Shown here one piece after another: positions 1-64,000 of a stretch of DNA of 64,000 bases. Each line of letters opens with the position of its first letter. The stretch's first letter is position 1. Below the pieces are notes generated by a model that saw only the letters and a program-made list of their open reading frames with translations, was not told the origin of the DNA and did not search any database. This stretch comes from Cenarchaeum sp. (lineage in GTDB: Archaea > Thermoproteota > Nitrososphaeria > Nitrososphaerales > Nitrosopumilaceae). The stretch is from the NCBI GenBank assembly GCA_963692915.1, contig OY843584.1, positions 448,001 to 512,000 of the forward strand, read 5' to 3'. The translations under genes and the position numbers were made by a program.

Positions 1-16
1 AAAGCTGCACGAATTT

Positions 17-280
17 GTGCTCTCCCCCATAGACGACAATGACGCGCTAGACATGACTGAGGCCATCACGGCAGTAAAGGGGTACATGGACTCCATAGGC
101 GAGACCCGCAACTATTCTGTCCTTGCGCGAGGCAACACGGTCAACGTGCACTCGCTTACGGGCAAGTCCATCGAGCGTGCCGAGAGCGCGCAGGACCACA
201 TGTTCTCATGCCCCCACTGCGGGTTTGTCACCGGATACGAGGTGGAGTACAATGCGCACAAGCGAATACACTATCTCTGA
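17..280 (+). CDS. C2H2-type zinc-finger protein (possibly 5'-truncated by the window edge)
   Basis: C-terminal CPHC-x12-H-x3-H (FSCPHCGFVTGYEVEYNAHKRIHY); frame is open back to the window start. Confidence 0.7.
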   Translation: MLSPIDDNDALDMTEAITAVKGYMDSIGETRNYSVLARGNTVNVHSLTGKSIERAESAQDHMFSCPHCGFVTGYEVEYNAHKRIHYL

Positions 281-328
281 GGCAGTTGGCGCATGGGACA
301 TTTGACGTGCGTGAACGCTCAAGTATGG

Positions 329-335
329 TTATAAG
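329..335 (+). promoter_or_regulatory. TATA-box-like element for the 359 ORF
   Basis: TTATAAG about 25-30 nt upstream of ATG 359 in a GC-rich background. Confidence 0.5.
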
Positions 336-358
336 GGGGACATGCGCCCGAGGGCGCG

Positions 359-535
359 ATGGAAGACAACGGGGAGCGCTCACGCCCGCAAAAGATCTAT
401 TGCGACAAGTGTGACAAGGTGTTTGGCTCTCGGCCAGAGTACGAACGCCACGTCGAGCGCCATGCCGGCGGTGGCGAGTCATGCCCAATCGACTCTGCGA
501 TATCGCGATTGCTAGGCGTTTTTCGAAGGCGTTAG
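359..535 (+). CDS. 58-aa C2H2 zinc-finger microprotein (not in ORF track)
   Basis: Manual translation MEDNGERSRPQKIYCDKCDKVFGSRPEYERHVERHAGGGESCPIDSAISRLLGVFRRR*; Y-C-x2-C-x3-F-x8-H-x3-H. Confidence 0.8.
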   Translation: MEDNGERSRPQKIYCDKCDKVFGSRPEYERHVERHAGGGESCPIDSAISRLLGVFRRR

Positions 536-537
536 CC

Positions 538-1035
538 ATGGCGCGCAGCGTGCGAATGGTCGAACAGGCCACGCGCATGGTCTTTGCGCGGCGCGTAAAT
601 GTTGCAATGGCCATTGGCGTGTTTGCCACAATGCTCCTCGTCATGCTCTTGACGGCTGACTATGTGTTCATTGAGCCATATCTCATCGCGCACGTTCCTG
701 AGGGCGGCGTGGGAGGACTTGCCATAATCGTAGTAATGTCGGCCCTCTCGGCGATGGCGATTCCCATGGGCATCCACTCGATCATGGCTGCCCGTGCCGC
801 ACGTCGCGGGATCGCCGGCGGCATGGCAGGGGCCACCGTGGGCGTCGTCGCCGGCGCATGCAGCTGTGGTCCCATAACGCTTGCCCTGGCAACCTCGCTT
901 GGCGCAGCAGGCTCGGCGACGGCATCGTTTCTCTCCGAGTATGACGTGCCGCTCCGCCTTGCGGCGATAGCCGCGCTGGGAGTCTCGATATATGCCACGT
1001 CGGCCACGCTCTCTGGCCAATGCCGCACGCCCTAG
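538..1035 (+). CDS. Integral membrane protein with a CSC motif
   Basis: About four hydrophobic segments; GACSCGP; ATG 2 nt after the upstream stop. Confidence 0.7.
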   Translation: MARSVRMVEQATRMVFARRVNVAMAIGVFATMLLVMLLTADYVFIEPYLIAHVPEGGVGGLAIIVVMSALSAMAIPMGIHSIMAARAARRGIAGGMAGATVGVVAGACSCGPITLALATSLGAAGSATASFLSEYDVPLRLAAIAALGVSIYATSATLSGQCRTP

Positions 1036-1104
1036 GCGGCCCACGCGTGCGCAGGCGCAGCCTATAGCGCAACCTTTATGACTTGACAGGGCTGCCGATC
1101 CGGT

Positions 1105-1452
1105 ATGGAGGCACAGGTAGCCGTAGAGCGTGTCCTAAAGATCAGCCCCTCGATAAGAGTGGCTAGCATCTGCGACATGAACGGCAAGCTCGTGTACCAT
1201 GCACGTCGCAAGTCAGTCAAGAACATCTTGACTCCGGCTGAGAGCAAGGCATCTCTGCGCGCATCAGCGCAGAACATGAAAAAGCGCAAAAGCCTTGCGC
1301 GCAAGCTTGGAGCGTGCAAGTACACAGTCGCCGAGTATGACAAGGTCAAGAGACTAGTCATGCCAGCGGGTCGAAACCACCTCCTGTACGTCACATGCTC
1401 CCCGAGCTTTGACCACAACAAGATCGTGAGGAAAGTAAGGACGTTCAGGTAG
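1105..1452 (+). CDS. Roadblock/LC7-like (DUF6659-like) small protein
   Basis: IRVASICDMNGKLV and LGACKYTVAEYDKVKRL pattern typical of this thaumarchaeal family. Confidence 0.65.
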   Translation: MEAQVAVERVLKISPSIRVASICDMNGKLVYHARRKSVKNILTPAESKASLRASAQNMKKRKSLARKLGACKYTVAEYDKVKRLVMPAGRNHLLYVTCSPSFDHNKIVRKVRTFR

Positions 1453-1501
1453 GACAGGTTATCCCACCATTTTTCGGTTCATTCTCAGGGTTGTTTGCGC
1501 G

Positions 1502-2434
1502 CTAGCGCATCGCCAAGGTGCCAAGGTACACGACATATGCGATGACTGCGCCTATCCCATGCACCCTCCTGATCATCCCCGTGCGCACGGCGATAAAGAG
1601 TGCGGCGCCAAACGCGATCATTATGGCATAGTCGACAAAGATCTCGCTGTCGACTTGTATGGTGAATGCTGCCGACGCCACGCCGACGATCAAGAGCACG
1701 TTGCAAATGTTGCTGCCGATGATGTTGCCGACCCCAATGTCAGTCTGTCCCCTGCGAATTGCTATCACTGATGTTATGAGCTCCGGAAGTGACGTGCCTA
1801 TTGCGACTACTGTTATGCCAATTATCCTCTCTGAGAGCCCAAAGCTCTCGGCCAGGACAACGGCGTTGTCTATGGTGAGCGTTGCGCCAGCATAGAGTGC
1901 CGTAATTCCAATTGCAATGTATGCCAGTGACCTTGGCGTGGACAATAGCTTTGTGTCACTATCGGACTCTGACACGTGATGTTTTTTTCGTGACGTGCCA
2001 CACACATACACGGTAAATGCAACCAGTGCGGCGAGAAGCAATGCGCCATCAATGTGTGAGACCTCACCGTCGATCGACACAACAACAAGGAGGGCAGAGA
2101 ACCCCAGCATAAGGGGAACCTCCCTGCGAAGCGTCTGCCTGCCTATTGCGAGCGGTACCATGATTGCCGCAACGCCGATGACCATTCCGACGTTTGCGAT
2201 GTTGCTTCCAACCACGTTGCCAAGGATAATCGCGCTGTGCTCTGTGCCTGCGGCGATGCTTGCGGCAAGCTCCGGAGTCGACGTCCCATACGCGATCACA
2301 GTCATGCCGATGACCAACGGGCTCATGCCCAGGCGCCGCGCAATCGATGCGCCCCCGCCAACAAGCCTGCTGCCGCCAAAGCAGAGCAGCGCTAGGCCGA
2401 TGCACACAAGCAGGGCGCTGATCGCCGTCTCCAT
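1502..2434 (-). CDS. Calcium/sodium antiporter (CaCA, YrbG-like)
   Basis: Two alpha repeats GTSTPEL...GNVVGSNI and GTSLPEL...GNIIGSNI; start placed at METAIS. Confidence 0.9.
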   Translation of the reverse strand: METAISALLVCIGLALLCFGGSRLVGGGASIARRLGMSPLVIGMTVIAYGTSTPELAASIAAGTEHSAIILGNVVGSNIANVGMVIGVAAIMVPLAIGRQTLRREVPLMLGFSALLVVVSIDGEVSHIDGALLLAALVAFTVYVCGTSRKKHHVSESDSDTKLLSTPRSLAYIAIGITALYAGATLTIDNAVVLAESFGLSERIIGITVVAIGTSLPELITSVIAIRRGQTDIGVGNIIGSNICNVLLIVGVASAAFTIQVDSEIFVDYAIMIAFGAALFIAVRTGMIRRVHGIGAVIAYVVYLGTLAMR

Positions 2435-2576
2435 GGACGACGCGGCGCAGAGCCTCCGTTTAAATGCAAACCTGGCGTGTGGGCTGCCATCCCCGTGGGT
2501 ACAGGCCTTGTGTGCCCGACAGTGCAGAAAGGTAATTAATCCGTGTGCCGCGCGCGCCTTCACGGTGCAGCACTCC

Positions 2577-3293
2577 ATGCCTCCTAGCGCGACCGTGACA
2601 GAGTTTTCAGCCGTGCGACTCGAACGACCCACTGTGATCGCCGGATTCGTCGGAGCCGGCCTCGTCGGGCCACTAGCCGTTGGGCACATTGTCTCGTCTA
2701 TGGGGTTTACTGAGTTTGCGTGCATGAGGTCGCATCACCTCCCGCCGGCTGCAGTGTTCCTGCGCGGCCACCTGCAGCACCCGTTTAGGTTTTATGCGCA
2801 CGAAAAGTCCAACATGTGCGCCATAATATGCGAGATAACGCTCCACATGGAGGGCATACACGATATAGTCTCGGCCATCTTTGAGTGGCTCTCCTCCAAG
2901 AATGCCGCCGAGATTGCGGTTCTCGACGGGATTGCCGATGACTCCCATGATGGACGCGCATACTATGCGGCCGAGCGCGACACGCACCACGCCGAGGCAG
3001 TGCCGGGCATCAGCATGATATCGCGGGGGTTCATCACGGGGATCTCTGGCGGCCTGCTCGATGAGTGCCTTCTACATGATGTGCGTGGCTCGGCACTTCT
3101 TGCACGGGCCAACAAGGACGCCGCTGATCCTGTAGCGGCCGCCACGCTCGTCAACGCGGTCAACTCGCTGTATGGCCTGGACGTGAACTCCTCTTCACTC
3201 CTCCGTGACGCAGAGACGATCGAGAGCACATACTCGGAGCTCTCGCGCCGTTATGCGCATCACAGGGGCGAGGCACGGGGGATGTACATGTGA
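2577..3293 (+). CDS. PAC2-family proteasome assembly chaperone
   Basis: IAGFVGAGLVG, HPFRFY, ITGISGGLL, DPVAAA and C-terminal GMYM (HbYX-like). Confidence 0.85.
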   Translation: MPPSATVTEFSAVRLERPTVIAGFVGAGLVGPLAVGHIVSSMGFTEFACMRSHHLPPAAVFLRGHLQHPFRFYAHEKSNMCAIICEITLHMEGIHDIVSAIFEWLSSKNAAEIAVLDGIADDSHDGRAYYAAERDTHHAEAVPGISMISRGFITGISGGLLDECLLHDVRGSALLARANKDAADPVAAATLVNAVNSLYGLDVNSSSLLRDAETIESTYSELSRRYAHHRGEARGMYM

Positions 3294-4342
3294 TGCGCCG
3301 TGCACAAAATCGCCGCCGATCCAAGACGCTCACATACCGTGGATCAGGCGTTGACATTGCCGCAATAGACGCGAGCCGCACGGCAATTGGGCGCCTGATA
3401 TCGTCAACACACTCGCGTACGCCCGGTGCGCGTATGGCTAGCGCATTTGGGCACTATGCGGGAATTGTGCGCACACGCGACGGCACGCTCATTGCGACTC
3501 ACACGGACGGCGTGGGAACAAAGGTGCTCATCGCATCCAAGATGCGCAAGTATGACACGGTGGGAATTGACTGTGTGGCGATGAACGTCAATGACATTGT
3601 GTGCGTTGGTGCCACACCGGTGTCCTTTGTTGACTATATCGCCGCTAGCCGCAATGACACGGCGATATTCAAAAAGATCGTGTCTGGCCTCGTCCGTGGA
3701 GCGCGGCAGGCGCGCGTTCCCATAGTTGGTGGCGAAACGGCGATCATGCCTGACCTCTTTGGCCAGGGCAAGTTCGCCTTTGATCTGGCCGGAACCGTGG
3801 TCGGCACCGTCCCGCGCAACCGTGTCATCACAGGCAAGGCAATCCGACGGCGTGACGTGATAATCGGCGCGCGCAGCTCGGGACTGCACTCCAACGGATA
3901 CTCGCTTGCCCGGCGCGCACTCGCCGGAATTCCGCTCAGCGAACGCATTGCCGGCGCGCGTCGACTCGGCGACGAGCTCCTTCGCCCGACGAGAATCTAT
4001 GCAGTTCCGGTTCTTGACGTCCTTGGGCGCTTTGACGTGCATGGCCTGGCCCACATCACCGGCGGCGCGTTCTCAAACCTCCTTCGCCTGCGGCGCGTCT
4101 CCTACGAGATCGACTCGCTGCCACGCACGCCGCCGATTATGGATCTCATCGCCTCGCGGGGCGTGGCCGACGCCGAGATGTACAGGACGTTCAACATGGG
4201 CGTTGGCCTCTGCGTCATCGCCTCCGAGTCAGAGGCAGACGGGATTGTCTCTACCCTGCGCCGGCACAGGATTGGGGCACAGGTCATAGGCCACATTGGC
4301 CCCGGAAGCGGCGTCAGGGTCAATGGCATCGACATTGCCTAG
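3290..4342 (+). CDS. purM: Phosphoribosylformylglycinamidine cyclo-ligase (AIR synthetase)
   Basis: TYRGSGVDI, TDGVGTK, GIDCVAMNVND, GGETA, SSGLHSNGYS, HITGG, TFNMGVG. Confidence 0.97.
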   Translation: MMRRAQNRRRSKTLTYRGSGVDIAAIDASRTAIGRLISSTHSRTPGARMASAFGHYAGIVRTRDGTLIATHTDGVGTKVLIASKMRKYDTVGIDCVAMNVNDIVCVGATPVSFVDYIAASRNDTAIFKKIVSGLVRGARQARVPIVGGETAIMPDLFGQGKFAFDLAGTVVGTVPRNRVITGKAIRRRDVIIGARSSGLHSNGYSLARRALAGIPLSERIAGARRLGDELLRPTRIYAVPVLDVLGRFDVHGLAHITGGAFSNLLRLRRVSYEIDSLPRTPPIMDLIASRGVADAEMYRTFNMGVGLCVIASESEADGIVSTLRRHRIGAQVIGHIGPGSGVRVNGIDIA

Positions 4343-4393
4343 CTATCCGGCGTATGGGCCCCTGGCATCATAAACCGTTAAATTAACCCCCGA

Positions 4394-5029
4394 TTGAGCC
4401 TTGTCTCGTTGGCAAAGCACGAGCTTCCCGCACTTCCATACGCGCATGATGCCCTAGAGCCCCATATTGACGCCCAGACCATGGAGATACACCACTCTAG
4501 GCACCACAAGGCATACACGGCCAAGCTCAACGCCGCACTCGAAAAGTGCCCAGCAGATGTACAGGGCATGGACATAGAGACGCTCCTGGCTTCGCTCTCT
4601 AGCGTCCCCGAGGGGGTTCGAGGAGCAGTCAACTTTAACGGCGGCGGGTTTGACAACCACTCGCTCTTTTGGCCCAGCCTGTCGCCCAACGGTGGCGGTG
4701 AGCCGGGGGGCGCGCTGGCCGATGCGATCTCGTCTGCATTTGGAAACTTTGCAGACTTTAAGGAAAAGTTCTCCTCCACCACTGCAGTCATACAGGGTAG
4801 CGGGTGGGGATGGCTCGCCTACAACCCGTCATCATCAAAGGTGGAGTATGCCGCGATGCCAAACCAGGACAGCCCGCGCACACGGGGTCTTGTGCCCCTG
4901 CTGGGCCTTGACGTCTGGGAGCACGCGTATTACCTAAAGTACCAGAACAAGCGACCTGACTATGTTGCGGCGTGGTGGAACGTTGTCAACTGGGATGAGG
5001 TCGACGCACGCCTTTCCAGGGTGCGCTAG
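4394..5029 (+). CDS. sod: Fe/Mn superoxide dismutase
   Basis: [38 protein letters not shown]. Confidence 0.97.
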
Positions 5030-5113
5030 GGTGCCACGTGCGCAGGTGCCGGTGCGCGCCTTTGATGCGGATCTGCCCATCAGGATTATAAACGGGCAGT
5101 CCGGGAGCGTGCC

Positions 5114-5401
5114 ATGCCACTAAAGCGGGCAAGCAGGGGACGCAAAAAGGGCGGCAAGGGCTCCTCTGGAGTTGTCCAGTGCACCAACTGCGGACAGACA
5201 GTTCCAAAAGACAAGGCCAAAAAGGTCACATCTAGGCTAAACCTCGTGGAGCACCAGCTCGCAAAGGAGCTTCGCGCACAGGGCACATACATCGCCTCGC
5301 CGCGGGTTCTCAAGTGGTACTGCATATCATGCGCCATACACTTTGGAATACTAAAGATTCGCTCGGCTGACTCGAGAAGAAAGCGCGGCAGGCTGCGTTA
5401 G
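5114..5401 (+). CDS. rps26e: 30S ribosomal protein S26e
   Basis: MPLKRASRGR, VQCTNCG..VPKDKAKK, YCISCAIH. Confidence 0.95.
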   Translation: MPLKRASRGRKKGGKGSSGVVQCTNCGQTVPKDKAKKVTSRLNLVEHQLAKELRAQGTYIASPRVLKWYCISCAIHFGILKIRSADSRRKRGRLR

Positions 5402-5991
5402 CCGTCCAGCTGCCTTGATGCGCGAATGACGCGCTGCACTATTGTCACTCCCGCAAGGACGCACACGAGCATCATGGCATAGTCCATTATTGACGCCGTT
5501 TGGGCCAAGCCGGCAGCTATTGCTGCTACGGCTATTATGACCAGGCGCTCGGCCCGCTCGCCCACGCCAATGCCGGCGAGCCTCACGCCGAGCGACTCTG
5601 CCCTTGACCTAGTATAGCTCACGATGAGCGAGAGGGCCAGCGCGGTGATCACGAGGTGCGGTGAGGCAACGCCGCCGACCAGGATTGCGATGAATATGGC
5701 AGCCTCGGCGACCCTGTCTGAGACGGAGTCCAGGAACGCCCCACGCGCCGTCTCCCTGCCCGATGCGCGTGCGACCTGACCGTCGACGATGTCAAGGAAC
5801 CCCGAGGCGAGGAGCGCAACTCCGGCTAGTGCGATCGAGTGGCCAGAGTTGATCCCAAAGAGGGCTGCTGACACCAAGGCGGCCACAAGGCCGATCGCGG
5901 TCCATGCCGACGGCGATATGCCGGTGGCCGCAGCCGCACGCCCGAGGCGCCCCAGCGCCGGCGAGAGCGTCTTGCGCAGGCTGTCGAGCAT
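5398..5991 (-). CDS. CDP-alcohol phosphatidyltransferase (archaetidylinositol phosphate synthase-like)
   Basis: DIVDGQVAR...GAFLDSVSDR motif; SYTRSRAE; GERAERL. Confidence 0.9.
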   Translation of the reverse strand: MLDSLRKTLSPALGRLGRAAAATGISPSAWTAIGLVAALVSAALFGINSGHSIALAGVALLASGFLDIVDGQVARASGRETARGAFLDSVSDRVAEAAIFIAILVGGVASPHLVITALALSLIVSYTRSRAESLGVRLAGIGVGERAERLVIIAVAAIAAGLAQTASIMDYAMMLVCVLAGVTIVQRVIRASRQLDG

Positions 5992-6087
5992 CGTGGGGCA
6001 GGCGGCGCTCTTTTGTATTAAAGAGTGGCGGCACGCCGCACCAGGCGGCGCGCCCCTTATATCACGCCGCTCGCGACCCCGCGCGCG

Positions 6088-7401
6088 TTGGCCGTCGAGT
6101 CCCACTTTATCCAGACGATCATAGGGGTAGGAATACTCCTCGTGGCGGCCAAGCTCATGGCCGAGCTCTTTATGAGGATCCGCCTGCCCATAGTCCTCGG
6201 CGAGCTCCTCGCTGGCATGATCATAGGCCCATTTGCGTTCGGCGCGTTTCTGGTGTATGATGGTGAGCCGCTCCTGCAGCTCGGCAGCGAGCTGCGTGTC
6301 CTCGGGGAGATCGGCGCCATAGTTATCCTCTTTATGGCCGGAATGGAGATGACGCCCCGCGAGTTTTTGCGTGGCGGCAAAAAGTCGTTCACCGTTGGCA
6401 CAATAGGGGTCGTTCTCCCGTTTTTTGCCGGACTGTGGGTGTTTCAGGCATTCGGCTTTGATGCGCTCCAGTCGATGATGATCGCCACGGCACTCACCGC
6501 AACGAGCATAGCCATCTCGCTTCAGGTTCTCACCGAGTTTGGAAAGATAAAGACGCCCGAGGCGCGCCTCATCATCGGCGCGGCAATCGTTGATGACATT
6601 CTGGCAATTGCCGTCCTCTCGGTGGTCACATCGCTTGGCGCAGATGGGGGAATAGATTCCATCGAGCTGACTGACGTCGCAATAACCATAATGCAGGTTC
6701 TTGGGTTCTTTGCGGCAATGCTCATCTCTGCAGTGTTCATAGTTCCCAAGCTGGTCGCCCCCCGTCTGTGGCACGCAAAGGGCAGTGTCGAGGGCATTGT
6801 GACGGCAATATTCTTTGGCGCCGCAGCGATAGCTGGATCTATTGGACTCTCTCCCATAGTTGGCGCGTTTGCAGTCGGCATGGCGCTATCGACGACCAAG
6901 GTTATAGACAAGGTCGAGCACTTTATCAGCAAGGTGGGACTGATATTTGCGCCGCTGTTCTTTGCCATAATTGGCGCACAGGTTAACTTTATGGAGGTTG
7001 ACGGGACCATCCTTATGCTGAGCGGGGTCATGATCGTCATTGCCATTGTCACAAAGCTCTTTGGATGCGGCCTGCCGTCATGGTACTTTCTCAAGGACAA
7101 GGCGCAGGGAATGCGTGTCGGCATTGCGATGATCTCGCGCGGCGAGGTGGGCCTCATCGTCGCCGGCGTCGGTGTCTCCTCCGGGGTCCTGACGGGGAGC
7201 GTCTACTCGACGATCGTGATAATGGTGGCAGTCACGACAATAATCACGCCAATCTGGCTAAAGCTCGACTATGCCAAGAGGGACGGCGCGAAGCGCAAGG
7301 ACCGGTCAGACAACCCGCACGAGGGAAGGGAGTTTGTCTTTGTGCCGCCCGAGGACACGCCTATCAATGGCGAAGACATAGCGGATGGCCATAAGCCTTA
7401 A
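6088..7401 (+). CDS. Cation:proton antiporter (CPA2/NapA-like)
   Basis: LGELLAGMIIGP, TATSIAIS, AAIVDDIL, MISRGEV; about 12 TM segments; TTG start inferred. Confidence 0.9.
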   Translation: MAVESHFIQTIIGVGILLVAAKLMAELFMRIRLPIVLGELLAGMIIGPFAFGAFLVYDGEPLLQLGSELRVLGEIGAIVILFMAGMEMTPREFLRGGKKSFTVGTIGVVLPFFAGLWVFQAFGFDALQSMMIATALTATSIAISLQVLTEFGKIKTPEARLIIGAAIVDDILAIAVLSVVTSLGADGGIDSIELTDVAITIMQVLGFFAAMLISAVFIVPKLVAPRLWHAKGSVEGIVTAIFFGAAAIAGSIGLSPIVGAFAVGMALSTTKVIDKVEHFISKVGLIFAPLFFAIIGAQVNFMEVDGTILMLSGVMIVIAIVTKLFGCGLPSWYFLKDKAQGMRVGIAMISRGEVGLIVAGVGVSSGVLTGSVYSTIVIMVAVTTIITPIWLKLDYAKRDGAKRKDRSDNPHEGREFVFVPPEDTPINGEDIADGHKP

Positions 7402-7432
7402 ATCATATCGCATGGGGGGCTGCCTCACTGCT

Positions 7433-8047
7433 TTGGCTGAAGACTATGTGACATCGTGCTCCGAGTGCGGCAAGGCCGTGACGCGCGAGACAATGAAGTA
7501 CGATGGCAAGCGCGCCCTCTGCCCCGAGTGCCAGCAGTCAGCATCGGCGGGAAGCTCGGGCACGGACATTGACAAGCAGCTCTCGCTTCTAAGGGTCGAG
7601 CTCATCAAGCTAAAGAACCTCCGCTCCCAGCTAGGCGGCACGTCCAAGAAGACGCCTGCAAAAAAGAGGGCGTCGCCTGCCAGGAAAAAGAGGCGACCGG
7701 CCAGGGCTGGCGCGCGCAAGACATCGGCGACAAGGCGACCAAAGCGCAAGACGACGCGCAAAAAGACCAGGGCGACGACGTCGCGGAGGAGGCCGTCCTC
7801 GCGCACGACTGCGAGGAAAAAGCCGACGACACGAAAGCGCACCGTCACTAGGAAAAGGCCGACTGTCCGCAAGAGAACGACGTCTAGCGGTGCGGCACGG
7901 CGGCGAGTCGCAAAAAGAGCCACTGGGCGGAGCACGACGCGAAAGAGGACGACTGTAAAGAGGGCACGTCCCGTGAGGCGACGTGTCGCAAAGACCACTG
8001 TGCGCAGGAGGGTGAGTCGGCGCGCAACTGCCAAAAGACGGCGCTAG
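7433..8047 (+). CDS. Zn-ribbon + coiled-coil protein with a histone H1/protamine-like basic tail
   Basis: CSEC-x17-CPEC, heptad IDKQLSLLRVELIKLKNLRSQL, then about 130 residues dominated by R/K/T/A/S/P; TTG start inferred. Confidence 0.75.
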   Translation: MAEDYVTSCSECGKAVTRETMKYDGKRALCPECQQSASAGSSGTDIDKQLSLLRVELIKLKNLRSQLGGTSKKTPAKKRASPARKKRRPARAGARKTSATRRPKRKTTRKKTRATTSRRRPSSRTTARKKPTTRKRTVTRKRPTVRKRTTSSGAARRRVAKRATGRSTTRKRTTVKRARPVRRRVAKTTVRRRVSRRATAKRRR

Positions 8048-8101
8048 GGCAGCGTGTGGCACCCATACAGAATTTATGCAGGGTCGGATATCGTGCGCGC
8101 A

Positions 8102-9685
8102 ATGAAACAGGTGCATGGGAACCGGCTTGCCAGCGCATGCGCGGAGATACTTGGGGCACTAGGTGCCGCAGATCATGGTGCGAGCGCCGTGCGCTCGATA
8201 ATACGCGACGCGTGCGCCAGGCACTCGCTTGGGCGCATACCGTCAAACGAGGAGATACTCGCGCATGGCGGTGTCACCCAACGCGCGCGCGCGGCCCTCC
8301 TAAAGCGTCCCATAAAGACGGCCTCTGGAGTCGCAGTCATCGCCGTGATGCCGATGCCATACTCTTGTCCGCACGGCAGGTGCACGTACTGTCCCGGAGG
8401 GCCGGCAAGCGGAACGCCTAACAGCTATACGGGCAGCGAGCCCATAGCGGCCGGCGCGATGGCCTCCTCGTACGATCCCGGCACGCAGGTGCGCTCGGCC
8501 CTTGCGCGCCTTGGGGCTCGCGGCCATGACACCTCAAAGGTGGAGATTGTCATAGTGGGCGGGACGTTCCTCTTTATGCCGCCAGAATACCAGGAGTGGT
8601 TTGTCATGTCCTGCTATGGCGCGCTCAACGGGGGCGCCTCGGCGACGCTTGATGGGGCAAAGTCGCTCAACGAGCGCGCCTCCTCGCGCTGCGTGGGCCT
8701 GACGATCGAGACAAAGCCGGACTATTGCAGGCGTGCCCACGTGGACGCAATGCTCGAATTCGGCGCAACGCGCGTCGAGATAGGCATACAGTGCCTGCGC
8801 GAGCGCGTGTACAGGGCAGTCAACAGGGGACACACGTACGCCGATGTCGTAGAGTCACTGCGCGTGTCGCGTGATGCGGGCTACAAGGTCGTCGCCCACA
8901 TGATGTCCGGCCTGCCGACAATGTCTATTGAGGACGACATAGAGGACTTTGGGCGGCTCTGGGAGGATCCTGACCTGCGGCCAGACATGCTAAAGATCTA
9001 TCCGCTCCTCGTCCTGCCGGGCACACAGATGCACGACGAGTACGCCTCTGGCCTCTATGAGGCGCGAAGCGAGGAGCAGACAGTCGACCTTCTCGCAAGA
9101 ATAAAGGCCAACGTTCCGCCATGGGTGCGCATAATGCGCGTGCAGCGCGAGATACCCGGCAGCGAGATCATCGCCGGCGCGCGTGCCGGAAACCTGCGCC
9201 AGGCCGTCCATGAGAGAATGCGGCGTGATGGCACGAGCTGCGCGTGCATCAGGTGCCGCGAGGCCGGCCTTGCCGGAGTCTCCTCCATTCCCGACGGTGG
9301 CCTGTCATTGCGCCGAATCGACTACGCGTCCTCGCGCGGAAGTGAGGCGTTCCTGTCCATGGAGGATTCGGACTCGCGCACCTATGGCTATCTTCGCCTT
9401 CGCAGGCCCGGTCCGTCAGCGCATAGGCCCGAGGTCGGGGCCGGCTCGTGCATTGTGCGCGAGCTGCACGTGCTCGGCCAGCAGGTTCGCATAGGTGGAC
9501 ACGGCACGGGCATACAGCATTCTGGAATCGGCGCGCGCCTGTTGCGCGAGGCAGAAAGGATCGCACATGATGACTTTGCCGCCTCTACGCTCCTAGTCAT
9601 CAGCGCAGTCGGCACGCGCGGCTATTATGCGCGCCATGGGTACAGGAGGCTTGGCCCATACATGGCAAGGGGGATTGGGCGTTGA
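8102..9685 (+). CDS. elp3: Elp3 tRNA uridine(34) acetyltransferase (radical SAM + GNAT)
   Basis: KTASGVAVIAVM, CPHGRCTYCPGG, GGTF, RVQRE, CIRCRE, VRELHV, QHSGIG, VISAVGTRGYY. Confidence 0.95.
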   Translation: MKQVHGNRLASACAEILGALGAADHGASAVRSIIRDACARHSLGRIPSNEEILAHGGVTQRARAALLKRPIKTASGVAVIAVMPMPYSCPHGRCTYCPGGPASGTPNSYTGSEPIAAGAMASSYDPGTQVRSALARLGARGHDTSKVEIVIVGGTFLFMPPEYQEWFVMSCYGALNGGASATLDGAKSLNERASSRCVGLTIETKPDYCRRAHVDAMLEFGATRVEIGIQCLRERVYRAVNRGHTYADVVESLRVSRDAGYKVVAHMMSGLPTMSIEDDIEDFGRLWEDPDLRPDMLKIYPLLVLPGTQMHDEYASGLYEARSEEQTVDLLARIKANVPPWVRIMRVQREIPGSEIIAGARAGNLRQAVHERMRRDGTSCACIRCREAGLAGVSSIPDGGLSLRRIDYASSRGSEAFLSMEDSDSRTYGYLRLRRPGPSAHRPEVGAGSCIVRELHVLGQQVRIGGHGTGIQHSGIGARLLREAERIAHDDFAASTLLVISAVGTRGYYARHGYRRLGPYMARGIGR

Positions 9686-11256
9686 GCGGCACGATCGGAC
9701 GGGGGACGTGGATAGACAAGCTCGCCTCGGAGCTAGTCGAGCGCGAGGTGTCACTTGGGCGCGACACCGGACTCCTCAGGGTCGAGAGCGGGCTTGGCGC
9801 CTCGGGCGTGCCGCACATCGGCAGCCTCGGCGATGCCGTCAGGGCATACGGCGTGAGCCTTGCGCTTGGAAACCTGGGGTACCGCTCCGAGCTAGTCGCA
9901 TACTCGGATGACCTCGACGGGCTGCGAAAGGTGCCGGCCGGACTCGAAGGGGCATCCCTTGAGGGGCAGATTGGCCGTCCCGTCTCGGACATTGCCGACC
10001 CGCACGGGTGCCACGAGTCATATGGCTCGCACATGAGCAGCCTCCTGCTCGAGGCCCTCGACACGCTAGGCGTGCCACACACGCACATTAGCGCGCAAAA
10101 GGCCTACGCGGAGGGCCGCTTTGCGGCCCAGACCGTCGCAATACTCGAGGCCGCCGACCGGATCGGCGCGCACATTGCAGACGCGACAGGACAGGACAAG
10201 TTTCGCGGAACGCTGCCGTACTGGCCGGTGTGTGACTCGTGCGGTCGGCTCTACACGGCAGTCGCGCGTGAGCATCTTGGCGCCGGCAGGATCAGCTATG
10301 AGTGCGTTGACGCCGAGATTGGCCATGCGCTGGTGCGCGGGTGCGGCCATGCCGGCGAGACTGACGCGACACGCGGACGTGGCAAGCTCGCCTGGAAGGT
10401 CGAGTTTGCCGCACGATGGACAGCGCTTGACGTGAGGTTTGAGGCGTATGGCAAGGACATCATGGACTCTGTGATGGTCAATGACTGGGTCTCTGAGAAC
10501 GTGCTGTCGCGCGCGCCGCCACACCACGTGAAATACGAGATGTTCCTTGACCGCTCAGGCGGCAAGATATCAAAGTCTTCGGGCAACGTCTTTACGCCCC
10601 AGGCGTGGCTGCGCTATGGCACACCACAGTCTCTCCTCCTCCTGCTCTTCAAGAGGATAAAGGGGGCGCGTCGCGTGGGCGTGGAGGACATACCGCAACT
10701 TATGGACGAGCTTGCGGGCCTAGAGCGCACCTATTTTGGAATTGTCGCCGAACCCAACGCCGAGCGCCTCGAGCGCCTCAGGGGACTCTACGAGTACGCG
10801 CACCTCCTAGACCCGCCTGATGCGCCGCAGGAACGCGCGCCATACTCGCTCCTCGTCGAGCTTGCGCGCGTGTTTCGGGACGACAGGGCGAATCTTGTCG
10901 CCAAAAAGCTCGTCGAGTACGGCACGATCAAGGAACCCGGTGATGGGCTAGCAGGGGCAATAGAGCTTGCCGGCAGGTACGCAGATGACTTTGGGGGTCA
11001 CGGGGAGGCTGACATGAAGGTTGAGGATGATGCCATGCGCGCAGCGCTATCCGAGCTGGCCGACGCCCTTGACGCGCAGGCCGACGCGCAGGATGCCGTG
11101 CGTGAGGCCTCGCGGCGCCACGGCGTGCAGCCGCGCGAGATGTTTCGCACAATCTACCTTATCGTCATAGGGGCACCGTCTGGCCCGAGGCTTGGCAAGT
11201 TTGTCCGTGACATTGGCGCAGCAAAGGTGGCCTCCATGATAAGGGGGAGCCTCTGA
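9682..11256 (+). CDS. lysS: Lysine--tRNA ligase, class I
   Basis: SGVPHIGS, GKLAWKVEFAARW, FEAYGKD, KISKSSGN, GPRLG. Confidence 0.95.
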   Translation: MSGTIGRGTWIDKLASELVEREVSLGRDTGLLRVESGLGASGVPHIGSLGDAVRAYGVSLALGNLGYRSELVAYSDDLDGLRKVPAGLEGASLEGQIGRPVSDIADPHGCHESYGSHMSSLLLEALDTLGVPHTHISAQKAYAEGRFAAQTVAILEAADRIGAHIADATGQDKFRGTLPYWPVCDSCGRLYTAVAREHLGAGRISYECVDAEIGHALVRGCGHAGETDATRGRGKLAWKVEFAARWTALDVRFEAYGKDIMDSVMVNDWVSENVLSRAPPHHVKYEMFLDRSGGKISKSSGNVFTPQAWLRYGTPQSLLLLLFKRIKGARRVGVEDIPQLMDELAGLERTYFGIVAEPNAERLERLRGLYEYAHLLDPPDAPQERAPYSLLVELARVFRDDRANLVAKKLVEYGTIKEPGDGLAGAIELAGRYADDFGGHGEADMKVEDDAMRAALSELADALDAQADAQDAVREASRRHGVQPREMFRTIYLIVIGAPSGPRLGKFVRDIGAAKVASMIRGSL

Positions 11257-11259
11257 GCC

Positions 11260-11460
11260 ATGGCATACCACGCGGGGCAGGGCGCGGGCCGGCGCAGCGG
11301 CGGCTTTTTCCTGATCATCCTCGGGGCGCTCACGTTTGTGACTGCGCCGATCTACCTCGCTGACTCGCCAAACCTCGGAATCGCCGCCATCATCGCCGGA
11401 TTTGCCGCCGGAGGCGCGGGGTTTTACCTAAGCTTTGTGCGTGGGAGGCGCAGGGCATGA
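11260..11460 (+). CDS. Small two-TM membrane protein
   Basis: Two hydrophobic helices; fits between lysS and the next ORF with ATGA overlap. Confidence 0.7.
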   Translation: MAYHAGQGAGRRSGGFFLIILGALTFVTAPIYLADSPNLGIAAIIAGFAAGGAGFYLSFVRGRRRA

Positions 11461-12338
11461 AAGCAACAAATTCGGGCAATCGCGCAGCCGGCGTCATGCG
11501 CTGGTTCCGACGCGGGGGCGATGATGACGGCAGTGGCGTGGAAGGCGACGACTCGCATGCCGACAAGCACGACGAGGGTCACGATGCCCAGGGGATACAG
11601 GAGACAGAGACTGCCCCTCCTGCTGATGCCGGCACGGACGCCTTGAGCGAGGATGAGCACCCAAAGGATGCCGACACTGCCATTGACGCGCGCACGGTCA
11701 CGGCGTCGCGCTCAATTGATGCGCTAAACGCCAAGCTCGAGAGCGTGAAAAAAGAGTATGACGGAGCAGTTGGGAGCCTTCTTGCGGCAAAGGGGGAGCT
11801 TGCGGCCAAGAGACGCGAGTCGACAGTTGCAAATGCCGCGTGCGAAAAGCTCAAAAAAAGGGCTGACGAGCTTGACGCGCAGATCAGGGAATCAGAGCTC
11901 CAGTATGCCGAGGTTCGCTCAAACCTGCGAAGTCGCGAGGACGCAAGCAGCGAGCTTGCAAGGGTTAACACGGAGCTTGACTCTAGGCAGCGTGCGCTAG
12001 AAGAGCTCAACTCAAAGATCGCCGAGGCCGCATCAGAGCTTGACGGAATTGCGCAAAGGCGCAAGGCTGCCGAGGCAGAGCTCAAAAAGTTTGGCGAGCT
12101 GCTCCAAAAGACACGATCAATGATCAAAGAGTCCAACAAGGCCTCGCAGGCAAAACCTGGAGGTGGAGCCGATGTCATGCGCGCTGCAAGCTCAATGGTC
12201 GCATCGCTCAACGACAGGATTGATGCGGCGGACAAGGAGATTGCAACACTTCGCGCCTTGCTCGAAAAGGAGAGACGCGAGCACACAAAGTCCAAAAAGC
12301 GCCTTGAAGAGCTGGCGCATGATGACGATGCCGACTAG
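11457..12338 (+). CDS. Long coiled-coil protein with an acidic disordered N-terminus
   Basis: D/E-rich first 80 aa followed by continuous heptad-rich helix. Confidence 0.8.
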   Translation: MKATNSGNRAAGVMRWFRRGGDDDGSGVEGDDSHADKHDEGHDAQGIQETETAPPADAGTDALSEDEHPKDADTAIDARTVTASRSIDALNAKLESVKKEYDGAVGSLLAAKGELAAKRRESTVANAACEKLKKRADELDAQIRESELQYAEVRSNLRSREDASSELARVNTELDSRQRALEELNSKIAEAASELDGIAQRRKAAEAELKKFGELLQKTRSMIKESNKASQAKPGGGADVMRAASSMVASLNDRIDAADKEIATLRALLEKERREHTKSKKRLEELAHDDDAD

Positions 12339-12781
12339 TGCATGCCATAACGCCGCGTCCATGCCTCGCGTATCTCCTCCTCGCGCATTCCGGTGTCATA
12401 CAGCGGCGATGTCACCTCCGAGATCGACTCTACGTCAACTATTGCGACTGCCTTGATGTGACTACGAACTCCCATCTCAGAGTAGGCGCGCATCGCATCC
12501 TCAAACTCGGGGCCAGAGGCGCAAGCGCGGGCCTTTCCGACAAAGAGGTACCCGCGACGTGAGAGCGGGTCTATTGCGCTAATCTCGACTGCGGGGTTTT
12601 TGGCAATGTTTGCCATGGTGTCTGGCGAGCGAATGTCCGCAAAGGCTAGGTGTGAAGAGCCAAGCGGGACTATGGTTCCCTTTGGCGAGACATTTGGCCT
12701 GCCGGCAGGGGAGACTGTGGCCACAAACCCGAGGCGCACGCGCTTGAGAAATGCGGCAATCTCGGGGGTTATCTCGGGCAA
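12335..12781 (-). CDS. Pyridoxamine 5'-phosphate oxidase-like FMN-binding protein
   Basis: FVATVSPAGRPNVSPKG, FADIRSPDTMANIAKNP; TTG start inferred. Confidence 0.85.
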   Translation of the reverse strand: MPEITPEIAAFLKRVRLGFVATVSPAGRPNVSPKGTIVPLGSSHLAFADIRSPDTMANIAKNPAVEISAIDPLSRRGYLFVGKARACASGPEFEDAMRAYSEMGVRSHIKAVAIVDVESISEVTSPLYDTGMREEEIREAWTRRYGMH

Positions 12782-12972
12782 TGAGCCTCGCTCAGGGCAT
12801 GCCTGATTTAACGCAACCGCGCCCAGGGTGCGTGTGCGTGCAAGGGCATGCCGGCGCGATGCCACACGCCGCATGGCAGGCAGCGGATCCACGTGCTACG
12901 CCCCATGACCTTTTAAGGCGATGCGCACTCATACCAACGCTTTAAACCATGCCGACTTGCCACATGCGCGAA

Positions 12973-14661
12973 ATGGCAGAGATGATGGGAGCCACGGCAC
13001 TCATGCACGCCCTCGACGGAGAGGGCGTAAAGCAGGTCTTTGGGCTTCCCGGTGGGGCCAACCTGCCAATGTATGACGAGCTCTCAAAGTCTGACATACG
13101 CCACATACTAGTGCGCCATGAGCAATCCGCTGCGCACATGGCCGACGGCTTTGGTCGCGTCAGCCGCAAGCCTGGCGTCTGCTTTGCGACATCCGGACCC
13201 GGCGCAACAAACCTCCTAACCGGAATCGCGACGGCGTACGCCGACTCGGCTCCAATGGTGGCAATCACGGGCCAGGTTCCGGTAAAGATGATTGGGCGTG
13301 ACGCATTTCAGGAGAGTGACATTATAGGAATGGCAAACCCTGTCGTAAAGTACGCGTTCCAGCCTCGCGCACCAGACGAAATTCCAGAATCGACCAAAAA
13401 GGCGTTCTTTATCGCCGAGACGGGCAGGCCTGGACCGGTTCTCGTTGACATTCCCAAGGACGTGCAGACTGATACTGCCGAGATGACGTTTCCAGACGAG
13501 TTTCGCATACGCGGATACCATCCATGGACGGATCCTGACATACCTAGCATCGAGCGCGCCATAGACCTCCTCCTATCATCAGAAAAGCCCGTGATACTTG
13601 CCGGCGGCGGGACAATAATATCCTCGGCATTCGCCGAACTGCAGGCGATAGCCGAGATGCTCCTGATACCCGTTGCGACAACGTTCAAGGGCAAGGGCGC
13701 CTTTCCCGAAAACCATGCGCTATCCCTCGGGCCAATCGGCATGCACGGGCATGCAGAGGCCAACAAGATAATGACCGAGGCTGACTGCGTACTTGCTATA
13801 GGGACACGCTTTTCGGACAGGTCTGTCGGGACGTTTGAGGAGTTTGAAAAGAACCTAAAGATCATACACATGGACGTGGATCCGGCCGAGATTGGCAAGA
13901 ACCAGAAGACAAGCGTCGCCGTCGTCGGTGACGTGCGCTCGTCGTTGCGCATCATGGTAAAGATGCTCCAAAAACGGTCTCCCTCGGCGCGTGAGGAGGG
14001 CGCCTGGGTTCGTCACGCAAAGGAGACGCGCGACTATTGGCAGGAAAACCTAAAGATTCCAAGCGGCGAGATGGTGGCATCGCGCATACTAAAGCGTCTG
14101 CGCGACGTTCTGCCAGCCGAGTCAATAGTGACCACGGAGGTCGGGCAGCACCAGATGTGGGCCTCGCTCTTTTACAATGTCATTGAGCCTGGCACGTTCT
14201 TTAGCTCTACAGGGCTTGGAACCATGGGGTGGGGCTTTCCTGCGGCCATTGGGGCCAAGGTCGCGCGCCCTGATGTGCCCGTAATTGACATTGCCGGCGA
14301 TGGCAGCTTTAACATGACAGAGAACTCGCTGGCAACGTCGGTGACTGAGGACATCCCGGTAATCGTGTTCCTCATCAACAACTATTTGCTCGGCATGGTC
14401 GCGCAATGGCAGCGCACGTTCTATGAGCGCAGGATGATAGGAGTTGACCAAAAGGAGTGTCCTGACTATGTAAAGCTCGCCCAGGCGTATGGCGCCGAGG
14501 GCATCAAGGCTGAATCGCTCGACGAGATTGGTTCGGCCGTACGCACCGCGCTGTCGAACAACGTGGCAACGGTGATTGACATACCAATAAATCCGGAGGA
14601 GGACGTGCTTCCGTTTGTGGCGCCAGGAACGCCGCTGCGGGACATGATCCTGCCGTCGTGA
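12973..14661 (+). CDS. ilvB: Acetolactate synthase large subunit
   Basis: VFGLPGG, RHEQSAAHMADG, TSGPGATN, GRPGPV, GQHQMW, GDGSF ThDP motif. Confidence 0.97.
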   Translation: MAEMMGATALMHALDGEGVKQVFGLPGGANLPMYDELSKSDIRHILVRHEQSAAHMADGFGRVSRKPGVCFATSGPGATNLLTGIATAYADSAPMVAITGQVPVKMIGRDAFQESDIIGMANPVVKYAFQPRAPDEIPESTKKAFFIAETGRPGPVLVDIPKDVQTDTAEMTFPDEFRIRGYHPWTDPDIPSIERAIDLLLSSEKPVILAGGGTIISSAFAELQAIAEMLLIPVATTFKGKGAFPENHALSLGPIGMHGHAEANKIMTEADCVLAIGTRFSDRSVGTFEEFEKNLKIIHMDVDPAEIGKNQKTSVAVVGDVRSSLRIMVKMLQKRSPSAREEGAWVRHAKETRDYWQENLKIPSGEMVASRILKRLRDVLPAESIVTTEVGQHQMWASLFYNVIEPGTFFSSTGLGTMGWGFPAAIGAKVARPDVPVIDIAGDGSFNMTENSLATSVTEDIPVIVFLINNYLLGMVAQWQRTFYERRMIGVDQKECPDYVKLAQAYGAEGIKAESLDEIGSAVRTALSNNVATVIDIPINPEEDVLPFVAPGTPLRDMILPS

Positions 14662-14667
14662 GGTGAT

Positions 14668-15156
14668 TTGGCGTTGACAATACTATCGATAAAGGTGGAG
14701 AACAGGCCTGGGATACTCTGGAAGGTGACACACCTGTTCAGATCGCGCAACTTTAACATTGAGAGCATATCTGTGGGACCGACAGAGGATCCAGAGTTTT
14801 CAAGAATGACGATATCCGTGAGCAACCAGGATTCCCGCCAGGTGGCCCAGATGATAAAGCAGCTCAACAAGCTCATCGACACCGTAGAGGTGTCCTCACT
14901 TGACGAGCACAAGACCGTGTTTCGCGAGCTTGCGATATTCAAGATACGGCTTGGGGGCGCAAAGGACAGCATGGAGATAAACAAGCTTGCACTCGCGTAC
15001 GGCGGCAAGGTGCATGATGTCAGGCGTGACTCGATAATGGTCGAGCTTACTGCACCGCCTGACCAGGTGTCTGCCTTTGAGGATCTTGTCAGACCGTTTG
15101 GGATAATAGAGGTCGCGCGCACCGGAATGGCAGCCCTCCAGAGGGCCGGTGCGTGA
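14668..15156 (+). CDS. ilvN: Acetolactate synthase small (regulatory) subunit
   Basis: ACT domain VENRPGIL, FNIESISVG, KQLNKLID, EVARTG. Confidence 0.95.
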   Translation: MALTILSIKVENRPGILWKVTHLFRSRNFNIESISVGPTEDPEFSRMTISVSNQDSRQVAQMIKQLNKLIDTVEVSSLDEHKTVFRELAIFKIRLGGAKDSMEINKLALAYGGKVHDVRRDSIMVELTAPPDQVSAFEDLVRPFGIIEVARTGMAALQRAGA

Positions 15157-15178
15157 GTGCCGGCAGGCCGACGTCTCC

Positions 15179-16198
15179 ATGCACCGCATATCGCTTGTCA
15201 CGGGTGACGGAATTGGCCCCGAGCTTGCCGATGCCACGGAGCTTGTCCTCGATAAGGCTCGCAGCGCGCTCCACGTGGACATTGGAATAGAGCGCGTGCA
15301 GGCCGGCGATGCTGCCCTCGCCTCATGCGGCAATGCCATGCCAGAGGCAACGCTTGAGGCGATCCGCTCCTCTGATGCGTGCCTCAAGGCCCCTGTCGGC
15401 GAGAGCGCAAGGGACGTGATCGTGTTCCTTCGAAGCGAGCTTGATCTCTATGCAAACATAAGACCGGCACGCTCGTATCCGGGAATGCCGGCACTTCGTG
15501 AGGACATTGATCTTGTCATCGTGCGCGAAAACACCGAGGACGTGTACACCGGCGGAGAAGTTGACCTTGGAGGCGGCGCCGGCGTTGCGCTCAGAACGGT
15601 GTCTGATGGCGCGTCTGAGAGGATAGCGCGTTGCGCGTTTGAGGAGGCCAGGGCACGCGCAAAAAAGCGCCGCGTCACGTGCGTTCACAAGGCCAACGTG
15701 ATGCGCATCACCGACGGGATATTCTCCCGCGCGTGCGCGCGCGTGGCCTCCGAGTATGAGGACATTGAGTTTGACGAGATGTACGTTGATGCGTGCGCCA
15801 TGAACCTCATTCGCGAGCCGCAAAAGTTTGACGTTATTGTCACGACGAACATGTTCGGGGACATACTCTCTGACGAGTCAGCACAAGCAGTCGGCGGCCT
15901 TGGAATGGCGCCGGCTGCAAACATTGGAGAGTCCGCTGCCATCTTTGAGCCTGTCCACGGGGCTGCCTTTGACATTGCCGGCACTCAGTCAGCCAACCCG
16001 TCATCGTTCATCCTCTCGGCATGCATGATGCTAGAATGGCTGGGTCGGACCAGGGACGATCCGCACTGCACCAGGGCCGCCTCTGGCCTCTCTGATGCGG
16101 TATACGGCACGGTTGCATCTGGAGCCAAGACGCGCGATATAGGCGGCACGCTCTCCACGCTAGAGTTTGCCCAAGAGGTCGCCTCGCGCCTGTCCTAG
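15179..16198 (+). CDS. leuB: Isopropylmalate/isocitrate dehydrogenase family (probably 3-isopropylmalate dehydrogenase)
   Basis: [41 protein letters not shown]; ilv context. Confidence 0.8.
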
Positions 16199-17481
16199 GG
16201 CGAGAGCCTGTCGGGGTCGCGCGGGTACAGGACGGCTTCCCTGACGTTGTCAAGGCCGGCGATGAGCGTGACGAGCCTGTCCAGGCCCATGCCCCACCCC
16301 GAGTGCGGCGGCATTCCCCACGCAAACGACTCCAGGTGTGGGCCAAAGCCGGCGGGATCCAGGCCCTGCTCCTTTAGGCGCTCGCGCAGGATCGCCGGAT
16401 CGTGCAGCCTAGTGCCGCCCGAGGAGAGCTCTAGGTGCCCGTGCTGCAGGTCAAACGAGTGCGAGATCGATGCGTCATTGTCTCGCGGCATTATGTAGAA
16501 CGGCTTTAGCGCAGTCGGCCAGCCGGTAAGAAAGTAAAATCCGGGGTGGTTCTTGCCGACTATCTTGAGGTGCGAGTCAAGGAGGTCATCGCCCTGGCTA
16601 ATGTCCTCGCCTGCCTCGCGCAGCTCATCTACTGCCTGCGTGTACGTCACGCGCTCAAACGGCCTGTTCGGCGTGCCAATCGTGCCCTCCATGACACTTG
16701 CAGCATCAGCGCACGCTGTGGTGACAAGCTCCTCGAGTGTGTGCATGACATCCTCGTCGTCCATGAACGCCGCCTCAATGTCAACGCTGGTAAACTCGCT
16801 TAGGTGCCTGCCGGTGTGGGACTTTTCAGCACGGTAAAAGTTGGCAATCTCGTACACGCTGCCCAGGCCCATGGTCATCTGTTCCTTGTAGAGCTGTGGG
16901 CTTTGCGCAAGGTATGCAGTGCGTCCAAAATACTCTAGGGAGAACAGGTTTGCGCCGCCCTCACTTGCGCTCCCGATTATCTTTGGCGTTGTTATCTCCA
17001 TAAATCCGAGACTTGCAAATGTGTTTCTGAGCGATGAGAGCACGCCGGCGCGGAGGCGAAATATTGCCGCACTCTTTGCGTTGCGCATGTCTAGCGCGCG
17101 TGCGTTGAGACGTGCGTCAATTCCGCTCTCAAGCCTGCCTATTGGGTCTATGGGGAGCATCTGCGCTGCTTGCCCAAGGACGGTGACCTCCTCGGCGGAT
17201 ATCTCATAGTCCAGCCCGCGCGCGCGCGTCTCCTGCACCGGACCGGTCACGCGCACGGCACTCTGCCGCGCTATCGACGAGGCCTCATCGGCAAGGCTGC
17301 CCTTTGCTATTGCCTGCGCAACTCCGGTGTGGTCGCGAATGGTCAGGAACGTCACCTTGCCAAGGGCCCTGCTGTCCTCGACCCAGCCCGCTATGCCAAC
17401 GCGCTCGCCGACCATCTCGCGCGTGATGCCTGATATGACGTGAGTGCGACCGTATCCCAATGCCGTGCGCGAGTCGAGCAT
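16195..17481 (-). CDS. aspS: Aspartate--tRNA ligase, probably the discriminating type
   Basis: OB fold, SEGGANLF, LAQSPQLYKE, GMPPHSGWGMGLDR, YPRD; RALG rather than RxHG in the anticodon domain. Confidence 0.9.
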   Translation of the reverse strand: MLDSRTALGYGRTHVISGITREMVGERVGIAGWVEDSRALGKVTFLTIRDHTGVAQAIAKGSLADEASSIARQSAVRVTGPVQETRARGLDYEISAEEVTVLGQAAQMLPIDPIGRLESGIDARLNARALDMRNAKSAAIFRLRAGVLSSLRNTFASLGFMEITTPKIIGSASEGGANLFSLEYFGRTAYLAQSPQLYKEQMTMGLGSVYEIANFYRAEKSHTGRHLSEFTSVDIEAAFMDDEDVMHTLEELVTTACADAASVMEGTIGTPNRPFERVTYTQAVDELREAGEDISQGDDLLDSHLKIVGKNHPGFYFLTGWPTALKPFYIMPRDNDASISHSFDLQHGHLELSSGGTRLHDPAILRERLKEQGLDPAGFGPHLESFAWGMPPHSGWGMGLDRLVTLIAGLDNVREAVLYPRDPDRLSP

Positions 17482-17491
17482 GTCGCTATTA

Positions 17492-18685
17492 TCAAGATTT
17501 CGCACGATCCGGGGCATCGGCAATGTCCACGTCGGCAAAATCAGCACACTTGCAGGAGCAACGAACCTCAAGGAGGTCAGAGACGTTTGGGCTGACATCA
17601 GGTCCCTCGACGAACCTGCGTATGGGAAACCCGCCGTCGACCCTGAGGCGTAGCGTGAATGATCGTGGCGATGACCTTCTGTACGACACCGAGTGTATGG
17701 TGCGCCGCTGCATCCGTGTCCCATAGTCAGTCACCGGACCACGAAGCGATCGGAGGCTCGCAATGGACTCCTCGCCGATCTCCTCGTCTGACCCAATGTC
17801 AAGAATGGCCGTTAGCGAAAAGGCCGGAGCTGTCTTGGGGGGCGTGTTCACGCGGTGCGCGCACAGCAGCGTAACGCCACCAAGATTCACGCGTTTTGGG
17901 AACGCCACCCGCCTCCTTGTCGGGCATGCAAGCCTCACAAAGAATGGCCTTCCCCTCCCGCTGACCCTCCCGCCGCGCTCTTCGCTTCCACACCACGAGA
18001 ACCTTGCCTGCCTGGCGCCAAGCGCATCACACAGAAACTCGGCGAGCCTTCCCTCGACGCTGCACGTTCCTGACATGCCGCGCCTGCCGCACCTGACACA
18101 TCCCTTGCCAGAGCACACCCTGCAGCGCTCCTGCTTTTGCGGCATGTCGCGCGACTCTTTTGTGTAGCTTGCGCGCACATGCACGGGACGAGTCTCGATG
18201 CTGACGGATCCGTCCCTGAGGTCAACTTTTAGGGTCATCTCGGGTGATTTTGTGTCTGCGCGAGTGTGCGTTCTGCGCGCAAACATCCTCGAGAGCGTGT
18301 GTGTGACATCGGCCTTTATGCTCGGCGTGCCGCGCAGCCTGTATCTTGAGCGCATCGAGTCATCGGCATCTAGGACAGACGGCTTTAGCGTCGCGCCGAC
18401 AAGAAACGTGCCAAACTCGATCTCAGATGACAGGCGAACCATCTCGTCACAGACCGCATCGAGTCTCGCAAAGAGTCCACGGCACACAGAACACCTTGTG
18501 GCCTCGGCGTACCCTGCAGCCTCGCGCAGCCTCTTGCCCAGCCGTGCTGCGTCAGTTGCGCGCGCACGGCGCAAAAATGCCCTCCCTGCGCAGTGGTCAC
18601 AGAGCGGCCCGTCATCATGCATACTGTGTGCCTCCTCTGCTAGACTGCGGGCTATCCTGCCCATGGGCAGTCCACGACAGCCCAT
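17492..18685 (-). CDS. pus10: tRNA pseudouridine(54/55) synthase Pus10-like, with an atypical catalytic motif
   Basis: LCDHCAGR and CSVC Zn site, THUMP-like region, YTKESRDMPQ, GRPF, DGGFPIRRFVEG; motif GSEE instead of GRED. Confidence 0.85.
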   Translation of the reverse strand: MGCRGLPMGRIARSLAEEAHSMHDDGPLCDHCAGRAFLRRARATDAARLGKRLREAAGYAEATRCSVCRGLFARLDAVCDEMVRLSSEIEFGTFLVGATLKPSVLDADDSMRSRYRLRGTPSIKADVTHTLSRMFARRTHTRADTKSPEMTLKVDLRDGSVSIETRPVHVRASYTKESRDMPQKQERCRVCSGKGCVRCGRRGMSGTCSVEGRLAEFLCDALGARQARFSWCGSEERGGRVSGRGRPFFVRLACPTRRRVAFPKRVNLGGVTLLCAHRVNTPPKTAPAFSLTAILDIGSDEEIGEESIASLRSLRGPVTDYGTRMQRRTIHSVSYRRSSPRSFTLRLRVDGGFPIRRFVEGPDVSPNVSDLLEVRCSCKCADFADVDIADAPDRAKS

Positions 18686-18716
18686 TTTATTAGCATTTGA
18701 CGCACTTGCGGCGTGG

Positions 18717-20315
18717 TTACTGCGCGGGGGGTCCGGCCGAGGCGATGTCCCCAAACGCGTCGCCAAACTTTGCAAAGTTGTCGACGAACATGCGGGCCAG
18801 GCGTGAGGCCATTGCGTCATATGCGACCCCGTCGGCCCAGCTCGCCCTCGGATCCAGCATCGCCTCGGGCACGCCAGGGCACGCCTCGGGCACATCTAGG
18901 TTGAACGTGCCGTTGTGCACATACTTTGCGTGGTCAAGAGTCCCGCCTACGGCTGCTGCGACTATTGCCCTGCTGTGCGATATGGCAATGCGCTTGCCTG
19001 TGCCATACGGCCCGCCAGTCCAGCCCGTGTTTATCAGGTACACCGACGTGCCATGGGCGTCAATCCTGTCGCCTAGCATGCGCGCGTATTCGGCTGCCGG
19101 CCGTGGCATGAACGGGGCTCCAAAGCACTCCGAGAAGACGGCCTTTGGCTCCTTTATGCCCCGCTCAGTGCCTGCAAGCTTGCTCGTGTATCCGGACATA
19201 AAGTGGTACATTGATCCACCTCGCGTGAGGCGTGAGACTGGCGGCAGGACGCCCATCGCGTCAGTCGTGAGAAAGACGATCACACTGGCATGTCCCCCCA
19301 CACTCGGCGAGACTGCCCCAGGAATATAGTCTAGCGGATATGCCACGCGCGTGTTCTCTGTAAAGCTCCCGTCATCAAATTCTGGCTCGCGTGTTTCTGA
19401 GTCGAGCACGACATTCTCGAGAACGGCGCCCGGCCTTATTGCTCCCCATATCTGCGGCTCTGCCTCGCGCCTGAGATTTATGCACTTTGCATAGCATCCA
19501 CCCTCCATGTTGAATGTTCCTGTGGGTGACCAGCCGTGTTCATCATCACCGATTAGCCTGCGCGACGGATCGGCTGACAGCGTCGTCTTGCCGGTTCCTG
19601 ACAGCCCAAAAAAAAGTGCGGTTTTGCCGTCTGCCCCTATGTTTGCCGAGCAGTGCATCGGAAGGACATCCCTACCGGGCAGGACATGGTTCATTACCGA
19701 AAATAGCGCCTTTTTCATTTCGCCCGCATACCGTGTTCCGCCGATAATGACCAGGCGCTGCTTTATGCCAATTAGTATAAACGCCTCTGAACGCGTGCCG
19801 TCCCTGGCGGGGTCGGCCTCAAAGTCGTTGAGACATAGGACGGTGAACTCGGGAACATGGGATGCCATCTCGGCTGCCGTTGGCCTGATGAAGAGCTGCC
19901 GTGCGAACAGGCTTTGCCACGCATGGTCATTTATGACGCGTATTGCCATTCGTGTCTGCGGATCTGCCCCAACAAACCCGTCAAAGGCATACAGCTCCTT
20001 GCCGTCTGCACTCTGCTTCATCCTCTCGGCCAGGGCCTCAAACTTTGATGGATCGAACTTTTTGTTTATCGAGCCCCAGTCCACAGTGTCATGCGTGATC
20101 TCGTCGTCGATGATAAACCGGTCAGACGGCGAGCGGCCAGTGTACTTGCCCGTCTGGACCGCCAGGGCTCCAGTGGAGGAGACGACGCCCTCGCCGGCGT
20201 TGACTGCTATGGCCGTGATCTCGGCCGGATCGAGGTTCCGGTGCACGCGCGCCGGCCGGAGGCCAAACTCGCGTATCTGCGCGCCAAAGTCGGCTGCGCT
20301 AGCCTCAGAGGCCAG
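18717..20315 (-). CDS. pckA: Phosphoenolpyruvate carboxykinase (ATP)
   Basis: TGKYTGRSP, YAGEMKK, GLSGTGKTTLS, IGDDEHGW, EGGCYAK, YLINTGW; CTG start at 20315 inferred (first GTG is at 20246). Confidence 0.95.
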   Translation of the reverse strand: MASEASAADFGAQIREFGLRPARVHRNLDPAEITAIAVNAGEGVVSSTGALAVQTGKYTGRSPSDRFIIDDEITHDTVDWGSINKKFDPSKFEALAERMKQSADGKELYAFDGFVGADPQTRMAIRVINDHAWQSLFARQLFIRPTAAEMASHVPEFTVLCLNDFEADPARDGTRSEAFILIGIKQRLVIIGGTRYAGEMKKALFSVMNHVLPGRDVLPMHCSANIGADGKTALFFGLSGTGKTTLSADPSRRLIGDDEHGWSPTGTFNMEGGCYAKCINLRREAEPQIWGAIRPGAVLENVVLDSETREPEFDDGSFTENTRVAYPLDYIPGAVSPSVGGHASVIVFLTTDAMGVLPPVSRLTRGGSMYHFMSGYTSKLAGTERGIKEPKAVFSECFGAPFMPRPAAEYARMLGDRIDAHGTSVYLINTGWTGGPYGTGKRIAISHSRAIVAAAVGGTLDHAKYVHNGTFNLDVPEACPGVPEAMLDPRASWADGVAYDAMASRLARMFVDNFAKFGDAFGDIASAGPPAQ

Positions 20316-20457
20316 TCCCTTTCACGCCTGACACCAGTACTCTAGAGGCCATGATGTGTGAGCACAGGCCGCAAAAATTCCCTTTTATCTCTTTTCAGGC
20401 ATAGCGGACGCCGGCATACGAAGCTATTTATTCAAAAAATCGAGCGTGTGGCGCACG

Positions 20458-20862
20458 ATGCCCATAAACAAGGAGCGCATTGAGGCTCGCAAGCGCGTCT
20501 CGGAGACGAGGCCGGACTTTGTGAGGCCGGAGAGCTGGAGGTATGTGAGGCTCCAGACCACGTGGCGCAAGCCCAAGGGGGTCGACAACCACCAGCGCAA
20601 GCAGCTCAGCCGTGGACGCCCTGGGCTCGTAAAGGCCGGATATGGCGGTCCGGTCGCCTCGCGTGGACTCCACCCTTCAGGATACACGGACAACCTTGTC
20701 CATAATGTGGCCGGCCTGGCCTCGATCGATCCAAAAACAGACGGCGTGCGCCTCGGCCACAGCGTCGGCAGGCGCAAGCGCCTGGCCATAGTGTCACGTG
20801 CCTCAGAGCTTGGCATCAAGGTGTTCAACGCAAGGGTGGAGCGAGTTGGTAGTAAATCTTAG
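20458..20862 (+). CDS. rpl32e: 50S ribosomal protein L32e
   Basis: RPDFVRPESWRY, WRKPKGVDNHQR, GLHPSG. Confidence 0.95.
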   Translation: MPINKERIEARKRVSETRPDFVRPESWRYVRLQTTWRKPKGVDNHQRKQLSRGRPGLVKAGYGGPVASRGLHPSGYTDNLVHNVAGLASIDPKTDGVRLGHSVGRRKRLAIVSRASELGIKVFNARVERVGSKS

Positions 20863-21292
20863 GGCCAAAAAGCTCCTCGTCTCCCGTGTGACCGGCGTGG
20901 GCACGGGGCGCATACGCTTCAACACCGAAAAGCTTGACGATATCGCAGACGCAATCACGCGTGAGAACGTGCGCAGCCTGATCACCGCAAACACGATACG
21001 CATAGTTCCGGCAAGCGGGACATCCCATGGCCGCGCCGACCAAAAGCGTGCGCAAAAGAAAAAGCGTGGCACTACGGCCGGCTCAAAGCGCGGACGCCAG
21101 GGTGCTCGCGTGGGCAAAAAGGAGAACCACGTCGCCAGGGTTCGCTCCCTGCGCAGGCTGCTAAAGATAGCAAAGGAGCGCAAGGAGATAACCAACGCCG
21201 AATTTTGGCGCCTTTATGGGCGTGTCGGCGGCAACCTTGTGAGGAACAAGGCGCACCTGCGATCGCTCATTGCCGAGTCCGTCTCGTCCTAG
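20846..21292 (+). CDS. rpl19e: 50S ribosomal protein L19e
   Basis: NLRAKKLLVSRVTGVG, AITRENVRSLI, GSKRGRQGAR; follows L32e. Confidence 0.93.
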   Translation: MVVNLRAKKLLVSRVTGVGTGRIRFNTEKLDDIADAITRENVRSLITANTIRIVPASGTSHGRADQKRAQKKKRGTTAGSKRGRQGARVGKKENHVARVRSLRRLLKIAKERKEITNAEFWRLYGRVGGNLVRNKAHLRSLIAESVSS

Positions 21293-21620
21293 CGCGCCGC
21301 CACGAGTGCCTTGCGTCGCCAAACTCGACAATCTTGCCGCGCCTCACCCTTATTCCCTCTAGTGTGAGCATACTCTCCTTTATGGCGCTTCCATGGGCAT
21401 ATCCGCCAAGCGTGCCGTCTGAGCGCACCACCCTGTGGCACGGCACCAGTCCAGGCCAGGGGTTCGTCGCCATCATGTTCCCGACTGCCCTCTGCCCGCC
21501 GGGAATGCCAGCCGCGCGAGCAAGGTCCGCATATGTCGTGACCTCGCCGCGCTTGACCTTTAGGAGCTCGCGGTACACCCTGGCGCGAGCGCTGCGCGGC
21601 TTTACGGCATCTGCGCTCAA
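21267..21620 (-). CDS. ogt: Methylated-DNA--protein-cysteine methyltransferase (MGMT)
   Basis: TTYADLA, RAVG, VPCHRVV active site. Confidence 0.92.
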   Translation of the reverse strand: MSADAVKPRSARARVYRELLKVKRGEVTTYADLARAAGIPGGQRAVGNMMATNPWPGLVPCHRVVRSDGTLGGYAHGSAIKESMLTLEGIRVRRGKIVEFGDARHSWRRARTRRTRQ

Positions 21621-22399
21621 AGGCGCACAACCTCGATTTCGGACTCTTGGAGCATTTCGAGTATGCGCGCCTTGTGCGGGCCCATGCCGCTCGCATCAAC
21701 GAGCGCAACGCGCGCACCGGCATTCCTGGCAAGTATGTGGTCCATCATCGTGCGGTCGACTAGCTCGAGTGCGCGCCTTGGGACTATTGTGCCGGGCGCA
21801 AACTCGCCGGTGGCAGCCTCGCGCGTAAACTTTTCCGGATAGTGCCCGCCGCCAAAGCATACGGCCTCCGGGCTTGGCGCACCGCTCTCGAGGAGCGCAC
21901 CGCGCAGGACATCTGCAACGCGCGCACACAGGTTGGCATCACGCCATTGCTCCTCACTAGTGCCGACCTCTACGAACGCCGAAGGGACGCGCAGCGCAGT
22001 CGGACCGTGGTGCGTCGCCTCTAGGGTCAGGTGGAACCCGTCAAATGCGCCACTGTTCTCCCAGAGCGCGCGAATGTGCCTCTTTATCAGCTGTGAGTGT
22101 GGAACCGCAACCTCGGCGTCGCGGCCTCCGGCCTGCGCGACGCCAAAGTTGCCCGTGCTGTGGCACGTCAGCGCAAGGCGCCCGGACGCCGCTGCGTGCC
22201 TGGAGAGAAACACGACCCTGTCATACTTGCCGCCCATGCCCTCCTCGAGCGTGTCGGCCTCTATGGCCGGCCCCTCTATGGCCATGATGTCAAACCCGCC
22301 GCACTCGGTGGACTCCCCCTGCGTGGGCGCCTGCCCGCCTAGGGCAGTGGCCATATTCACGCCTGCGGGGTCGTCCATGCCCACCACGAGGAGATCCAC
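21617..22399 (-). CDS. dtdA: Archaeal D-aminoacyl-tRNA deacylase (DTD2)
   Basis: DPAG, FLSRH, LTCHSTGN, EATHHGP, FVEVG, FGGGHY; GTG start inferred. Confidence 0.9.
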   Translation of the reverse strand: MDLLVVGMDDPAGVNMATALGGQAPTQGESTECGGFDIMAIEGPAIEADTLEEGMGGKYDRVVFLSRHAAASGRLALTCHSTGNFGVAQAGGRDAEVAVPHSQLIKRHIRALWENSGAFDGFHLTLEATHHGPTALRVPSAFVEVGTSEEQWRDANLCARVADVLRGALLESGAPSPEAVCFGGGHYPEKFTREAATGEFAPGTIVPRRALELVDRTMMDHILARNAGARVALVDASGMGPHKARILEMLQESEIEVVRL

Positions 22400-22442
22400 T
22401 GGACAAAAGATATAAGGACACAATATTAACTTGCGTGCGTCA

Positions 22443-22616
22443 ATGAACCCAAAGCAGACGTTCAAGAACATGGCCAACACCGTCAAGATGGCCAAAAAGT
22501 CCGATCGTGACGACTATATGCAGCATATGCGCCTGGTACTCCTCGGCATAGGGTGCGTGGGCTCTATAGGGTTTATCATCCAGTTCGTCTTTTCGGTGAT
22601 CACGTATGGAAACTAG
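22443..22616 (+). CDS. secE: Protein translocase SecE / Sec61-gamma
   Basis: Amphipathic helix, MAKKSDRDDY, single TM with GSIGFII; directly upstream of spt5. Confidence 0.88.
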   Translation: MNPKQTFKNMANTVKMAKKSDRDDYMQHMRLVLLGIGCVGSIGFIIQFVFSVITYGN

Positions 22617-23073
22617 CGCGGCTTCTGAACACTCTCACCTCTTTGCGATAAAGACCACGGGAGGCCAGGAAAAGGTCGTCATGAACATGCTTGAGGCAAA
22701 GACGCGCCTTGGCAAGGTTGGAATACAGTCTGTCCTGCTAGTCGACAACCTAAAGGGTTATGTCGTTATCGAGGCTGCAGACCCAAACCTCGCGTACAGC
22801 GCAATCGATGGCGTGAGGCACATACGCGGACAGCTTCGTGGAGAGCTCGACTTTAAGGACATCGAGGGCTATCTCATAAAAAAGTCGTCTGCCTCGCAGC
22901 TTGCAATTGACTCGACTGTCGAGATTACGGGCGGGCCATTCAAGGGCATGAAGGCAACAGTCAGTCGCATAGACGCCGAAAAGGAGGAGGCCACTGTGGT
23001 TCTCCTAGATGCGGCATACTCGCTTCCGGTCACAGTCGACGCAAACTACCTAAAGCCCTCACAGCCCACGTGA
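22606..23073 (+). CDS. spt5: Transcription elongation factor Spt5/NusG
   Basis: KTTGGQE, LKGYVVIEA, KOW motif VEITGGPFKG. Confidence 0.95.
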   Translation: METSAASEHSHLFAIKTTGGQEKVVMNMLEAKTRLGKVGIQSVLLVDNLKGYVVIEAADPNLAYSAIDGVRHIRGQLRGELDFKDIEGYLIKKSSASQLAIDSTVEITGGPFKGMKATVSRIDAEKEEATVVLLDAAYSLPVTVDANYLKPSQPT

Positions 23074-23118
23074 TTGCGGGCAAGGGTTTAATTTGAAGCG
23101 TGGATCGCATTTCGTGCG

Positions 23119-24225
23119 TTGGAAGAGACACTCGAGTCGTTCTTTAGCTTTGGTGATGACACCAGCACGCTTCTCACGCTGGTCTGGATACTCCCAGTGA
23201 TCATCTTTGTGTTTTACGGACAGAGAATACAGCTATACATAACGTCCGGCGAGATTGGCAAAAAGATAAGCAAGCTGGGGGGATACACGAGCGAGTCCAG
23301 GGATGAGATTGTCCGACACGCCGAGACGGCTATTGCGCCTGGACTCAGGGACAGGATTGACAGGTTTCTTGACTATTTCACAATAGTGCCAATCGACATG
23401 GATCCCGCAGGGATGGTCGAGCGCGTGCGCCATGTGATCCGCTCGCGTGATGACTCGACTAGGGCGCACATTGCGTCACTTGCAAAGGACATGCCCGAGT
23501 TCGAGATAGCCCGCACACAGGCGCTAGTGGAGGTATGCGCGACGCTCAAGTCCCTCCATGCGATGGTGACACACCTCTTTCTCACTGCAAAGAGGCAGAA
23601 CAACTATCCGCTCATACTCCCGCTGCAGATGATGCTGCCGTTTGTCATGGAGCAGGCCGATGGGCTGCGTGCTGCCATGGGCGCATTTGCAAAGTGCGTG
23701 CCCATAGGTGACGGGATAGGGCCGATGGTCGTAGGCTCCATGATGGGTGGCCTGGAAAAGCGCGAGGTGGCGTTTCAGACCGTCGCAGCTGACACGGATC
23801 TCGACGGGAGGCGCCTGGTTCTCATAAAGGCGCGCGGGCCCATACCGACGGTGGGCCGGCTAGAGGAGGCGCTAGCCCCGATGGTCAGCACAACACGGCC
23901 TGATGCCATAGTCATGGTCGACGCTGCCCTAAAGCTTGAGGGCGAGGAGTCTGGCACCGTCGCGCACGGGTTTGGCGCTGCGATGGGGGGCAGTGGGGCC
24001 GAGAGGGCCTCGATCGAGGCACTGGCCACGCGCGAGCGCATCCCTGTCTACTCTGTGGTAGTCAAGGTGTCGATAACTGAGGCGCTCTCGCCAATGTCCG
24101 AAACCATTGCAAAGTCGTCAGCCGTGGCAACAGACGCAGTAAGGGACGCCATACTGGACAACACGCGCAGCGGCGAGCTCGTCGCAGTCATGGGCGTGGG
24201 CAACACGTCAGGGGTGCTGCAATGA
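23119..24225 (+). CDS. DUF1512 family protein
   Basis: N-terminal TM, PIDMDPAG, PIGDGIGP, VDAALKLEGE, GVGNTSGV. Confidence 0.85.
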   Translation: MEETLESFFSFGDDTSTLLTLVWILPVIIFVFYGQRIQLYITSGEIGKKISKLGGYTSESRDEIVRHAETAIAPGLRDRIDRFLDYFTIVPIDMDPAGMVERVRHVIRSRDDSTRAHIASLAKDMPEFEIARTQALVEVCATLKSLHAMVTHLFLTAKRQNNYPLILPLQMMLPFVMEQADGLRAAMGAFAKCVPIGDGIGPMVVGSMMGGLEKREVAFQTVAADTDLDGRRLVLIKARGPIPTVGRLEEALAPMVSTTRPDAIVMVDAALKLEGEESGTVAHGFGAAMGGSGAERASIEALATRERIPVYSVVVKVSITEALSPMSETIAKSSAVATDAVRDAILDNTRSGELVAVMGVGNTSGVLQ

Positions 24226-24416
24226 GGCTTCCATGGTCGCGACGCGAGCCCCCAAAGGTTCTGCTTACTGCCATCTGGTGCGATTCGTGCTCTGGAACAG
24301 AGACGCGCGAGCACGCCGACAGTGATGCCGTGTTTGGCGACGCAAAGTGCCCCAAGTGCAACGGCGCAGCGCGCATCACTATGGTGTACTCTGGCTCTCC
24401 GACGGGATCGTCGTGA
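24222..24416 (+). CDS. Small Zn-ribbon protein
   Basis: CDSC-x21-CPKC; ATGA overlap with the DUF1512 gene. Confidence 0.7.
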   Translation: MRLPWSRREPPKVLLTAIWCDSCSGTETREHADSDAVFGDAKCPKCNGAARITMVYSGSPTGSS

Positions 24417-25290
24417 TCGTCGCGTGGCCGTCCTCGGCGATAAACGTGTGCTCTGCCTGCGCAACCCTCTGTCCTGCGGCCTCGACGAGAACCGCGTATG
24501 CGTGCACGGCTCTTGACTTGACCAGGATGTCAAGGAGGCGTCCGGCCTCGTCGGCCTCCCAGCGCTCAAGCCACCTGCGAGCAAACGGGAGCGCGTTGAA
24601 CTTTTCCCATATGTAGTTCAGCATCTCGTTTGCAGCATCGTCCTTTGCCTTTTTTCTTGACACAAGCGCAAATATGTTCTTTGTCTTGCCATCGCGCACA
24701 AACCCCAATCCCTTTGACGTTGTGACAAACGGCTCGCATGCGTATGCTGCCCCCTCGTCAAGGGATGATGAGCGCACCGCCCACGTGTTGGGTATTGACT
24801 TGCCCGCATGCAGCTCGTACTGGTCAAGGGAATGCCCTGTCAGGTTTGCTATTGGCTTGCACGAGTGGCGCTTGATGGTGCGCTCTATGGTGCGCCCAAT
24901 GTCGCGTGTCTTGGCACCGGCCTGCACAACTGCCATGGCCTCACTTAGCGCATCCTCGGCAGCATTGACTATCCCGTCATAGTCAGGATCCATGTTCACC
25001 GTCACGGCAGTGTCCGCAATGTAGCCGTCAATGTGGGCACCCATGTCGACCTTTACCGTGTCTGACTCGCCGATAACTAGCGTGTCATCAGGCTCGGCCG
25101 TATAGTGTGCGGCGACATTGTTGACACTGATGTTTACGGGAAATGCGCACTCGGCGCCTCGCCTGCGTATGTCCGCCTCGACGCCCTCGCAGATCTCAAG
25201 GGCAGTCTTGCCCCTGAGGTCCATGCCCCGGACAGTCTCCCTTGCCGCAGACGCTATCTTGCCTGCCTTGACATACTCGTCGCGTCCCAT
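24379..25290 (-). CDS. map: Methionine aminopeptidase type II
   Basis: AFPVNIS..AAHYT, DMGAHIDGYIADTA, NLTGH, ACEPF, AQAEHT. Confidence 0.95.
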   Translation of the reverse strand: MGRDEYVKAGKIASAARETVRGMDLRGKTALEICEGVEADIRRRGAECAFPVNISVNNVAAHYTAEPDDTLVIGESDTVKVDMGAHIDGYIADTAVTVNMDPDYDGIVNAAEDALSEAMAVVQAGAKTRDIGRTIERTIKRHSCKPIANLTGHSLDQYELHAGKSIPNTWAVRSSSLDEGAAYACEPFVTTSKGLGFVRDGKTKNIFALVSRKKAKDDAANEMLNYIWEKFNALPFARRWLERWEADEAGRLLDILVKSRAVHAYAVLVEAAGQRVAQAEHTFIAEDGHATITTIPSESQSTP

Positions 25291-25380
25291 GGATCGCGCC
25301 CGCCGGGGGTCTATATTTAATGAAACCGCGTCATATGCCATGGCAGGGTTAAATTGGGGCGCCGCTCGCGCCGCCGTGCT

Positions 25381-25457
25381 GGGATTGTAGTCTAGCATGG
25401 TATGATTCTGGTTTTGGGTACCAGAGGCCGCAGGTTCAAGTCCTGCCAATCCCACCA
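25381..25457 (+). tRNA. tRNA-Pro(TGG)
   Basis: GGGATTG/CAATCCC acceptor, CTGGT-TTTGGGT-ACCAG anticodon arm, GCAGG-TTCAAGT-CCTGC T arm, encoded CCA. Confidence 0.95.
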
Positions 25458-25589
25458 TCCATGTGACACCCCTGGGCACGATCAGGCACACGCCGCGCAT
25501 GCCCGTTCCGCCGTGGGGACTCGGGCACACCAAAGGGCACCCGTCTGCGCAATACGGTTTATTTATGCGACCCTGAGCCACGCCTGCTG

Positions 25590-25916
25590 ATGGCACAGAC
25601 GCAGGTAAGCGGCGTGATGGGCTCGATCAGGTCAGTGGAGACTGGCATTGACGAGCTTGGCGGGCGCGTCGCGGACATGAAAAAGTCACTGGCCTCCAAG
25701 GCCTCCTCCGAGTCTGATGCCTTGATGGGGCGTGTGCGCGAGATGGCCACTGCCGAGGCCAAGTCGATAGTCGACAAGGCTCGCAAGGACGCCGAATCCG
25801 AGTCAGCGCGCATAAAGAGCGAGGGCGATGCCCGCCTGGCTGACATACAGTCGCGCATCGACTCCAACCTTGGCGACGCCGTCAACTATGCCGTCTCGGA
25901 GATACTCAAGGCATAG
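25590..25916 (+). CDS. A/V-type ATPase subunit H/G-like helical protein
   Basis: 108-aa Ala/Glu/Lys-rich helix with EAKSIVDKARKDAESE and C-terminal AVNYAVSEIL. Confidence 0.55.
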   Translation: MAQTQVSGVMGSIRSVETGIDELGGRVADMKKSLASKASSESDALMGRVREMATAEAKSIVDKARKDAESESARIKSEGDARLADIQSRIDSNLGDAVNYAVSEILKA

Positions 25917-25944
25917 CGCCGCGGCTCCGTCAGGCTCTGACGGT

Positions 25945-26595
25945 ATGCTGCTGCGTGACGCAAGGATAGCAGTCGCCACGGCACACGGCAGGCACTATTA
26001 CAGGTTTGTGAGATCGTTGCGCGCACTTGGAGTTCGTTTTGACTCGATCACCCCGTCTCGCATGTCCGGATACGGGGGAGATCTCGTGCTCTCCACGCGC
26101 GCCGAGACCCCTGCGGGACTGCACGTTCCAGTGCTGCACGAGGAGACATCCGAGACGCACCCCGTGCTGTTATGCGGGATGATCATGCAAAAGCTAGGTC
26201 ATCGACCACTTGGTGATGATCTTGTGCTAGGAGTTGATCCTGGCAGCCGCACAGGCCTGTCGATCTTTTACTGTGGGCGCGAGATTGGCACGTCGTTTCA
26301 CACGTCCGTTGACGAGCTTGTGTCGCACATGATCGACCTCATGGTTGGCCTTGGAGCACGAAAAAAGACTGTCAGGATTGGCAGCGGCAACATGGCCGTG
26401 ACAAAAAAGATATGCGACCTGCTAAACCTGCGGTTCTGCTCGTCATTTGATCTCGAGCTGGTTGATGAGCACGGGACTAGCCCACGCACGCGCCGCCTCA
26501 ACCGGCGCGGCACGAGGGACATGCTGTCTGCACGGAGCATTGCCCAGAGAGCCGGAAAAAAACGCACCGTCCTGCCGCACTCGGTGCCTGCCTAG
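25945..26595 (+). CDS. Hypothetical protein with a YqgF/RNase H-like domain
   Basis: LVLGVDPGSRTG, VRIGSG, LVDEHGTS, RDMLSARSIA. Confidence 0.7.
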   Translation: MLLRDARIAVATAHGRHYYRFVRSLRALGVRFDSITPSRMSGYGGDLVLSTRAETPAGLHVPVLHEETSETHPVLLCGMIMQKLGHRPLGDDLVLGVDPGSRTGLSIFYCGREIGTSFHTSVDELVSHMIDLMVGLGARKKTVRIGSGNMAVTKKICDLLNLRFCSSFDLELVDEHGTSPRTRRLNRRGTRDMLSARSIAQRAGKKRTVLPHSVPA

Positions 26596-27302
26596 GACTG
26601 TTCAGGCGCGTCGCGCTTTACATAGATATAGTTCATGAGGACACCGGCAATGATTCCTCCGACTATGGGCGCGACCCAGTACATCCAGTGAAACTCCCAC
26701 ACGCCAGAAAAGACGGCCGGTCCGAATGACCTTGCGGGGTTTACTGACGCGCCAGTCAGGGGAACGCCTACCAGGTGGATGATCGTAACGATGCCGCCGA
26801 CGATAAAGCCGTGCCATCCGGCAGGCGCCTTTCTGTGGACAATCCCCATGAATATGGCAAGAACCAGAAAGAACGTCAGTATGACCTCGACTAGGAACCC
26901 CGAGGCGACGCTGTTCCCGATGATCTCACTCGGGCCGGTGTGGCCGGCAAAGGCCACAGTCCTTGCAAGGTCTGGCATTATGGCAGCAATTGTCGCCGAT
27001 GCTATCACGGCACCGGCTATCTGAGCCCCCACATAGCCGATCCCCTCGCGGACGCTAATCTTCCTCGTGATGACCATGGGTATCGTGACTGCGGGGTTGA
27101 TGTGCGCGCCTGATATGTGCCCAAAGGCGTACACCATGATCCCAATAATGCCGCCGTGCGTGAGCGATATGAGCAGCAGTCCCTCGTTTGTCATCTCTCC
27201 GCCGCCATAGACGGCCACGCCCAGAACGACTGAGAGCGATCCAAAGAACACTAGCGCGTACGTCGCTATCGCCTCGGCGATCCATGCTCTTGGGCCGTTC
27301 AC
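26592..27302 (-). CDS. Aquaporin (MIP family)
   Basis: ISGAHINPAVT and SVNPARSFGP NPA motifs. Confidence 0.95.
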   Translation of the reverse strand: MNGPRAWIAEAIATYALVFFGSLSVVLGVAVYGGGEMTNEGLLLISLTHGGIIGIMVYAFGHISGAHINPAVTIPMVITRKISVREGIGYVGAQIAGAVIASATIAAIMPDLARTVAFAGHTGPSEIIGNSVASGFLVEVILTFFLVLAIFMGIVHRKAPAGWHGFIVGGIVTIIHLVGVPLTGASVNPARSFGPAVFSGVWEFHWMYWVAPIVGGIIAGVLMNYIYVKRDAPEQS

Positions 27303-27450
27303 GAGCCAAATTGGAAGATCCAGTGCTTATAAAGCCATCGACAACTGCGATCATCTGGGGGCAGAACCGTGTCAATGCTGCTCTGATCATAGGTTGACAC
27401 GGCGCACGCAAGCCTTAATTTTGACAGCGCCGTCGCCGCCTCTGCACACA

Positions 27451-28257
27451 ATGACAGCAAGGAGATTGCGGCCGCGGGTCGCGCGCAAACCGAGACGCGC
27501 CATCCCGCGCATATCCACCCGTGGCACGTATGACCTGAGGACAGGCGCTGCCCTAAAGCGTGCAACACGCTACACCGTGTGGCCTCGGGCAAAATTTGAC
27601 GCGTCTGCGGCCGTGTCGCCTGAGATCGCCATTGTTGTCCATGGCATGAGAAACAACCGTGTCGGAGCCGCCGACAAGTTTGCAATCGCGCAGAGGCGCC
27701 TGCGCTCCCTGGGATACAAGTTTCCCATAGTGGGGTATACGTATGATGCTGACGTCCGCGGCGCACACTCGGCAGCAACGGAGGCCAGGGCGCTTCGCAC
27801 TGCTGAGGCAATAGCGGTGCGCAACGGCCGGCACCTCGCGGCGTTCATCGCTGATCACGTGGCGGCGCACCCGCATGTGCGCATCCGCCTCATTGGCCAC
27901 TCGCTTGGATCGCTGGTAATAGACAGCGCGCTGCGCCGCCTCGATTCCCTAAAGACAGGATCCAACGCAGTGGAGAGCGTTCACCTCTTTGGGGCATCCC
28001 TCGGGGTCGCACGCGCCGCCTCTGCACAGTCGCGGCACGCAGTCAGGCGCGTCGTGCGCCGCCGCCTAGTCAACTGCTACTGCCCGACTGACGAGGTCCT
28101 TCGCCACTCTGCAGACGCCGGTGACATTGATGCGCCAGTTGGCCTTGTGGGCCTGCCGACCCCGCGCAGGCTGCCTGCGCACTATGCGCAGCGGCGCCTC
28201 TATCCGCGCAACCACAGATTTGCAAGCTATGTGGCCGCATTGCGCTCGTTTCCCTGA
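27451..28257 (+). CDS. Alpha/beta hydrolase-fold protein (DUF726-like)
   Basis: IVVHG, GHSLG nucleophile elbow, VHLFGAS, C-terminal NHRF. Confidence 0.75.
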   Translation: MTARRLRPRVARKPRRAIPRISTRGTYDLRTGAALKRATRYTVWPRAKFDASAAVSPEIAIVVHGMRNNRVGAADKFAIAQRRLRSLGYKFPIVGYTYDADVRGAHSAATEARALRTAEAIAVRNGRHLAAFIADHVAAHPHVRIRLIGHSLGSLVIDSALRRLDSLKTGSNAVESVHLFGASLGVARAASAQSRHAVRRVVRRRLVNCYCPTDEVLRHSADAGDIDAPVGLVGLPTPRRLPAHYAQRRLYPRNHRFASYVAALRSFP

Positions 28258-28263
28258 GGCGCG

Positions 28264-29286
28264 CTAGAACCACTTGTCAAGGTTGTTCGCCTGCCTCTCC
28301 TTGGCCTTTTGCAGCCTGGATAGCGATGCGGACACCCTCTCCTCTGAAAAGCTCCGCTCGCCGGCAAGGTATGCTACTATGGCCTTGACGTCAACGTCAC
28401 CGGGGCTCAGGTCAGCCTCGCACGCCTCGGGCTCATCGAGGAATATCTTTCGTATTGCACCATGGTCAATCTCCGCAAGCTCGTCGGCGATGCTTGGGAT
28501 GTCCTCGAGGCGCCCGTGCTCCCTGATGAGCTTTATTGCAGTCTTTGGCCCAATCCTCGTAAATCCGTCAGGGTTAAAGTCAGTTCCAACGAGTATTCCG
28601 ACATCGACTAGTTGCTCGCGCGTTATTCCCAGCGAGTCAAGCGTCTTTTGCGCGCTTATCGTCTCTATCTCGACGTCAACGTATGTGTTTCGGTTTGGCA
28701 GCTTGCGCCTCCCGCTTAGGCTAAAGTTCCTCACGAGGCGTGTTGCGCCAAAGAGCACAGAGTCATAGTCCTGGCTTGCCGACGCGTATGCCTGGCCAGT
28801 TCTTGTCAGATATGCGGCAAATGCCTCTCCTTCCGATGGCGCCTCCACGCACGGTATGCCAAACATTCCGAGCAGCTTTTTTGCGTCAGCTACCATCTCG
28901 TCTCGCATTGCCGTGGTCTGTTGCGCATACTTTTTGGCTGACTCCATGTCGCCCTCGCGCACGGCCTTTTCGTACTTTATGGCCGCGTCCTTTTTTGCGC
29001 TGCGCCTCCTTTCTATCTCGGCGGCCTTTAGCGACGGCGGCCTGCCATCAAAGACGTACACGGGCTTGACCCCGCCGGAGAGGAACTTTATGTTGCGATA
29101 GAACAGGCCGGCGAGATGGCTAGTCGTGCGTCCGCGCGCATCTGCCAGAGGCGCGCCGTCGGCACCGCGTATGGACGCCATGAACTGGTACATTGCATTG
29201 TATGCGTCAATGGCCACGGTCTTTGACATGAACGCCTCCATGCTCGACTTTTCCCTGACTACCAGGGGCTTTAGGTCAAGGCCCAT
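28264..29286 (-). CDS. fen: Flap endonuclease 1
   Basis: [41 protein letters not shown]-terminal PIP-like QANNLDKWF. Confidence 0.96.
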
Positions 29287-29431
29287 GCGCACGGCCCTGA
29301 TGGTGTCCTAATTTGTGTATGTCGGACAGGTCGTGATTGGCTTCCCCTGGCAGGGCTCGTGCGCCACTTGCCTGTACCCGTGCGTAAGGTTGGCGCCTTT
29401 CTATATTAAGGAGTGTGCCTGCGTGCGGCAC

Positions 29432-29530
29432 GCCGGGTTAGCCAAGTGGTTACGGCGATCGCCTCGAGATCCAACAGGTGAGCGATTGCGCTTACGGCGC
29501 GCAAGGGTTCGAATCCCTTACCCGGCGCCA
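29432..29530 (+). tRNA. tRNA-Ser(CGA) with a 12-nt intron at 37/38 (29469-29480)
   Basis: GCCGGGT/ACCCGGC acceptor, ATCGC/GCGAT anticodon stem split by ATCCAACAGGTG, long variable arm, G73, CCA. Confidence 0.9.
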
Positions 29531-29558
29531 ACCAATTCTGGCCTGGGACTGTATGTTT

Positions 29559-29635
29559 TGGTGCCGGGGGCGGGACTTGAACGCGCGACAGCTCGGTCTT
29601 CAGCCGAGTGCTCTCCCGGGCTGAGCTACCCCGGC
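29559..29635 (-). tRNA. tRNA-Phe(GAA)
   Basis: GCCGGGG/CCCCGGC acceptor, CTCGG-CTGAAGA-CCGAG anticodon arm, TTCAAGT loop, CCA. Confidence 0.93.
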
Positions 29636-29664
29636 ACGTGTCCATGCACGCCAGGCAGGCGTGA

Positions 29665-30207
29665 TTAAAGTGTGTCTTTGGCGCTCCACGTGCGCTCGGC
29701 GCAGCCATCGGCGGCATTGGCCGCGCGCGCCATGACAAAGAGGAGGTCTGATGCCCTATTGATGTATGCGAGGCACTCCTTGCGCGCGCCCTTGTGCACT
29801 AGCCCGACGGTGAGCGTCTCGGCGCGCCGCATGACAGTCCTCGCTAGGTGGAGGTGGGCGGCTGCAACACTGCCGCCGGGGAGGACAAAGTTGGAGAGCG
29901 GCTCGAGCTCCCCGTCGATCTCGTCGATGAACTCTTCGAGGCGGCTCACCATTGCGCCACTGACGAACACCTTGCCACCGCCTTTCTCGTCTGCCAGGTC
30001 TGCGCCGACTGTGAGCAGGTCGGCCTGCATTATGGTGAGCATCTCGGCGAGCCTTTTGCTCACGCCGTGCGATATGGCCACGCCGATGGCCGCGCTGGCC
30101 TCATCTACTGCGCCATAGGCCATGACGAGCGAGTCTGACTTTGAGACGCGCATGCCGTCTGGCAGGGCCGTCTGACCCGCATCACCCGTGCGTGTGTATA
30201 TGCGCAT
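29665..30207 (-). CDS. pduO: Cob(I)alamin adenosyltransferase, PduO type
   Basis: IYTRTGDAGQT, AYGAVDE, FVLPGG, RTVMRRAE, YINRASDLLF. Confidence 0.93.
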   Translation of the reverse strand: MRIYTRTGDAGQTALPDGMRVSKSDSLVMAYGAVDEASAAIGVAISHGVSKRLAEMLTIMQADLLTVGADLADEKGGGKVFVSGAMVSRLEEFIDEIDGELEPLSNFVLPGGSVAAAHLHLARTVMRRAETLTVGLVHKGARKECLAYINRASDLLFVMARAANAADGCAERTWSAKDTL

Positions 30208-30281
30208 TGCCGCGCCTGTGCGCGTGCCCTATATTATGGATTTTGAATCCTTTAATACGGGATCGTGTGTAGGGTGGCACG

Positions 30282-30407
30282 ATGGAGCCAAAGACCAAGT
30301 GTCCCTACTGTGACTCGGAGTTTGAGGAAAAAGATGAGCTCTCGCGGCATATCGACAGGATACACCACGGAAGCGGTCTGCTTGAAGGAGACACGAGAAA
30401 GTATTGA
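30282..30407 (+). CDS. 41-aa C2H2 zinc-finger microprotein (not in ORF track)
   Basis: Manual translation MEPKTKCPYCDSEFEEKDELSRHIDRIHHGSGLLEGDTRKY*; TTTAATA about 25-30 nt upstream. Confidence 0.8.
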   Translation: MEPKTKCPYCDSEFEEKDELSRHIDRIHHGSGLLEGDTRKY

Positions 30408-30927
30408 GCCCCTGCGCGAGCTCTTTGAGCGCGCTGCAGGACTAAAGGTGACTCGCCGTAGTGGCTGGGTCGAAAGGCTCGGCCTCGAGTCCGTCGAGTC
30501 AGTCGCCGATCACACGTACGCAACTGCGTTCATGTCAATGGTCTATGCCGATATCATGGGACTTGACACGTGCAGGGTGGTGCGCATGGCGCTCCTCCAT
30601 GATCTTGCCGAGTCGATAACCGGAGACATTACGCCAGGATCGCTTCCGGCCGGCCAAAAGGAGTCTGATGAGCGCGCCGCAATGGACTCGCTGCTCTCGC
30701 TGCTTCCGCAGGATGTGCGCGCCGGTTATTCTGCGGCATGGGCAGAGTACCTTGCAGGCGAGTCGCGCGAGTCGCGCCTTGTGAGGCAGGCTGACAAGCT
30801 CGAGATGGCAATGCAGGCGAGCCGCTATGCGAACGCCGGTGACATTGGCCCGTTTATGAAAACGGCACGCGAGCACGTGGGTGACTCTGGCCTCCTTCGC
30901 ATGCTAGACGCCTGCGAGCGTGGCTAG
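30382..30927 (+). CDS. HD-domain phosphohydrolase (YfbR/HDDC2-like 5'-deoxynucleotidase)
   Basis: LKVTRRSGW, ESVADH, LLHDLAESITGDI, DKLEM; start uncertain. Confidence 0.88.
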   Translation: MKETRESIEPLRELFERAAGLKVTRRSGWVERLGLESVESVADHTYATAFMSMVYADIMGLDTCRVVRMALLHDLAESITGDITPGSLPAGQKESDERAAMDSLLSLLPQDVRAGYSAAWAEYLAGESRESRLVRQADKLEMAMQASRYANAGDIGPFMKTAREHVGDSGLLRMLDACERG

Positions 30928-30991
30928 GGGCGCGCATGTCCGCGCCGGGATAGGTTAATTACGCTAGCGCGCCGGCGCGTCTGCCAGAGAG

Positions 30992-31270
30992 TTGCCCGAA
31001 TATGCAGTCAGCGTAACGATCGAGAACCGTCCCGGCATGGCCGATCCCGAGGGCGAGACGATACTGCGGGATCTCGTCTTGAGGGCATCGTATGACAGCG
31101 TGCGCGAGGTTCGCACCGCTCGTGTGCTGCGCTTTAGGGTCGATGCCAGGGATGCAGGGGACGCCGAGGGGCGCATAGGGCGCATGTGCGCGGAGCTGCG
31201 CATATACAACCCGCTCGTGAGCCGCGTGACGGTCAGGGCTGACGGTGCGACAGAGTCCAAGGTTAATTAA
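30992..31270 (+). CDS. purS: FGAM synthase subunit PurS
   Basis: DPEGETI, YNPLV; upstream of purQL. Confidence 0.9.
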   Translation: MPEYAVSVTIENRPGMADPEGETILRDLVLRASYDSVREVRTARVLRFRVDARDAGDAEGRIGRMCAELRIYNPLVSRVTVRADGATESKVN

Positions 31271-31974
31271 TGCGGGCACTCACGCACTGCGGCGTGCGGG
31301 TGGCAATCCTAGTTTTTCCCGGGAGCAACTGTGATCGCGACGTGCACCATGTCCTCTCTGACGTGCTCGGCTTTGAGGTCGAGCGTGTGTGGCACGAGAG
31401 CGGGGTGCCGGCGCGAACCGACGCCGTCGTGCTGCCGGGGGGCTTCTCCTACGGGGATCGACTCAGGGCAGGGGCAATAGCGGCACACAGCCCCGCAGTC
31501 AGGGATGTCACCGAGCTGGCACGCAGCGGCATCCCAGTTATTGGCATATGCAACGGGTTTCAGATACTTGTCGAGGCGGGCCTCCTGCCCGGCGCGCTGC
31601 TCCACAACGAGCGCCTCTCCTTTATGTGCCGCTGGACAAAAATATCAGTCGAGAGCACGGACACGCCGTTCACGAGGATATTTTCGGCAGGCGAGGAGAT
31701 TGCAATCCCGGTGGCAAACGGGGAGGGGAGGTACTATGCCGACGAGGAAACGCTGCGCGACCTGGAGCGCAACTCACAGATCGTGTTTCGCTATGCCGAG
31801 CACGTCAACGGCTCAACTGCGAGGATAGCCGGCGTGTGCAGCAGGGAGCGTAACGTTGTTGGCATGATGCCGCATCCCGAGAGGGCATCAGAGCCTGAGA
31901 CTGACCGACACTCCGGCGGGACAGCCTCGGCAATATTTCGCTCCCTGCTCGGGCTTGCAGGAGCTGCCGCATGA
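31270..31974 (+). CDS. purQ: FGAM synthase glutaminase subunit
   Basis: FPGSNCD, PGGFSYGD, GICNGFQIL, GMMPHPER. Confidence 0.96.
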   Translation: MRALTHCGVRVAILVFPGSNCDRDVHHVLSDVLGFEVERVWHESGVPARTDAVVLPGGFSYGDRLRAGAIAAHSPAVRDVTELARSGIPVIGICNGFQILVEAGLLPGALLHNERLSFMCRWTKISVESTDTPFTRIFSAGEEIAIPVANGEGRYYADEETLRDLERNSQIVFRYAEHVNGSTARIAGVCSRERNVVGMMPHPERASEPETDRHSGGTASAIFRSLLGLAGAAA

Positions 31975-34142
31975 CGGGGCTCTCGGGGCAGGAGATGGCC
32001 GCGCTGCGACAAAAGATTGGGCGCGAGCCTAGCGTGACGGAGTCGAGCATTGTGGCAGCCGAATGGTCAGAGCATTGCTCGTACAAGTCCTCAAAGAACC
32101 ACCTCTCGATGCTTCCGCGCGAGGGCCCGCACGCGCTGACTGACGTGTCATATGACTCTGGCGTGCTAGATGTCGGCGACGGATATGTCGTGACGGTTCA
32201 CATAGAGAGCCACAACCACCCGTCTGCCGTAGAGCCATACGGCGGTGCTGCCACCGGCGTCGGCGGTGTCATACGCGACATACTCTCGGCCGGAACGCGG
32301 CCAATCGCGCTGCTCGACGGGTTGCGCTTTGGTGACATTGGCTCTGACGCGCATGCGAGATGGCTCTTTCGCGGGGCCGTCTCGGGCATTGCAGACTATG
32401 GTAACTGCATCGGCGTCCCGACTGTCGGCGGCGAGGTTGGCTTTGGCTCATGCTATGCCGGATATGCGCTAGTCGACGTTGCCGCAGTCGGCTTTGGCAA
32501 GCGCGATCGCCTGATCAAAAACCACGCGACACAGGGTGATGCCGTCATGCTAGTCGGCGGTGCGACGGGGCGCGACGGGATTGGCGGCTCGCAGTTTGCC
32601 TCTGACGCCCTAGATGGCGAGGATCGCTCGGCGGTCCAGATACCTGACCCCTTTATGGAAAAGCTCGTAATAGAGGCGACGCTTGAGGCGCGCGATGCCG
32701 GAATCATCCATGCGCTAAAGGATCTCGGCGGCGGCGGGCTCTCGTGCGCCACGTCCGAGGCCGCCGACTCACTAGGCGTGGGAATCTCGATCGACGCCAG
32801 CAGCGTCCACGTGCGCGAGGCCGGCCTTGGCGCGCATGAGATAATGACGTCCGAGTCCCAGGAGCGGATGATGCTCATAGTCGCGCCAGACTCTGTGGGA
32901 AAGCTAGGCGAGATATGCGCAAAGTACGGCGTGCCGTGCTCACAGATTGGGACTGTGAGCGAGGGCGACGAGCTGCGCGTGGCCCACAAGGGCTCCGAGA
33001 TCGCACGTCTTCCGGCCTCCTTTGTGGCCAACGCGCCAAGGCTGGACCGCGAGGCGCGCAAGCCGCCGTACATTGACGAGCTTGCGGGCCTGCGGGCGCC
33101 AGACCCTGGCGGCGAGCGCGAGCTCTCTGCGGCCCTCCTGATGCTCCTCTCCTCGCCGAACATTGCCTCGCGCGAGTGGGTCTATGGCCAGTATGACCAC
33201 GAGGTCGGCATCCGCACTGTGGTGAGGCCCGGCGGCGATGCGGCACTCTTGCGCCTTGATAACGGCAAGTACCTCTCGATAACAATGGATGGCAACCCCG
33301 CCCACTGCTATGCGAGCCCCCGCGACGGCGCGACGGGATGCTTTGAGGAGGCATGCCGCAACACTGCATGTGTTGGGGCAAGGCCCATAGGGATGGTTGA
33401 CCACCTGCAGTTTGGCAACCCTGAAGATCCTGGAGTGTTCTGGACGTTCCTCGAGTCGCTGCGCGGCATATCAGGGCATGCGCGCGACATGGGAATACCG
33501 TGCGTTGGGGGCAAGGTGAGCTTTTACAACGAGACTCCGTCTGGTCCAATATGGCCAACGCCAGTTATCGGCGTCGTCGGCCTGGCCGAGCGCATGCCGC
33601 CTGCGCACGCTGCGGCGGGGGGAGACGCACTAGTTGCGATCGGACTCACGCGCGATGAGCTTGGCGCCTCCGAGTACGGCCTGCGCGTTCACGGGACGCT
33701 TGCGGGCAGCGTTGCGCAAGTTGATGCCGGCGAGTCACGCGCCGTAATGGATGCTGTCCTCGCGCTCCATTCTGCAGGCCTAGTGCATGCCGCACACGAC
33801 TGCTCGCGCGGTGGATTTGCCGTGTGCGTCGCCGAGATGTGCATAATGGCCGGCGCGGGAGCCGACATCTCCCTTGATCGCATGCCGGGCGGCGAGGGGA
33901 TTGGCGACAGCGCGGCCCTGTACTCGGAGAGCCACTCGAGGTATGTCGTGGCCGTGGATGCAGCAGACGTGCAGCGCACACTCGATGTCGCCTCATCGAG
34001 TGGTGCCACATGCGCGCACGTCGGCTCGCTTGGCGGGACGACAGTTCGCTTTTCGCGCCGCGGCTCTACGGCTGCGGCAGTCGATCTCGACGAGGCGACG
34101 AGGTCATGGAGGACATCGCTGGAGGTGGCAGCAAATGGTTAA
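31971..34142 (+). CDS. purL: FGAM synthase subunit PurL
   Basis: WSEHCSYKSS, ESHNHPS, GAATGVGG, SESQERM, GGKVSFYNE. Confidence 0.97.
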   Translation: MTGLSGQEMAALRQKIGREPSVTESSIVAAEWSEHCSYKSSKNHLSMLPREGPHALTDVSYDSGVLDVGDGYVVTVHIESHNHPSAVEPYGGAATGVGGVIRDILSAGTRPIALLDGLRFGDIGSDAHARWLFRGAVSGIADYGNCIGVPTVGGEVGFGSCYAGYALVDVAAVGFGKRDRLIKNHATQGDAVMLVGGATGRDGIGGSQFASDALDGEDRSAVQIPDPFMEKLVIEATLEARDAGIIHALKDLGGGGLSCATSEAADSLGVGISIDASSVHVREAGLGAHEIMTSESQERMMLIVAPDSVGKLGEICAKYGVPCSQIGTVSEGDELRVAHKGSEIARLPASFVANAPRLDREARKPPYIDELAGLRAPDPGGERELSAALLMLLSSPNIASREWVYGQYDHEVGIRTVVRPGGDAALLRLDNGKYLSITMDGNPAHCYASPRDGATGCFEEACRNTACVGARPIGMVDHLQFGNPEDPGVFWTFLESLRGISGHARDMGIPCVGGKVSFYNETPSGPIWPTPVIGVVGLAERMPPAHAAAGGDALVAIGLTRDELGASEYGLRVHGTLAGSVAQVDAGESRAVMDAVLALHSAGLVHAAHDCSRGGFAVCVAEMCIMAGAGADISLDRMPGGEGIGDSAALYSESHSRYVVAVDAADVQRTLDVASSSGATCAHVGSLGGTTVRFSRRGSTAAAVDLDEATRSWRTSLEVAANG

Positions 34143-35571
34143 GGAGAACTGTGGCGTTGTGGGGATATTCGCGCGCGGCGAGAATGACAATGTGGTGCCC
34201 ATGGCAATAGACGCGCTCCGTGCCCTGCAGCACAGGGGCCAGGAGGCCTGGGGAATCGCAGTCCCCGGCAAGGCTCCCGTAAAGCGCCTTGGGCTAGTCT
34301 CTGCTGCGGCCGGCGAGTTTGCCGAGATATCCGAGCAGTTCGCCTCGCGTGCGGCCATAGGGCACGTGCGCTACTCGACAGTCGGGCGCAGCAGCCTAGA
34401 GAACGCACAGCCGCTAAAGGTTGCCGACCTGTGCGTAGCGCACAATGGAACCATATCAAACGCATCTGAGATGTCCGGCATGGTTGGTGGCTGCACGTTC
34501 ACGCCGCAGACATCAAGTGACACGCTAGTCGTCGCACAGCGACTCGTCTCGCTAATGTCCGAAAAGTCTGGCCTTGGACCTGCCCTCTCTGTCCTAAAGG
34601 ACGAGATGGTCGGTTCGTACTGCTTTACGTTCCTTGCGGGTGATGACTCGGTCTACGCGGCGCGTGACCCGCGCGGGTTTAGGCCGATGGTCATGGGGTC
34701 AAAGGATGACGGCAGGGTGCGCATGGTCGCATCCGAGTCAGCGGCACTCGCTGCGATCGGCGCGTCCCTTGAGCGTGACGTAAAGCCCGGTGAGCTCGTG
34801 CACCTAGGTCCCAAAGGCCTAGAGTCCGAGATGTTCTCCACAGAGATAAAGAGCGCACACTGCTCCTTTGAGTTCACATACTTTGCGCACCCGTCTAGCA
34901 CCATGGAGGGCAAGAGCGTCTATCTTGCGCGCAAGAGCATAGGGGCACATCTTGCAAAAAAGTTCCCGCTTCGCGACGCGGACCTGGTCATACCCGTGCC
35001 CGACTCGGCTAGGCCCGCGGCGCTAGGATACGCGCAAGAGCTCGGCATCGCCTTTGACGAGGGCCTCATAAAGGATCGTTATAGCAAAAAGGGTCCACTG
35101 CGCAGCTTTATCGAGCCGCACCAGGACGACAGGGTCGAGATAAACCGCTGGATAATCCCGATAAGGCAGATAGTCGAAGGCAGGCACGTTATCGTGATCG
35201 ATGACAGCCTTGTTCGCGGGACGAGCTCGCGTGCCATCGTCGGCACGCTTCGTGACGCCGGTGCGCGCCGAATCAGCATGCTCATCACGTATCCTCCGAT
35301 CATGCACCCGTGCTATGCGGGAATAGACTTTCCCTCAAGCGGCGAGCTTGCCGCCCATTCGGACAGCCCTGACCAGTCACTAGAGGCCGTGACTGAGAGG
35401 GTTAGGCTCGACATTGGGGCGGACTTTTTGGGCTACAATGACGCAGAAAACCTCGCGCGCGCCGTGGGAATCGACACGTCATCAATGTGCTTTACGTGCC
35501 ACACGGGAGACTATGGGCCCCTTGGAGTCACGCCCGAGTTCAAGTCGCGCGAGGACCTAAAGGGTGAATAG
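34135..35571 (+). CDS. purF: Amidophosphoribosyltransferase
   Basis: KENCGVVG, LQHRGQE, GHVRYST, HNG, DDSLVRGT, CFTC. Confidence 0.96.
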   Translation: MVKENCGVVGIFARGENDNVVPMAIDALRALQHRGQEAWGIAVPGKAPVKRLGLVSAAAGEFAEISEQFASRAAIGHVRYSTVGRSSLENAQPLKVADLCVAHNGTISNASEMSGMVGGCTFTPQTSSDTLVVAQRLVSLMSEKSGLGPALSVLKDEMVGSYCFTFLAGDDSVYAARDPRGFRPMVMGSKDDGRVRMVASESAALAAIGASLERDVKPGELVHLGPKGLESEMFSTEIKSAHCSFEFTYFAHPSSTMEGKSVYLARKSIGAHLAKKFPLRDADLVIPVPDSARPAALGYAQELGIAFDEGLIKDRYSKKGPLRSFIEPHQDDRVEINRWIIPIRQIVEGRHVIVIDDSLVRGTSSRAIVGTLRDAGARRISMLITYPPIMHPCYAGIDFPSSGELAAHSDSPDQSLEAVTERVRLDIGADFLGYNDAENLARAVGIDTSSMCFTCHTGDYGPLGVTPEFKSREDLKGE

Positions 35572-35579
35572 GGCGCGCC

Positions 35580-36608
35580 TCACGTCGTCACGTCATCGAG
35601 GCGTGATGACGATTCTGCAAGCCGGATCTCGCGCGCTATGCGCCTCCCCATGCTCATCGGCTCGTCGTACGTGAGTGCCGTGTATGGCGAGCCGTTCATG
35701 TAGATGTTGGTTCCGGCCACAATCCTCGCCGAGAACTCAAACGCGGTGAACTTTGCCTCGGCGTCATATACGCCCTCGATGCAGAACGGCCCGTTCATGC
35801 CCGGTCCGACTAGGCGTGCGGACGCCTCCACAAATGACTCGCCCATCTCGTATACTCGCGGGAGGAGCGACTCGCGCAGAACCATTGCGCTGTTGGCAAT
35901 GACGTTAAACGATGGCGTCATCGTCGATGACATCTGCGCGCTGGCCGGAATGCGCGCAAGCCCGTCAATGTCTGACTCGTGCCTCGAGTCCACGCCAAAG
36001 AACTCGAGCTTTTTAGTGAGTGGCGAGTAAAAGTATTGCAGGTATGCGAGGACGCCGGGAATGTACTCTTGGAGGTATAGCTCCTCATCATGCCCGATGA
36101 CGCCAGTGGCCTCGAGTCTGTTGCGCTTTATCTGATAGTCATCATAGTCCGACGAGATAAAGTAACCCTTGCCGCCTGCAGCGCCGTGTCTTTTTGCTAT
36201 GGTCATGCGGTCAATCTCGCGCGGGTCATCTACTGCGCGTGGTGTCGGCAGCTTTGCCTCGCGCATCAGCTTTTCCTTGAGGCTACGGTCTGACTCCCAC
36301 TTTAGGATGTGGCGATTGCCGAATATGGGAGCGCGTATGGAATCGATCTCGTTCTGTGCCATCTGCGCGACGAGCGTGCCGTGGGGCACCAGGACAGCAC
36401 CGCTGGCCTTCAGTGCAGAGGCCGCCGAACCGTCACCCGATATGTCAGAGAACGAGTCGACTGTGATGATCTCGTCAATGAACGCAAAGCGCCGATAGAA
36501 CGACTCGCGCGACTTTTCACAGACGAGGACCGAGCGCAGTCCCTCGTCTCGCGCGCCCTTTAGGACCTGGAGCGCACAGTGGGATCCTAGCGTTGCTACT
36601 GCTGCCAA
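35580..36608 (-). CDS. purP: Formate-dependent FAICAR synthetase PurP family
   Basis: TLGSHCALQVLKGA, GGKGYF, LRESLL, GPFCIE, EFSARIVAGTN, MSMGRRIA. Confidence 0.93.
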   Translation of the reverse strand: MAAVATLGSHCALQVLKGARDEGLRSVLVCEKSRESFYRRFAFIDEIITVDSFSDISGDGSAASALKASGAVLVPHGTLVAQMAQNEIDSIRAPIFGNRHILKWESDRSLKEKLMREAKLPTPRAVDDPREIDRMTIAKRHGAAGGKGYFISSDYDDYQIKRNRLEATGVIGHDEELYLQEYIPGVLAYLQYFYSPLTKKLEFFGVDSRHESDIDGLARIPASAQMSSTMTPSFNVIANSAMVLRESLLPRVYEMGESFVEASARLVGPGMNGPFCIEGVYDAEAKFTAFEFSARIVAGTNIYMNGSPYTALTYDEPMSMGRRIAREIRLAESSSRLDDVTT

Positions 36609-36828
36609 CGCGCGTTGCGCGCCGTATGTTCATTTATGAACTGTGGGCTGTGCGGGCGTCTGCTAGTCCGGGGGCGCATGGGCGGGGGTGCCCTCACGCC
36701 GGCCTTGCCGTCCGGGACACTTGCGCGCGCCCCGCGTGCGGCCATTCGGCCGTGCCATGGGCCGCCATGGGGCCACCTGCCGTGCGTGGGCATGAAAAAT
36801 TAATTACGGTCGCCCTGCGGGGCTCGCC

Positions 36829-38130
36829 ATGCCAGCTGACAGCCTCGGCAAGGTGAGGCGCACGCACTATTCGTCGGATCTCCGGCCGGACATGGCCGGC
36901 GCGCAGGTGACGCTCATGGGGTGGGTCCTGGCCATCAGGGCACATGGCGCGATATCGTTCCTGACGGTTCGCGACAAGCGCGGCAGCGCCCAGGTGGTCG
37001 CAAAGTCCGGCGAGTGCGCAGATGACGTGCGTGAGACAATCTCCTCACTCAAGCCACACTCTGTGGTTGGCATAACTGGCACGCTAAGAGAGTCGGCCAA
37101 GGCGCCGTCTGGAGTCGAGCTGGTTCCCGGCGAGATTCACGTGTATTCGCGAGTCGAAAAGACCGCACCGTTTGACCCGATGGCCAAGACGGTGAAGAAC
37201 ATTGACACGCGCCTGGAGATTCGTGCCGTCGACCTTCGCCGTGGCGTGCTCCAGGACATCTTTAACGCGCGAAGCGCCGCGCTTGGTGCAGTCCGACAGT
37301 ACCTCACGGGAGAGGACTTTGTGGAGGTGAGCACCCCAAAGCTCATCAGCACGGCAACAGAGGGCGGCGCGTCACTGTTCTCGATATTCTACTATCACAC
37401 GCGCGCGTTTTTGGCACAGAGCCCACAGCTCTACAAGGAGCAGCTCACCATGGCGTTTGAAAAGGTATTTGAGATTGCGCCGATATTCCGCGCAGAGGCC
37501 TCGCGCACCCCGCGACACCTCTCTGAGGCCATATCGATGGATATCGAGGAGGCGTTTGCCGACCAAGACGACATTATGGACAGAGTCGAGCGAATCGTGA
37601 GCGATGCGGCATCTGCTGTCTCCTCGTATCGCGGACTCGAGGGCGCGATCAGCGTGCCTGAGATTCCCGACACGATTCCACGCTACACGTATACGGAGAT
37701 GGTAGAAAAGCTGCAGGCCGCCGGTGCGCGCACAAAGTGGGGCGAGGATCTCTACCCGATCGAGCTTCGCAAGGCGGGCATGGAGGGGTTTTACTTTGTC
37801 AGTGACTGGCCACTGGGCCCCAAGCCGTTCTATGTCAAGGCGGGCAGCGATGGCAAGACATCAGAGTCATTTGACCTGATGTTCGGGGATCTCGAAATCT
37901 CCTCGGGCAGCACGAGGATATCAGACAGGGCAGAGCTTGAGGCGCGCATGTCAGCCAAGGGCATGGACACGCGCGCATTCGAGTACCACCTGCGCGTCTT
38001 TGACTATGGCATGCCCCCGCACGCGGGGTGCGGAATTGGCCTTGAGAGGCTAATCATGGCGCTCACCGGAACTCCTGACATAAAGGACGCGACGTTCTAC
38101 CCGCGCGACGTGGACAGGCTGACGCCATAG
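36829..38130 (+). CDS. aspS: Aspartate--tRNA(Asp/Asn) ligase, non-discriminating
   Basis: RAHG and AKAPSGVE anticodon-domain signatures; LAQSPQLYKE; immediately upstream of gatCAB. Confidence 0.92.
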   Translation: MPADSLGKVRRTHYSSDLRPDMAGAQVTLMGWVLAIRAHGAISFLTVRDKRGSAQVVAKSGECADDVRETISSLKPHSVVGITGTLRESAKAPSGVELVPGEIHVYSRVEKTAPFDPMAKTVKNIDTRLEIRAVDLRRGVLQDIFNARSAALGAVRQYLTGEDFVEVSTPKLISTATEGGASLFSIFYYHTRAFLAQSPQLYKEQLTMAFEKVFEIAPIFRAEASRTPRHLSEAISMDIEEAFADQDDIMDRVERIVSDAASAVSSYRGLEGAISVPEIPDTIPRYTYTEMVEKLQAAGARTKWGEDLYPIELRKAGMEGFYFVSDWPLGPKPFYVKAGSDGKTSESFDLMFGDLEISSGSTRISDRAELEARMSAKGMDTRAFEYHLRVFDYGMPPHAGCGIGLERLIMALTGTPDIKDATFYPRDVDRLTP

Positions 38131-38140
38131 GTGCTAGGGG

Positions 38141-38413
38141 ATGGCCAAGATCACCGAGTCCGAGATTGTGCGTGTGGCGGCCCTCATGAAGATAGATGCC
38201 GGCGATGCGGCCTCACACGTTCCCAAGATCAAAAAGATGATCAAGTACTTTGAGAGCCTCGACCTGGCTGACATGGGGGACAGCGCCCCCAATGCGCACG
38301 TCATCCCGCTTGATGCGCTTCGAGGCGATGAGCGCGTCGAGTGCCCAGATGGGCTTATGGGACACCTAAATGGGGAGGCCGGCGAGCACATTCGTTCGCC
38401 AGACCTGAAATGA
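38141..38413 (+). CDS. gatC: Asp-tRNA(Asn) amidotransferase subunit C
   Basis: ITESEIVRVAALMKI, LRGD; size and position before gatA. Confidence 0.85.
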   Translation: MAKITESEIVRVAALMKIDAGDAASHVPKIKKMIKYFESLDLADMGDSAPNAHVIPLDALRGDERVECPDGLMGHLNGEAGEHIRSPDLK

Positions 38414-39867
38414 CTGCAAGGCTGGCCATTGGCCTGGCCGAGTATGCCGAGGGCGTGCGCACCGGCGACATATCGTGCGAGGAGCACATGGCCGCAACGC
38501 TTGAGCGCATTGAGGCACATGACGCGCTGCTCCACGCGTACGTGTCACTGGATCCGTCTGCGCTTGAGGCGGCATCACAAGTGGACAGGGACGTGCGCGC
38601 CGGAAGGGACGTCGGGGCGCTAGCCGGCGCGCCGGTTGCCATAAAGGACAACATATGCACGGCTCACGGGCGCACGACATGCTGCTCATGGATGCTCGAG
38701 GGATATAGCTCTCCGTACGAGGCCACAGTGGTCTCGCGCCTTCGTGGGGCAGGCGGCATCGTCGTGGGCAAGACAAACATGGACGAGTTTGCCATGGGAA
38801 TCACGACAGAGTTTGGCGCGTTCGGGCCGAGCCGAAACCCGTGGGACACGGATCGCGTTCCGGGCGGCTCGTCGGGGGGAAGCGCCGTGGCCGTGAGCGC
38901 ACTAGAGTGCATGGCTGCGCTCGGCTCTGACACCGGCGGCTCTGTGAGAAACCCGGCAAGCTTTTGCTCCATTGTGGGGTTCAAGCCGACATACGGGCGC
39001 CTAAGCCGCTATGGGCTAGTCTCGTACGCCAACAGCATAGAACAGGTCGGCCCCATGGCTCGAAGCGTGCGTGACGTTGCCATTATGATGAACGGAATGT
39101 CCGGCATTGATGCAATGGATGACACGACACGCAATATGGGAGACGCAGGAGATCACCTTGCGCACCTTGATGCGGGAGTAGAGGGCATGGCAGTCGGACT
39201 TGACACGGGAGCCGTGGACGAGTCGACTGACGTGGGCCGCACAACTCGGCGCGCAGCTGACGAGCTCGAGTCCCTTGGCGCAAGCATAGTCGACGTTAGC
39301 CTAAAGCACGAGAGCCTGTCAGTTGCGGCGTACTATGTGATCACCGCAGCCGAGGCCGGCAGCAACCTTGCACGCTACGACAACATTCTCTACGGGTATG
39401 ACATGCCAGTGGAGGGCTATGAGCACGGCGCGTATGTCACGCGCGCCCGCTCGCGCCTCGGGCCAGAAGTCGAGAGGCGCATGATACTGGGAGGGTTTGT
39501 CCCGTCAGCAGGCCACGCAGGCAAGTACTACCTAAAGGCGATGCGCGCGCGCGATCTGCTCGTAGCAGAGGCCAACTCGTCATTCTCCTCACTTGGAATA
39601 TCGTGCATGCTCTCGCCAACGGTTCCCGTCCCGCCGTTTCGCCTTGGCGAAAAGATCGACGATCCTGTGGAGCTCTTTAGGATGGACTCAAACACGGTCA
39701 TGGCAAACTTGACTGGCAGGCCGGCGATATCGGTTCCGTTTGCCATGTGCGACGGGCTTCCGGTGGGGATGCAGCTGGTCGGCAGCATGGGCAATGACGC
39801 CGAGCTTCTGGGGATCGCCAACGCGCTGCACGGGCGCTCTGAGGTCGTGGGGGTGCCAATCCCATGA
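38410..39867 (+). CDS. gatA: Asp-tRNA(Asn)/Glu-tRNA(Gln) amidotransferase subunit A
   Basis: AIKDNI, GKTNMDEFAMG, PGGSSGGSA, GSDTGGSVR, SNLARYD. Confidence 0.96.
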   Translation: MTARLAIGLAEYAEGVRTGDISCEEHMAATLERIEAHDALLHAYVSLDPSALEAASQVDRDVRAGRDVGALAGAPVAIKDNICTAHGRTTCCSWMLEGYSSPYEATVVSRLRGAGGIVVGKTNMDEFAMGITTEFGAFGPSRNPWDTDRVPGGSSGGSAVAVSALECMAALGSDTGGSVRNPASFCSIVGFKPTYGRLSRYGLVSYANSIEQVGPMARSVRDVAIMMNGMSGIDAMDDTTRNMGDAGDHLAHLDAGVEGMAVGLDTGAVDESTDVGRTTRRAADELESLGASIVDVSLKHESLSVAAYYVITAAEAGSNLARYDNILYGYDMPVEGYEHGAYVTRARSRLGPEVERRMILGGFVPSAGHAGKYYLKAMRARDLLVAEANSSFSSLGISCMLSPTVPVPPFRLGEKIDDPVELFRMDSNTVMANLTGRPAISVPFAMCDGLPVGMQLVGSMGNDAELLGIANALHGRSEVVGVPIP

Positions 39868-41273
39868 TGGCCAAGATCGGCCTCGAGATACACTGCCAGC
39901 TGACCACGCTGGAGAGCAAGCTCTTTTGCGGCTGCAGGGCAGACTATCGCAAGATGGCTCCAAACACGAACATCTGCGCGACGTGCATGGGCCTGCCCGG
40001 CACGCTGCCGCGCCTGAACGGTGAGGCCGTGAGGAGGGCCATGGCCATAGCCGTCTCGCTTGGCTGCAGCGTGCCCGGCACGCTGTCATTCTTTCGCAAG
40101 AACTACTTTTACCCAGACCTGCCAAAAAACTACCAGATAACGCAGCTTGACATCCATGGGCCGGCGAGTGTGGGTCACGGCGGCTCGGTGAGCGTCGGAT
40201 CGCGCACGGTCACGATAACCCGCGTGCAGCTAGAGGAGGATCCCGGCAGGATCGTCTACAGCGGAGCCTCAGAAAAGACACAGTCCACGCTAGTCGACTA
40301 TAACAGGGCTGGCACGCCGCTCGTCGAGATTGTGACAGGCCCTGACCTGCAGAGCGCACACGAGGTTCGCGCGTTTGTAAACCTGCTTCATGACATGCTT
40401 GAAAACCTTGGGGTGTCTGACGTCTCACTTGATGGCGCAATGCGTGCTGACGCAAACGTGTCAATAGAGGGAGGCAACAAGGTCGAGATAAAGAATGTCA
40501 GCTCGTTCCGTGACCTCGAGCGCGCCATCGAGTACGAGATAGCGCGCCAGACAGGAAATGTCGAGCACGGCCTTGAGACGCGGCAAGAAACGCGCCAATG
40601 GGACGAGCGAAGGCGCACAACGGTGGCCGCGCGTTCAAAGGAGGCAGACCAGGACTATCGGTATCTTGTAGAGCATGACATACCGTTCATAGATGTCAGT
40701 GGCGCAGTTGAGAAGGTTCGCTCGTCACTGCCCGAGAGCATTGCGTCCAGGAGGCGCAGGTATGCCGAGGAGTACGGAATGCAGGCGCAGGTGGCCGAGG
40801 TTCTCGCCTCGCAGCCGCACTTTGCGCGCCTGTTCGATGATGCGCGAACGCCAGAAAACTCGCGTGAGCTTGCAAACATTGTGACGACAGACCTCATGGG
40901 CCTCCTTGAGACGCGCGAAAAGCAGGCCGCCTCGAGGCTAACGCCTGCCGGTCTTGGCGCACTGGCCCTTGCCATATCGCGCAAGGAGATAACGCGAACC
41001 TCGGCAAAGACTGCACTCCAGTCCATGGTAAACACTGGCGCGACGCTAGAGGAGACGGTCAGATCCCTTGGCCTCGGTGCAGTCGATGATGCCGGCGAGA
41101 TTGAGCGTGCAGTCGGCGAGGTCATGGACTCCGAGCCCGGTGCCGTGGCCGATGCGCGCAAGTCGCCCAATGCCATCAACTATGTCATGGGCCTCGTCAT
41201 GAAGAGGTGCGGCGGCAGGGCGGATCCGGCCGCCGTCAGGGCGCTCATAGAGGCGCGCCTGCGCGACGCCTGA
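39864..41273 (+). CDS. gatB: Amidotransferase subunit B
   Basis: IGLEIHCQL, RKNYFYPDLPKNYQITQ, DYNRAGTPLVEIVT, DYRY. Confidence 0.96.
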   Translation: MMAKIGLEIHCQLTTLESKLFCGCRADYRKMAPNTNICATCMGLPGTLPRLNGEAVRRAMAIAVSLGCSVPGTLSFFRKNYFYPDLPKNYQITQLDIHGPASVGHGGSVSVGSRTVTITRVQLEEDPGRIVYSGASEKTQSTLVDYNRAGTPLVEIVTGPDLQSAHEVRAFVNLLHDMLENLGVSDVSLDGAMRADANVSIEGGNKVEIKNVSSFRDLERAIEYEIARQTGNVEHGLETRQETRQWDERRRTTVAARSKEADQDYRYLVEHDIPFIDVSGAVEKVRSSLPESIASRRRRYAEEYGMQAQVAEVLASQPHFARLFDDARTPENSRELANIVTTDLMGLLETREKQAASRLTPAGLGALALAISRKEITRTSAKTALQSMVNTGATLEETVRSLGLGAVDDAGEIERAVGEVMDSEPGAVADARKSPNAINYVMGLVMKRCGGRADPAAVRALIEARLRDA

Positions 41274-41341
41274 GCGCACACGAATGGCCATGCCGCGCCG
41301 CTTGATGTGGGTTAATTAAAGAGGGGCACGGCGAATGCGCA

Positions 41342-42631
41342 TTGAGCGCCGTGATGCCCGCAATCGCCGGAGCAGTATGCCTCGTGGCCGGACTCGCCAT
41401 CGGGTTCACGGCCGCCGGACTCTCGTTCGTCGAGTCGACGGCTCCTGCGGCCGGCATGGACGCCAATGACGATGGTCTTTCAGGCACAGTCGAGATCGGC
41501 TTTCTCCTTCCATTGACAGGCGGACAGTCCACGCACGGTGAGGAGAATGCGGCCGGCGCCATGCTTGCGATAGACGACCTCAACGACTACCTCTCCGAGG
41601 TGGGCGCGAACTGGCAGGCCCGTGGCGTCGTCGAGGACACTGCGACTAGCCCTGTTGTTGCTACTGAAAAGCTGACCACACTCAACGCCCGCGGGATAGA
41701 GATCGTCGTCGGCCCACAGACAAGCGGTGAGGTTCGTGCGGCAAAGGGATACGCCGACTCTAATGGAATGCTGCTCTTTAGCCACGCGTCGACTGCGCCG
41801 TCACTTGCAATCCCAAACGACAGCGTGTACCGCATGATCGTTGATGACACAAAGCAGGGACCGGCGATCGCCGCCATGGCGGTGCGCTCCGGAGCAGACG
41901 TCCTGATACCGGTCTGGCGCGGTGACACGTGGGGTGATGGACTAGTAGAGTCCGCGTCTGCCTCGTTTGTGTCGCGAGGCGGCACAGTCGATGAGGGCAT
42001 ACGCTACAATCCAGAATCAGTAGAGTTCTCGGCCACGGTGTCGGTTCTCGCCGAAAGGGTTGCGGCCCATGTGGAGAGCTCTGGCGCCGATAACGTGATC
42101 GTCCTCCTAGTGGCGTTTGCCGAGGCTCTCCCAATAATGCAGACTGCGGCAATTCATGACATGCTTGATGACGTGCGCTGGATTGGCAGTGACGGAAGCG
42201 CACTGGAGCACAAGATCACGACAGACCCCGTGGCCTCGGCGTTCTCTGACTCTGTCGAGTTCACGACTGTCCAGATATCGGCATCGCACAACGAGATATA
42301 CGAGAGTGTGCGCACGCGACTTGCCGAGCAGTTTGCCGGACGCGACGTGAACGGGTATGCGTACACGATATATGACGCGACATGGGTCATGGGCCTCTCG
42401 ATGCTCCATGCCGGCTCGTCTGATGCGCAGCTCGTCGAGCACGCCATCCCGACTGTCGCCGCAAACCACTTTGGCGCCATAGGCAACACACGGCTCAATG
42501 ACGCCGGTGACCTGGCCGGCGCCAACTATGACCTCTGGGCCACCGTTGGGGGCGAGTGGGTGAACACTGGAATGTACATGCTGTCAACGGACACCATCAT
42601 GCCTGTCGCTGGCATGGCGGGGGGAGCATGA
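41342..42631 (+). CDS. Branched-chain amino-acid ABC transporter substrate-binding protein 1 (LivJ/K-like)
   Basis: N-terminal anchor, IGFLLPLTG, STAPSL, type 1 periplasmic binding fold, YDA. Confidence 0.88.
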   Translation: MSAVMPAIAGAVCLVAGLAIGFTAAGLSFVESTAPAAGMDANDDGLSGTVEIGFLLPLTGGQSTHGEENAAGAMLAIDDLNDYLSEVGANWQARGVVEDTATSPVVATEKLTTLNARGIEIVVGPQTSGEVRAAKGYADSNGMLLFSHASTAPSLAIPNDSVYRMIVDDTKQGPAIAAMAVRSGADVLIPVWRGDTWGDGLVESASASFVSRGGTVDEGIRYNPESVEFSATVSVLAERVAAHVESSGADNVIVLLVAFAEALPIMQTAAIHDMLDDVRWIGSDGSALEHKITTDPVASAFSDSVEFTTVQISASHNEIYESVRTRLAEQFAGRDVNGYAYTIYDATWVMGLSMLHAGSSDAQLVEHAIPTVAANHFGAIGNTRLNDAGDLAGANYDLWATVGGEWVNTGMYMLSTDTIMPVAGMAGGA

Positions 42632-43896
42632 TGGCAGCAGGGGGCAAGACGGCAGCAGTGGGCATAGTGGCCCTCATCGCCGGCATCACGATCGGCTTTT
42701 TTGCCACCGGCGGCAACACGATCGCCGACACGCCTGCTGCGCTCCCGCCCGGAGAGATGGGCATGGGGACTCAGGACACATACACGCTGGGCCACATTGC
42801 TCCACTGACAGGCGATCTCTCCCAGTATGGACAGGACGGCATTGCCGCAGCGCGCCTGGCCGAGGCTGACTTTAACGAGTATCTCGAAAAGGTGGGCGCG
42901 ACATGGCGGCTTGCGCTAGCGCACGAGGACAGCCAGACAAACCCCGTGCTCGCACTAGAAAAGATCACTGCGCTCAAGGCCAGGGGCATTGACACGGCGA
43001 TCATATACTCAAGCGCGGCGGTCAACTCGGTAAAGGGATATGTCGACGCAAACGGCATGGTCGTCATTAGCGCAACGTCGACTGCACCGCAGCTTGCGGT
43101 GTCCGGCGATGGCGTCTTTCGCCTTGTTCCAGATGACACAAGGCAGGGGCCGGCGCTCGCAGAGCTTGTGAGTGACTCGGGAGTCGAGATCATGGTGCCG
43201 ATCTGGCGTGGCGACACGTGGGGAGACGGCCTGCACAGGACAGCAGTGGACGCATTTGTGGCCATGGGAGGAACCGCCGATGAGGGAATTCGCTACAACC
43301 CCGAGTCACCCGCGCTCTCCGTGTCAGCATCTGTTCTTGCCGAGAGGGTCGGCGCAATGGTCGACGAGCACGGCGCGGATCGCGTTGGCGTTCTCACGAT
43401 AGGGTTTGCCGAGACGTTAGAGCTCATGCAGGAGGCCTCTGTCCATGACATACTCGATGATGTCTTGTGGTTTTGCACGGACGGCATAACCAACAACCTG
43501 GCACTCGTTAGTGACCCGATAGGACTGGCGTTCGTCGAGTCCACGCGCCTGCACGGCACGCAGCCTGCCGCAGCTGACACGCCACAGCGTACCGATGTTG
43601 AGGCACGACTTGTGGCCGAGCTTGGCCGCGTGCCAAACACGTACTCTTTTGGCGTGTATGACGCAGTCTGGCTCTTTGGCAAGTCTGTGCTAGAGTCAGG
43701 CAGCACTGACGCCGAGGACATTCGCGCTGCGCTCCCGCTTGTTGCCGGTGCTCACAGTGGGGCCATCGGGCACACTGCGCTCAATGACGCCGGCGATCTC
43801 GACTCGGGAGACTTTGCCATATGGGGAGTCATTGATGGCGAGTGGGAGGTCGTGGGGACATACCTGTCACAGGCCGGCACGATAGCGCCCGCCTAG
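42628..43896 (+). CDS. Branched-chain amino-acid ABC transporter substrate-binding protein 2 (tandem paralogue)
   Basis: Shares WRGDTWGDGL, DEGIRYNPES and LNDAGDL with protein 1. Confidence 0.88.
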   Translation: MMAAGGKTAAVGIVALIAGITIGFFATGGNTIADTPAALPPGEMGMGTQDTYTLGHIAPLTGDLSQYGQDGIAAARLAEADFNEYLEKVGATWRLALAHEDSQTNPVLALEKITALKARGIDTAIIYSSAAVNSVKGYVDANGMVVISATSTAPQLAVSGDGVFRLVPDDTRQGPALAELVSDSGVEIMVPIWRGDTWGDGLHRTAVDAFVAMGGTADEGIRYNPESPALSVSASVLAERVGAMVDEHGADRVGVLTIGFAETLELMQEASVHDILDDVLWFCTDGITNNLALVSDPIGLAFVESTRLHGTQPAAADTPQRTDVEARLVAELGRVPNTYSFGVYDAVWLFGKSVLESGSTDAEDIRAALPLVAGAHSGAIGHTALNDAGDLDSGDFAIWGVIDGEWEVVGTYLSQAGTIAPA

Positions 43897-44618
43897 CCGA
43901 TTCCAAGGTATAGCTTGCTCAGGTCGTCCCTGGCGAGGAGCTCGTCCGGGCTGCCGGCAAAGACTGCACCACCGTTTGCAAGAACGGTCACCGCATCGCC
44001 AACCTCAAGGGCGCGCCTGACGTTCTGCTCCACGAGGACGATCGTGATGCCAAACTCCTCGCGCATCTTGCTGATCTCGTCGAGAACCTCGCCGGCAAGC
44101 TTGGGTGAGAGGTTTGCGGTGGGTTCGTCAAAGAGCATGACGTCAGGCTTTCTGACAAGTGCCATGCCCATGGCGAGCATCTGGCGCTCGCCGCCGCTGA
44201 GGGCCTCTGCGCGCTCGTCAGCATGCCTGACTAGCGCAGGAAATGTCTCCATGACGCCACCGGCGCGCGAGCGCGCCTCCTCGTCGCCTAGCGTGTATCC
44301 GGCCATGACGAGGTTTTCGCGCACGCTGAGGTTGGTGAACACGTTCTTTACCTGCGGGAGGTACGCAATGCCCTCGCGCGCAATATTGTGGGGCGCCATG
44401 CCGGTTATGTCACGCTCTGCGTATGACACGCTGCCCGAGTGGATCGAGCACAGGCCAAACATGCTCTTTAGGAGAGTCGACTTTCCACTGCCGTTGGGTC
44501 CGACAATCACGGTGATCTCGTTCTTTTTCGCATCAAAGTTCACGTCAGATATGACCGTGCTGCTGCCATATCCGGCCACAAGGCTGCGCGTTCTGATGAG
44601 CGGGGTCTCAGCGGCCAA
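43893..44618 (-). CDS. livF: LIV-type ABC transporter ATP-binding protein
   Basis: GPNGSGKST, LSGGERQMLAMG, DEPTANLSP, LVEQN; TTG start inferred. Confidence 0.9.
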   Translation of the reverse strand: MAAETPLIRTRSLVAGYGSSTVISDVNFDAKKNEITVIVGPNGSGKSTLLKSMFGLCSIHSGSVSYAERDITGMAPHNIAREGIAYLPQVKNVFTNLSVRENLVMAGYTLGDEEARSRAGGVMETFPALVRHADERAEALSGGERQMLAMGMALVRKPDVMLFDEPTANLSPKLAGEVLDEISKMREEFGITIVLVEQNVRRALEVGDAVTVLANGGAVFAGSPDELLARDDLSKLYLGIG

Positions 44619-45363
44619 GGTATGACTCTGCAACTCGCTCGTCATTGACGATCTCGTCTGCGCTCCCACTTGCTATTATGCGACCGTGATCCATGGCAAA
44701 GACGTGGTCTGCGTACTTTAGCGATATGTCAAGGCGATGCTCTATGATGAGAAACGTGATTCCAGACTCTGAGGCCATGTCCTGTATGCCCTTGAATATG
44801 TCGTGGGCAAGCGTGGGGTTTACGCCCGCTATGGGCTCGTCCATGAGCAAGACGCGAGCATTGCCGACCTTTGCCTTTGCGAGCTCGAGTAGCTTGCGCT
44901 GTCCACCGCTAAGGCTGTCACTCCTTGTCACGAGCTTTTCCTGCAGGCCTGATGATGAAAGTGCGCCTATGGCCATGCCCATCGCGCGCTCCTCGTCTTC
45001 CTTCCACACGTGGTGCAGCGGCGCGTTGCGGTACGACTCGCCTGCATTGTCGCCTGTGGCAACGAGGACGTTCTCAAGCGCAGTCAGCATCGAGAATGAC
45101 TGGGGTATCTGGAATGTTCGCACGAGGCCAAGGCGATGCGTCTGGAGCATTGGGCTGTTTGTGATGTCCTCGCCGCCAAGCTTTACGCTTCCGGCATCGG
45201 CGCGAAGCGCACCAGAGATGACGTTTATGAGCGTCGTCTTGCCGCTGCCGTTGGGTCCGATAAGCTGGTGAATCTTGCCCTCCTCGAGGTCCATGTCCAC
45301 GCCGTCAAGGACGACTAGGCCGCCGAAGAGCTTGCGCACGCCCCTGACCTGCAGTATTGCCAT
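44608..45363 (-). CDS. livG: LIV-type ABC transporter ATP-binding protein
   Basis: FGGL, IGPNGSGKTT, RTFQ, LSGGQRKLLE, DEPIAGVNP, IEH, ESYLG. Confidence 0.92.
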   Translation of the reverse strand: MAILQVRGVRKLFGGLVVLDGVDMDLEEGKIHQLIGPNGSGKTTLINVISGALRADAGSVKLGGEDITNSPMLQTHRLGLVRTFQIPQSFSMLTALENVLVATGDNAGESYRNAPLHHVWKEDEERAMGMAIGALSSSGLQEKLVTRSDSLSGGQRKLLELAKAKVGNARVLLMDEPIAGVNPTLAHDIFKGIQDMASESGITFLIIEHRLDISLKYADHVFAMDHGRIIASGSADEIVNDERVAESYLGR

Positions 45364-45630
45364 TGCAGCACGCTCCCCGACTGGGCAGAATTAAGGGTTT
45401 TGAGGCGCCTGCCCAACTGGCAGCTCGTGCCCACTGCCCGCCTTCGCACCGTGGAAGCATTGCCGCGACACGAGATCGGCAGACGCCCACGGCACTCTTA
45501 AATCCGCGCGTCCGGGCACATCGCGCATGACGCGAGGTGCAAGAGCCCATGCGCAGCCGTGCGCTGAACCCATGTCCTGGCTAGCCGGCCGGCCGCGCCG
45601 CGCACATCCGTTGGGGCGGAAACGGGCACC

Positions 45631-46644
45631 ATGATCAGGCCAAGGCTCTGGCACGTGCCGGTGATCGGCGCTGTCGTGGCAGCAGCGGCAATCCTTCTCG
45701 TCTCGCCGGATCTGTCGCCAGACCCGATACTCTCTGCGGCCATCATATACTCTAGCCTTCTTGTGCTCCTTGCGCTGGGACTCACGATGACATACATGAC
45801 AACACGCGTGCCAAACTTTGCGCACGCGGCGGCTGCGACGATCGGCGTGTATGCGGCACTAGTGGTGTCGCGCGTGTGGGAGCTCTCGCCATACCTGTCA
45901 ATACCCATTGCCTTTGGAATCGCGGGAGCCTCGTCGATTGCGCTATACACGTTCATACTAAAGCCGCTCATACGCAAGAACGCCTCGCAGGCAATACAGA
46001 TGATATCGACCCTGGCATTTGACCTTGTGCTCATTGCGGCCCTGAACATAACGGCAGACTATATTGTGCGCACGTACCATGTCACGGCTCGAGAGTTTAC
46101 GCTTCGCAGCTATGATGCGCAGGTTGGCGATCTTCCGGCGGTTCTCTTTGTGGCACCAGTCGTCATTGCCGGAATCGTGATTGCGCTGCACATTATGCTA
46201 AAGCACACGCGCTTTGGAATTGCAATGCGCGCAACGATTGAAAACCCCGACCTGTCTAGCGTTGTAGGCATTAATGTTAGAAACGTGTATGCCGTGTCGT
46301 GGTTTATTGGTGGTGGTCTAGCAGGCGTGGCCGGAGCGCTAATGTCATTGTGGTTTCAGGGAGACCCCGGACTCGGCGCACTCTTGATACCGAGCATATT
46401 TGCGGCTAGCATAGTCGGGGGATTTATGAGCATATATGGCGCGATCGCAGGCGGGATTCTCGTTGGGCTCACGGAGATACTTGGCACACGCTGGCTTGCC
46501 GGCGAGCTGGGCCCGTGGGTCATTGCGTACAGGCCGCTAGTCCCGCTCATATTCATCGTAATCACGCTGATGATCGTGCCACGCGGTCTGGCAAGCGTCG
46601 ACTGGCGCGCACTGGGGAGGAGGTTGCATGTCATTAGGGCCTGA
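45631..46644 (+). CDS. livH: LIV-type ABC transporter permease
   Basis: ALGLTM..NFAH, TRFGIAMRA, ASIVGG. Confidence 0.9.
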   Translation: MIRPRLWHVPVIGAVVAAAAILLVSPDLSPDPILSAAIIYSSLLVLLALGLTMTYMTTRVPNFAHAAAATIGVYAALVVSRVWELSPYLSIPIAFGIAGASSIALYTFILKPLIRKNASQAIQMISTLAFDLVLIAALNITADYIVRTYHVTAREFTLRSYDAQVGDLPAVLFVAPVVIAGIVIALHIMLKHTRFGIAMRATIENPDLSSVVGINVRNVYAVSWFIGGGLAGVAGALMSLWFQGDPGLGALLIPSIFAASIVGGFMSIYGAIAGGILVGLTEILGTRWLAGELGPWVIAYRPLVPLIFIVITLMIVPRGLASVDWRALGRRLHVIRA

Positions 46645-47710
46645 GGTGACGTTCTTTGTCGACCTCCTTGCGATATACTCGATATACCTGATAATCAACA
46701 CGAGCCTAAACCTCGAGTTTGGGTACGCGGGCATTCCAAACTTTGGAAAGGTTCTCGCAGTGGGCGCCGGCGCGTTTGTCGCAGCGGCCATACCGGGGCG
46801 CATACTGGCAAACATGGCAGGCATCGAGGGCGACTATATCACCGAGAACATATACATAATGTCGCAGGTTAACACATGGCTCGTTGACAATACGGGAATC
46901 GGGTTTGTTGTGTTCTTTGTCACGCTGGCGATCGCCGGAGTCGTGGGTGCGGTCCTTGGACTCCTCACGGCATATCCGGCCATACGACTGCGCGGGGACT
47001 ATCTCGCGATAACGCTTCTTGCGTTTGGCGAGGGAATGCGCGTAATCGGGATCAACTATACGGAGATCGCCGGAGGCACCCTCGGCGTGCAGCTTCCGGA
47101 TCCGCTAGTGTGGCTGCCGCAGGACCTGAGGTTTCCAATAGCCACTGTCGGCCTCGTCGCGATGGCCGCCGTGGCCATGATCTACAGCGACAGGCTCGTG
47201 CGCTCCCCGCTAGGGCGCCTCCTGCGCGCCGTGCGAGACAACGAGGTCGCCGCCGAGTCTGTCGGCAAGGACGTCATGCGAGCACGCGTAAAGACGATAA
47301 TGATAGCAGCCGCGATGGCCGGAGTCGCCGGCGCAATGTACGCGTTTTATGTCGGCGGCGCGATATCGTTTGCGTATGACCGCCTCAACTGGACGTTCTG
47401 GCCGTTCATGATGATACTCATCGGCGGACTTGCCAATAGCCGCGGGGTCCTACTCGGCACGCTTCTCTTTGTGCTTGTGCGCAAGTTGATCACGTTCTAC
47501 AAGGACTCGCTGCAGGGCTTTGTCCCGTTTGACGTTGTCTGGCTTGACTATCTCCTTCTTGGGGCAGTTCTCCTGGCCGTTCTGCTGTACAGGCCACAGG
47601 GTCTGCTCTCAGAAAAGGCGACTCCGACAATTCGCGTGCCCGGCCTGCCGCGCGATGAGTCTATTCTCTCGCGCCTTGGCGGCATTGCGCGCCGGCTTGC
47701 TGGCGCCTAG
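46628..47710 (+). CDS. livM: LIV-type ABC transporter permease
   Basis: LNLEFGYAG, RLRGDYLAITLLAFGE, LRAVRDNE, RPQGL. Confidence 0.9.
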   Translation: MSLGPEVTFFVDLLAIYSIYLIINTSLNLEFGYAGIPNFGKVLAVGAGAFVAAAIPGRILANMAGIEGDYITENIYIMSQVNTWLVDNTGIGFVVFFVTLAIAGVVGAVLGLLTAYPAIRLRGDYLAITLLAFGEGMRVIGINYTEIAGGTLGVQLPDPLVWLPQDLRFPIATVGLVAMAAVAMIYSDRLVRSPLGRLLRAVRDNEVAAESVGKDVMRARVKTIMIAAAMAGVAGAMYAFYVGGAISFAYDRLNWTFWPFMMILIGGLANSRGVLLGTLLFVLVRKLITFYKDSLQGFVPFDVVWLDYLLLGAVLLAVLLYRPQGLLSEKATPTIRVPGLPRDESILSRLGGIARRLAGA

Positions 47711-48939
47711 CGCGACTTTTTCACGCGTGATATCTCGGCGGCCACTAGTGGAAGGAATGCGCCAACGTCAGTTACAACGCCTAGGGCCTGCCACGTGCCG
47801 CGATCCATGAGCTTTGTGACTGTCGGCTGGCTGATGTCCACCACGACGACCTTTACGTCTGCTGGAAGCATGTTTCCAGTCGCTATCGAGTGGAGCATCG
47901 TTGAGATCATCATGACCATGTCGGCGTCCTTTAGGGCCTTGCGGTATTCGCGCTGAGCCTCGACCATGTCGGTGATAACGCCCGGCAACGGTCCGTCATC
48001 ACGTATTGACGAGGCGAGAACCAGGGGCACGCGTCCCTTTATGCACTCGTACACTATGCCGCGCCGGAGCTTGCGTGTGGAGACCATTCTCGAGAACGAG
48101 CCGGCCTTGAACACTGCGTTTATCGCGTCCATGTGGTTGCGGTGGCCGCGTACGGCAAGTGTCCCGTCGCGCACGTTCATTCCAAGGGACGTGCCCATTG
48201 TCGCGTACTCTATGTCGTGGACTGCCAATGCGTTTCCGGCCAGGACAGCGTCAATGAGCCCTGCACGTATCATGCCGGCCACGGCGTCAGCTGCGCCCGT
48301 GTGCACTATTGCCGGACCGCCCACGAGGACTATGCGTCCACCACGAGCCTTTGTGCGAACAATGTCCTCGGCGACGCGTCTTGCTATGTGCTGTGTCGGC
48401 CTCTCACTTGAGCTGCTGCTTCCCATGAACTCAAAGACGTTGACGCCCTCGCGTGGCCTCTGCGGCGGCGTGACGCGAACTCCGGACTCTCCTGTGACGA
48501 TCTTGTCGCCGCGCTTGACGTGGCGTATGGGCATGCAAGAGGCGCGCCGCCCCTTGATGACGATGCACTTGTCCATCATCATGTTGTCTACCTCGATCCA
48601 CTTTCCGGTGACGCGCACGTGCGTGCGGTTGTTCGTCGTGCTGTAAAAGTTAGCCGGCATCACCATGTTTCGCTGTGCGACGCGCAGCACTGCGTTTTCA
48701 GGCTCCCTTGAGGTTGCCCCGTGGCGATACACGTGCTCTAGTATGCTCTCAAGACCCCCTGCCGTGTCTGCGCGCACGAGAAGACGAGCGTTGCTCTTGT
48801 CTTTTTTGCGCTTTCCGATCTCCATACTTAGAACTTCAAACTCGCCACCCATGTCCATGATGGAGTCAAAGACCCTCGATAGCGTCATAGAGTCGACAAT
48901 GTGCCCCTTTACCTCAATCTCGTGCTCGTGCCGCGCCAT
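47707..48939 (-). CDS. TIGR00300 family protein (LOR/SDH-associated, ArgZ C-terminal-like; putative ornithine cyclodeaminase)
   Basis: GHIVDS, FYSTTN, FEFMGSSSSSERP, GPAIVHTG, GNALAVHDIE, SIRDDGPLP, KLMDRG. Confidence 0.88.
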   Translation of the reverse strand: MARHEHEIEVKGHIVDSMTLSRVFDSIMDMGGEFEVLSMEIGKRKKDKSNARLLVRADTAGGLESILEHVYRHGATSREPENAVLRVAQRNMVMPANFYSTTNNRTHVRVTGKWIEVDNMMMDKCIVIKGRRASCMPIRHVKRGDKIVTGESGVRVTPPQRPREGVNVFEFMGSSSSSERPTQHIARRVAEDIVRTKARGGRIVLVGGPAIVHTGAADAVAGMIRAGLIDAVLAGNALAVHDIEYATMGTSLGMNVRDGTLAVRGHRNHMDAINAVFKAGSFSRMVSTRKLRRGIVYECIKGRVPLVLASSIRDDGPLPGVITDMVEAQREYRKALKDADMVMMISTMLHSIATGNMLPADVKVVVVDISQPTVTKLMDRGTWQALGVVTDVGAFLPLVAAEISRVKKSR

Positions 48940-49037
48940 CGCGCAGCACAATTGCGTGCGATAACTAAAACCTTGCCTTGCGAGAGGCGTGGGGGGCTGC
49001 CGCATGGCGGTTCAGTCCGAGCATGGCGCGTGCAGGC

Positions 49038-49406
49038 CTAGACTGGTAGGGTTACCTCTCCCCTGAACTCGCGCAGGCCGTCAATGTCCATGTCTTCGAG
49101 GAGGCGCTTTTTTTGCTCCTCGGTGACGTTTTGCACAATGGCCTTTGCCATGCCCTCCGAGTCAACTAGGGCAAGAAGATACCCGCCTCCGTCAGCGAGG
49201 ACAAACCCCGGCGCGTCTGACACAAAGGCGTACATCGTCTCCTCGCCAACAGGCTCCCATGACGCGCTGTTAGTCGTGTTGCGAAGCGCGAGTGCCGGAA
49301 GCGCGCCATCACCGGCGATCGCGCCGAGATAGTCGCGTGCCTTGGCCACTCTCTTCTGTCCCACCTTTAGGGCTGTAAAATAGCGCATTCTAGCGTGCTC
49401 ACGCAT
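49038..49406 (-). CDS. Hypothetical protein
   Basis: Compact ORF with protein-like composition, co-oriented with its neighbours. Confidence 0.7.
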   Translation of the reverse strand: MREHARMRYFTALKVGQKRVAKARDYLGAIAGDGALPALALRNTTNSASWEPVGEETMYAFVSDAPGFVLADGGGYLLALVDSEGMAKAIVQNVTEEQKKRLLEDMDIDGLREFRGEVTLPV

Positions 49407-49443
49407 CGCCGCTGATATAATTGTGTGGGGGGGATCTATGCAC

Positions 49444-49761
49444 TCACTTGTTGCCGCGAGGCGCCCCGACCATGTCCCCTTCGGAGACGTCCTGATCCCA
49501 TGTCCCCCTTGCGCCCTTGACTAGGGAAAATCCAGACGCGCACACTAGCGCAATCGGCAGCGCGATGGCCCATGTGCTCTCTGCGAGAACCTCGTCGCAG
49601 TCACGCGCGGCACTGCCCGAGTCGCCAAAGTTGCGGCATTTCTCGAATGCCTCGGCCTGCGTGACCGCATCGACATACACAGACCCAAATGCCCCAAAGG
49701 TGACCAGTGCGGCAAACGCAAGCGCGACGCCGGCAACAACAAATCTCATGTCGCTCATCAC
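49444..49761 (-). CDS. Two-TM membrane protein with a Cys pair in the loop
   Basis: Two hydrophobic helices flanking EKCRN...RDCDE. Confidence 0.7.
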   Translation of the reverse strand: MMSDMRFVVAGVALAFAALVTFGAFGSVYVDAVTQAEAFEKCRNFGDSGSAARDCDEVLAESTWAIALPIALVCASGFSLVKGARGTWDQDVSEGDMVGAPRGNK

Positions 49762-50231
49762 GCTGCGCCCTCGATACGCCTCTTTAGGCTCCCAAGTGAT
49801 GTCGTGTAGAGCGTGCCAAGCGACGTGGCGACACGGCCAAACTCGCCGCTAGTGGCCTCTGCACCAAAATAGGATCTCCACGTGACGCGCGCGGCTCCGC
49901 GCCCTGCTGGCACTATTCCAATTGTCGCGTGATACGAGTCTAGCGGAAGCCCGTCTAGCATGATATACGATATGTACTTGCCCTCGACCCATCCGACGAT
50001 CCTCTCGCTTACGACTGTCCCGTCATCAAACATTATTGTCCGCCCTGCGCCTATCCCGTTGCGGACCGAAGAGTGCGCCTTGACTCCCTTTACCCCGCTG
50101 ACCCACCGGCCCAGCTCCATCACCTTGCTGACACTTGCCCATACCGCCCGCGACTCGGCCCTGATGAGCACGCTGCGGCTAACGGTGCCGCTCCGGTGAG
50201 CCTTTGCCGAGCCTTTGGCCATATGCCGCAT
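49758..50231 (-). CDS. SRPBCC/START (polyketide cyclase-like) protein
   Basis: VW, GIGAGRTIMF, ERIVGW..G..ISY, C-terminal SLGSLKRRIE. Confidence 0.85.
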   Translation of the reverse strand: MRHMAKGSAKAHRSGTVSRSVLIRAESRAVWASVSKVMELGRWVSGVKGVKAHSSVRNGIGAGRTIMFDDGTVVSERIVGWVEGKYISYIMLDGLPLDSYHATIGIVPAGRGAARVTWRSYFGAEATSGEFGRVATSLGTLYTTSLGSLKRRIEGAA

Positions 50232-50298
50232 GTGCAGGCGCGCCTCGTATTAAATCTTGAAAAAACGCATAAAACTCCCCACTGCACGAGGGGCGTCA

Positions 50299-51588
50299 AT
50301 GGTATTTGGATGGAAAAAAAAGGCACCTCCTGCCGAGCCTGAACGCATGGAGGCCCCGCGCGAGATAGACGTCTCTGACATCGGCGCCGAGCTCGACCGC
50401 CTGTCCTCGGCTAGACGTGACCGTCTCGTCAGTGACGCAAAATCGCTAGTCGGAGGTATCGGCAGTGGACTAGGCGACATGCTCGGGATGGTCGAGCAGC
50501 TCGAACGCGAGGAGCTCATCGAGGAGGAGACTGACAGACACATACGCGCAATTGTGGATCGCGGCAAGAGGCAGGTCATCGCGATAATCCGGAGGGAGGC
50601 AAAAGCCGGAATTCCGGATGTGCGCGAGTATCCTGACGTCATAGAGGCCAACCGCGAGGCTCACCGCATACTAAAGATCATAGGTGATGTCCTTGGAAGA
50701 CAGACGCGAGTTATCCACATATTTGCAAAAAAGTATGCGACGCGCCTAAAGTCCACACTATCGACACTCAACTCAAAAAAGGACGAGCTCGCGCACGCCG
50801 TACGTGACCACGAGTCATTTGAGTTGTCTGTCCGGGACATCCGTGAACGCATAATTGCCCTTGATGATCTGCGTGAGCGTGCGCTCAACTCGTCAGGACG
50901 CGTGACTGCAATTGTCGAGGAACTGCGCGCTAAGCGCAAGGTGCAGCAGGGCGCATCTGAAAAAATATCGACGATTATGTCGACACCCGAGTTTGCCGAG
51001 CACTCTGCACACCTCGATGCGCTCAAAAAGATCGATGCCGAACGAGCCGTGCTTGATCGGGAGATTGGCGGATCCTTTGCCAGGATAAGCCGCCCACTCT
51101 CAAAGTACGTCTATGTCACCTCGCTTGACAAAGAGAAAAAGACTGTCATGGCTCGAATGCTTGACGAGCCGGCAACGGCCCTGCGCGAGTCCGGCCCTGA
51201 TATCGTTCTTGACATACTTGTTCACGTTAGAAAGGCAGTCTCGTCGGGCTCTGTATCCGTAAAGGACATCTCAAAATCCGAGGAGCAGATCGATGCGGTG
51301 TCCGCAGGTCTTGAAGAGTTTGTCTCGCGCATGGGGTCATTAGAGTCGCGCAAGGGCGAGATTGTCGACCGTGTTCGCTCTTTTGACTCTTCACAGCTTG
51401 ACTCTGCACGCGCAACGCTCGAGAGGACAACGTCTGACATTGCCTCACTAGAGTCACACGAGCGCGAGATTCGGGCTGATGCCGTGGCCGCCGAGGCCGA
51501 GATTCCCTCGGCCCTCAAGGCACTAGAGTCGCGTATGCGCGCCGTGACGTCAGTTGCGTATACCGTCCGGATGCCCGATATTCGGTGA
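50299..51588 (+). CDS. Long helical/coiled-coil hypothetical protein
   Basis: Heptad-rich; internal FARISRPLSKY segment; no Walker motifs seen. Confidence 0.8.
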   Translation: MVFGWKKKAPPAEPERMEAPREIDVSDIGAELDRLSSARRDRLVSDAKSLVGGIGSGLGDMLGMVEQLEREELIEEETDRHIRAIVDRGKRQVIAIIRREAKAGIPDVREYPDVIEANREAHRILKIIGDVLGRQTRVIHIFAKKYATRLKSTLSTLNSKKDELAHAVRDHESFELSVRDIRERIIALDDLRERALNSSGRVTAIVEELRAKRKVQQGASEKISTIMSTPEFAEHSAHLDALKKIDAERAVLDREIGGSFARISRPLSKYVYVTSLDKEKKTVMARMLDEPATALRESGPDIVLDILVHVRKAVSSGSVSVKDISKSEEQIDAVSAGLEEFVSRMGSLESRKGEIVDRVRSFDSSQLDSARATLERTTSDIASLESHEREIRADAVAAEAEIPSALKALESRMRAVTSVAYTVRMPDIR

Positions 51589-51594
51589 TCCAGT

Positions 51595-51677
51595 GCCCGC
51601 CCGGCGGCCTTCCGGGGACTCCCTGATCTGCGCCCGGCAAGCATTCCTGCCCACTCCACTACTTTTCGTACAAGGCA
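51595..51677 (-). mobile_element. Orphan left end of the IS481-family element
   Basis: Reverse complement TGCCTTGTACGAAAAGTAGTGGAGTGGGCAGGAATGCTTGCCGGGCGCAGATCAGGGAG matches 59027 onward with few mismatches. Confidence 0.88.
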
Positions 51678-52276
51678 GGCGTGCGACCTGTGGCAATCCC
51701 TACATATTGCCAAAATCACGCCTAGATGCTGTATGGGCCGCCACTACTGACTGCTCGCGTTTCTTCGCCTGGGGGAGCCATAGACACGTGCTGAGAGGCG
51801 GGAAAACTCGACGATCGGCCTGATGGGCCATGTTCATCATATGGGCGTGTCTGCTGCTGCGCAAGAGTCGCAGTTGGCGTACGAGGGTGCTGTTGCAACA
51901 CTGCCATCAGATCCCAGTTGATGCCCCAACGCCGCAAAAGGGGTGCTTTGCGTATGGTGGTGATAGTGCGGCTTGTGTGGCATGGTTGTGCACAAGCATA
52001 CGGCACACATTCTCGGCAATGTGGATGCTTTGATCAGATGAGTTTCAAAAGACTGGTCATTTCGCAATATCAGCATTGTGGATGGCCGTCGATCTGAGGC
52101 CGTGTGCTGATCGGCATTTTAGGGACAGGGTCACAAGGTGCGTAGGGGTGATGTTCCCTTAGAGGACGGCAGGCGGGGATCAGCGCCAACACGCCCAACG
52201 CGACAGGATCCGGCCGGATCACGGATCGTCAGGCGGACACGCCGTGGATTGCCTCCTTTTGGGCGGATCCGGCCGC

Positions 52277-52287
52277 TTTGTATAAAT
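52277..52287 (+). promoter_or_regulatory. TATA-box-like element for rps8e
   Basis: TTTGTATAAAT about 25-30 nt upstream of ATG 52311. Confidence 0.55.
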
Positions 52288-52310
52288 TAGAGCCAATGTG
52301 GGGGTGCGCC

Positions 52311-52691
52311 ATGAGAAAGTCGATGGAGAATCTTGCCACGAGCAAGATCACCGGGGGACGCAGGAGGCCGCTGAGGATACGGCGCAAGTACGAGATAGAC
52401 CGCTATCCAAACGAGGCACCGGCCGGCCCGCAGGCGACTGTCACGCGCAGCACGCGCGGTGGCGTGCTAAAGACTGCGCTAAAGGCAGCCGACTATGCAA
52501 ACCTCACTGCTCCCGGAGCAAAGACAGTTCGCACAAAGATACTAAAGGTTCTTGACAACCCAACTAACAACGACTATCGTCGGCGTGGAATCATCACGCG
52601 CGGCGCCGTACTCGAGACGGAGGCCGGCAAGTGCAGGGTCGTCTCGCGTCCCGGACAGGACGGCGCAGTCAACGCAGTGCCTGTGCAATGA
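52311..52691 (+). CDS. rps8e: 30S ribosomal protein S8e
   Basis: KITGGRR, RKYE, TRGG, IITRGAV, SRPGQDGAVNAV. Confidence 0.96.
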   Translation: MRKSMENLATSKITGGRRRPLRIRRKYEIDRYPNEAPAGPQATVTRSTRGGVLKTALKAADYANLTAPGAKTVRTKILKVLDNPTNNDYRRRGIITRGAVLETEAGKCRVVSRPGQDGAVNAVPVQ

Positions 52692-52996
52692 AGGACTATG
52701 ATCACATAGTCGTTTGGCTGGACTATTTCAACAAGACCATAACGAGGGCAAAGGGCCGGCGCCTTGGCCGCGAGAGCTGTGTCTTTGACCCGTCGCTCGC
52801 CGAGCTCGAGGGAGCCGCCAAGGCTGCGGGCCTTGAGGTCTCGGCATCCGAGTCCTCGGTGAGGTACCCGCGGCGCCAGTATGTTCGCTCGGGCTATATC
52901 ACGGTGCCAAAGTCGGCCTCAAAGTCATCCCTCCTTGCGACCATCGCCTCGCGCCTGGTCGAGGCGCGAGCTAGGCGCAAAAAAGATCGCTCCTAG
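52688..52996 (+). CDS. srp19: Signal recognition particle 19 kDa protein
   Basis: VVWLDYFNKTITRAKGRR, DPSLAEL, RYPR, SKSSLL. Confidence 0.92.
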   Translation: MKDYDHIVVWLDYFNKTITRAKGRRLGRESCVFDPSLAELEGAAKAAGLEVSASESSVRYPRRQYVRSGYITVPKSASKSSLLATIASRLVEARARRKKDRS

Positions 52997-53058
52997 CTCT
53001 AAGATCAAGTATTTTTGACCGGACCCTTATGATATAGGGTGTATTGACCCCCCGTCAC

Positions 53059-54315
53059 TTGCAGGAGGTAGGACACGTTACACATGTCGCAAAAAGCGGA
53101 AGGGTCATCGTTGAGCTGGCAGCCTCGGTCAGGGACGGGACGGTTCTGTGCGACAGCCTGGGGACTCGCCTCGCGCGCGTGATGGAGACGATAGGCCCGG
53201 TCTCGCGTCCATTCGCCTCGGCTAGCCCGATAACCAACAACATGTCGCCGCATGTCGGCAAGGGGATATTTGCGATTGACGAGGAGCGCGCCGCAACACG
53301 GTACGAGAGCCGCACGCAGACAAATGATGCCGATGACAATGGTGGCGAGCCCCAGACAGAACGTTCCGAGCACACCTCGAGCACGTCACGCGAGGAGCGC
53401 ACACCTGCACGGCGTGAAGGTGGCGGATCGCGCTCGCGTGGCCAGGGCAGGTACTCTGAGCGTAGGGGACCGGCACGGCGCGACTCTTCCTCAAAGTCTG
53501 GACGCAGCGACGGCCGGCGCACTCCACGGCGCGACGGCGGTTCAGGCTCGCGTGGCCAGGGCAGGTACTCTGGGCGCGGCGGTCCGGCGCGGCGCGACTC
53601 CTACTCAAAGTCCGGCAGCGACGGCGGTTCAGGCTCGCGTGGCCAGGGCAGGTACTCTGGGCGCGGCGGTCCGGCGCGGCGCGACTCCTACTCAAAGTCC
53701 GGCAGCGACGGCGGTTCAGGCTCGCGTGGCCAGGGCAGGTACTCTGGGCGCGGCGGTCCGGCGCGGCGCGACTCCTACTCAAAGTCCGGCAGCGACGGCG
53801 GTTCAGGCTCGCGTGGCCAGGGCAGGTACTCTGGGCGCGGCGGTCCGGCGCGGCGCGACTCCTACTCAAAGTCCGGCAGCGACGGCGGCCAGGGCAGGTA
53901 CTCTGATCGCAGGGGTCCGGCGCGGCGCGACTCCTACTCAAAGTCCGGCAGCGACGGCGGTTCGGGCTCGCGTGGCCAGGGCAGGTACTCTGATCGCAGG
54001 GGTCCGGCGCGGCGCGACTCCTACTCAAAGTCCGGCAGCGACGGCGGTTCGGGCTCGCGTGGCCAGGGCAGGTACTCTGATCGCAGGGGTCCGGCGCGGC
54101 GTGACAGCTATTCGTCATCATCTCGCACGGGACCTCGCGGTGACGGCAGGCGCGCACCACCACGGCGCGGTCCGGCTCGACGTGACACAGGTGCGAGGAC
54201 GGCGCGCGAGGAGGGCAGTCGTGGTGCACCGCGCAACAATGTCACTTTTAGATCACGTGGATTGGACAGCAGGGGCACCGGCCGCCGCGACAGGAGCGGG
54301 AGGCGACGCGAATGA
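53059..54315 (+). CDS. gar1: H/ACA RNP protein Gar1/Naf1 with a long RG/RS-rich repeat tail
   Basis: VGHVTHVAKSGRVIV and ARVMETIGPVSRPF Gar1 core; located directly upstream of tfb. Confidence 0.85.
   Translation: MQEVGHVTHVAKSGRVIVELAASVRDGTVLCDSLGTRLARVMETIGPVSRPFASASPITNNMSPHVGKGIFAIDEERAATRYESRTQTNDADDNGGEPQTERSEHTSSTSREERTPARREGGGSRSRGQGRYSERRGPARRDSSSKSGRSDGRRTPRRDGGSGSRGQGRYSGRGGPARRDSYSKSGSDGGSGSRGQGRYSGRGGPARRDSYSKSGSDGGSGSRGQGRYSGRGGPARRDSYSKSGSDGGSGSRGQGRYSGRGGPARRDSYSKSGSDGGQGRYSDRRGPARRDSYSKSGSDGGSGSRGQGRYSDRRGPARRDSYSKSGSDGGSGSRGQGRYSDRRGPARRDSYSSSSRTGPRGDGRRAPPRRGPARRDTGARTAREEGSRGAPRNNVTFRSRGLDSRGTGRRDRSGRRRE
53416..54114 (+). repeat. In-frame tandem repeat, 87-bp unit (29 aa), about 8 copies
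   Basis: Units start at 53533, 53620, 53707, 53794, 53881 (72-bp deleted variant), 53953 and 54040, with a degenerate copy at 53416. Confidence 0.97.
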
Positions 54316-55256
54316 GCCGACTCGAGATTCCGACATGCGCCGAGTGCAGCAGCACGTCACTCATTGACGACCTCGAGCGCGGCGAGACGGTCTGCCAGTC
54401 ATGTGGGATTGTCGCAGCAGACCAGATGGTTGACCATGGTCCAGAAACCGCACGTACGGGATATGAGGACAAGATGAACCTCGCGCGCGCGTCAGGAACG
54501 ATGACATACTCGCAGCATGACCTTGGGTTGTCCACGACCATAGCGACCACGTCGAGGGACTTTAGCGGCAAGTCGATAGGCTCTGACACGGCCTCGACGA
54601 TGAGGCGCCTTGACAAGTGGCAGTCGCGCGTGCGCGTGACGAGCAACACCGAGAGGCGCCTGGTCGGCATGCTCTCAAAGCTCGGCGACGTGTGCCGTAG
54701 CATGGACCTGCCTAACAACGTCCTGGAGACGGCCTCGATGATATACCGTGACCTTGACGGCAAGGCAGTCAAGGGGCGCCACATCGACAGCATGGCCGTC
54801 GCAACAGTCTACATGGCATGCCAGCGGTGTGAGATCGTCAGGTCACTTGAGGACATCTGCCGCAGCTTTTGCGACCCGCGCGAGATCCGCTCAAAGACAA
54901 AGCTCGCCGCAAAGTACTATCGTGACATGCGCCTCAGCATGGAGACGACACCGACCATATCAGTCACGATGGATCGGCGAATATCGCAGATAGCCAACAT
55001 CACGAGGACAGACCCGCGCGTTGAGCGCCTCGCGCTCAAGATAGCAGACAAGACGAGCAATGGCGGGTTTGCCGGCGGCAAGACGCCGCAGGGAATAGCT
55101 GCGGCGTACCTTTATGTCGCCTCGATCCTGCGGGGCCAGAGTGTCCTGCAGCGTGACATCTCGTCTGTCGCACAGGTCACAGAAGTGACGATTCGCAGCC
55201 GCTGCAAGGATCTCCTGGCAAGCTATCGTCTCGTCGTAAGGCTTTCGCCTGCATGA
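54312..55256 (+). CDS. tfb: Transcription initiation factor IIB
   Basis: CAEC...GETVCQSCG Zn ribbon, DHGPE, HDLGLST, two cyclin repeats, GKTPQGIAAA, VTEVTIR. Confidence 0.95.
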   Translation: MSRLEIPTCAECSSTSLIDDLERGETVCQSCGIVAADQMVDHGPETARTGYEDKMNLARASGTMTYSQHDLGLSTTIATTSRDFSGKSIGSDTASTMRRLDKWQSRVRVTSNTERRLVGMLSKLGDVCRSMDLPNNVLETASMIYRDLDGKAVKGRHIDSMAVATVYMACQRCEIVRSLEDICRSFCDPREIRSKTKLAAKYYRDMRLSMETTPTISVTMDRRISQIANITRTDPRVERLALKIADKTSNGGFAGGKTPQGIAAAYLYVASILRGQSVLQRDISSVAQVTEVTIRSRCKDLLASYRLVVRLSPA

Positions 55257-55318
55257 CGCGTTAGGGTTAGCTAAGATACGCCAATGCTATATAACTCGGG
55301 AAGGGAGCCTCATGCCAG

Positions 55319-56089
55319 TTGGCACGCCTAGAGATACGAGACCTGCACGTAAAGCGCGAAGGCAAGGAGATCCTAAAGGGGGTAAACCTCACGACCGGTC
55401 CGGGTGAGGTTCATGCGATAATGGGGCCCAACGGCTCTGGCAAGTCCACCCTTGCCTACACGCTGCTCGCGCACCCAAAGTACGAGGTCGTCTCCGGTGA
55501 CATACTCCTTGACGGCGAGAGCATCATGGGCATGTCTGCTGATGAGCGCTCAAGAAAGGGCCTCTTTTTGGGGTTCCAGTACCCCGTCGAGGTATCTGGC
55601 GTCGGCTATTCGCACTTTTTGCGCACGTCATACAACTCGCTCAGCAAGGCTATACAGGGCGATGAGCGCGAGGTCTTTATCACGGTTCGCGAGTTCCAAA
55701 AGTACCTAAAGGAGAACCTTGCGCGCGTTGGGCTAAAGGACGAGTTTTTGAGCCGCTACCTCAACGAGGGATTTTCGGGAGGCGAGAAAAAGCGCTCCGA
55801 GGTCCTGCAGATGGCAGTCCTCAAGCCAAAGGTGTCGATACTCGACGAGCCAGACTCGGGACTCGACATTGACGCAGTTCAGGCAGTCGCCAAGGCGATA
55901 AGCGAAGTGTCAGGCAAGGACTCGACGGTCATCGTCATAACGCACTATGCGCGAATACTAAAGTTCCTCAACAAGCTCGATCACGTCCACGTCTTCGCCG
56001 AGGGCCGCGTGATCAAGAGCGGCGACGCATCCCTTGCAGACGAGCTAGAGTCAAAGGGGTACGAGTGGGCAATAACGTCGGCGCCATAG
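55319..56089 (+). CDS. sufC: Fe-S cluster assembly ATPase
   Basis: HAIMGPNGSGKST, FQYPVEV, NEGFSGGEKKR, DSGLDIDA, ITHY. Confidence 0.96.
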   Translation: MARLEIRDLHVKREGKEILKGVNLTTGPGEVHAIMGPNGSGKSTLAYTLLAHPKYEVVSGDILLDGESIMGMSADERSRKGLFLGFQYPVEVSGVGYSHFLRTSYNSLSKAIQGDEREVFITVREFQKYLKENLARVGLKDEFLSRYLNEGFSGGEKKRSEVLQMAVLKPKVSILDEPDSGLDIDAVQAVAKAISEVSGKDSTVIVITHYARILKFLNKLDHVHVFAEGRVIKSGDASLADELESKGYEWAITSAP

Positions 56090-56381
56090 GCAATACTGCA
56101 CTATCCCTGCCCCTTGGGCACACTCGCTCATCCCGCTATTGCGCCTTGGCTCCTGGCTGCAGGGCCTTGTTCCTACGGACTTTGGGTCGGCTCTACGCCA
56201 GTTGGAACATTTGAGCCTGTGCGTGCCGTGCCACCGGCCTGCCAACACCGAACATGGACACGCTGCCCCGGCCATGCGTGAGCATACCGGCCGCATGACT
56301 GCAAGACGCCACGTGCGCGCCCGTGCAGGCGTGGTGGATCACCGAGCTTAAAATATCCCGTCACTTGCCGCCTCGCTGTCA

Positions 56382-57086
56382 ATGGACGATTCTGGCACGC
56401 AGGGTGGGGCAGAGGCAGCACCAACATGGTTTTACACGCATGCGTTCTTCAAGGTGGACCCAAAGTGGCGCTGGATGGCCGACCTTGCAAAGTCCGAGTC
56501 CGCAAAGGAGGTCGAGGCGACGATGGCCTCATCAGGCGTGCGCTTTAGGACATACTCGACGCTGGGCCTGCGCGATGACTCTGACATCCTGTTCTGGTTT
56601 GTCTCCGAGTCAGTCGAGCAGATGCAGGAGGCGATATCGCGGCTGTACCTGACGGTGTTTGGCAAGTATATCGCACCATCGCGCTCGTACCTGTCATGCT
56701 CGCGCCCCTCGACGTACTCGGGGGGCTCTGGCAAGAGCACGACGTCATTTGCGGACAGCTCCGAGGCGCGCCGCTATGCCATAGTCTACCCGTTCACAAA
56801 GACGCGCGAGTGGTATCTCCTGCCGATGGCGCGCCGGCGCGAGATGATGGCCGAGCACATACGCGTGAGCCAACAGTATCCTGACATACTCCTCAACACG
56901 ACATACTCGTTTGGCATACACGACCAGGACTTTATGCTCGCCTTTGAGACTGACAGCCTAGTGGACTTTCAGAGCCTAATCGTGGACCTGCGCGCCACTG
57001 CCGTCTCGGCCTATGTAAAGTCTGACACGCCGATGATCGTCTGCGTAAAGAAGGACATTGTTCCGCTTGTAGAGAGCCTGGGCTGA
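56382..57086 (+). CDS. Chlorite dismutase / coproheme decarboxylase family heme protein
   Basis: YSTLGLRDDSD, YPFTKTREWYLL, MAEH, TTYSFG. Confidence 0.9.
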   Translation: MDDSGTQGGAEAAPTWFYTHAFFKVDPKWRWMADLAKSESAKEVEATMASSGVRFRTYSTLGLRDDSDILFWFVSESVEQMQEAISRLYLTVFGKYIAPSRSYLSCSRPSTYSGGSGKSTTSFADSSEARRYAIVYPFTKTREWYLLPMARRREMMAEHIRVSQQYPDILLNTTYSFGIHDQDFMLAFETDSLVDFQSLIVDLRATAVSAYVKSDTPMIVCVKKDIVPLVESLG

Positions 57087-57628
57087 TGCGCGCGCTAAAG
57101 GAGTGGTCATCGGTGGTTCGCGCGCTAGAGGACGGCGCGCAGAGCGTCATACTGCGCAAGGGCGGCATTCACGATGATGCCGGAGGCATCACGTTTGGCA
57201 GCGGCGCATTTGCGCTGTTTCCGACACACGAGCACCAGGACGCCTCGGCCATAAAGCCAGAGTTTCGGCACTATCTTGAGGAAGGCGTGCCGCACGGCGA
57301 CTCGTTCAACACGGTTCGCTCGTATGCCACAGTCATCGCAACATCCGAGGTCTGGCCTGGCCCTGCACTCGATGCGCTCTCGCCGATGCACATATGGAGC
57401 GATGACTATGTCTCAAAGCGTGCGGCGTGGAAGCCCGAGAGGCCAATATGGGCAGCGCTATTGCGCGCTCACAAGGCCGCCGAGTCGCGAGTCCAGACGG
57501 GATCCGAGCATGCCGGATGCAAGTCGTGGATCGACGTTGGGTGCGAGCTCGGCGGGGGCGAGCCGGCACTTGGGGACAGTGAGGCAGCCTCTGCGCAAGA
57601 GGCATTCAAGGTGGCACTCAAGCAATGA
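57086..57628 (+). CDS. DUF1802 family protein
   Basis: ALKEW, GAQSVILRKGGI, LFPTHEHQ, GCKSWI. Confidence 0.9.
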   Translation: MRALKEWSSVVRALEDGAQSVILRKGGIHDDAGGITFGSGAFALFPTHEHQDASAIKPEFRHYLEEGVPHGDSFNTVRSYATVIATSEVWPGPALDALSPMHIWSDDYVSKRAAWKPERPIWAALLRAHKAAESRVQTGSEHAGCKSWIDVGCELGGGEPALGDSEAASAQEAFKVALKQ

Positions 57629-58614
57629 AGTACAGGAGGCTTGGGCGCAGCGGCATCCGCGTCTCGGAGATCGGGTTTGGCGCATGGGCCATAGCCATGG
57701 ACTGGTGGGGCAAAAAGATCGAGGAGGACGAGGCGATTCGCATGATAAAGAGGGCCTATGACCTCGGGATTAACCTCTTTGAGACTGCTGACATGTATGG
57801 CCGCGGCAAGAGCGAGCGCCTCCTTGGCCGCGCACTAGATGGCGTGCGCGAGGAGGTCGTCATATCGACAAAGTATGGCTATGACTTTGCCAACGCCGAG
57901 CAGATCGGCCACTCGGAGCTCCCGCAGTCCTTCTCTGAAGACTTTACGCGTGCTGCGCTGCGCGCAAGCCTTGAGCGACTAAAGACGGACCACGTCGACG
58001 TGTATGGCCTGCACAACCCAAAGATAGGGCATATCAGGGACGACTCGATATTCGCGACGCTCTCGTCGTTAATTTCCGAGGGCAGCACTCGCGCGTGCCA
58101 GGTCGCACTCGGACCGGCTATAGGCTGGACGCGCGAGGGCCTTGAGGCGATGGACAGACCCGAGGTCTCGGCGGTCCAGACAGTCTATAACATACTAGAG
58201 CAGACACCGGGCAATGAGCTTGTGACGCGCGCATCAGACGCGGACGTCGGCATTCTCGTCAGGGTTCCGGACGCCTCGGGCATACTGACGGGCAAGGTGG
58301 GCGCAGACACAAAGATAGACGAAAAGGACCACCGCTCTGTCAGAAAGGGAGAGTGGATACGCGCATCGCTTGCAAAGGTCGAGGAGATTCGCCCGATAGC
58401 CGAGTCCAATGGCCTCAGAATTGACGAGCTCGCCATAAAGTTCCTCCTCTCGCGCGACGCAGTCTCCTCTGTCCTGCCGACCGTGGTGAGCGAGGCGGAG
58501 ATCGAGTCGTTTGCGGCAATGTCTGACGGGCAAAGCCTTGGAGGGTCTGACATGGACGAGATTGCGCGCCTCTACTCGTCATGGCCGGCGTATGACCTAA
58601 AGGCATCCGCATAG
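57625..58614 (+). CDS. Aldo/keto reductase
   Basis: LGRSGIRVSEIGFG, ETADMYG, SLERLKTDHVD, YNIL. Confidence 0.93.
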   Translation: MKYRRLGRSGIRVSEIGFGAWAIAMDWWGKKIEEDEAIRMIKRAYDLGINLFETADMYGRGKSERLLGRALDGVREEVVISTKYGYDFANAEQIGHSELPQSFSEDFTRAALRASLERLKTDHVDVYGLHNPKIGHIRDDSIFATLSSLISEGSTRACQVALGPAIGWTREGLEAMDRPEVSAVQTVYNILEQTPGNELVTRASDADVGILVRVPDASGILTGKVGADTKIDEKDHRSVRKGEWIRASLAKVEEIRPIAESNGLRIDELAIKFLLSRDAVSSVLPTVVSEAEIESFAAMSDGQSLGGSDMDEIARLYSSWPAYDLKASA

Positions 58615-58662
58615 GGGCACAACTGTGGCTCAAAATCAAACGAGATGGTCTGTTGGGCTGTC

Positions 58663-58977
58663 CTACCCGAACAGTGACGAGAGGCCCTCGATGGCCTGCT
58701 CCTCGGACTTTGCGTCCTTTTTGGCCTCGGCCTTGGCATCATCGCCCTTTGCGGCCGGTGCTGCCTCGGCTGCCGGCGCGGCGGCCACTGCTGCCACGGG
58801 GGCGGCCTTTACGGCCTCGTCGATGTTGACATCGGCCAGGGCAGCCACTAGTGACTTTACCTGAGCCTCGTTAACCTCGGCACCTGACGCCTTTATGACG
58901 CTAGAGACGCTCTCCTCGCTGACCTCCTTCTTTAGCTTGTGAAGTAGGAGCGCGGCATAGACGTATTCCATTTTCAA
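58663..58977 (-). CDS. rpl12: 50S ribosomal stalk protein L12/P1
   Basis: MEYVYAALLLH, Ala-rich hinge, C-terminal EGLSSLFG. Confidence 0.96.
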   Translation of the reverse strand: MKMEYVYAALLLHKLKKEVSEESVSSVIKASGAEVNEAQVKSLVAALADVNIDEAVKAAPVAAVAAAPAAEAAPAAKGDDAKAEAKKDAKSEEQAIEGLSSLFG

Positions 58978-58994
58978 CGCGACGCCTGAACGGC

Positions 58995-59005
58995 TTTATA
59001 TAAAA
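58995..59005 (-). promoter_or_regulatory. TATA box for rpl12
   Basis: TTTTATATAAA on the minus strand about 20-30 nt upstream of the start. Confidence 0.6.
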
Positions 59006-59026
59006 CTATGGCGTTATGGGCAGTAT

Positions 59027-60118
59027 TGCCTTGTACGAAAAGTAGTAGACTGGGCAGGAATGCTTGCCGGGCGCAGATCCGGGAGCCCCGGGGGCGCCCC
59101 GGGATCCGGCAGGCTGCCGAAACATACGTTTGGGGGGCTCCGCCGCCGGCGCGCCATGCCGGTCAGGAGGCTTGACGACAGGGCGCTCCGGTACGTGGCC
59201 AGGACGCTGGCGACGCGGAGCGCCGAGGAGGTGGCGCGCGAGCTGGGGATCTCCAGGGCGTGGTCGTACAGGCTTCGCGCGCACTGCCGGCGCACCGGCG
59301 CGCCGCCGGAGCCGCGGCCGATGGGAAGGCCGCGCAGGGACGTCACCGACGGCGAGGTGGCCGAGGTCCTCGGCGAGCACGCCGACCGGCCGGCCGGCGT
59401 CGTGCGCGTGGCCGAGGGGCTGCGCGGCAACAACTCAAAAATAACGTACTGGTCGGTGTACCGCATCATGCTGGCGGAGGGGCTCGTCACGAGGTCGCGG
59501 GCGAAGTCGCGCAGGCGAAAGTGGGTCAGGTTCGAGCGCGCGCACTCCGGCGCGCTGTGGCACGTGGACTGGCACATAATGAAATACGGGCCACTTGCGG
59601 GCTCGCACCTCATAGTGTTCCTCGACGACGCGTCGCGGTGCGTCACGGGCTTTGGCGTGTTCGCCGAGGCCACGTCGGAAAACTCCGTGCTTGCGCTGCG
59701 AAAGGCGATCAGGATGTTTGGCGCGCCGGCGCAGATCCTCTCGGACCACGGCACGCAGTTCACGGCAAGCCGGCGCGGCACGCCGAGCCGCAGCTGGACG
59801 CCGACGCTCTTCGAGCGGGAGCTGCTGGACCGCGACATAGCGCACCTCATGGCGCGCGTCCGCCACCCCCAGACCAACGGCAAGGTCGAGAGGTTCTTCC
59901 AGACGCTCGAGACGGAGATCGGCCACTTTGGCGGGGTCCCCGAGTTCATCGCGTACTACAACGAGAGGCGCCTCCACTTCGCCCTGGACATCAAGGGCGG
60001 CGAGACGCCCCTGCTGGCCTACAGGAGGCGCAGGGCCGACGGGCGGGTCCGGGCGGAGAACCCGAGGTGGATGGAGGTGGACTCGAATGAGTGAGTCTAC
60101 TACTTTTCGTATAAAACA
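59027..60118 (+). mobile_element. Complete IS481-family insertion sequence (1092 bp)
   Basis: 25-bp TIRs TGCCTTGTACGAAAAGTAGTAGACT / TGTTTTATACGAAAAGTAGTAGACT (3 mismatches); 15-bp direct repeat CGTTATGGGCAGTAT at 59012-59026 and 60119-60133. Confidence 0.92.
59156..60094 (+). CDS. IS481-family DDE (integrase-core) transposase
   Basis: N-terminal HTH, LWHVD, DDASR, LSDHGTQF, PQTNGKVERFF, YNERRLH. Confidence 0.93.
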   Translation: MPVRRLDDRALRYVARTLATRSAEEVARELGISRAWSYRLRAHCRRTGAPPEPRPMGRPRRDVTDGEVAEVLGEHADRPAGVVRVAEGLRGNNSKITYWSVYRIMLAEGLVTRSRAKSRRRKWVRFERAHSGALWHVDWHIMKYGPLAGSHLIVFLDDASRCVTGFGVFAEATSENSVLALRKAIRMFGAPAQILSDHGTQFTASRRGTPSRSWTPTLFERELLDRDIAHLMARVRHPQTNGKVERFFQTLETEIGHFGGVPEFIAYYNERRLHFALDIKGGETPLLAYRRRRADGRVRAENPRWMEVDSNE

Positions 60119-60129
60119 CGTTATGGGCA

Positions 60130-61673
60130 GTATGAGGTCAGCACCCCCGCCCCTTTTGGTCAAATAGGCGCGATCCTGCCGATCCATTTACCGCGGCGGC
60201 GCACGCCGGGGCGTGAAGGGAAAACGGCGCGAGCGTGGAGAGCCAGACCGCACGGAGCCAGACCACGCGTGGGCGCAGCTCCTGGGCATGTTCAATGCCG
60301 CCGAGGAGCGGGCCAGGGCGCGGGACAGGCAGATCAGCGAGCTGCAGGAGAGCGTTGCCGAGCTGAAGGACAATATCAGTGCGCGGGACGAGAGGATCGC
60401 CATGCTGGAGGCGGAGGCCAAGACCATGAGGCGCACGCTGTCGTACTACCAGAACCCCAACACGCCGCCGTCGTCGGCATCGCTGGAGCACAAGAGGCGC
60501 AAGAGGGAGGTTCGGCGGGCCAGGGAACGCGGCGAGCTCCCGCCGCACGGGACGCCCGGCGGGAGGCCGGGCCACCGCGGCACGTCGCGCCGGCACGAGC
60601 CGACGGGGACCGAGCGGCACAGCGTTGACCGTGGGCCTTGCGAGTGCGGCGGCCGCATGGAGGTCACGACGAGTACACGCGACATCATCGACATCCCGCC
60701 CCCGCGGCCGGTCGAGACGCGGCACCACGTGGAGTCCGCCACGTGCCTGGACTGCGGCCACGTGCGCCGCGCGGACAGCGGCCTGCCGGCGCACGGATCC
60801 TACGGCAGGAGGATCATCGCCGCCGTGGCGTCGTACCTGTCGTCGCGGATCCCTGCGGCGGCGATCGCCGCCAAGATGCTGGACGTGCACGGGATCTCGA
60901 TGTCAAAGGCCACGGTGCTGCGCATACGGGACGACGTGGCCGACGCGCTGGCCCCTGAGGCCAGGGGCATAATGGGGATGATCAGGGAGGCGCCACACGT
61001 GCACGTGGACGAGACGGGGTTCCCGAGCTCCGGCGAGGGCCACTGGGTGTGGCTGGCGGAGCACGAGAACCTGGTCGGCGTGGAGTTCAGCAAGAGCAGG
61101 GGCGCGCAGGTGCTCGACGTGATACTTCCGGGGTACGGCGGCGTGGTGATAAGCGACGGGTATGCCGCGTACAGCAGGTTCGACGCCGGCGGGATGCACC
61201 AGCAGTGCTGGGCCCACGAGCTGCGCGCCGTGGAGCACGCCGCCAGGATCCACGGCGGGGGGCTGCCAGGGCTGCACGCCGACCTCCTCGCGCTGTACCG
61301 CGCCGCCAGGGACACCGCCGTCGCGCAGTGCCCTGAGCTGCGGCGCGCGATGGACGACGCCCTGGCGTCGCTGCTGGACCGGCACGACGACGGCGGGGGC
61401 GGGGAGCTGGCGCGCGCCGTGGCCAGGCTCCGCCGCGCCGCGCCGCGGATGTTCGCGTTCTGCGAGCACGCCGGCGTCGCCCCCACGAACAACGCCGCCG
61501 AGAGGGCGCTGCGCGACGTGGTCGTGCGGCGCAAGATAAGCGGCCAGCTCAAGGGGGGCGCGCCGGCGGCCAGGCGCATGTCGACCCTCCTGACATGCTT
61601 CCTGACGTGGAGGGCCATGGGGAAGGGCGTGACCGAGGAGGTCATGCGTGCGGTCTAGGTGCTGACCTCATAC
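60130..61673 (+). mobile_element. Complete single-ORF IS66-family (ISBst12-like) insertion sequence (1544 bp)
   Basis: Perfect 16-bp TIR GTATGAGGTCAGCACC; 8-bp direct repeat TATGGGCA at 60122-60129 and 61674-61681. Confidence 0.93.
60213..61658 (+). CDS. IS66-family transposase
   Basis: Coiled coil, PPSS, GGRPGHRG, Zn finger, HVDETG, SDGYAAY, CWAHELR, TNNAAERALR, RKISG. Confidence 0.95.
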   Translation: MKGKRRERGEPDRTEPDHAWAQLLGMFNAAEERARARDRQISELQESVAELKDNISARDERIAMLEAEAKTMRRTLSYYQNPNTPPSSASLEHKRRKREVRRARERGELPPHGTPGGRPGHRGTSRRHEPTGTERHSVDRGPCECGGRMEVTTSTRDIIDIPPPRPVETRHHVESATCLDCGHVRRADSGLPAHGSYGRRIIAAVASYLSSRIPAAAIAAKMLDVHGISMSKATVLRIRDDVADALAPEARGIMGMIREAPHVHVDETGFPSSGEGHWVWLAEHENLVGVEFSKSRGAQVLDVILPGYGGVVISDGYAAYSRFDAGGMHQQCWAHELRAVEHAARIHGGGLPGLHADLLALYRAARDTAVAQCPELRRAMDDALASLLDRHDDGGGGELARAVARLRRAAPRMFAFCEHAGVAPTNNAAERALRDVVVRRKISGQLKGGAPAARRMSTLLTCFLTWRAMGKGVTEEVMRAV

Positions 61674-61686
61674 TATGGGCAGGCCG

Positions 61687-61735
61687 TGCCTTGTACGACA
61701 AGTAGTGGACTGGGCGAGAACGCCTGCCTGGGGGA
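61687..61735 (+). mobile_element. Degenerate orphan IS481 left end
   Basis: TGCCTTGTACGACAAGTAGTGGACTGGGCGAGAACGCCTGCC resembles 59027 onward. Confidence 0.8.
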
Positions 61736-61954
61736 CGCTAGGGCGTGGCCATCAGGGGCGCTGTTCCTGCATGGATCGTATGGGATTGAGGAGGCGATGG
61801 GGTCGTCTGTGGGATGCATGACTCGGGCTATGGTGCGCTACGGCACGTCTATCATGCTGATGGTATTTTCACAATTTTCAAGCTTTAACTTGCAATTTAA
61901 TATATAAAGTAATACTATCACCATATATTATCCTTCCTATTATGAGTTCCATGA

Positions 61955-62125
61955 TGCCTTGTACGAAAAGTAGTAGACTGGGCAGGAATGCCTGCCTGGC
62001 GCGGATCCAGGAGTCCACTGAGAAGCTCACACCTCGTCGCGTTCCTCGACGACGCGTCGCGGTGCGTCACGGGGTTTGGCGTGTTTGCCGAGGCCGCCTC
62101 TGCCAACACTGCGCTCGTGCTGTAC
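61955..62125 (+). pseudogene. Internally deleted IS481 remnant (left end fused to a transposase fragment)
   Basis: Perfect left TIR, then SHLVAFLDDASRCVTGFGVFAEA matching the intact transposase near 59600-59680. Confidence 0.9.
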
Positions 62126-62390
62126 CGCGAGATCGGGGAGGTTCGGCGTGTCGGGACAGGTGCTCTCTGACCACTGGTGAACACCTGACTCATATATTGA
62201 TGGTCTTGCTATTTGCCACTTTTGCTAGCAGTTCCCTCGCATCGCCTCAAATGCGCTCAAATTACGCCGGACAGGTACACGCTCAACACTTGATAGAGCT
62301 GTCCTGCTTGCCCTGGGCACGGAGGTTCACAAGTTTTTGCATGGTGCGATTGTGGGCTTTGACCTGCCATGGGACGTGCATTCCGGGGCA

Positions 62391-62924
62391 TTACGTGCGT
62401 GGGCTTGCGAGCCCATGATCCTGCAGCACACCGGCAATTCCCGATGCGTCATCGAGGCGCGCATAGTCTGCGAGGAGGGACTCGTTTAGCTCGTAAAACG
62501 TGTGACCCCAGGCAAACCGGGCGAGTATGTCCTGCGCCCGTGTGGTCTCTCCCAGGATAAAGAGTGCTGCGGCCATGGCCTCAGCCGTGGTGAGAACCCC
62601 GATCCTGGAATAGTTTACGGGATTTCCGGCCATCAGCGGCGGGAGGCTCTTGCGCAATGCCATTGGGGCAGACGCAAAGACGCCGTCGGCGAGGCGCCAT
62701 GAGCAGTCTATGGCCGTTATAGATCCGGTTGAGCGCGCATCACCACGCAGCAGGACGCTCTCCGAGTATGGATCCAGCACAACAGCGCCGCTGCTGCGAG
62801 GTGCGCGGCGTACGCCTCGCGCAATGCCGAGGCGAACCATCTTGGCAGCAGTGCACTTTTTTGGATCGTCTTGGCGCATGAGAACTACCCCAAGGCGCAC
62901 TCGCCGCAGTTGGCCACGTGGCAT
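62391..62924 (-). CDS. tsr3: 16S rRNA aminocarboxypropyltransferase Tsr3 (DUF367)
   Basis: QDDPKKCTAAKM, IDCSW, LMAGNPVNY, LTTAEA, FAWGHTFYELN. Confidence 0.93.
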   Translation of the reverse strand: MPRGQLRRVRLGVVLMRQDDPKKCTAAKMVRLGIARGVRRAPRSSGAVVLDPYSESVLLRGDARSTGSITAIDCSWRLADGVFASAPMALRKSLPPLMAGNPVNYSRIGVLTTAEAMAAALFILGETTRAQDILARFAWGHTFYELNESLLADYARLDDASGIAGVLQDHGLASPRT

Positions 62925-62925
62925 G

Positions 62926-64000
62926 TCAGGGCGTCTGGGTCGTGTAGACGACCTTGTGCGTGAGCGTCGCGTCGCCAGAATCGCCTGCCTCGACTGTCCA
63001 CTCTGAGTCTGGCAGCGAGCCCCCGCGCTCCATTGGTATGACGGTGAGCCTCACCGGATCGGATCCGTCGCCGCTGTACCTGACGCCAAAGTCATGTGTC
63101 CCTATGCTGACCGTGCGGTATAGCGATCCTGCAGTCCTTGTTGACCCATCGACTAGGCATCCTGCAGCCGATCCAACGACGCATGTTTTGTCCCCGTGCG
63201 TGAGGCTCAGCGAGGCGCCAGTTCCTGCCTGTGCCTGCAGGGTCGCAGCTATCGAGCGCGGCAGGAGGATCGCCCCGCCCACCTCGCGCGCCGCAACCGA
63301 GATCGACGCAATAGTCCCGTCAGCATCGTGCTCCTCGACTATGCGCCGCGGCGGCTCGGAGCTAATTCCGGCATCAGAGGGCTCGGCAAGGCTGACATTC
63401 GTCGCCCTGATGCTCGTGGGCACCTCCCCGACATAGAACGTATCGCGCGCCTTGTTTCCAATGTACGTGGCAGTCACGACATATGCGCCATCGGCGTATA
63501 TGCCCGGCGTCATCCTCTCGCTTATCCCAAACTCGCCTGACCTGTCTGGCGTTACAAACGTCTCGTTGCGCACGTTGCGCGGGTTGCTTGCATCGGCTAT
63601 GACCACCCTCACCTGGTCATTGGCCGGATGGGAGTAGGTGCCCCTCGACTCGGGCACATCTGCCGTGCCCGTTATCGTGACCACCGAGCCCCGCTCGTGT
63701 GAGTCGCCCTCGACATTGATCGTCACTGGCAGCCGATCCTCGTCGCCGCCTTCGGCCTCCCCAACCCTAAAGACAAGCTCACGCGCCTCGTTTGTAGATG
63801 CGACTGTGAGGAGGTATGGCCCAATGTTGGCCTCATGCTTCTCCGTCGGCGTCTGCCATTCCCACTCGTATGTCCCGTCATCGGCTACCTCTACTGATGA
63901 TGATATGCTCTTGCCGTTGGGTCTTAGGATCGTCACGTCTAGTGTGCGCACGTCGACTATTGCAGACGTCAGGCCCGTGAGGATCACGCTGTCGCCAAAC
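62926..64000 (-). CDS. C-terminal part of a large Ig-like beta-repeat (probably surface/exported) protein, truncated by the window edge
   Basis: Repeated beta-sandwich pattern (VVTITG...G.Y.VTATY); frame remains open at the window end. Confidence 0.7.
   Translation of the reverse strand, partial: FGDSVILTGLTSAIVDVRTLDVTILRPNGKSISSSVEVADDGTYEWEWQTPTEKHEANIGPYLLTVASTNEARELVFRVGEAEGGDEDRLPVTINVEGDSHERGSVVTITGTADVPESRGTYSHPANDQVRVVIADASNPRNVRNETFVTPDRSGEFGISERMTPGIYADGAYVVTATYIGNKARDTFYVGEVPTSIRATNVSLAEPSDAGISSEPPRRIVEEHDADGTIASISVAAREVGGAILLPRSIAATLQAQAGTGASLSLTHGDKTCVVGSAAGCLVDGSTRTAGSLYRTVSIGTHDFGVRYSGDGSDPVRLTVIPMERGGSLPDSEWTVEAGDSGDATLTHKVVYTTQTP

Follow-up and report, generated by a model that had tools for sequence, protein, structure and literature searches.

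A half-LIM-like zinc finger followed by a polycationic tail in a putative nucleic-acid-binding protein family of ammonia-oxidising archaea

The gene at positions 7433..8047 (plus strand) of the 64,000-nucleotide window, the whole stretch of Cenarchaeum sp. DNA analysed here, encodes a 204-residue protein that consists of a single zinc-finger domain, a predicted amphipathic helix and a long polycationic tail. Comparison with related genomes indicates that it is a genuine, conserved and lineage-restricted gene of marine and sponge-associated ammonia-oxidising archaea that is apparently undescribed; a search of open-access papers and preprints found no paper describing such a zinc-finger/polybasic-tail family. 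Its domain arrangement appears to be a new architecture of a known kind, namely the small protein with a polycationic nucleic-acid-binding tail. On balance, we propose that the gene product is probably a small architectural protein that binds nucleic acids, most likely DNA, in a non-specific and charge-driven manner, a reading that draws on sequence features and on analogy with known systems.

The six-frame listing and translation revealed an open frame at 7385..8047 on the plus strand, counted from its first ATG. In related genomes, the N-termini of the homologues read M/V-AE(D/E)YVTSC with TTG, ATG or GTG as the start codon, so the TTG at 7433 is the likeliest start of the 204-residue frame, which ends with a TAG stop codon at 8045-8047. 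The protein thus delimited has a calculated pI of ~12 and a mass of 23 kDa. The gene is present in all four other genomes of the genus, at 95, 84, 85 and 55% identity, and the frame is conserved across genera down to 23-37% identity with invariant Cys ligands. Compared to the nearest genome, which shares 95% identity over the N-terminal 87 residues, the codons of the N-domain have 14 synonymous and 3 non-synonymous differences, and those of the tail 10 synonymous and 8 non-synonymous differences. This pattern indicates that the N-domain is under purifying selection. Two antisense frames across the 7433..8047 stretch are likewise open, owing to the purine-rich codons of the gene. Such open antisense frames are what might be seen if the frame were open by chance in GC-rich DNA and held no functional gene. 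However, the conservation of the frame across genera, the excess of synonymous over non-synonymous changes and the genomic position kept among relatives all argue against a chance frame, an explanation that we rejected and whose probability we place close to nil.

The zinc-finger domain (residues 1-41, 7433..7555, plus strand) has the putative metal ligands C9, C12, C30 and C33, which are arranged in two CxxC pairs at residues 9-12 and 30-33. Together with the helix that AlphaFold2 places at residues 43-67, this arrangement bears out the order of CxxC pairs and helix given in the preliminary description. Among 40 sequences, C9, C12 and C33 are invariant, and the third ligand is Cys in the window's genus only and His in all other genera. 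Outside the genus, this ligand sits in a G-x-x-F/Y-H-x-x-C-F/Y context, the signature of the first zinc module of the LIM domain. The AlphaFold2 model of 80 residues (40-row alignment, pLDDT 71, pTM 0.31) shows short β-hairpins and a helix at residues 31-40. No structure in the PDB matched at E<=0.001 in a similarity search using Foldseek; the top rows are LIM domains, which are weak matches at E 0.5-1 over ~33 aligned residues for a model of pLDDT 71. A search of 48,161 chains using VIA-align gave nothing at Z>=5, with weak rows headed by the Rabex-5, FYVE and GATA fingers at Z of at most 4.4; the best row is the zinc finger plus helix of Rabex-5, with a Z of 4.4 and an rmsd of 2.0 over 57 residues. 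The ESM Atlas search gave a best feature score of 0.76, too low to be informative.

The head had earlier been taken for a zinc ribbon, a label that is not supported, as the zinc-ribbon models remain below their cut-offs for the window's protein: Zn_ribbon_8 (PF09723) with 16.2 against 34.4 bits, FmdB (TIGR02605) with 14.7 against 31.3 bits and RpoP (NF001608) with 15.9 against 84 bits. Judged from sequence and model, the finger resembles a single half-LIM-like treble clef, of C2HC type outside the genus, which is a better description than zinc ribbon. It matches the first zinc module of the LIM domain (PF00412) in its C-x2-C-x16-17-H-x2-C spacing with the G-x-x-F/Y-H-x-x-C-F signature. Compared to the two consecutive modules of LIM (C2HC plus C2C-H/C/D), however, it has only one zinc module, and the relatives align to positions 1-28 of the LIM profile at 17.4-17.8 bits, below the cut-off of 22.9. 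In the window's protein, moreover, Cys replaces His, and Pfam gave no LIM match at E<=0.1 for this protein.

The finger is followed by an amphipathic helix of ~25 residues (residues 43-67, 7559..7633, plus strand), which AlphaFold2 predicts with a pLDDT of ~91 for residues 51-60. It carries a near-invariant (L/I)(K/R)N(L) motif, which reads LKNL at residues 60-63. N62 and L63 are invariant in the alignment of 11 N-domain sequences; in the larger set of 40 sequences, N62 is conserved in at least 90%. A two-copy complex prediction of N-domain residues 1-74, run on a 40-row alignment without control runs, gave a score of 0.03 against a mark of 0.42, which weighs neither for nor against the leucine-zipper oligomerisation put forward in the preliminary description.

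The rest of the protein is a polycationic low-complexity tail, delimited by composition (residues 70-204, 7640..8044, plus strand), which ends in KRRR. Its 135 residues comprise R42 T26 K21 A17 S10 P8 V8 G3, amounting to 47% K+R with no D/E and no F/W/Y, that is, ~63 positive and no negative charges; the preliminary description of a basic tail of about 130 residues free of acidic and aromatic residues was therefore accurate. Only two runs of at least 80 residues in the six frames of the window lack D, E, F, W, Y and stop, one of which is the tail and the other an off-frame reading of an RG-repeat gene. Tandem Repeats Finder applied to 7400-8100 detected only a trivial 8-nt array with a score of 30, which indicates that the window's tail, unlike the tails of several relatives, is not a recent DNA repeat. 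The tail contains the motifs TPAK and SPAR, which had been put forward as an H1-type signal. The motifs are indeed there, but these two [ST]-P-x-[KR] sites compare with ~1 expected by chance (8 Pro x 0.27 S/T x 0.47 K/R), a frequency at chance level for this composition, and the strict S/T-P-K/R-K/R (SPKK) motif is absent from the window's tail.

The tails of the relatives have 43-165 residues, often consist of tandem repeats, as in genome G011 with seven 21-residue units, and are unalignable between genera. Despite this, 14 tails without AT hooks, 43-165 residues long, all have a K+R fraction of 0.43-0.56 and next to no acidic residues. Tails are present in 44 of the 52 family representatives listed; their median K+R is 0.525, and 27 of the 44 end in RR(R). 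In addition, R/(K+R) rises with the local GC content (Spearman 0.71, n=16, related genomes). The narrow K+R range of tails that are otherwise unalignable indicates selection for charge rather than for sequence. Selection on the tail thus acts on charge and composition, leaving the sequence free to drift, and the tail evolves via rapid repeat turnover in which the charge density and the C-terminal RRR are kept. The family is thereby an example of a disordered region kept for its charge alone, the sequence, length and Lys/Arg balance of which drift with the composition of the genome.

The preliminary description had suggested a search with the N-terminal part to define the family. A profile of 11 N-domains, searched against 1.84 billion representative proteins, yielded 85 matches with E<=1e-3, of which 48 had E<=1e-10. 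Of the 85, ~54 are single-stretch proteins, 32-231 residues long and of the same build, so that homologues are at hand and the family could be defined; the weaker, multi-stretch matches are LIM-domain, archaeal DUF2175 (PF09943), Prok-RING and FLZ proteins. No model in Pfam or NCBIfam reaches its cut-off, the best being zinc-finger models at 14-17 bits. Among proteins with lengths of 121-385 residues, a word-index homology search with residues 10-90 yielded no hit at E<=0.01; this reflects a lack of sensitivity, as the family emerged from the subsequent exhaustive profile search. The single-protein scan of the collection gave 3 loci, all from Cenarchaeum or Thaumarchaeota MAGs.

In the window's own archaeal family, that of the ammonia-oxidising archaea, the profile matches 53 of 151 genomes and 14 of 27 genera, a tally that includes the genome G109, flagged as unpublished, and that, like all distribution counts here, samples related genomes. 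The other families of the order (90 genomes from 19 families) gave one marginal match, at E 7e-4 within a 797-residue frame. Among the genomes searched, the zinc-finger/tail family was thus found only in the window's own archaeal family. There are also 12 finger-only matches of 61-69 residues, one of them from the unpublished-flagged G109, which belong to the genera g42 and g9 and lie on contigs other than that of elp3. They adjoin shikimate-pathway-like genes in three of the four fetched loci, those with assessable flanks. Their interpretation as remnants of the zinc-finger/tail gene was rejected, and we treat them as a separate small-finger subfamily.

Further variants were found in the same genomic slot, directly upstream of the tRNA-modification gene elp3. 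In the genera g4, g13, g38 and g40, this slot holds a shorter finger-less protein, in which a helix that closes with L-K-(N/D/E)-(L/F/M) is combined with a tail of K/R repeats whose last residues are RR(R). The g40 form and the finger-bearing members have in common an acidic N-terminal extension, E-L-L-x-E-Y-E-K-x-Y-L-Q-R-L (16 of 19 residues identical, E 2e-7), which shows that at least the g40 finger-less form is homologous and that the finger is dispensable. The finger is therefore an optional add-on, given that same-slot relatives keep only the helix and the tail. In both g18 genomes examined, the slot is occupied by a protein in which 5 or 10 genuine AT hooks (PF02178, 51.6 and 58.2 bits, cut-off 17.4) follow a short helix. 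The AT hook is a DNA minor-groove motif. Profile-profile comparison aligned the heads of the finger-less and AT-hook proteins in register with the family helix, with a probability of 4.8% and an E of 0.008 over an alignment too short to demonstrate homology. What the AT-hook proteins of g18 have in common with the family is their position and layout.

Similar tails are also encoded elsewhere in the genome. A scan of the whole genome (1.64 Mb, GC 59.4%) for K/R-rich windows revealed four further real-looking ORFs. The first encodes a protein of 140 residues that is polybasic throughout. In the product of the second, an N-terminal helix and an H1-like stretch rich in K/A/P precede a C-terminus that resembles Rpc34/TFE-beta (19.8 bits, which is below the cut-off). 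The third encodes a protein with a ParB_N domain (45.1 bits against a cut-off of 26.3), whose R/T/A/K tail is N-terminal, and the fourth a long coiled coil to which a basic repeat tail is attached. Two of the four carry recognisable DNA-related domains.

At the locus itself, a TATA-box-like TTAAAT (7398..7403, plus strand) lies 29-35 nt upstream of the start codon, and AAGCCTTAAAT, which contains it, is kept at a spacing of 26-29 nt from the start codon in all five genomes of the genus. It looks like an archaeal TATA box and is a putative promoter of the gene's own, from which a nearly leaderless mRNA would be produced. TTAAAT shares nucleotides with the stop codon of the Na+/H+ exchanger gene that lies upstream (6025..7401, plus strand; Pfam Na_H_Exchanger, 194 bits), and the final codons of that gene may account for part of the conservation of the element. 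Among the sequencing data sets listed for positions 7000-8400, six from 3 studies are of DNA type and none is of RNA. The downstream neighbour elp3 (8102..9685, plus strand) encodes a radical SAM and GNAT tRNA-modification enzyme (Pfam ELP3_N, Radical_SAM, Radical_SAM_C and Acetyltransf). The TATA-like AATTTAT (8071-8077, plus strand), 28 nt before the elp3 ATG, is a possible elp3 promoter; within the genus, two of the five genomes have this element, a third has a similar one and the other two have none. The next gene, lysS (9682..11256, plus strand; Pfam tRNA-synt_1f, 326 bits), encodes a class I lysyl-tRNA synthetase and overlaps the elp3 stop codon by 4 nt.

The adjacency to elp3, which had initially been regarded as perhaps coincidental, proved to be no one-off. 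Of 41 full-length profile matches, 35 share contig and strand with elp3, and all 35 lie directly upstream of it; among the remaining six, five are on other contigs of fragmented assemblies and one has no listed elp3 coordinates. The distance from the end of the N-domain match to elp3 is 165-617 nt, which is the room that the tail needs. The pairing holds in G011, where the opposite neighbour differs. Throughout the archaeal family, elp3 is present in 148 of 151 genomes, a tally that likewise includes genomes flagged as unpublished, namely G094, G108 and G109; none of the conclusions drawn here depends on these genomes. No helix-plus-tail ORF was found upstream of elp3 in the sampled genomes of g5, g6, g7, g9, g10, g11, g14, g16, g17 and g41, nor in G045 of g42, the two sampled genomes of g2 and one genome of g13. 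Outside the archaeal family, 24 elp3 loci representing 11 further families were inspected, none of which has a polybasic ORF upstream. Inherited gene order in these very collinear genomes would explain the linkage to elp3 at least as well as a shared function.

Nucleic-acid binding would be the most economical function of this protein, with DNA as the most likely substrate. The indirect evidence is that AT-hook proteins fill the same slot in g18 and that the genome carries similar tails on ParB_N and Rpc34/TFE-beta-like proteins. In the sense of excerpts from PMC7613761, a nucleoid-associated protein is small, basic, encoded as a single-gene unit, highly abundant and enriched in the nucleoid; of these traits, the present protein shows small size, basic charge and a promoter-like element of its own. 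The TTAAAT before the start codon in all five genomes is in keeping with transcription from a separate promoter, which these excerpts count among the characteristics of known nucleoid proteins. Several observations run counter to the DNA reading. The gene is patchy, with the finger-bearing form in 14 of 27 genera, a distribution that argues against an essential and universal chromatin role. The window's tail has neither an AT hook nor a strict SPKK motif, the likeness of the g18 AT-hook proteins is one of slot and layout, and the strict adjacency to elp3 and lysS could point to tRNA. Moreover, RNA is as good a ligand for polybasic tails as DNA is. The narrower claim that the family provides a major chromatin protein of ammonia-oxidising archaea seems doubtful to us.

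An alternative in which tRNA is the ligand starts from the neighbouring genes: the tail might hold tRNA for Elp3, which modifies the wobble uridine, and/or for the class I LysRS, much as the lysine-rich extensions appended to eukaryotic synthetases bind tRNA. The immediate, same-strand position upstream of elp3 in all 35 same-contig matches, its persistence in G011 beside a different gene on the other side, and the 4-nt overlap of elp3 and lysS would all be in keeping with such a helper, as would the two genomes of the genus in which no TATA-like element precedes elp3 and co-transcription is possible. If the link to elp3 were functional, the protein would be the first trans-acting tRNA-holding partner for an archaeal Elp3. 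However, elp3 is near-universal in the archaeal family while the polybasic gene is missing from the slot in many sampled genera, and its absence from all 24 loci elsewhere makes the link no older than the shared gene order of the family, within which related genomes are non-independent observations. The gene also has its own promoter-like element, as does elp3 in the window, and the AT hooks and the fusions to ParB_N and TFE-beta-like domains point to DNA. We consider a tRNA helper unlikely.

A broader role in RNA metabolism, as an rRNA chaperone, a ribosome-bound factor or a lineage-specific zinc-finger ribosomal protein, is likewise rather improbable, though several archaeal and eukaryotic ribosomal proteins are built as a small zinc finger with a basic extension, and the weak rows of the fold search include ribosomal zinc-finger proteins, all below Z 5. 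No ribosomal protein model in Pfam or NCBIfam matched, the patchy distribution and the very fast turnover of the tail are unlike ribosomal proteins, and the finger-less form is tolerated. That selection acts on composition only, and that the gene is dispensable in many genera, would also suit a protein with polyphosphate, acidic membrane lipids or some other polyanion or surface as its ligand, or one that buffers charge with no specific target. The conserved folded head with its invariant motif argues instead for a specific partner, and direct reading of the sequence gave no membrane segment or signal peptide, so we give little credence to this possibility. Even less credible is a host-directed "eukaryote-like" effector that would combine a LIM-like finger with an NLS-like tail. 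It derives from the sponge-symbiont lifestyle of the window's genus and from LIM being a mainly eukaryotic domain, yet the family occurs in 14 genera, beyond the symbiont genus and mostly with small low-GC genomes, and has no secretion signal, for which reasons the effector reading was rejected.

We return to the preferred reading, a charge-driven architectural binder of nucleic acids and most likely of DNA. In such a protein, the disordered tail would bind the phosphate backbone non-specifically and neutralise its charge, by which DNA would be coated or condensed in the manner of the tails of H1, Hc1/Hc2 and HupB/MDP1. The folded head would provide a protein contact, either for self-association or for docking of a partner, or else a weak second contact to the nucleic acid. 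In a more speculative picture, which we hold to be improbable as a whole but worth stating, marine and symbiotic ammonia-oxidising archaea, which make almost no histone in the one species measured, would package or silence their DNA by means of a modular set of proteins that join a short helix to a polycation. The zinc-finger/tail family would form the core of this set, with zinc-finger heads as an option, AT-hook tails in one genus, and the tail module grafted onto ParB-like and TFE-beta-like proteins. Such proteins would have been missed by the shotgun proteomics with which archaeal chromatin proteins were sought, presumably because trypsin cuts their tails very small.

Ammonia-oxidising archaea are among the most abundant microbes of the ocean. 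According to excerpts from PMC7613761, histones make up <0.06% of the proteome of Nitrosopumilus maritimus, and new candidates were assigned with only "very low" confidence. Histones are scarce in the one species measured there, and no convincing alternative emerged from its proteome; the polycation family is a concrete and testable candidate for a part in the DNA organisation of these archaea.

Compared to known DNA-compacting proteins, the tail resembles those of linker histone H1 and chlamydial Hc1/Hc2 in being polybasic, acid-free and of low complexity, but is Arg/Thr-rich, whereas theirs are Lys/Ala/Pro-rich. In contrast to the linker histones H1/H5, there is no winged-helix globular domain, as the model of the head shows a zinc finger and a helix. 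For the window's protein, PF00538 (H1/H5) gave no match at E<=0.1, PF07382 (HC2) scored 13.2 bits against a cut-off of 40, and neither NF038052 nor NF038053 matched at E<=1; a finger-less relative reaches 17.2 against 80. Membership in the H1 or Hc1/Hc2 families was thus rejected, for want of a winged helix and on the HC2 score. Accordingly, of the preliminary description of an H1/protamine-like protein, the metal-finger head, the helix and the polycationic tail stand, but the kinship with H1 or Hc1/Hc2 does not.

Likenesses in overall layout extend to further systems. The AT-hook proteins of HMGA type (PF02178) also join a short head to repeated basic DNA-binding units, as in the g18 slot, but the window's tail has no GRP core (R-G-R-P) and no PF02178 match. 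Similarly, the bridging proteins H-NS, Lsr2, MvaT and Rok, as portrayed in excerpts from PMC6936261, join a helical part at the N-terminus to a basic C-terminal part that binds nucleic acids. They differ in that neither the sequence nor the fold gives a significant match, the Lsr2 dimerisation domain reaching a Z of 3.7, which is within noise. Among archaeal proteins, WP_019177984.1 of Methanomassiliicoccus luminyensis is likewise a small, basic, lineage-specific candidate nucleoid protein, in this case rich in lysine, compared here by its description in excerpts from PMC7613761 (74 residues, pI 9.6, 1.34% of the proteome); the present tail is far more extreme. Mycobacterial HupB/MDP1 differs in its head, which has the HU fold instead of a single zinc finger plus helix; the present protein also has an archaeal host and is known here from its sequence. 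Nevertheless, as described in excerpts from PMC5676037, PMC10810275 and PMC5974015, HupB/MDP1 likewise consists of a small folded head and a long K/R/A/T/P-rich disordered tail, and the same excerpts call the tail of HupB indispensable and the polycationic disordered region of MDP1 essential for chromosome compaction.

The end of elp3, including its stop codon, shares 4 nt with the start of the class I lysS gene (window 9682..9685), and because of this overlap the two genes are probably translated from one shared transcript. Upstream of elp3, three genomes of the neighbouring family f4 (loci L047, L048 and L051) possess a conserved ORF of ~90 codons, which is not polybasic and ends in ...KAWKGYKIAKVQGDR.KM.EYA.KIRKL.GELGV..ASFP.LSLN.

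Stand-alone C2HC fingers, encoded by ORFs of 61-68 codons, were found in g42 and g9, two genera of the window's own archaeal family (loci L040-L043). They are related to the finger of the family of the 204-aa protein (E ~1e-8) and adjoin genes resembling archaeal shikimate-pathway enzymes, with no elp3 nearby. In several fragmented assemblies (G024, G064, G097, G106 and G121), the contig ends at or beside the tail-coding region of the finger and polybasic-tail family. The tail-coding repeats probably hinder assembly, and the gene is therefore likely under-counted in metagenome-assembled genomes.

Further basic segments are encoded in the window's own genome (G000), outside the window. A 140-aa ORF (863003..863422, + strand; L071:1504-1923) is K/R-rich over its full length (29 Lys and 44 Arg), with RKTT repeats and a C-terminal RRRRRA, and is thus protamine-like, being polybasic throughout; it has no Pfam match. 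A DRG/Obg-type GTPase-like gene lies upstream of it. The 274-aa protein at 1173599..1174420 (+ strand; L072:1100-1921) consists of an N-terminal helix, an H1-like K/A/P-rich stretch and an Rpc34/TFE-beta-like C-terminus that contains CxxCx5Cx11C, and matches PF05158 at 19.8 bits, below the cut-off. The ParB_N-domain protein (45.1 bits) at 349528..350580 (+ strand; L073:1029-2081) bears its R/T/A/K polybasic tail of ~70 residues at the N-terminus. In addition, a coiled-coil-like protein of 348 aa (750466..751509, - strand; L074:967-2010), also without a Pfam match, ends in a C-terminal basic repeat tail of the ARPRKAARRPAKRAK type, and shares the layout of the 204-aa protein on a larger scale.

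Within the window, a 209-residue acid-free run at 53504 is an off-frame reading of a 423-aa ORF (53044..54315, + strand), directly upstream of a TFB-like gene (54312..55256). The N-terminus of this ORF is Gar1-like (PF04410, 18.4 bits against a cut-off of 29.3). After it, a Gly/Arg/Ser-rich unit of 28-30 residues recurs about nine times, in a region that resembles the GAR domains of eukaryotic Gar1.

Follow-up and report, generated by a model that had tools for sequence, protein, structure and literature searches.

The Gar1 protein encoded at 53059-54315 of the window (the 64,000-nucleotide stretch of the Cenarchaeum sp. genome analysed here) is a real variant form of a known protein, in which the Gar1 core is known and the long, repeat-built tail is new. 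The best explanation overall, to which we would give an even chance of being correct, is that this is the exaggerated basic tail of an ordinary Gar1, which grew in place and aids contact of the H/ACA particle with rRNA or pre-rRNA. The features of the locus in the genome of the window (G000), some of them compared with the sister genome G001, are listed below.

52631..52996, + strand: srp19, the upstream neighbour (Pfam SRP19, E 2.4e-14)
53015..53036, + strand: conserved upstream motif TTGAC...TTATGATATA (TTGACnGAA...TATGATA words about 25-45 nt before the TTG, 20 loci read)
53059..54315, + strand: gar1 coding sequence (ORF call; 19 of 20 orthologous loci start with the TTG at the LQEVG position)
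53059..53277, + strand: Gar1 beta-barrel core, aa 1-73 (profile match, PF04410, fold match, dN/dS)
53278..53439, + strand: linker of acidic and polar residues, aa 74-127, in which aa 75-86 are predicted to form a single helix (translation, AlphaFold2; dN/dS in the linker segment)
53440..53553, + strand: repeat unit 0, degenerate, 38 aa, YSERRG (position common to G001)
53554..53886, + strand: repeat units 1-4, YSGRGG, of 87, 87, 87 and 72 nt (DNA 100% identical; type absent from G001)
53887..54147, + strand: repeat units 5-7, YSDRRG (units 5 and 6 the same; unit 7 with a degenerate end common to G001)
54148..54312, + strand: unique basic C-terminal region ending GRRRE (counterpart of the basic ends GGRRR and KKFRRRKK of short Gar1s)
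54312..55256, + strand: tfb, transcription factor B (Pfam TFIIB, E 1.8e-24, and TFIIB zinc ribbon; NCBIfam TFIIB, E 2.4e-71)

The gar1 reading frame is open from the TTG at 53059 to the TGA at 54313-54315, its translation containing no stop before 54313, and encodes 418 aa. An alternative TTG at 53044 would give 423 aa with the same stop codon. The preliminary description had the frame open to an ATGA overlap with tfb, and the ORF and the TFIIB matches agree with it; the ATG of tfb at 54312 overlaps the gar1 stop, and the same overlap is found at 19 of 20 loci. The exact TFB protein was found in the public protein collection, and an exact look-up of one start version of SRP19 gave no match there. 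The upstream motif probably serves a leaderless gar1 mRNA as its BRE/TATA promoter. An Rfam scan of 49000-58000 returned no family at gathering score, i.e. no overlapping RNA gene.

The identity of the core was evaluated by profile and fold comparison. A profile of 20 orthologous cores matched Pyrococcus furiosus Gar1 along its whole length, with an E of 3e-10 for chain 2hvy_B and further full-length matches to chains 3mqk_C, 2ey4_C and 2rfk_C. PF04410 was matched by all 20 orthologous cores at E<=0.01, and one of the orthologues (L006) clears its cut-off with 31.9 bits. However, the window protein alone scored 18.4 bits (E 0.0019) against PF04410, below the cut-off of 29.3, and 22 bits were obtained in a whole-genome scan of G000; the NCBIfam Gar1 equivalogs matched it with an E of 4e-5, far under their cut-offs. 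AlphaFold2 modelled residues 1-70 with a pLDDT of 93-96, and the predicted core has the six-stranded beta-barrel of the Gar1 fold. When this core model was compared with the PDB by Foldseek, the top matches were Gar1 chains (2ey4/2hvy; TM 0.89-0.91, rmsd 1.2 A, 73 columns), and the ranks after the archaeal Gar1 chains were taken by Naf1 and eukaryotic Gar1 chains. The proposal that the N-terminal 75 or so residues are Gar1 is thus upheld by the profile of cores, PF04410 and the TM of about 0.9, while the HMM check of the single sequence fell short.

Gar1 and Cbf5 are a textbook pair, in which Gar1 binds Cbf5 and stimulates the turnover of pseudouridylation. G000 contains a single copy of gar1 together with the H/ACA partners Nop10 (83.3 bits), L7Ae (99.3 bits) and Cbf5 (TruB_N 56.4 bits, a 366-aa ORF). 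The core is intact and strongly conserved, with a dN/dS of 0.022 relative to G001, and the gene is the sole gar1 of this genome, whose product would be the subunit that binds Cbf5 in the H/ACA pseudouridylation RNP.

The tail that follows the core comprises about 345 residues (R 23%, G 22%, S 19%, D 8%, Y 5%) with a net charge of +45, its 80 Arg and 16 Tyr being set on Gly/Ser spacers. AlphaFold2 gave a pLDDT <50 for 302 of the 418 residues and the tail is predicted to be disordered, in keeping with the 340 or so disordered residues described earlier. The same description called the tail an RG/RGG region of eukaryotic appearance, which proved too strong. In the eukaryotic-type GAR/RGG domain, RGG/RG repeats are clustered a few residues apart in tri-/di-RGG or tri-/di-RG boxes. 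Further marks of such a domain are a composition dominated by Gly and Arg, arms flanking the core, arginine methylation, RNA binding and localisation to the nucleolus or to condensates. The tail has only four isolated RGG triplets, one per 29-aa unit and thus 29 residues apart, with 20 RG and 17 GR dipeptides in 346 residues and no clustered boxes of either kind, and the tail of G001 has no RGG triplet. The G+R share of this tail is 45%, beside much Ser, Asp and Tyr. There is no N-terminal extension, since the protein starts at the conserved LQEVG position, so that the arm is C-terminal only and not two-sided. The tail is also not an RS domain, as its 346 residues contain 17 RS/SR dipeptides, none of them in runs.

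The core is present in 41 of 41 related genomes. In these relatives the orthologous Gar1 (20 loci read) is 83-92 aa long and has its TTG start, its upstream motif and its ATGA overlap in common with the window gene, and the orthologous loci have no space for an intervening gene. The Gar1 ORF is at most 139 aa in 37 of the 41 genomes, and the four long ones all belong to the genus of G000, which places the gain of the tail, proposed at the outset, in a single lineage. Within this genus Gar1 is 418, 377, 206 and 179 aa long in four of the five genomes and 92 aa in the most divergent one, G004, which the TFB tree places as sister to G001 and G003 (support 100/100 and 100/98). The 377-aa form of G001, a second, independent chromosome-level genome, has an array organised differently from that of the 418-aa form of G000 and still in frame; forms like that of G003 measure 196, 203, 212 and 226 aa, and the length variability claimed at the outset was therefore confirmed. 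Among 401 genomes of the phylum, the next-longest Gar1 ORF in the 150 matches listed was 166 aa, and among 1.84 billion representatives the longest Gar1 in the best 150 of 302 matches was 212 aa. No Gar1 form of 232-741 aa sharing core words was found in a collection of 15 billion proteins.

Every Gar1 that was read, at the 20 loci and elsewhere, ends in a basic patch. A tail family common to G000 and G003 was considered and rejected, with an E of 8.5 between the two tails, as was one common to G003 and G002, in which only the last 18 residues are alike (E 0.002). Because the tails differ in sequence from one lineage of the genus to another, any selection acts on composition and not on a motif.

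Tandem Repeats Finder identified two blocks of repeats with a period of 87 bp, 4.2 copies over 53527-53888 and 2.5 copies over 53887-54105, the match being 99% in both. Split at the word GQGRYS, the array as assembled has eight units, and this unit-by-unit division reproduces the two sub-types of four and three units and the one 15-bp deletion reported initially; the 72-nt member of units 1-4 is shortened in frame by 15 bp. The amplification was also rightly called recent, and its last round was very recent, as units 1-4 have not yet diverged in DNA sequence. A search of the 1.64-Mb genome found no further copy of the 87-bp unit, and GC3 is 0.71 in the tail, the same as in the core and the neighbouring genes. 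The tail grew in place by in-frame tandem duplication of units of 72-87 bp, on the C-terminal side of the core and ahead of the ancestral short basic end. Word depth was higher on the unitigs of the array, an observation that was left out of the evidence on copy number. None of the sequencing runs listed for this sequence was of RNA.

The unique parts of the tail were compared between G000 and G001, where 35.5 synonymous and 23.5 non-synonymous changes were counted. The dN/dS was 0.22 in frame 0, the Gar1 frame, whereas the two remaining frames gave 1.3 and 2.9, and the synonymous excess was significant at p = 1e-7, or at p = 9e-4 with a conservative site share. A linker segment of aa 76-165, which includes repeat unit 0, had a dN/dS of 0.24, and the last 75 codons (about 54088-54312, including most of repeat unit 7) had 0.19. 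Indels between the two tails are multiples of three and the C-terminal GRRRE is kept. As judged by this substitution pattern, with a dN/dS of 0.22 in the Gar1 frame and above 1 in the others, translation of the tail follows the Gar1 frame, with purifying selection acting on it less strongly than on the core. Frame +1, although stop-free in all four long forms, was rejected as coding because its dN/dS is >1. Part of the constraint on the tail could merely protect the translational coupling of tfb and the solubility of the protein.

The protein was also compared with known systems. P. furiosus Gar1 (2EY4, 2HVY) has the same beta-barrel core, the same set of partners as found in G000 and, in the profile alignment, a short basic stretch at its end; by contrast, the window protein is 4-5 times longer and has about 345 disordered residues inserted before the basic end. 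Gar1s of other uncultured archaea (P0017, P0136, L041, L043 and L044) bear a basic, G/R-rich C-terminal tail of 50-70 aa at the same position, but these tails are five times shorter, lack long near-identical units and are unrelated in sequence; RGGGGGG runs occur in such short tails. The Nop5 C-terminal tail is the C/D RNP counterpart of the KKE/D tails of eukaryotic Nop56/58. The Nop5 tail of G000 is similarly rich in R, G, S and D, but it is a family-wide feature of constant length, the ORFs being 415-455 aa in most relatives. Homology between the Gar1 and Nop5 tails was rejected, the BLASTP E of 0.76 leaving a likeness of composition only, despite the shared short words GSRGQG and RRDS. Low-complexity regions with Arg/Tyr "stickers" are typical of FUS-family proteins, LAF-1 and DDX4, and RS-type domains are a further known class. 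Like the former, the tail combines Arg and Tyr on Gly/Ser spacers with mixed charge and predicted disorder; however, there is no homology, and a classical RS domain would have RS/SR dipeptides at a higher density.

The resemblance to eukaryotic GAR1 (yeast Gar1p, human GAR1) lies in a core followed by an Arg/Gly-rich, disordered, repetitive extension and in a likely accessory contact with RNA, indicated for the eukaryotic protein by two reviews (PMC8096250, PMC7991803) and predicted for the tail described here. The differences are that eukaryotic GAR1 has both N- and C-terminal arms and the window protein a C-terminal arm only, of independent origin in one genus, which supports the earlier view that the likeness is convergent, and that its four RGG triplets stand isolated; the G+R share of 45% beside 19% Ser, 8% Asp and 5% Tyr may be a further difference. 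In the same reviews, archaeal Gar1 is said to be without Gly/Arg-rich regions, which are termed eukaryote-specific, and the role of these regions in H/ACA particles is called elusive (PMC7991803, PMC8096250). The preliminary description, in which archaeal Gar1 is the core only, agrees with these reviews, yet all Gar1s read here have basic ends and some have G/R tails of 50-70 aa. The eukaryotic RGG arms are reported to modulate RNP dynamics and turnover, with a link to phase separation (PMC8096250), and the core of yeast Gar1 to be enough for its essential functions (PMC7991803).

On the preferred reading, the tail would be an enlarged form of the basic end found on every Gar1 read. Cbf5 would hold Gar1 next to the substrate channel and thereby place the tail there, where it would most likely let the H/ACA particle bind rRNA or pre-rRNA more strongly through multivalent, non-specific contacts. 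The 80 Arg and 16 Tyr on their Gly/Ser spacers may in addition promote RNA-dependent clustering. Such a role has been discussed for the GAR/RGG arms of eukaryotes, and the archaeal tail would have come to it on its own; composition and this analogy suggest that the tail may bind RNA or form condensates.

The tail could instead be a tolerated by-product of a repeat-prone, GC-rich symbiont genome, generated by replication slippage or unequal recombination under weak selection, with selection only for a soluble, basic, non-hydrophobic, in-frame tail that couples tfb and with no specific function. We regard this as a possible but distinctly less probable reading. It would account for three unrelated tail sequences within one genus, for the spread of G003-like forms from 196 through 203 and 212 to 226 aa and for the ATGA coupling to tfb at 19 of 20 loci; moreover, G000 is rich in in-frame repeats, with 45 arrays of which 36 have a period divisible by 3, perfect arrays are found in the Cbf5 gene of G001 as well (24 bp x 13.3 copies, 100%), and C. 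symbiosum is reported to be unusually rich in disorder (PMC2880407). However, a dN/dS of 0.22 in the Gar1 frame only is more than frame maintenance alone would yield, and the neighbours S8e, SRP19 and TFB have no obvious inflation, as read from their ORF lengths and not against orthologues. Nor does tail length track GC, the G002 and G003 loci at 69-71% having shorter tails than G000 and G001 at 62-63%. Another role, which we consider rather improbable, is that of a charge-pairing module, in which the basic Gar1 tail meets a lineage-specific acidic C-terminal tail of Cbf5 for self-masking, assembly control or coacervation and does not mainly bind RNA. Gar1 contacts Cbf5 directly in the solved structures 2ey4 and 2hvy, the C-terminus of Cbf5 is extended in G000 by about 35 residues rich in D/G/P/E, the Cbf5 of G001 has 13 GDGAPDST units, and the other Cbf5s of the family stop right after the conserved KKWRT-type end. 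Yet G000, with the longest Gar1 tail, has a short Cbf5 tail, and G003 and G002 have long Gar1 tails with little Cbf5 extension.

It is very unlikely that the array was mis-assembled, that its copy number is wrong or that the protein ends after the core. The short Logan contigs of four runs do not span the array, 53656-53709 being uncovered in every run; frame +1 is also stop-free; and exact look-ups of eight start/frame versions of the window ORF and three of the G001 ORF found the long protein absent from the collection of 15 billion proteins. Nevertheless, contigs of the four runs, from two studies, cover the passage from the core to the first repeat (53197-53540) and from the last repeat to tfb (54072-54368) with no differences, the Gar1 frame has no stop anywhere, G000 is a single contig with a completeness of 99.86%, and the independent G001 carries its 377-aa form with another array organisation, still in frame. 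Acquisition of a eukaryote-like domain by horizontal transfer, for example from an RG-rich protein of the host, is hardly credible. Nothing was found in its favour except a loose likeness of composition to eukaryotic RG/RS-rich regions; the tail had no relatives among 8000 scored public candidates of 232-741 aa, an Atlas feature search with it gave no usable match, it occupies the exact site of the basic end of its relatives, its units are copies of each other, and its GC3 is that of the core and neighbours.

Enlargement of the ancestral basic end, the preferred reading, can be extended to a broader proposal that we consider unlikely. The archaeon would have re-invented a nucleolus-type chemistry, in which the Tyr/Arg polycationic tail of Gar1, the acidic tail of Cbf5 and the basic tail of Nop5 drive RNA-dependent condensation of H/ACA and C/D particles at nascent rRNA, and the series of tails would be a model for the origin of the eukaryotic C-terminal GAR arm. 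If this is true, the series would run from a 15-aa basic end through G/R tails of 50-70 aa and R-rich tails of 100-130 aa to the repeat tail of 345 aa, and the eukaryotic arm would have come from tandem duplication of an ancestral archaeal basic tail.

At this locus, an archaeal Gar1 that is ordinary in other respects has naturally and very recently gained an arm, with graded relatives of 92, 179, 206, 377 and 418 aa, with evidence of purifying selection on the tail and with a catalytic partner, Cbf5, that bears an oppositely charged repeat tail. Since archaeal H/ACA particles can be reconstituted with recombinant proteins, what a long basic disordered arm does to RNA binding, turnover and clustering is open to direct test. 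If the tail is neutral, it would be a clean example of how quickly in-frame repeats can grow and enlarge a core information-processing protein of a symbiont. Tests of the arm could show how the low-complexity arms of eukaryotic nucleolar proteins began.

The gar1 gene was found in a single open frame running into an ATGA overlap with tfb, as described in the preliminary account.

53044/53059-54315, forward strand: gar1 frame, uninterrupted, 423 or 418 aa depending on the start
54313-54315, forward strand: gar1 stop TGA, the end of the single open frame
54312, forward strand: start ATG of tfb, the next gene, overlapping the gar1 stop

The product of the gene after gar1 is TFB (Pfam TFIIB, E 1.8e-24, with a zinc ribbon; NCBIfam TFIIB, E 2.4e-71), and the upstream neighbours are S8e and SRP19 by Pfam family matches. 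Further upstream, window 51589-52277, about 690 bases between a 443-aa ORF and S8e, contains just short overlapping ORFs of 50-94 aa, and no Rfam family was found there at the gathering score.

The window protein alone scored 18.4 bits against PF04410, under the curated cut-off of 29.3, and E 4e-5 against the NCBIfam Gar1 equivalogs, short of their curated thresholds. However, when the orthologous cores from 20 genomes were aligned (A1), all 20 members matched PF04410 at E<=0.01 and the profile matched Pyrococcus furiosus Gar1 chains along their entire length, 2hvy_B best (E 3e-10), followed by 3mqk_C, 2ey4_C and 2rfk_C. AlphaFold2, given a 23-row alignment, modelled residues 1-70 with a pLDDT of 93-96 and placed a single helix at 75-86; 302 of the 418 residues had a pLDDT below 50. 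The PDB entries that Foldseek ranked highest were Gar1 chains, from 2EY4 and 2HVY (target TM 0.89-0.91, rmsd 1.2 Å over 73 columns), with Naf1 and eukaryotic Gar1 chains lower. A genome scan of G000, the window's own genome, found a single Gar1 locus, and Nop10, Cbf5 and L7Ae are also encoded. On these grounds the protein is a true Gar1 and the original assignment of its N-terminus is secure.

The tail contains a tandem array. Tandem Repeats Finder reported an 87-bp period with 4.2 copies (99% match) at 53527-53888 and a second stretch of 2.5 copies (99% match) at 53887-54105. Cutting at the GQGRYS word gave eight units, so that the earlier count of about eight copies, four YSGRGG and three YSDRRG with one 15-bp in-frame deletion, was accurate.

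First unit: degenerate
Next four units: YSGRGG, DNA-identical, 87, 87, 87 and 72 nt, the last with the 15-bp shortening
Next two units: YSDRRG, identical to each other
Last unit: YSDRRG, with a degenerate end

No copy of the 87-bp unit was found elsewhere in the 1,644,826-bp G000 genome. The array of the sister genome, G001, consists of seven units, each 24-30 aa long and belonging to the YSDRRG or YSDRKG type, which have diverged from one another (75-bp period, 88% match). Between the two genomes the YSGRGG type is confined to G000, where its four identical copies are the source of the four RGG triplets. Since synonymous divergence between G000 and G001 is 0.15-0.57, the identity of these copies indicates that the latest amplification is much younger than the split or that the copies are undergoing homogenisation.

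Eight sequencing runs from five studies matched, none of them on record as RNA. Contigs from four runs in two studies were compared with the window and were identical over 53197-53540, from the end of the core into the first repeats, and over 54072-54368, from the last repeat across the gar1-tfb overlap. No contig in these four runs bridged the array, 53656-53709 being uncovered in all of them; the evidence for the copy number is therefore the assembly, a single contig, together with the G001 array, which is independent and organised in another way. In runs X1, X3 and X4 two haplotypes occur together over 52900-53500, one identical to the window and the other G001-like, with 14 of its 20 substitutions at third codon positions of gar1.

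Constraint on the tail was estimated by comparing G000 with G001. The array itself was excluded because its units cannot be matched one to one.

Table. Changed codons and Nei-Gojobori dN/dS on ungapped parts, G000 vs G001
Core: 13 synonymous, 1 non-synonymous; dN/dS 0.022
Linker: 8 synonymous, 7 non-synonymous
Last 56 residues: 18 synonymous, 12 non-synonymous
Unique tail parts, Gar1 frame: dN/dS 0.22
Unique tail parts, frame +1: dN/dS 1.3
Unique tail parts, frame +2: dN/dS 2.9

Tail differences fell at codon positions 1, 2 and 3 in the numbers 15, 9 and 35. Synonymous changes (36/59) exceeded their expected share of 0.278 (p = 1e-7), and also a deliberately generous share of 0.40 (p = 9e-4). 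The two gar1 genes differ in length by multiples of three throughout, and both have kept the C-terminal end. Frame +1 is stop-free in all four long forms of the gene, but its dN/dS shows no constraint and it was rejected as a constrained coding frame. The tail is judged from these sequence comparisons to be real, translated, under selective constraint and recently amplified.

The orthologue alignment proposed earlier for placing the origin of the tail confined the long tails to the window's genus. The Gar1 core was found in 41/41 related genomes searched. Open frames longer than 180 aa occurred in four, all of that genus (G000, 425; G001, 384; G003, 219; G002, 186), while the fifth member, G004, had 110 and the remaining 36 genomes 74-139. 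From the conserved start, the genus proteins measure 418, 377, 206, 179 and 92 aa (G000, G001, G003, G002 and G004), and those of 15 loci read from other genera 83-92 aa. In 19/20 orthologous loci gar1 starts with a TTG at the LQEVG position, and in 19/20 its stop overlaps the following gene as ATGA. A TTGACnGAA...TATGATA motif lies 25-45 nt 5' of the TTG, at 53015-53036 in the window and at the same position in loci L002-L020; together with the conserved TTG it suggests the promoter of a leaderless gar1 mRNA with a non-ATG start. Every Gar1 of the 20 loci has a basic C-terminal end (KKFRRRKK, GGRRR or GRRRE). Gene fusion was considered as the source of the tail and was ruled out, since start, overlap, upstream motif and basic end are shared; the extra residues grew on site, separating the core from the ancestral basic end.

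A midpoint-rooted TFB tree of 17 of the 20 loci (G000, G002 and G018 have no downstream frame >200 aa in the locus) placed G004 as sister to G001+G003 with support of 100/100 and 100/98, compatible with gain of the tail after the split from G004. In the G002 locus (L004) no open frame >200 aa follows the overlap, whereas 17 other loci have one; tfb in this draft genome may be frameshifted or misassembled. The G003 and G002 tails had no significant similarity to the G000 tail (E 8.5) and resemble each other in the last 18 residues only, indicating three different low-complexity sequences at the same site within one genus.

The tail consists of R 23%, G 22%, S 19%, D 8% and A, Y and P 5% each, with 1.2% hydrophobic residues. 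It has 85 basic and 40 acidic residues (net +45; pI 11.5 for the whole protein), 20 RG, 17 GR, 17 RS/SR, 16 Tyr and 4 RGG, and is thus a polycation rich in Arg, with Gly/Ser spacers and Tyr residues. In kind it is akin to GAR/RGG regions and to Arg/Tyr 'sticker' regions, but it is neither a canonical RGG box nor an RS domain, and it forms one arm only. With four RGG in G000, none in G001 and a single arm, the preliminary description as 'eukaryote-like RG/RGG' overstated the likeness. According to passages of PMC7991803, the Gar1 proteins of archaea 'lack both GAR regions', and yeast Gar1 reduced to the core suffices for essential functions. Passages of PMC8096250 describe the Gar1 RGG domains as eukaryotic and of elusive role, link them to accessory RNA binding and phase separation, and report that their deletion alters RNP dynamics and turnover. 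Among the papers listed by full-text searches of the literature, none was found to describe an archaeal Gar1 bearing a tail of the Gly/Arg type.

Among 401 genomes spread evenly over the phylum, 220 matched, and G000 had the sole open frame >170 aa among the 150 matches listed (next 166, 160, 153, 151 and 139). A search of 1.84 billion representative proteins gave 302 matches at E<=0.001; the longest among the best 150 was G003-like, with 212 aa, followed by 146, 145 and 144. A word-based search for longer Gar1 returned six proteins, all G003-like (196, 203, 212, 226 aa) or G002-like (179, 182 aa), a spread indicating that tail length varies in natural populations. Basic tails of 50-70 aa, some G/R-rich with RGGGGGG runs, were found on several uncultured archaeal Gar1s (proteins P0017, P0136 and P0141; loci L041, L043 and L044 from three genomes of one other genus), so G/R tails arose more than once and the G000/G001 tail is the extreme end of a recurrent tendency. 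The earlier premise that archaeal Gar1 is the core only was too simple and overstates the contrast with the window protein.

Other proteins of the genome are also extended. Cbf5, which holds Gar1, has a lineage-specific acidic C-terminal tail, whereas other family members stop directly after the conserved KKWRT-type motif.

G000:C1:963605-964702 (L029), reverse strand: Cbf5, about 35 extra D/G/P/E-rich residues
L030:1227-1545 (G001): Cbf5, 13.3 perfect copies of a 24-bp unit encoding GDGAPDST
L026:2126-3460 (G000), reverse strand, and L040 (G007, a further genome): Nop5, basic R/G/S/D-rich C-terminal tail of about 80 aa

The Nop5 tail, which has RRDS and GRRDG words, is family-wide and shares short words with the Gar1 repeat; homology to the Gar1 tail was rejected, as there was no significant similarity (E 0.76). 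A 466-aa protein, DEAD-box-helicase-like by eye from the translation (G000:C1:792065-793477, reverse strand; L025:566-1966), has an RGG/RG-rich C-terminal tail of about 90 aa and is the highest-scoring RG-dense ORF in the genome. G000 seems generally prone to in-frame repeat growth: of its 45 tandem arrays that reach a TRF score of 100, 36 have periods that are multiples of three, and among the perfect ones are a 12-bp unit in 13.9 copies (583174) and an 18-bp unit in 5.7 copies (951439). Separately, open frames of 122 and 222 aa are present in three identical copies close to the contig ends (G000:C1 ~4382-7206, 10586-13410 and 1638958-1643374), suggesting that a segment of several kb is repeated.

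Unusually high disorder is reported for Cenarchaeum symbiosum in passages of PMC2880407. The main rival explanation for the Gar1 tail is that a genome prone to repeats tolerates it as a by-product, coupling to tfb being part of the reason why the frame is kept; we consider this possible, though rather doubtful. The Cbf5, Nop5 and helicase tails, the arrays and the disorder fit specific remodelling of rRNA-modification particles and genome-wide repeat tolerance equally well. The observation itself is confirmed: a true archaeal Gar1 carries a polycationic tail that is predicted to be disordered. As the most likely mechanism, with about an even prospect of being correct, the tail would lie next to the substrate channel of Cbf5 and add RNA affinity of a multivalent, non-specific kind, possibly also RNA-dependent clustering.
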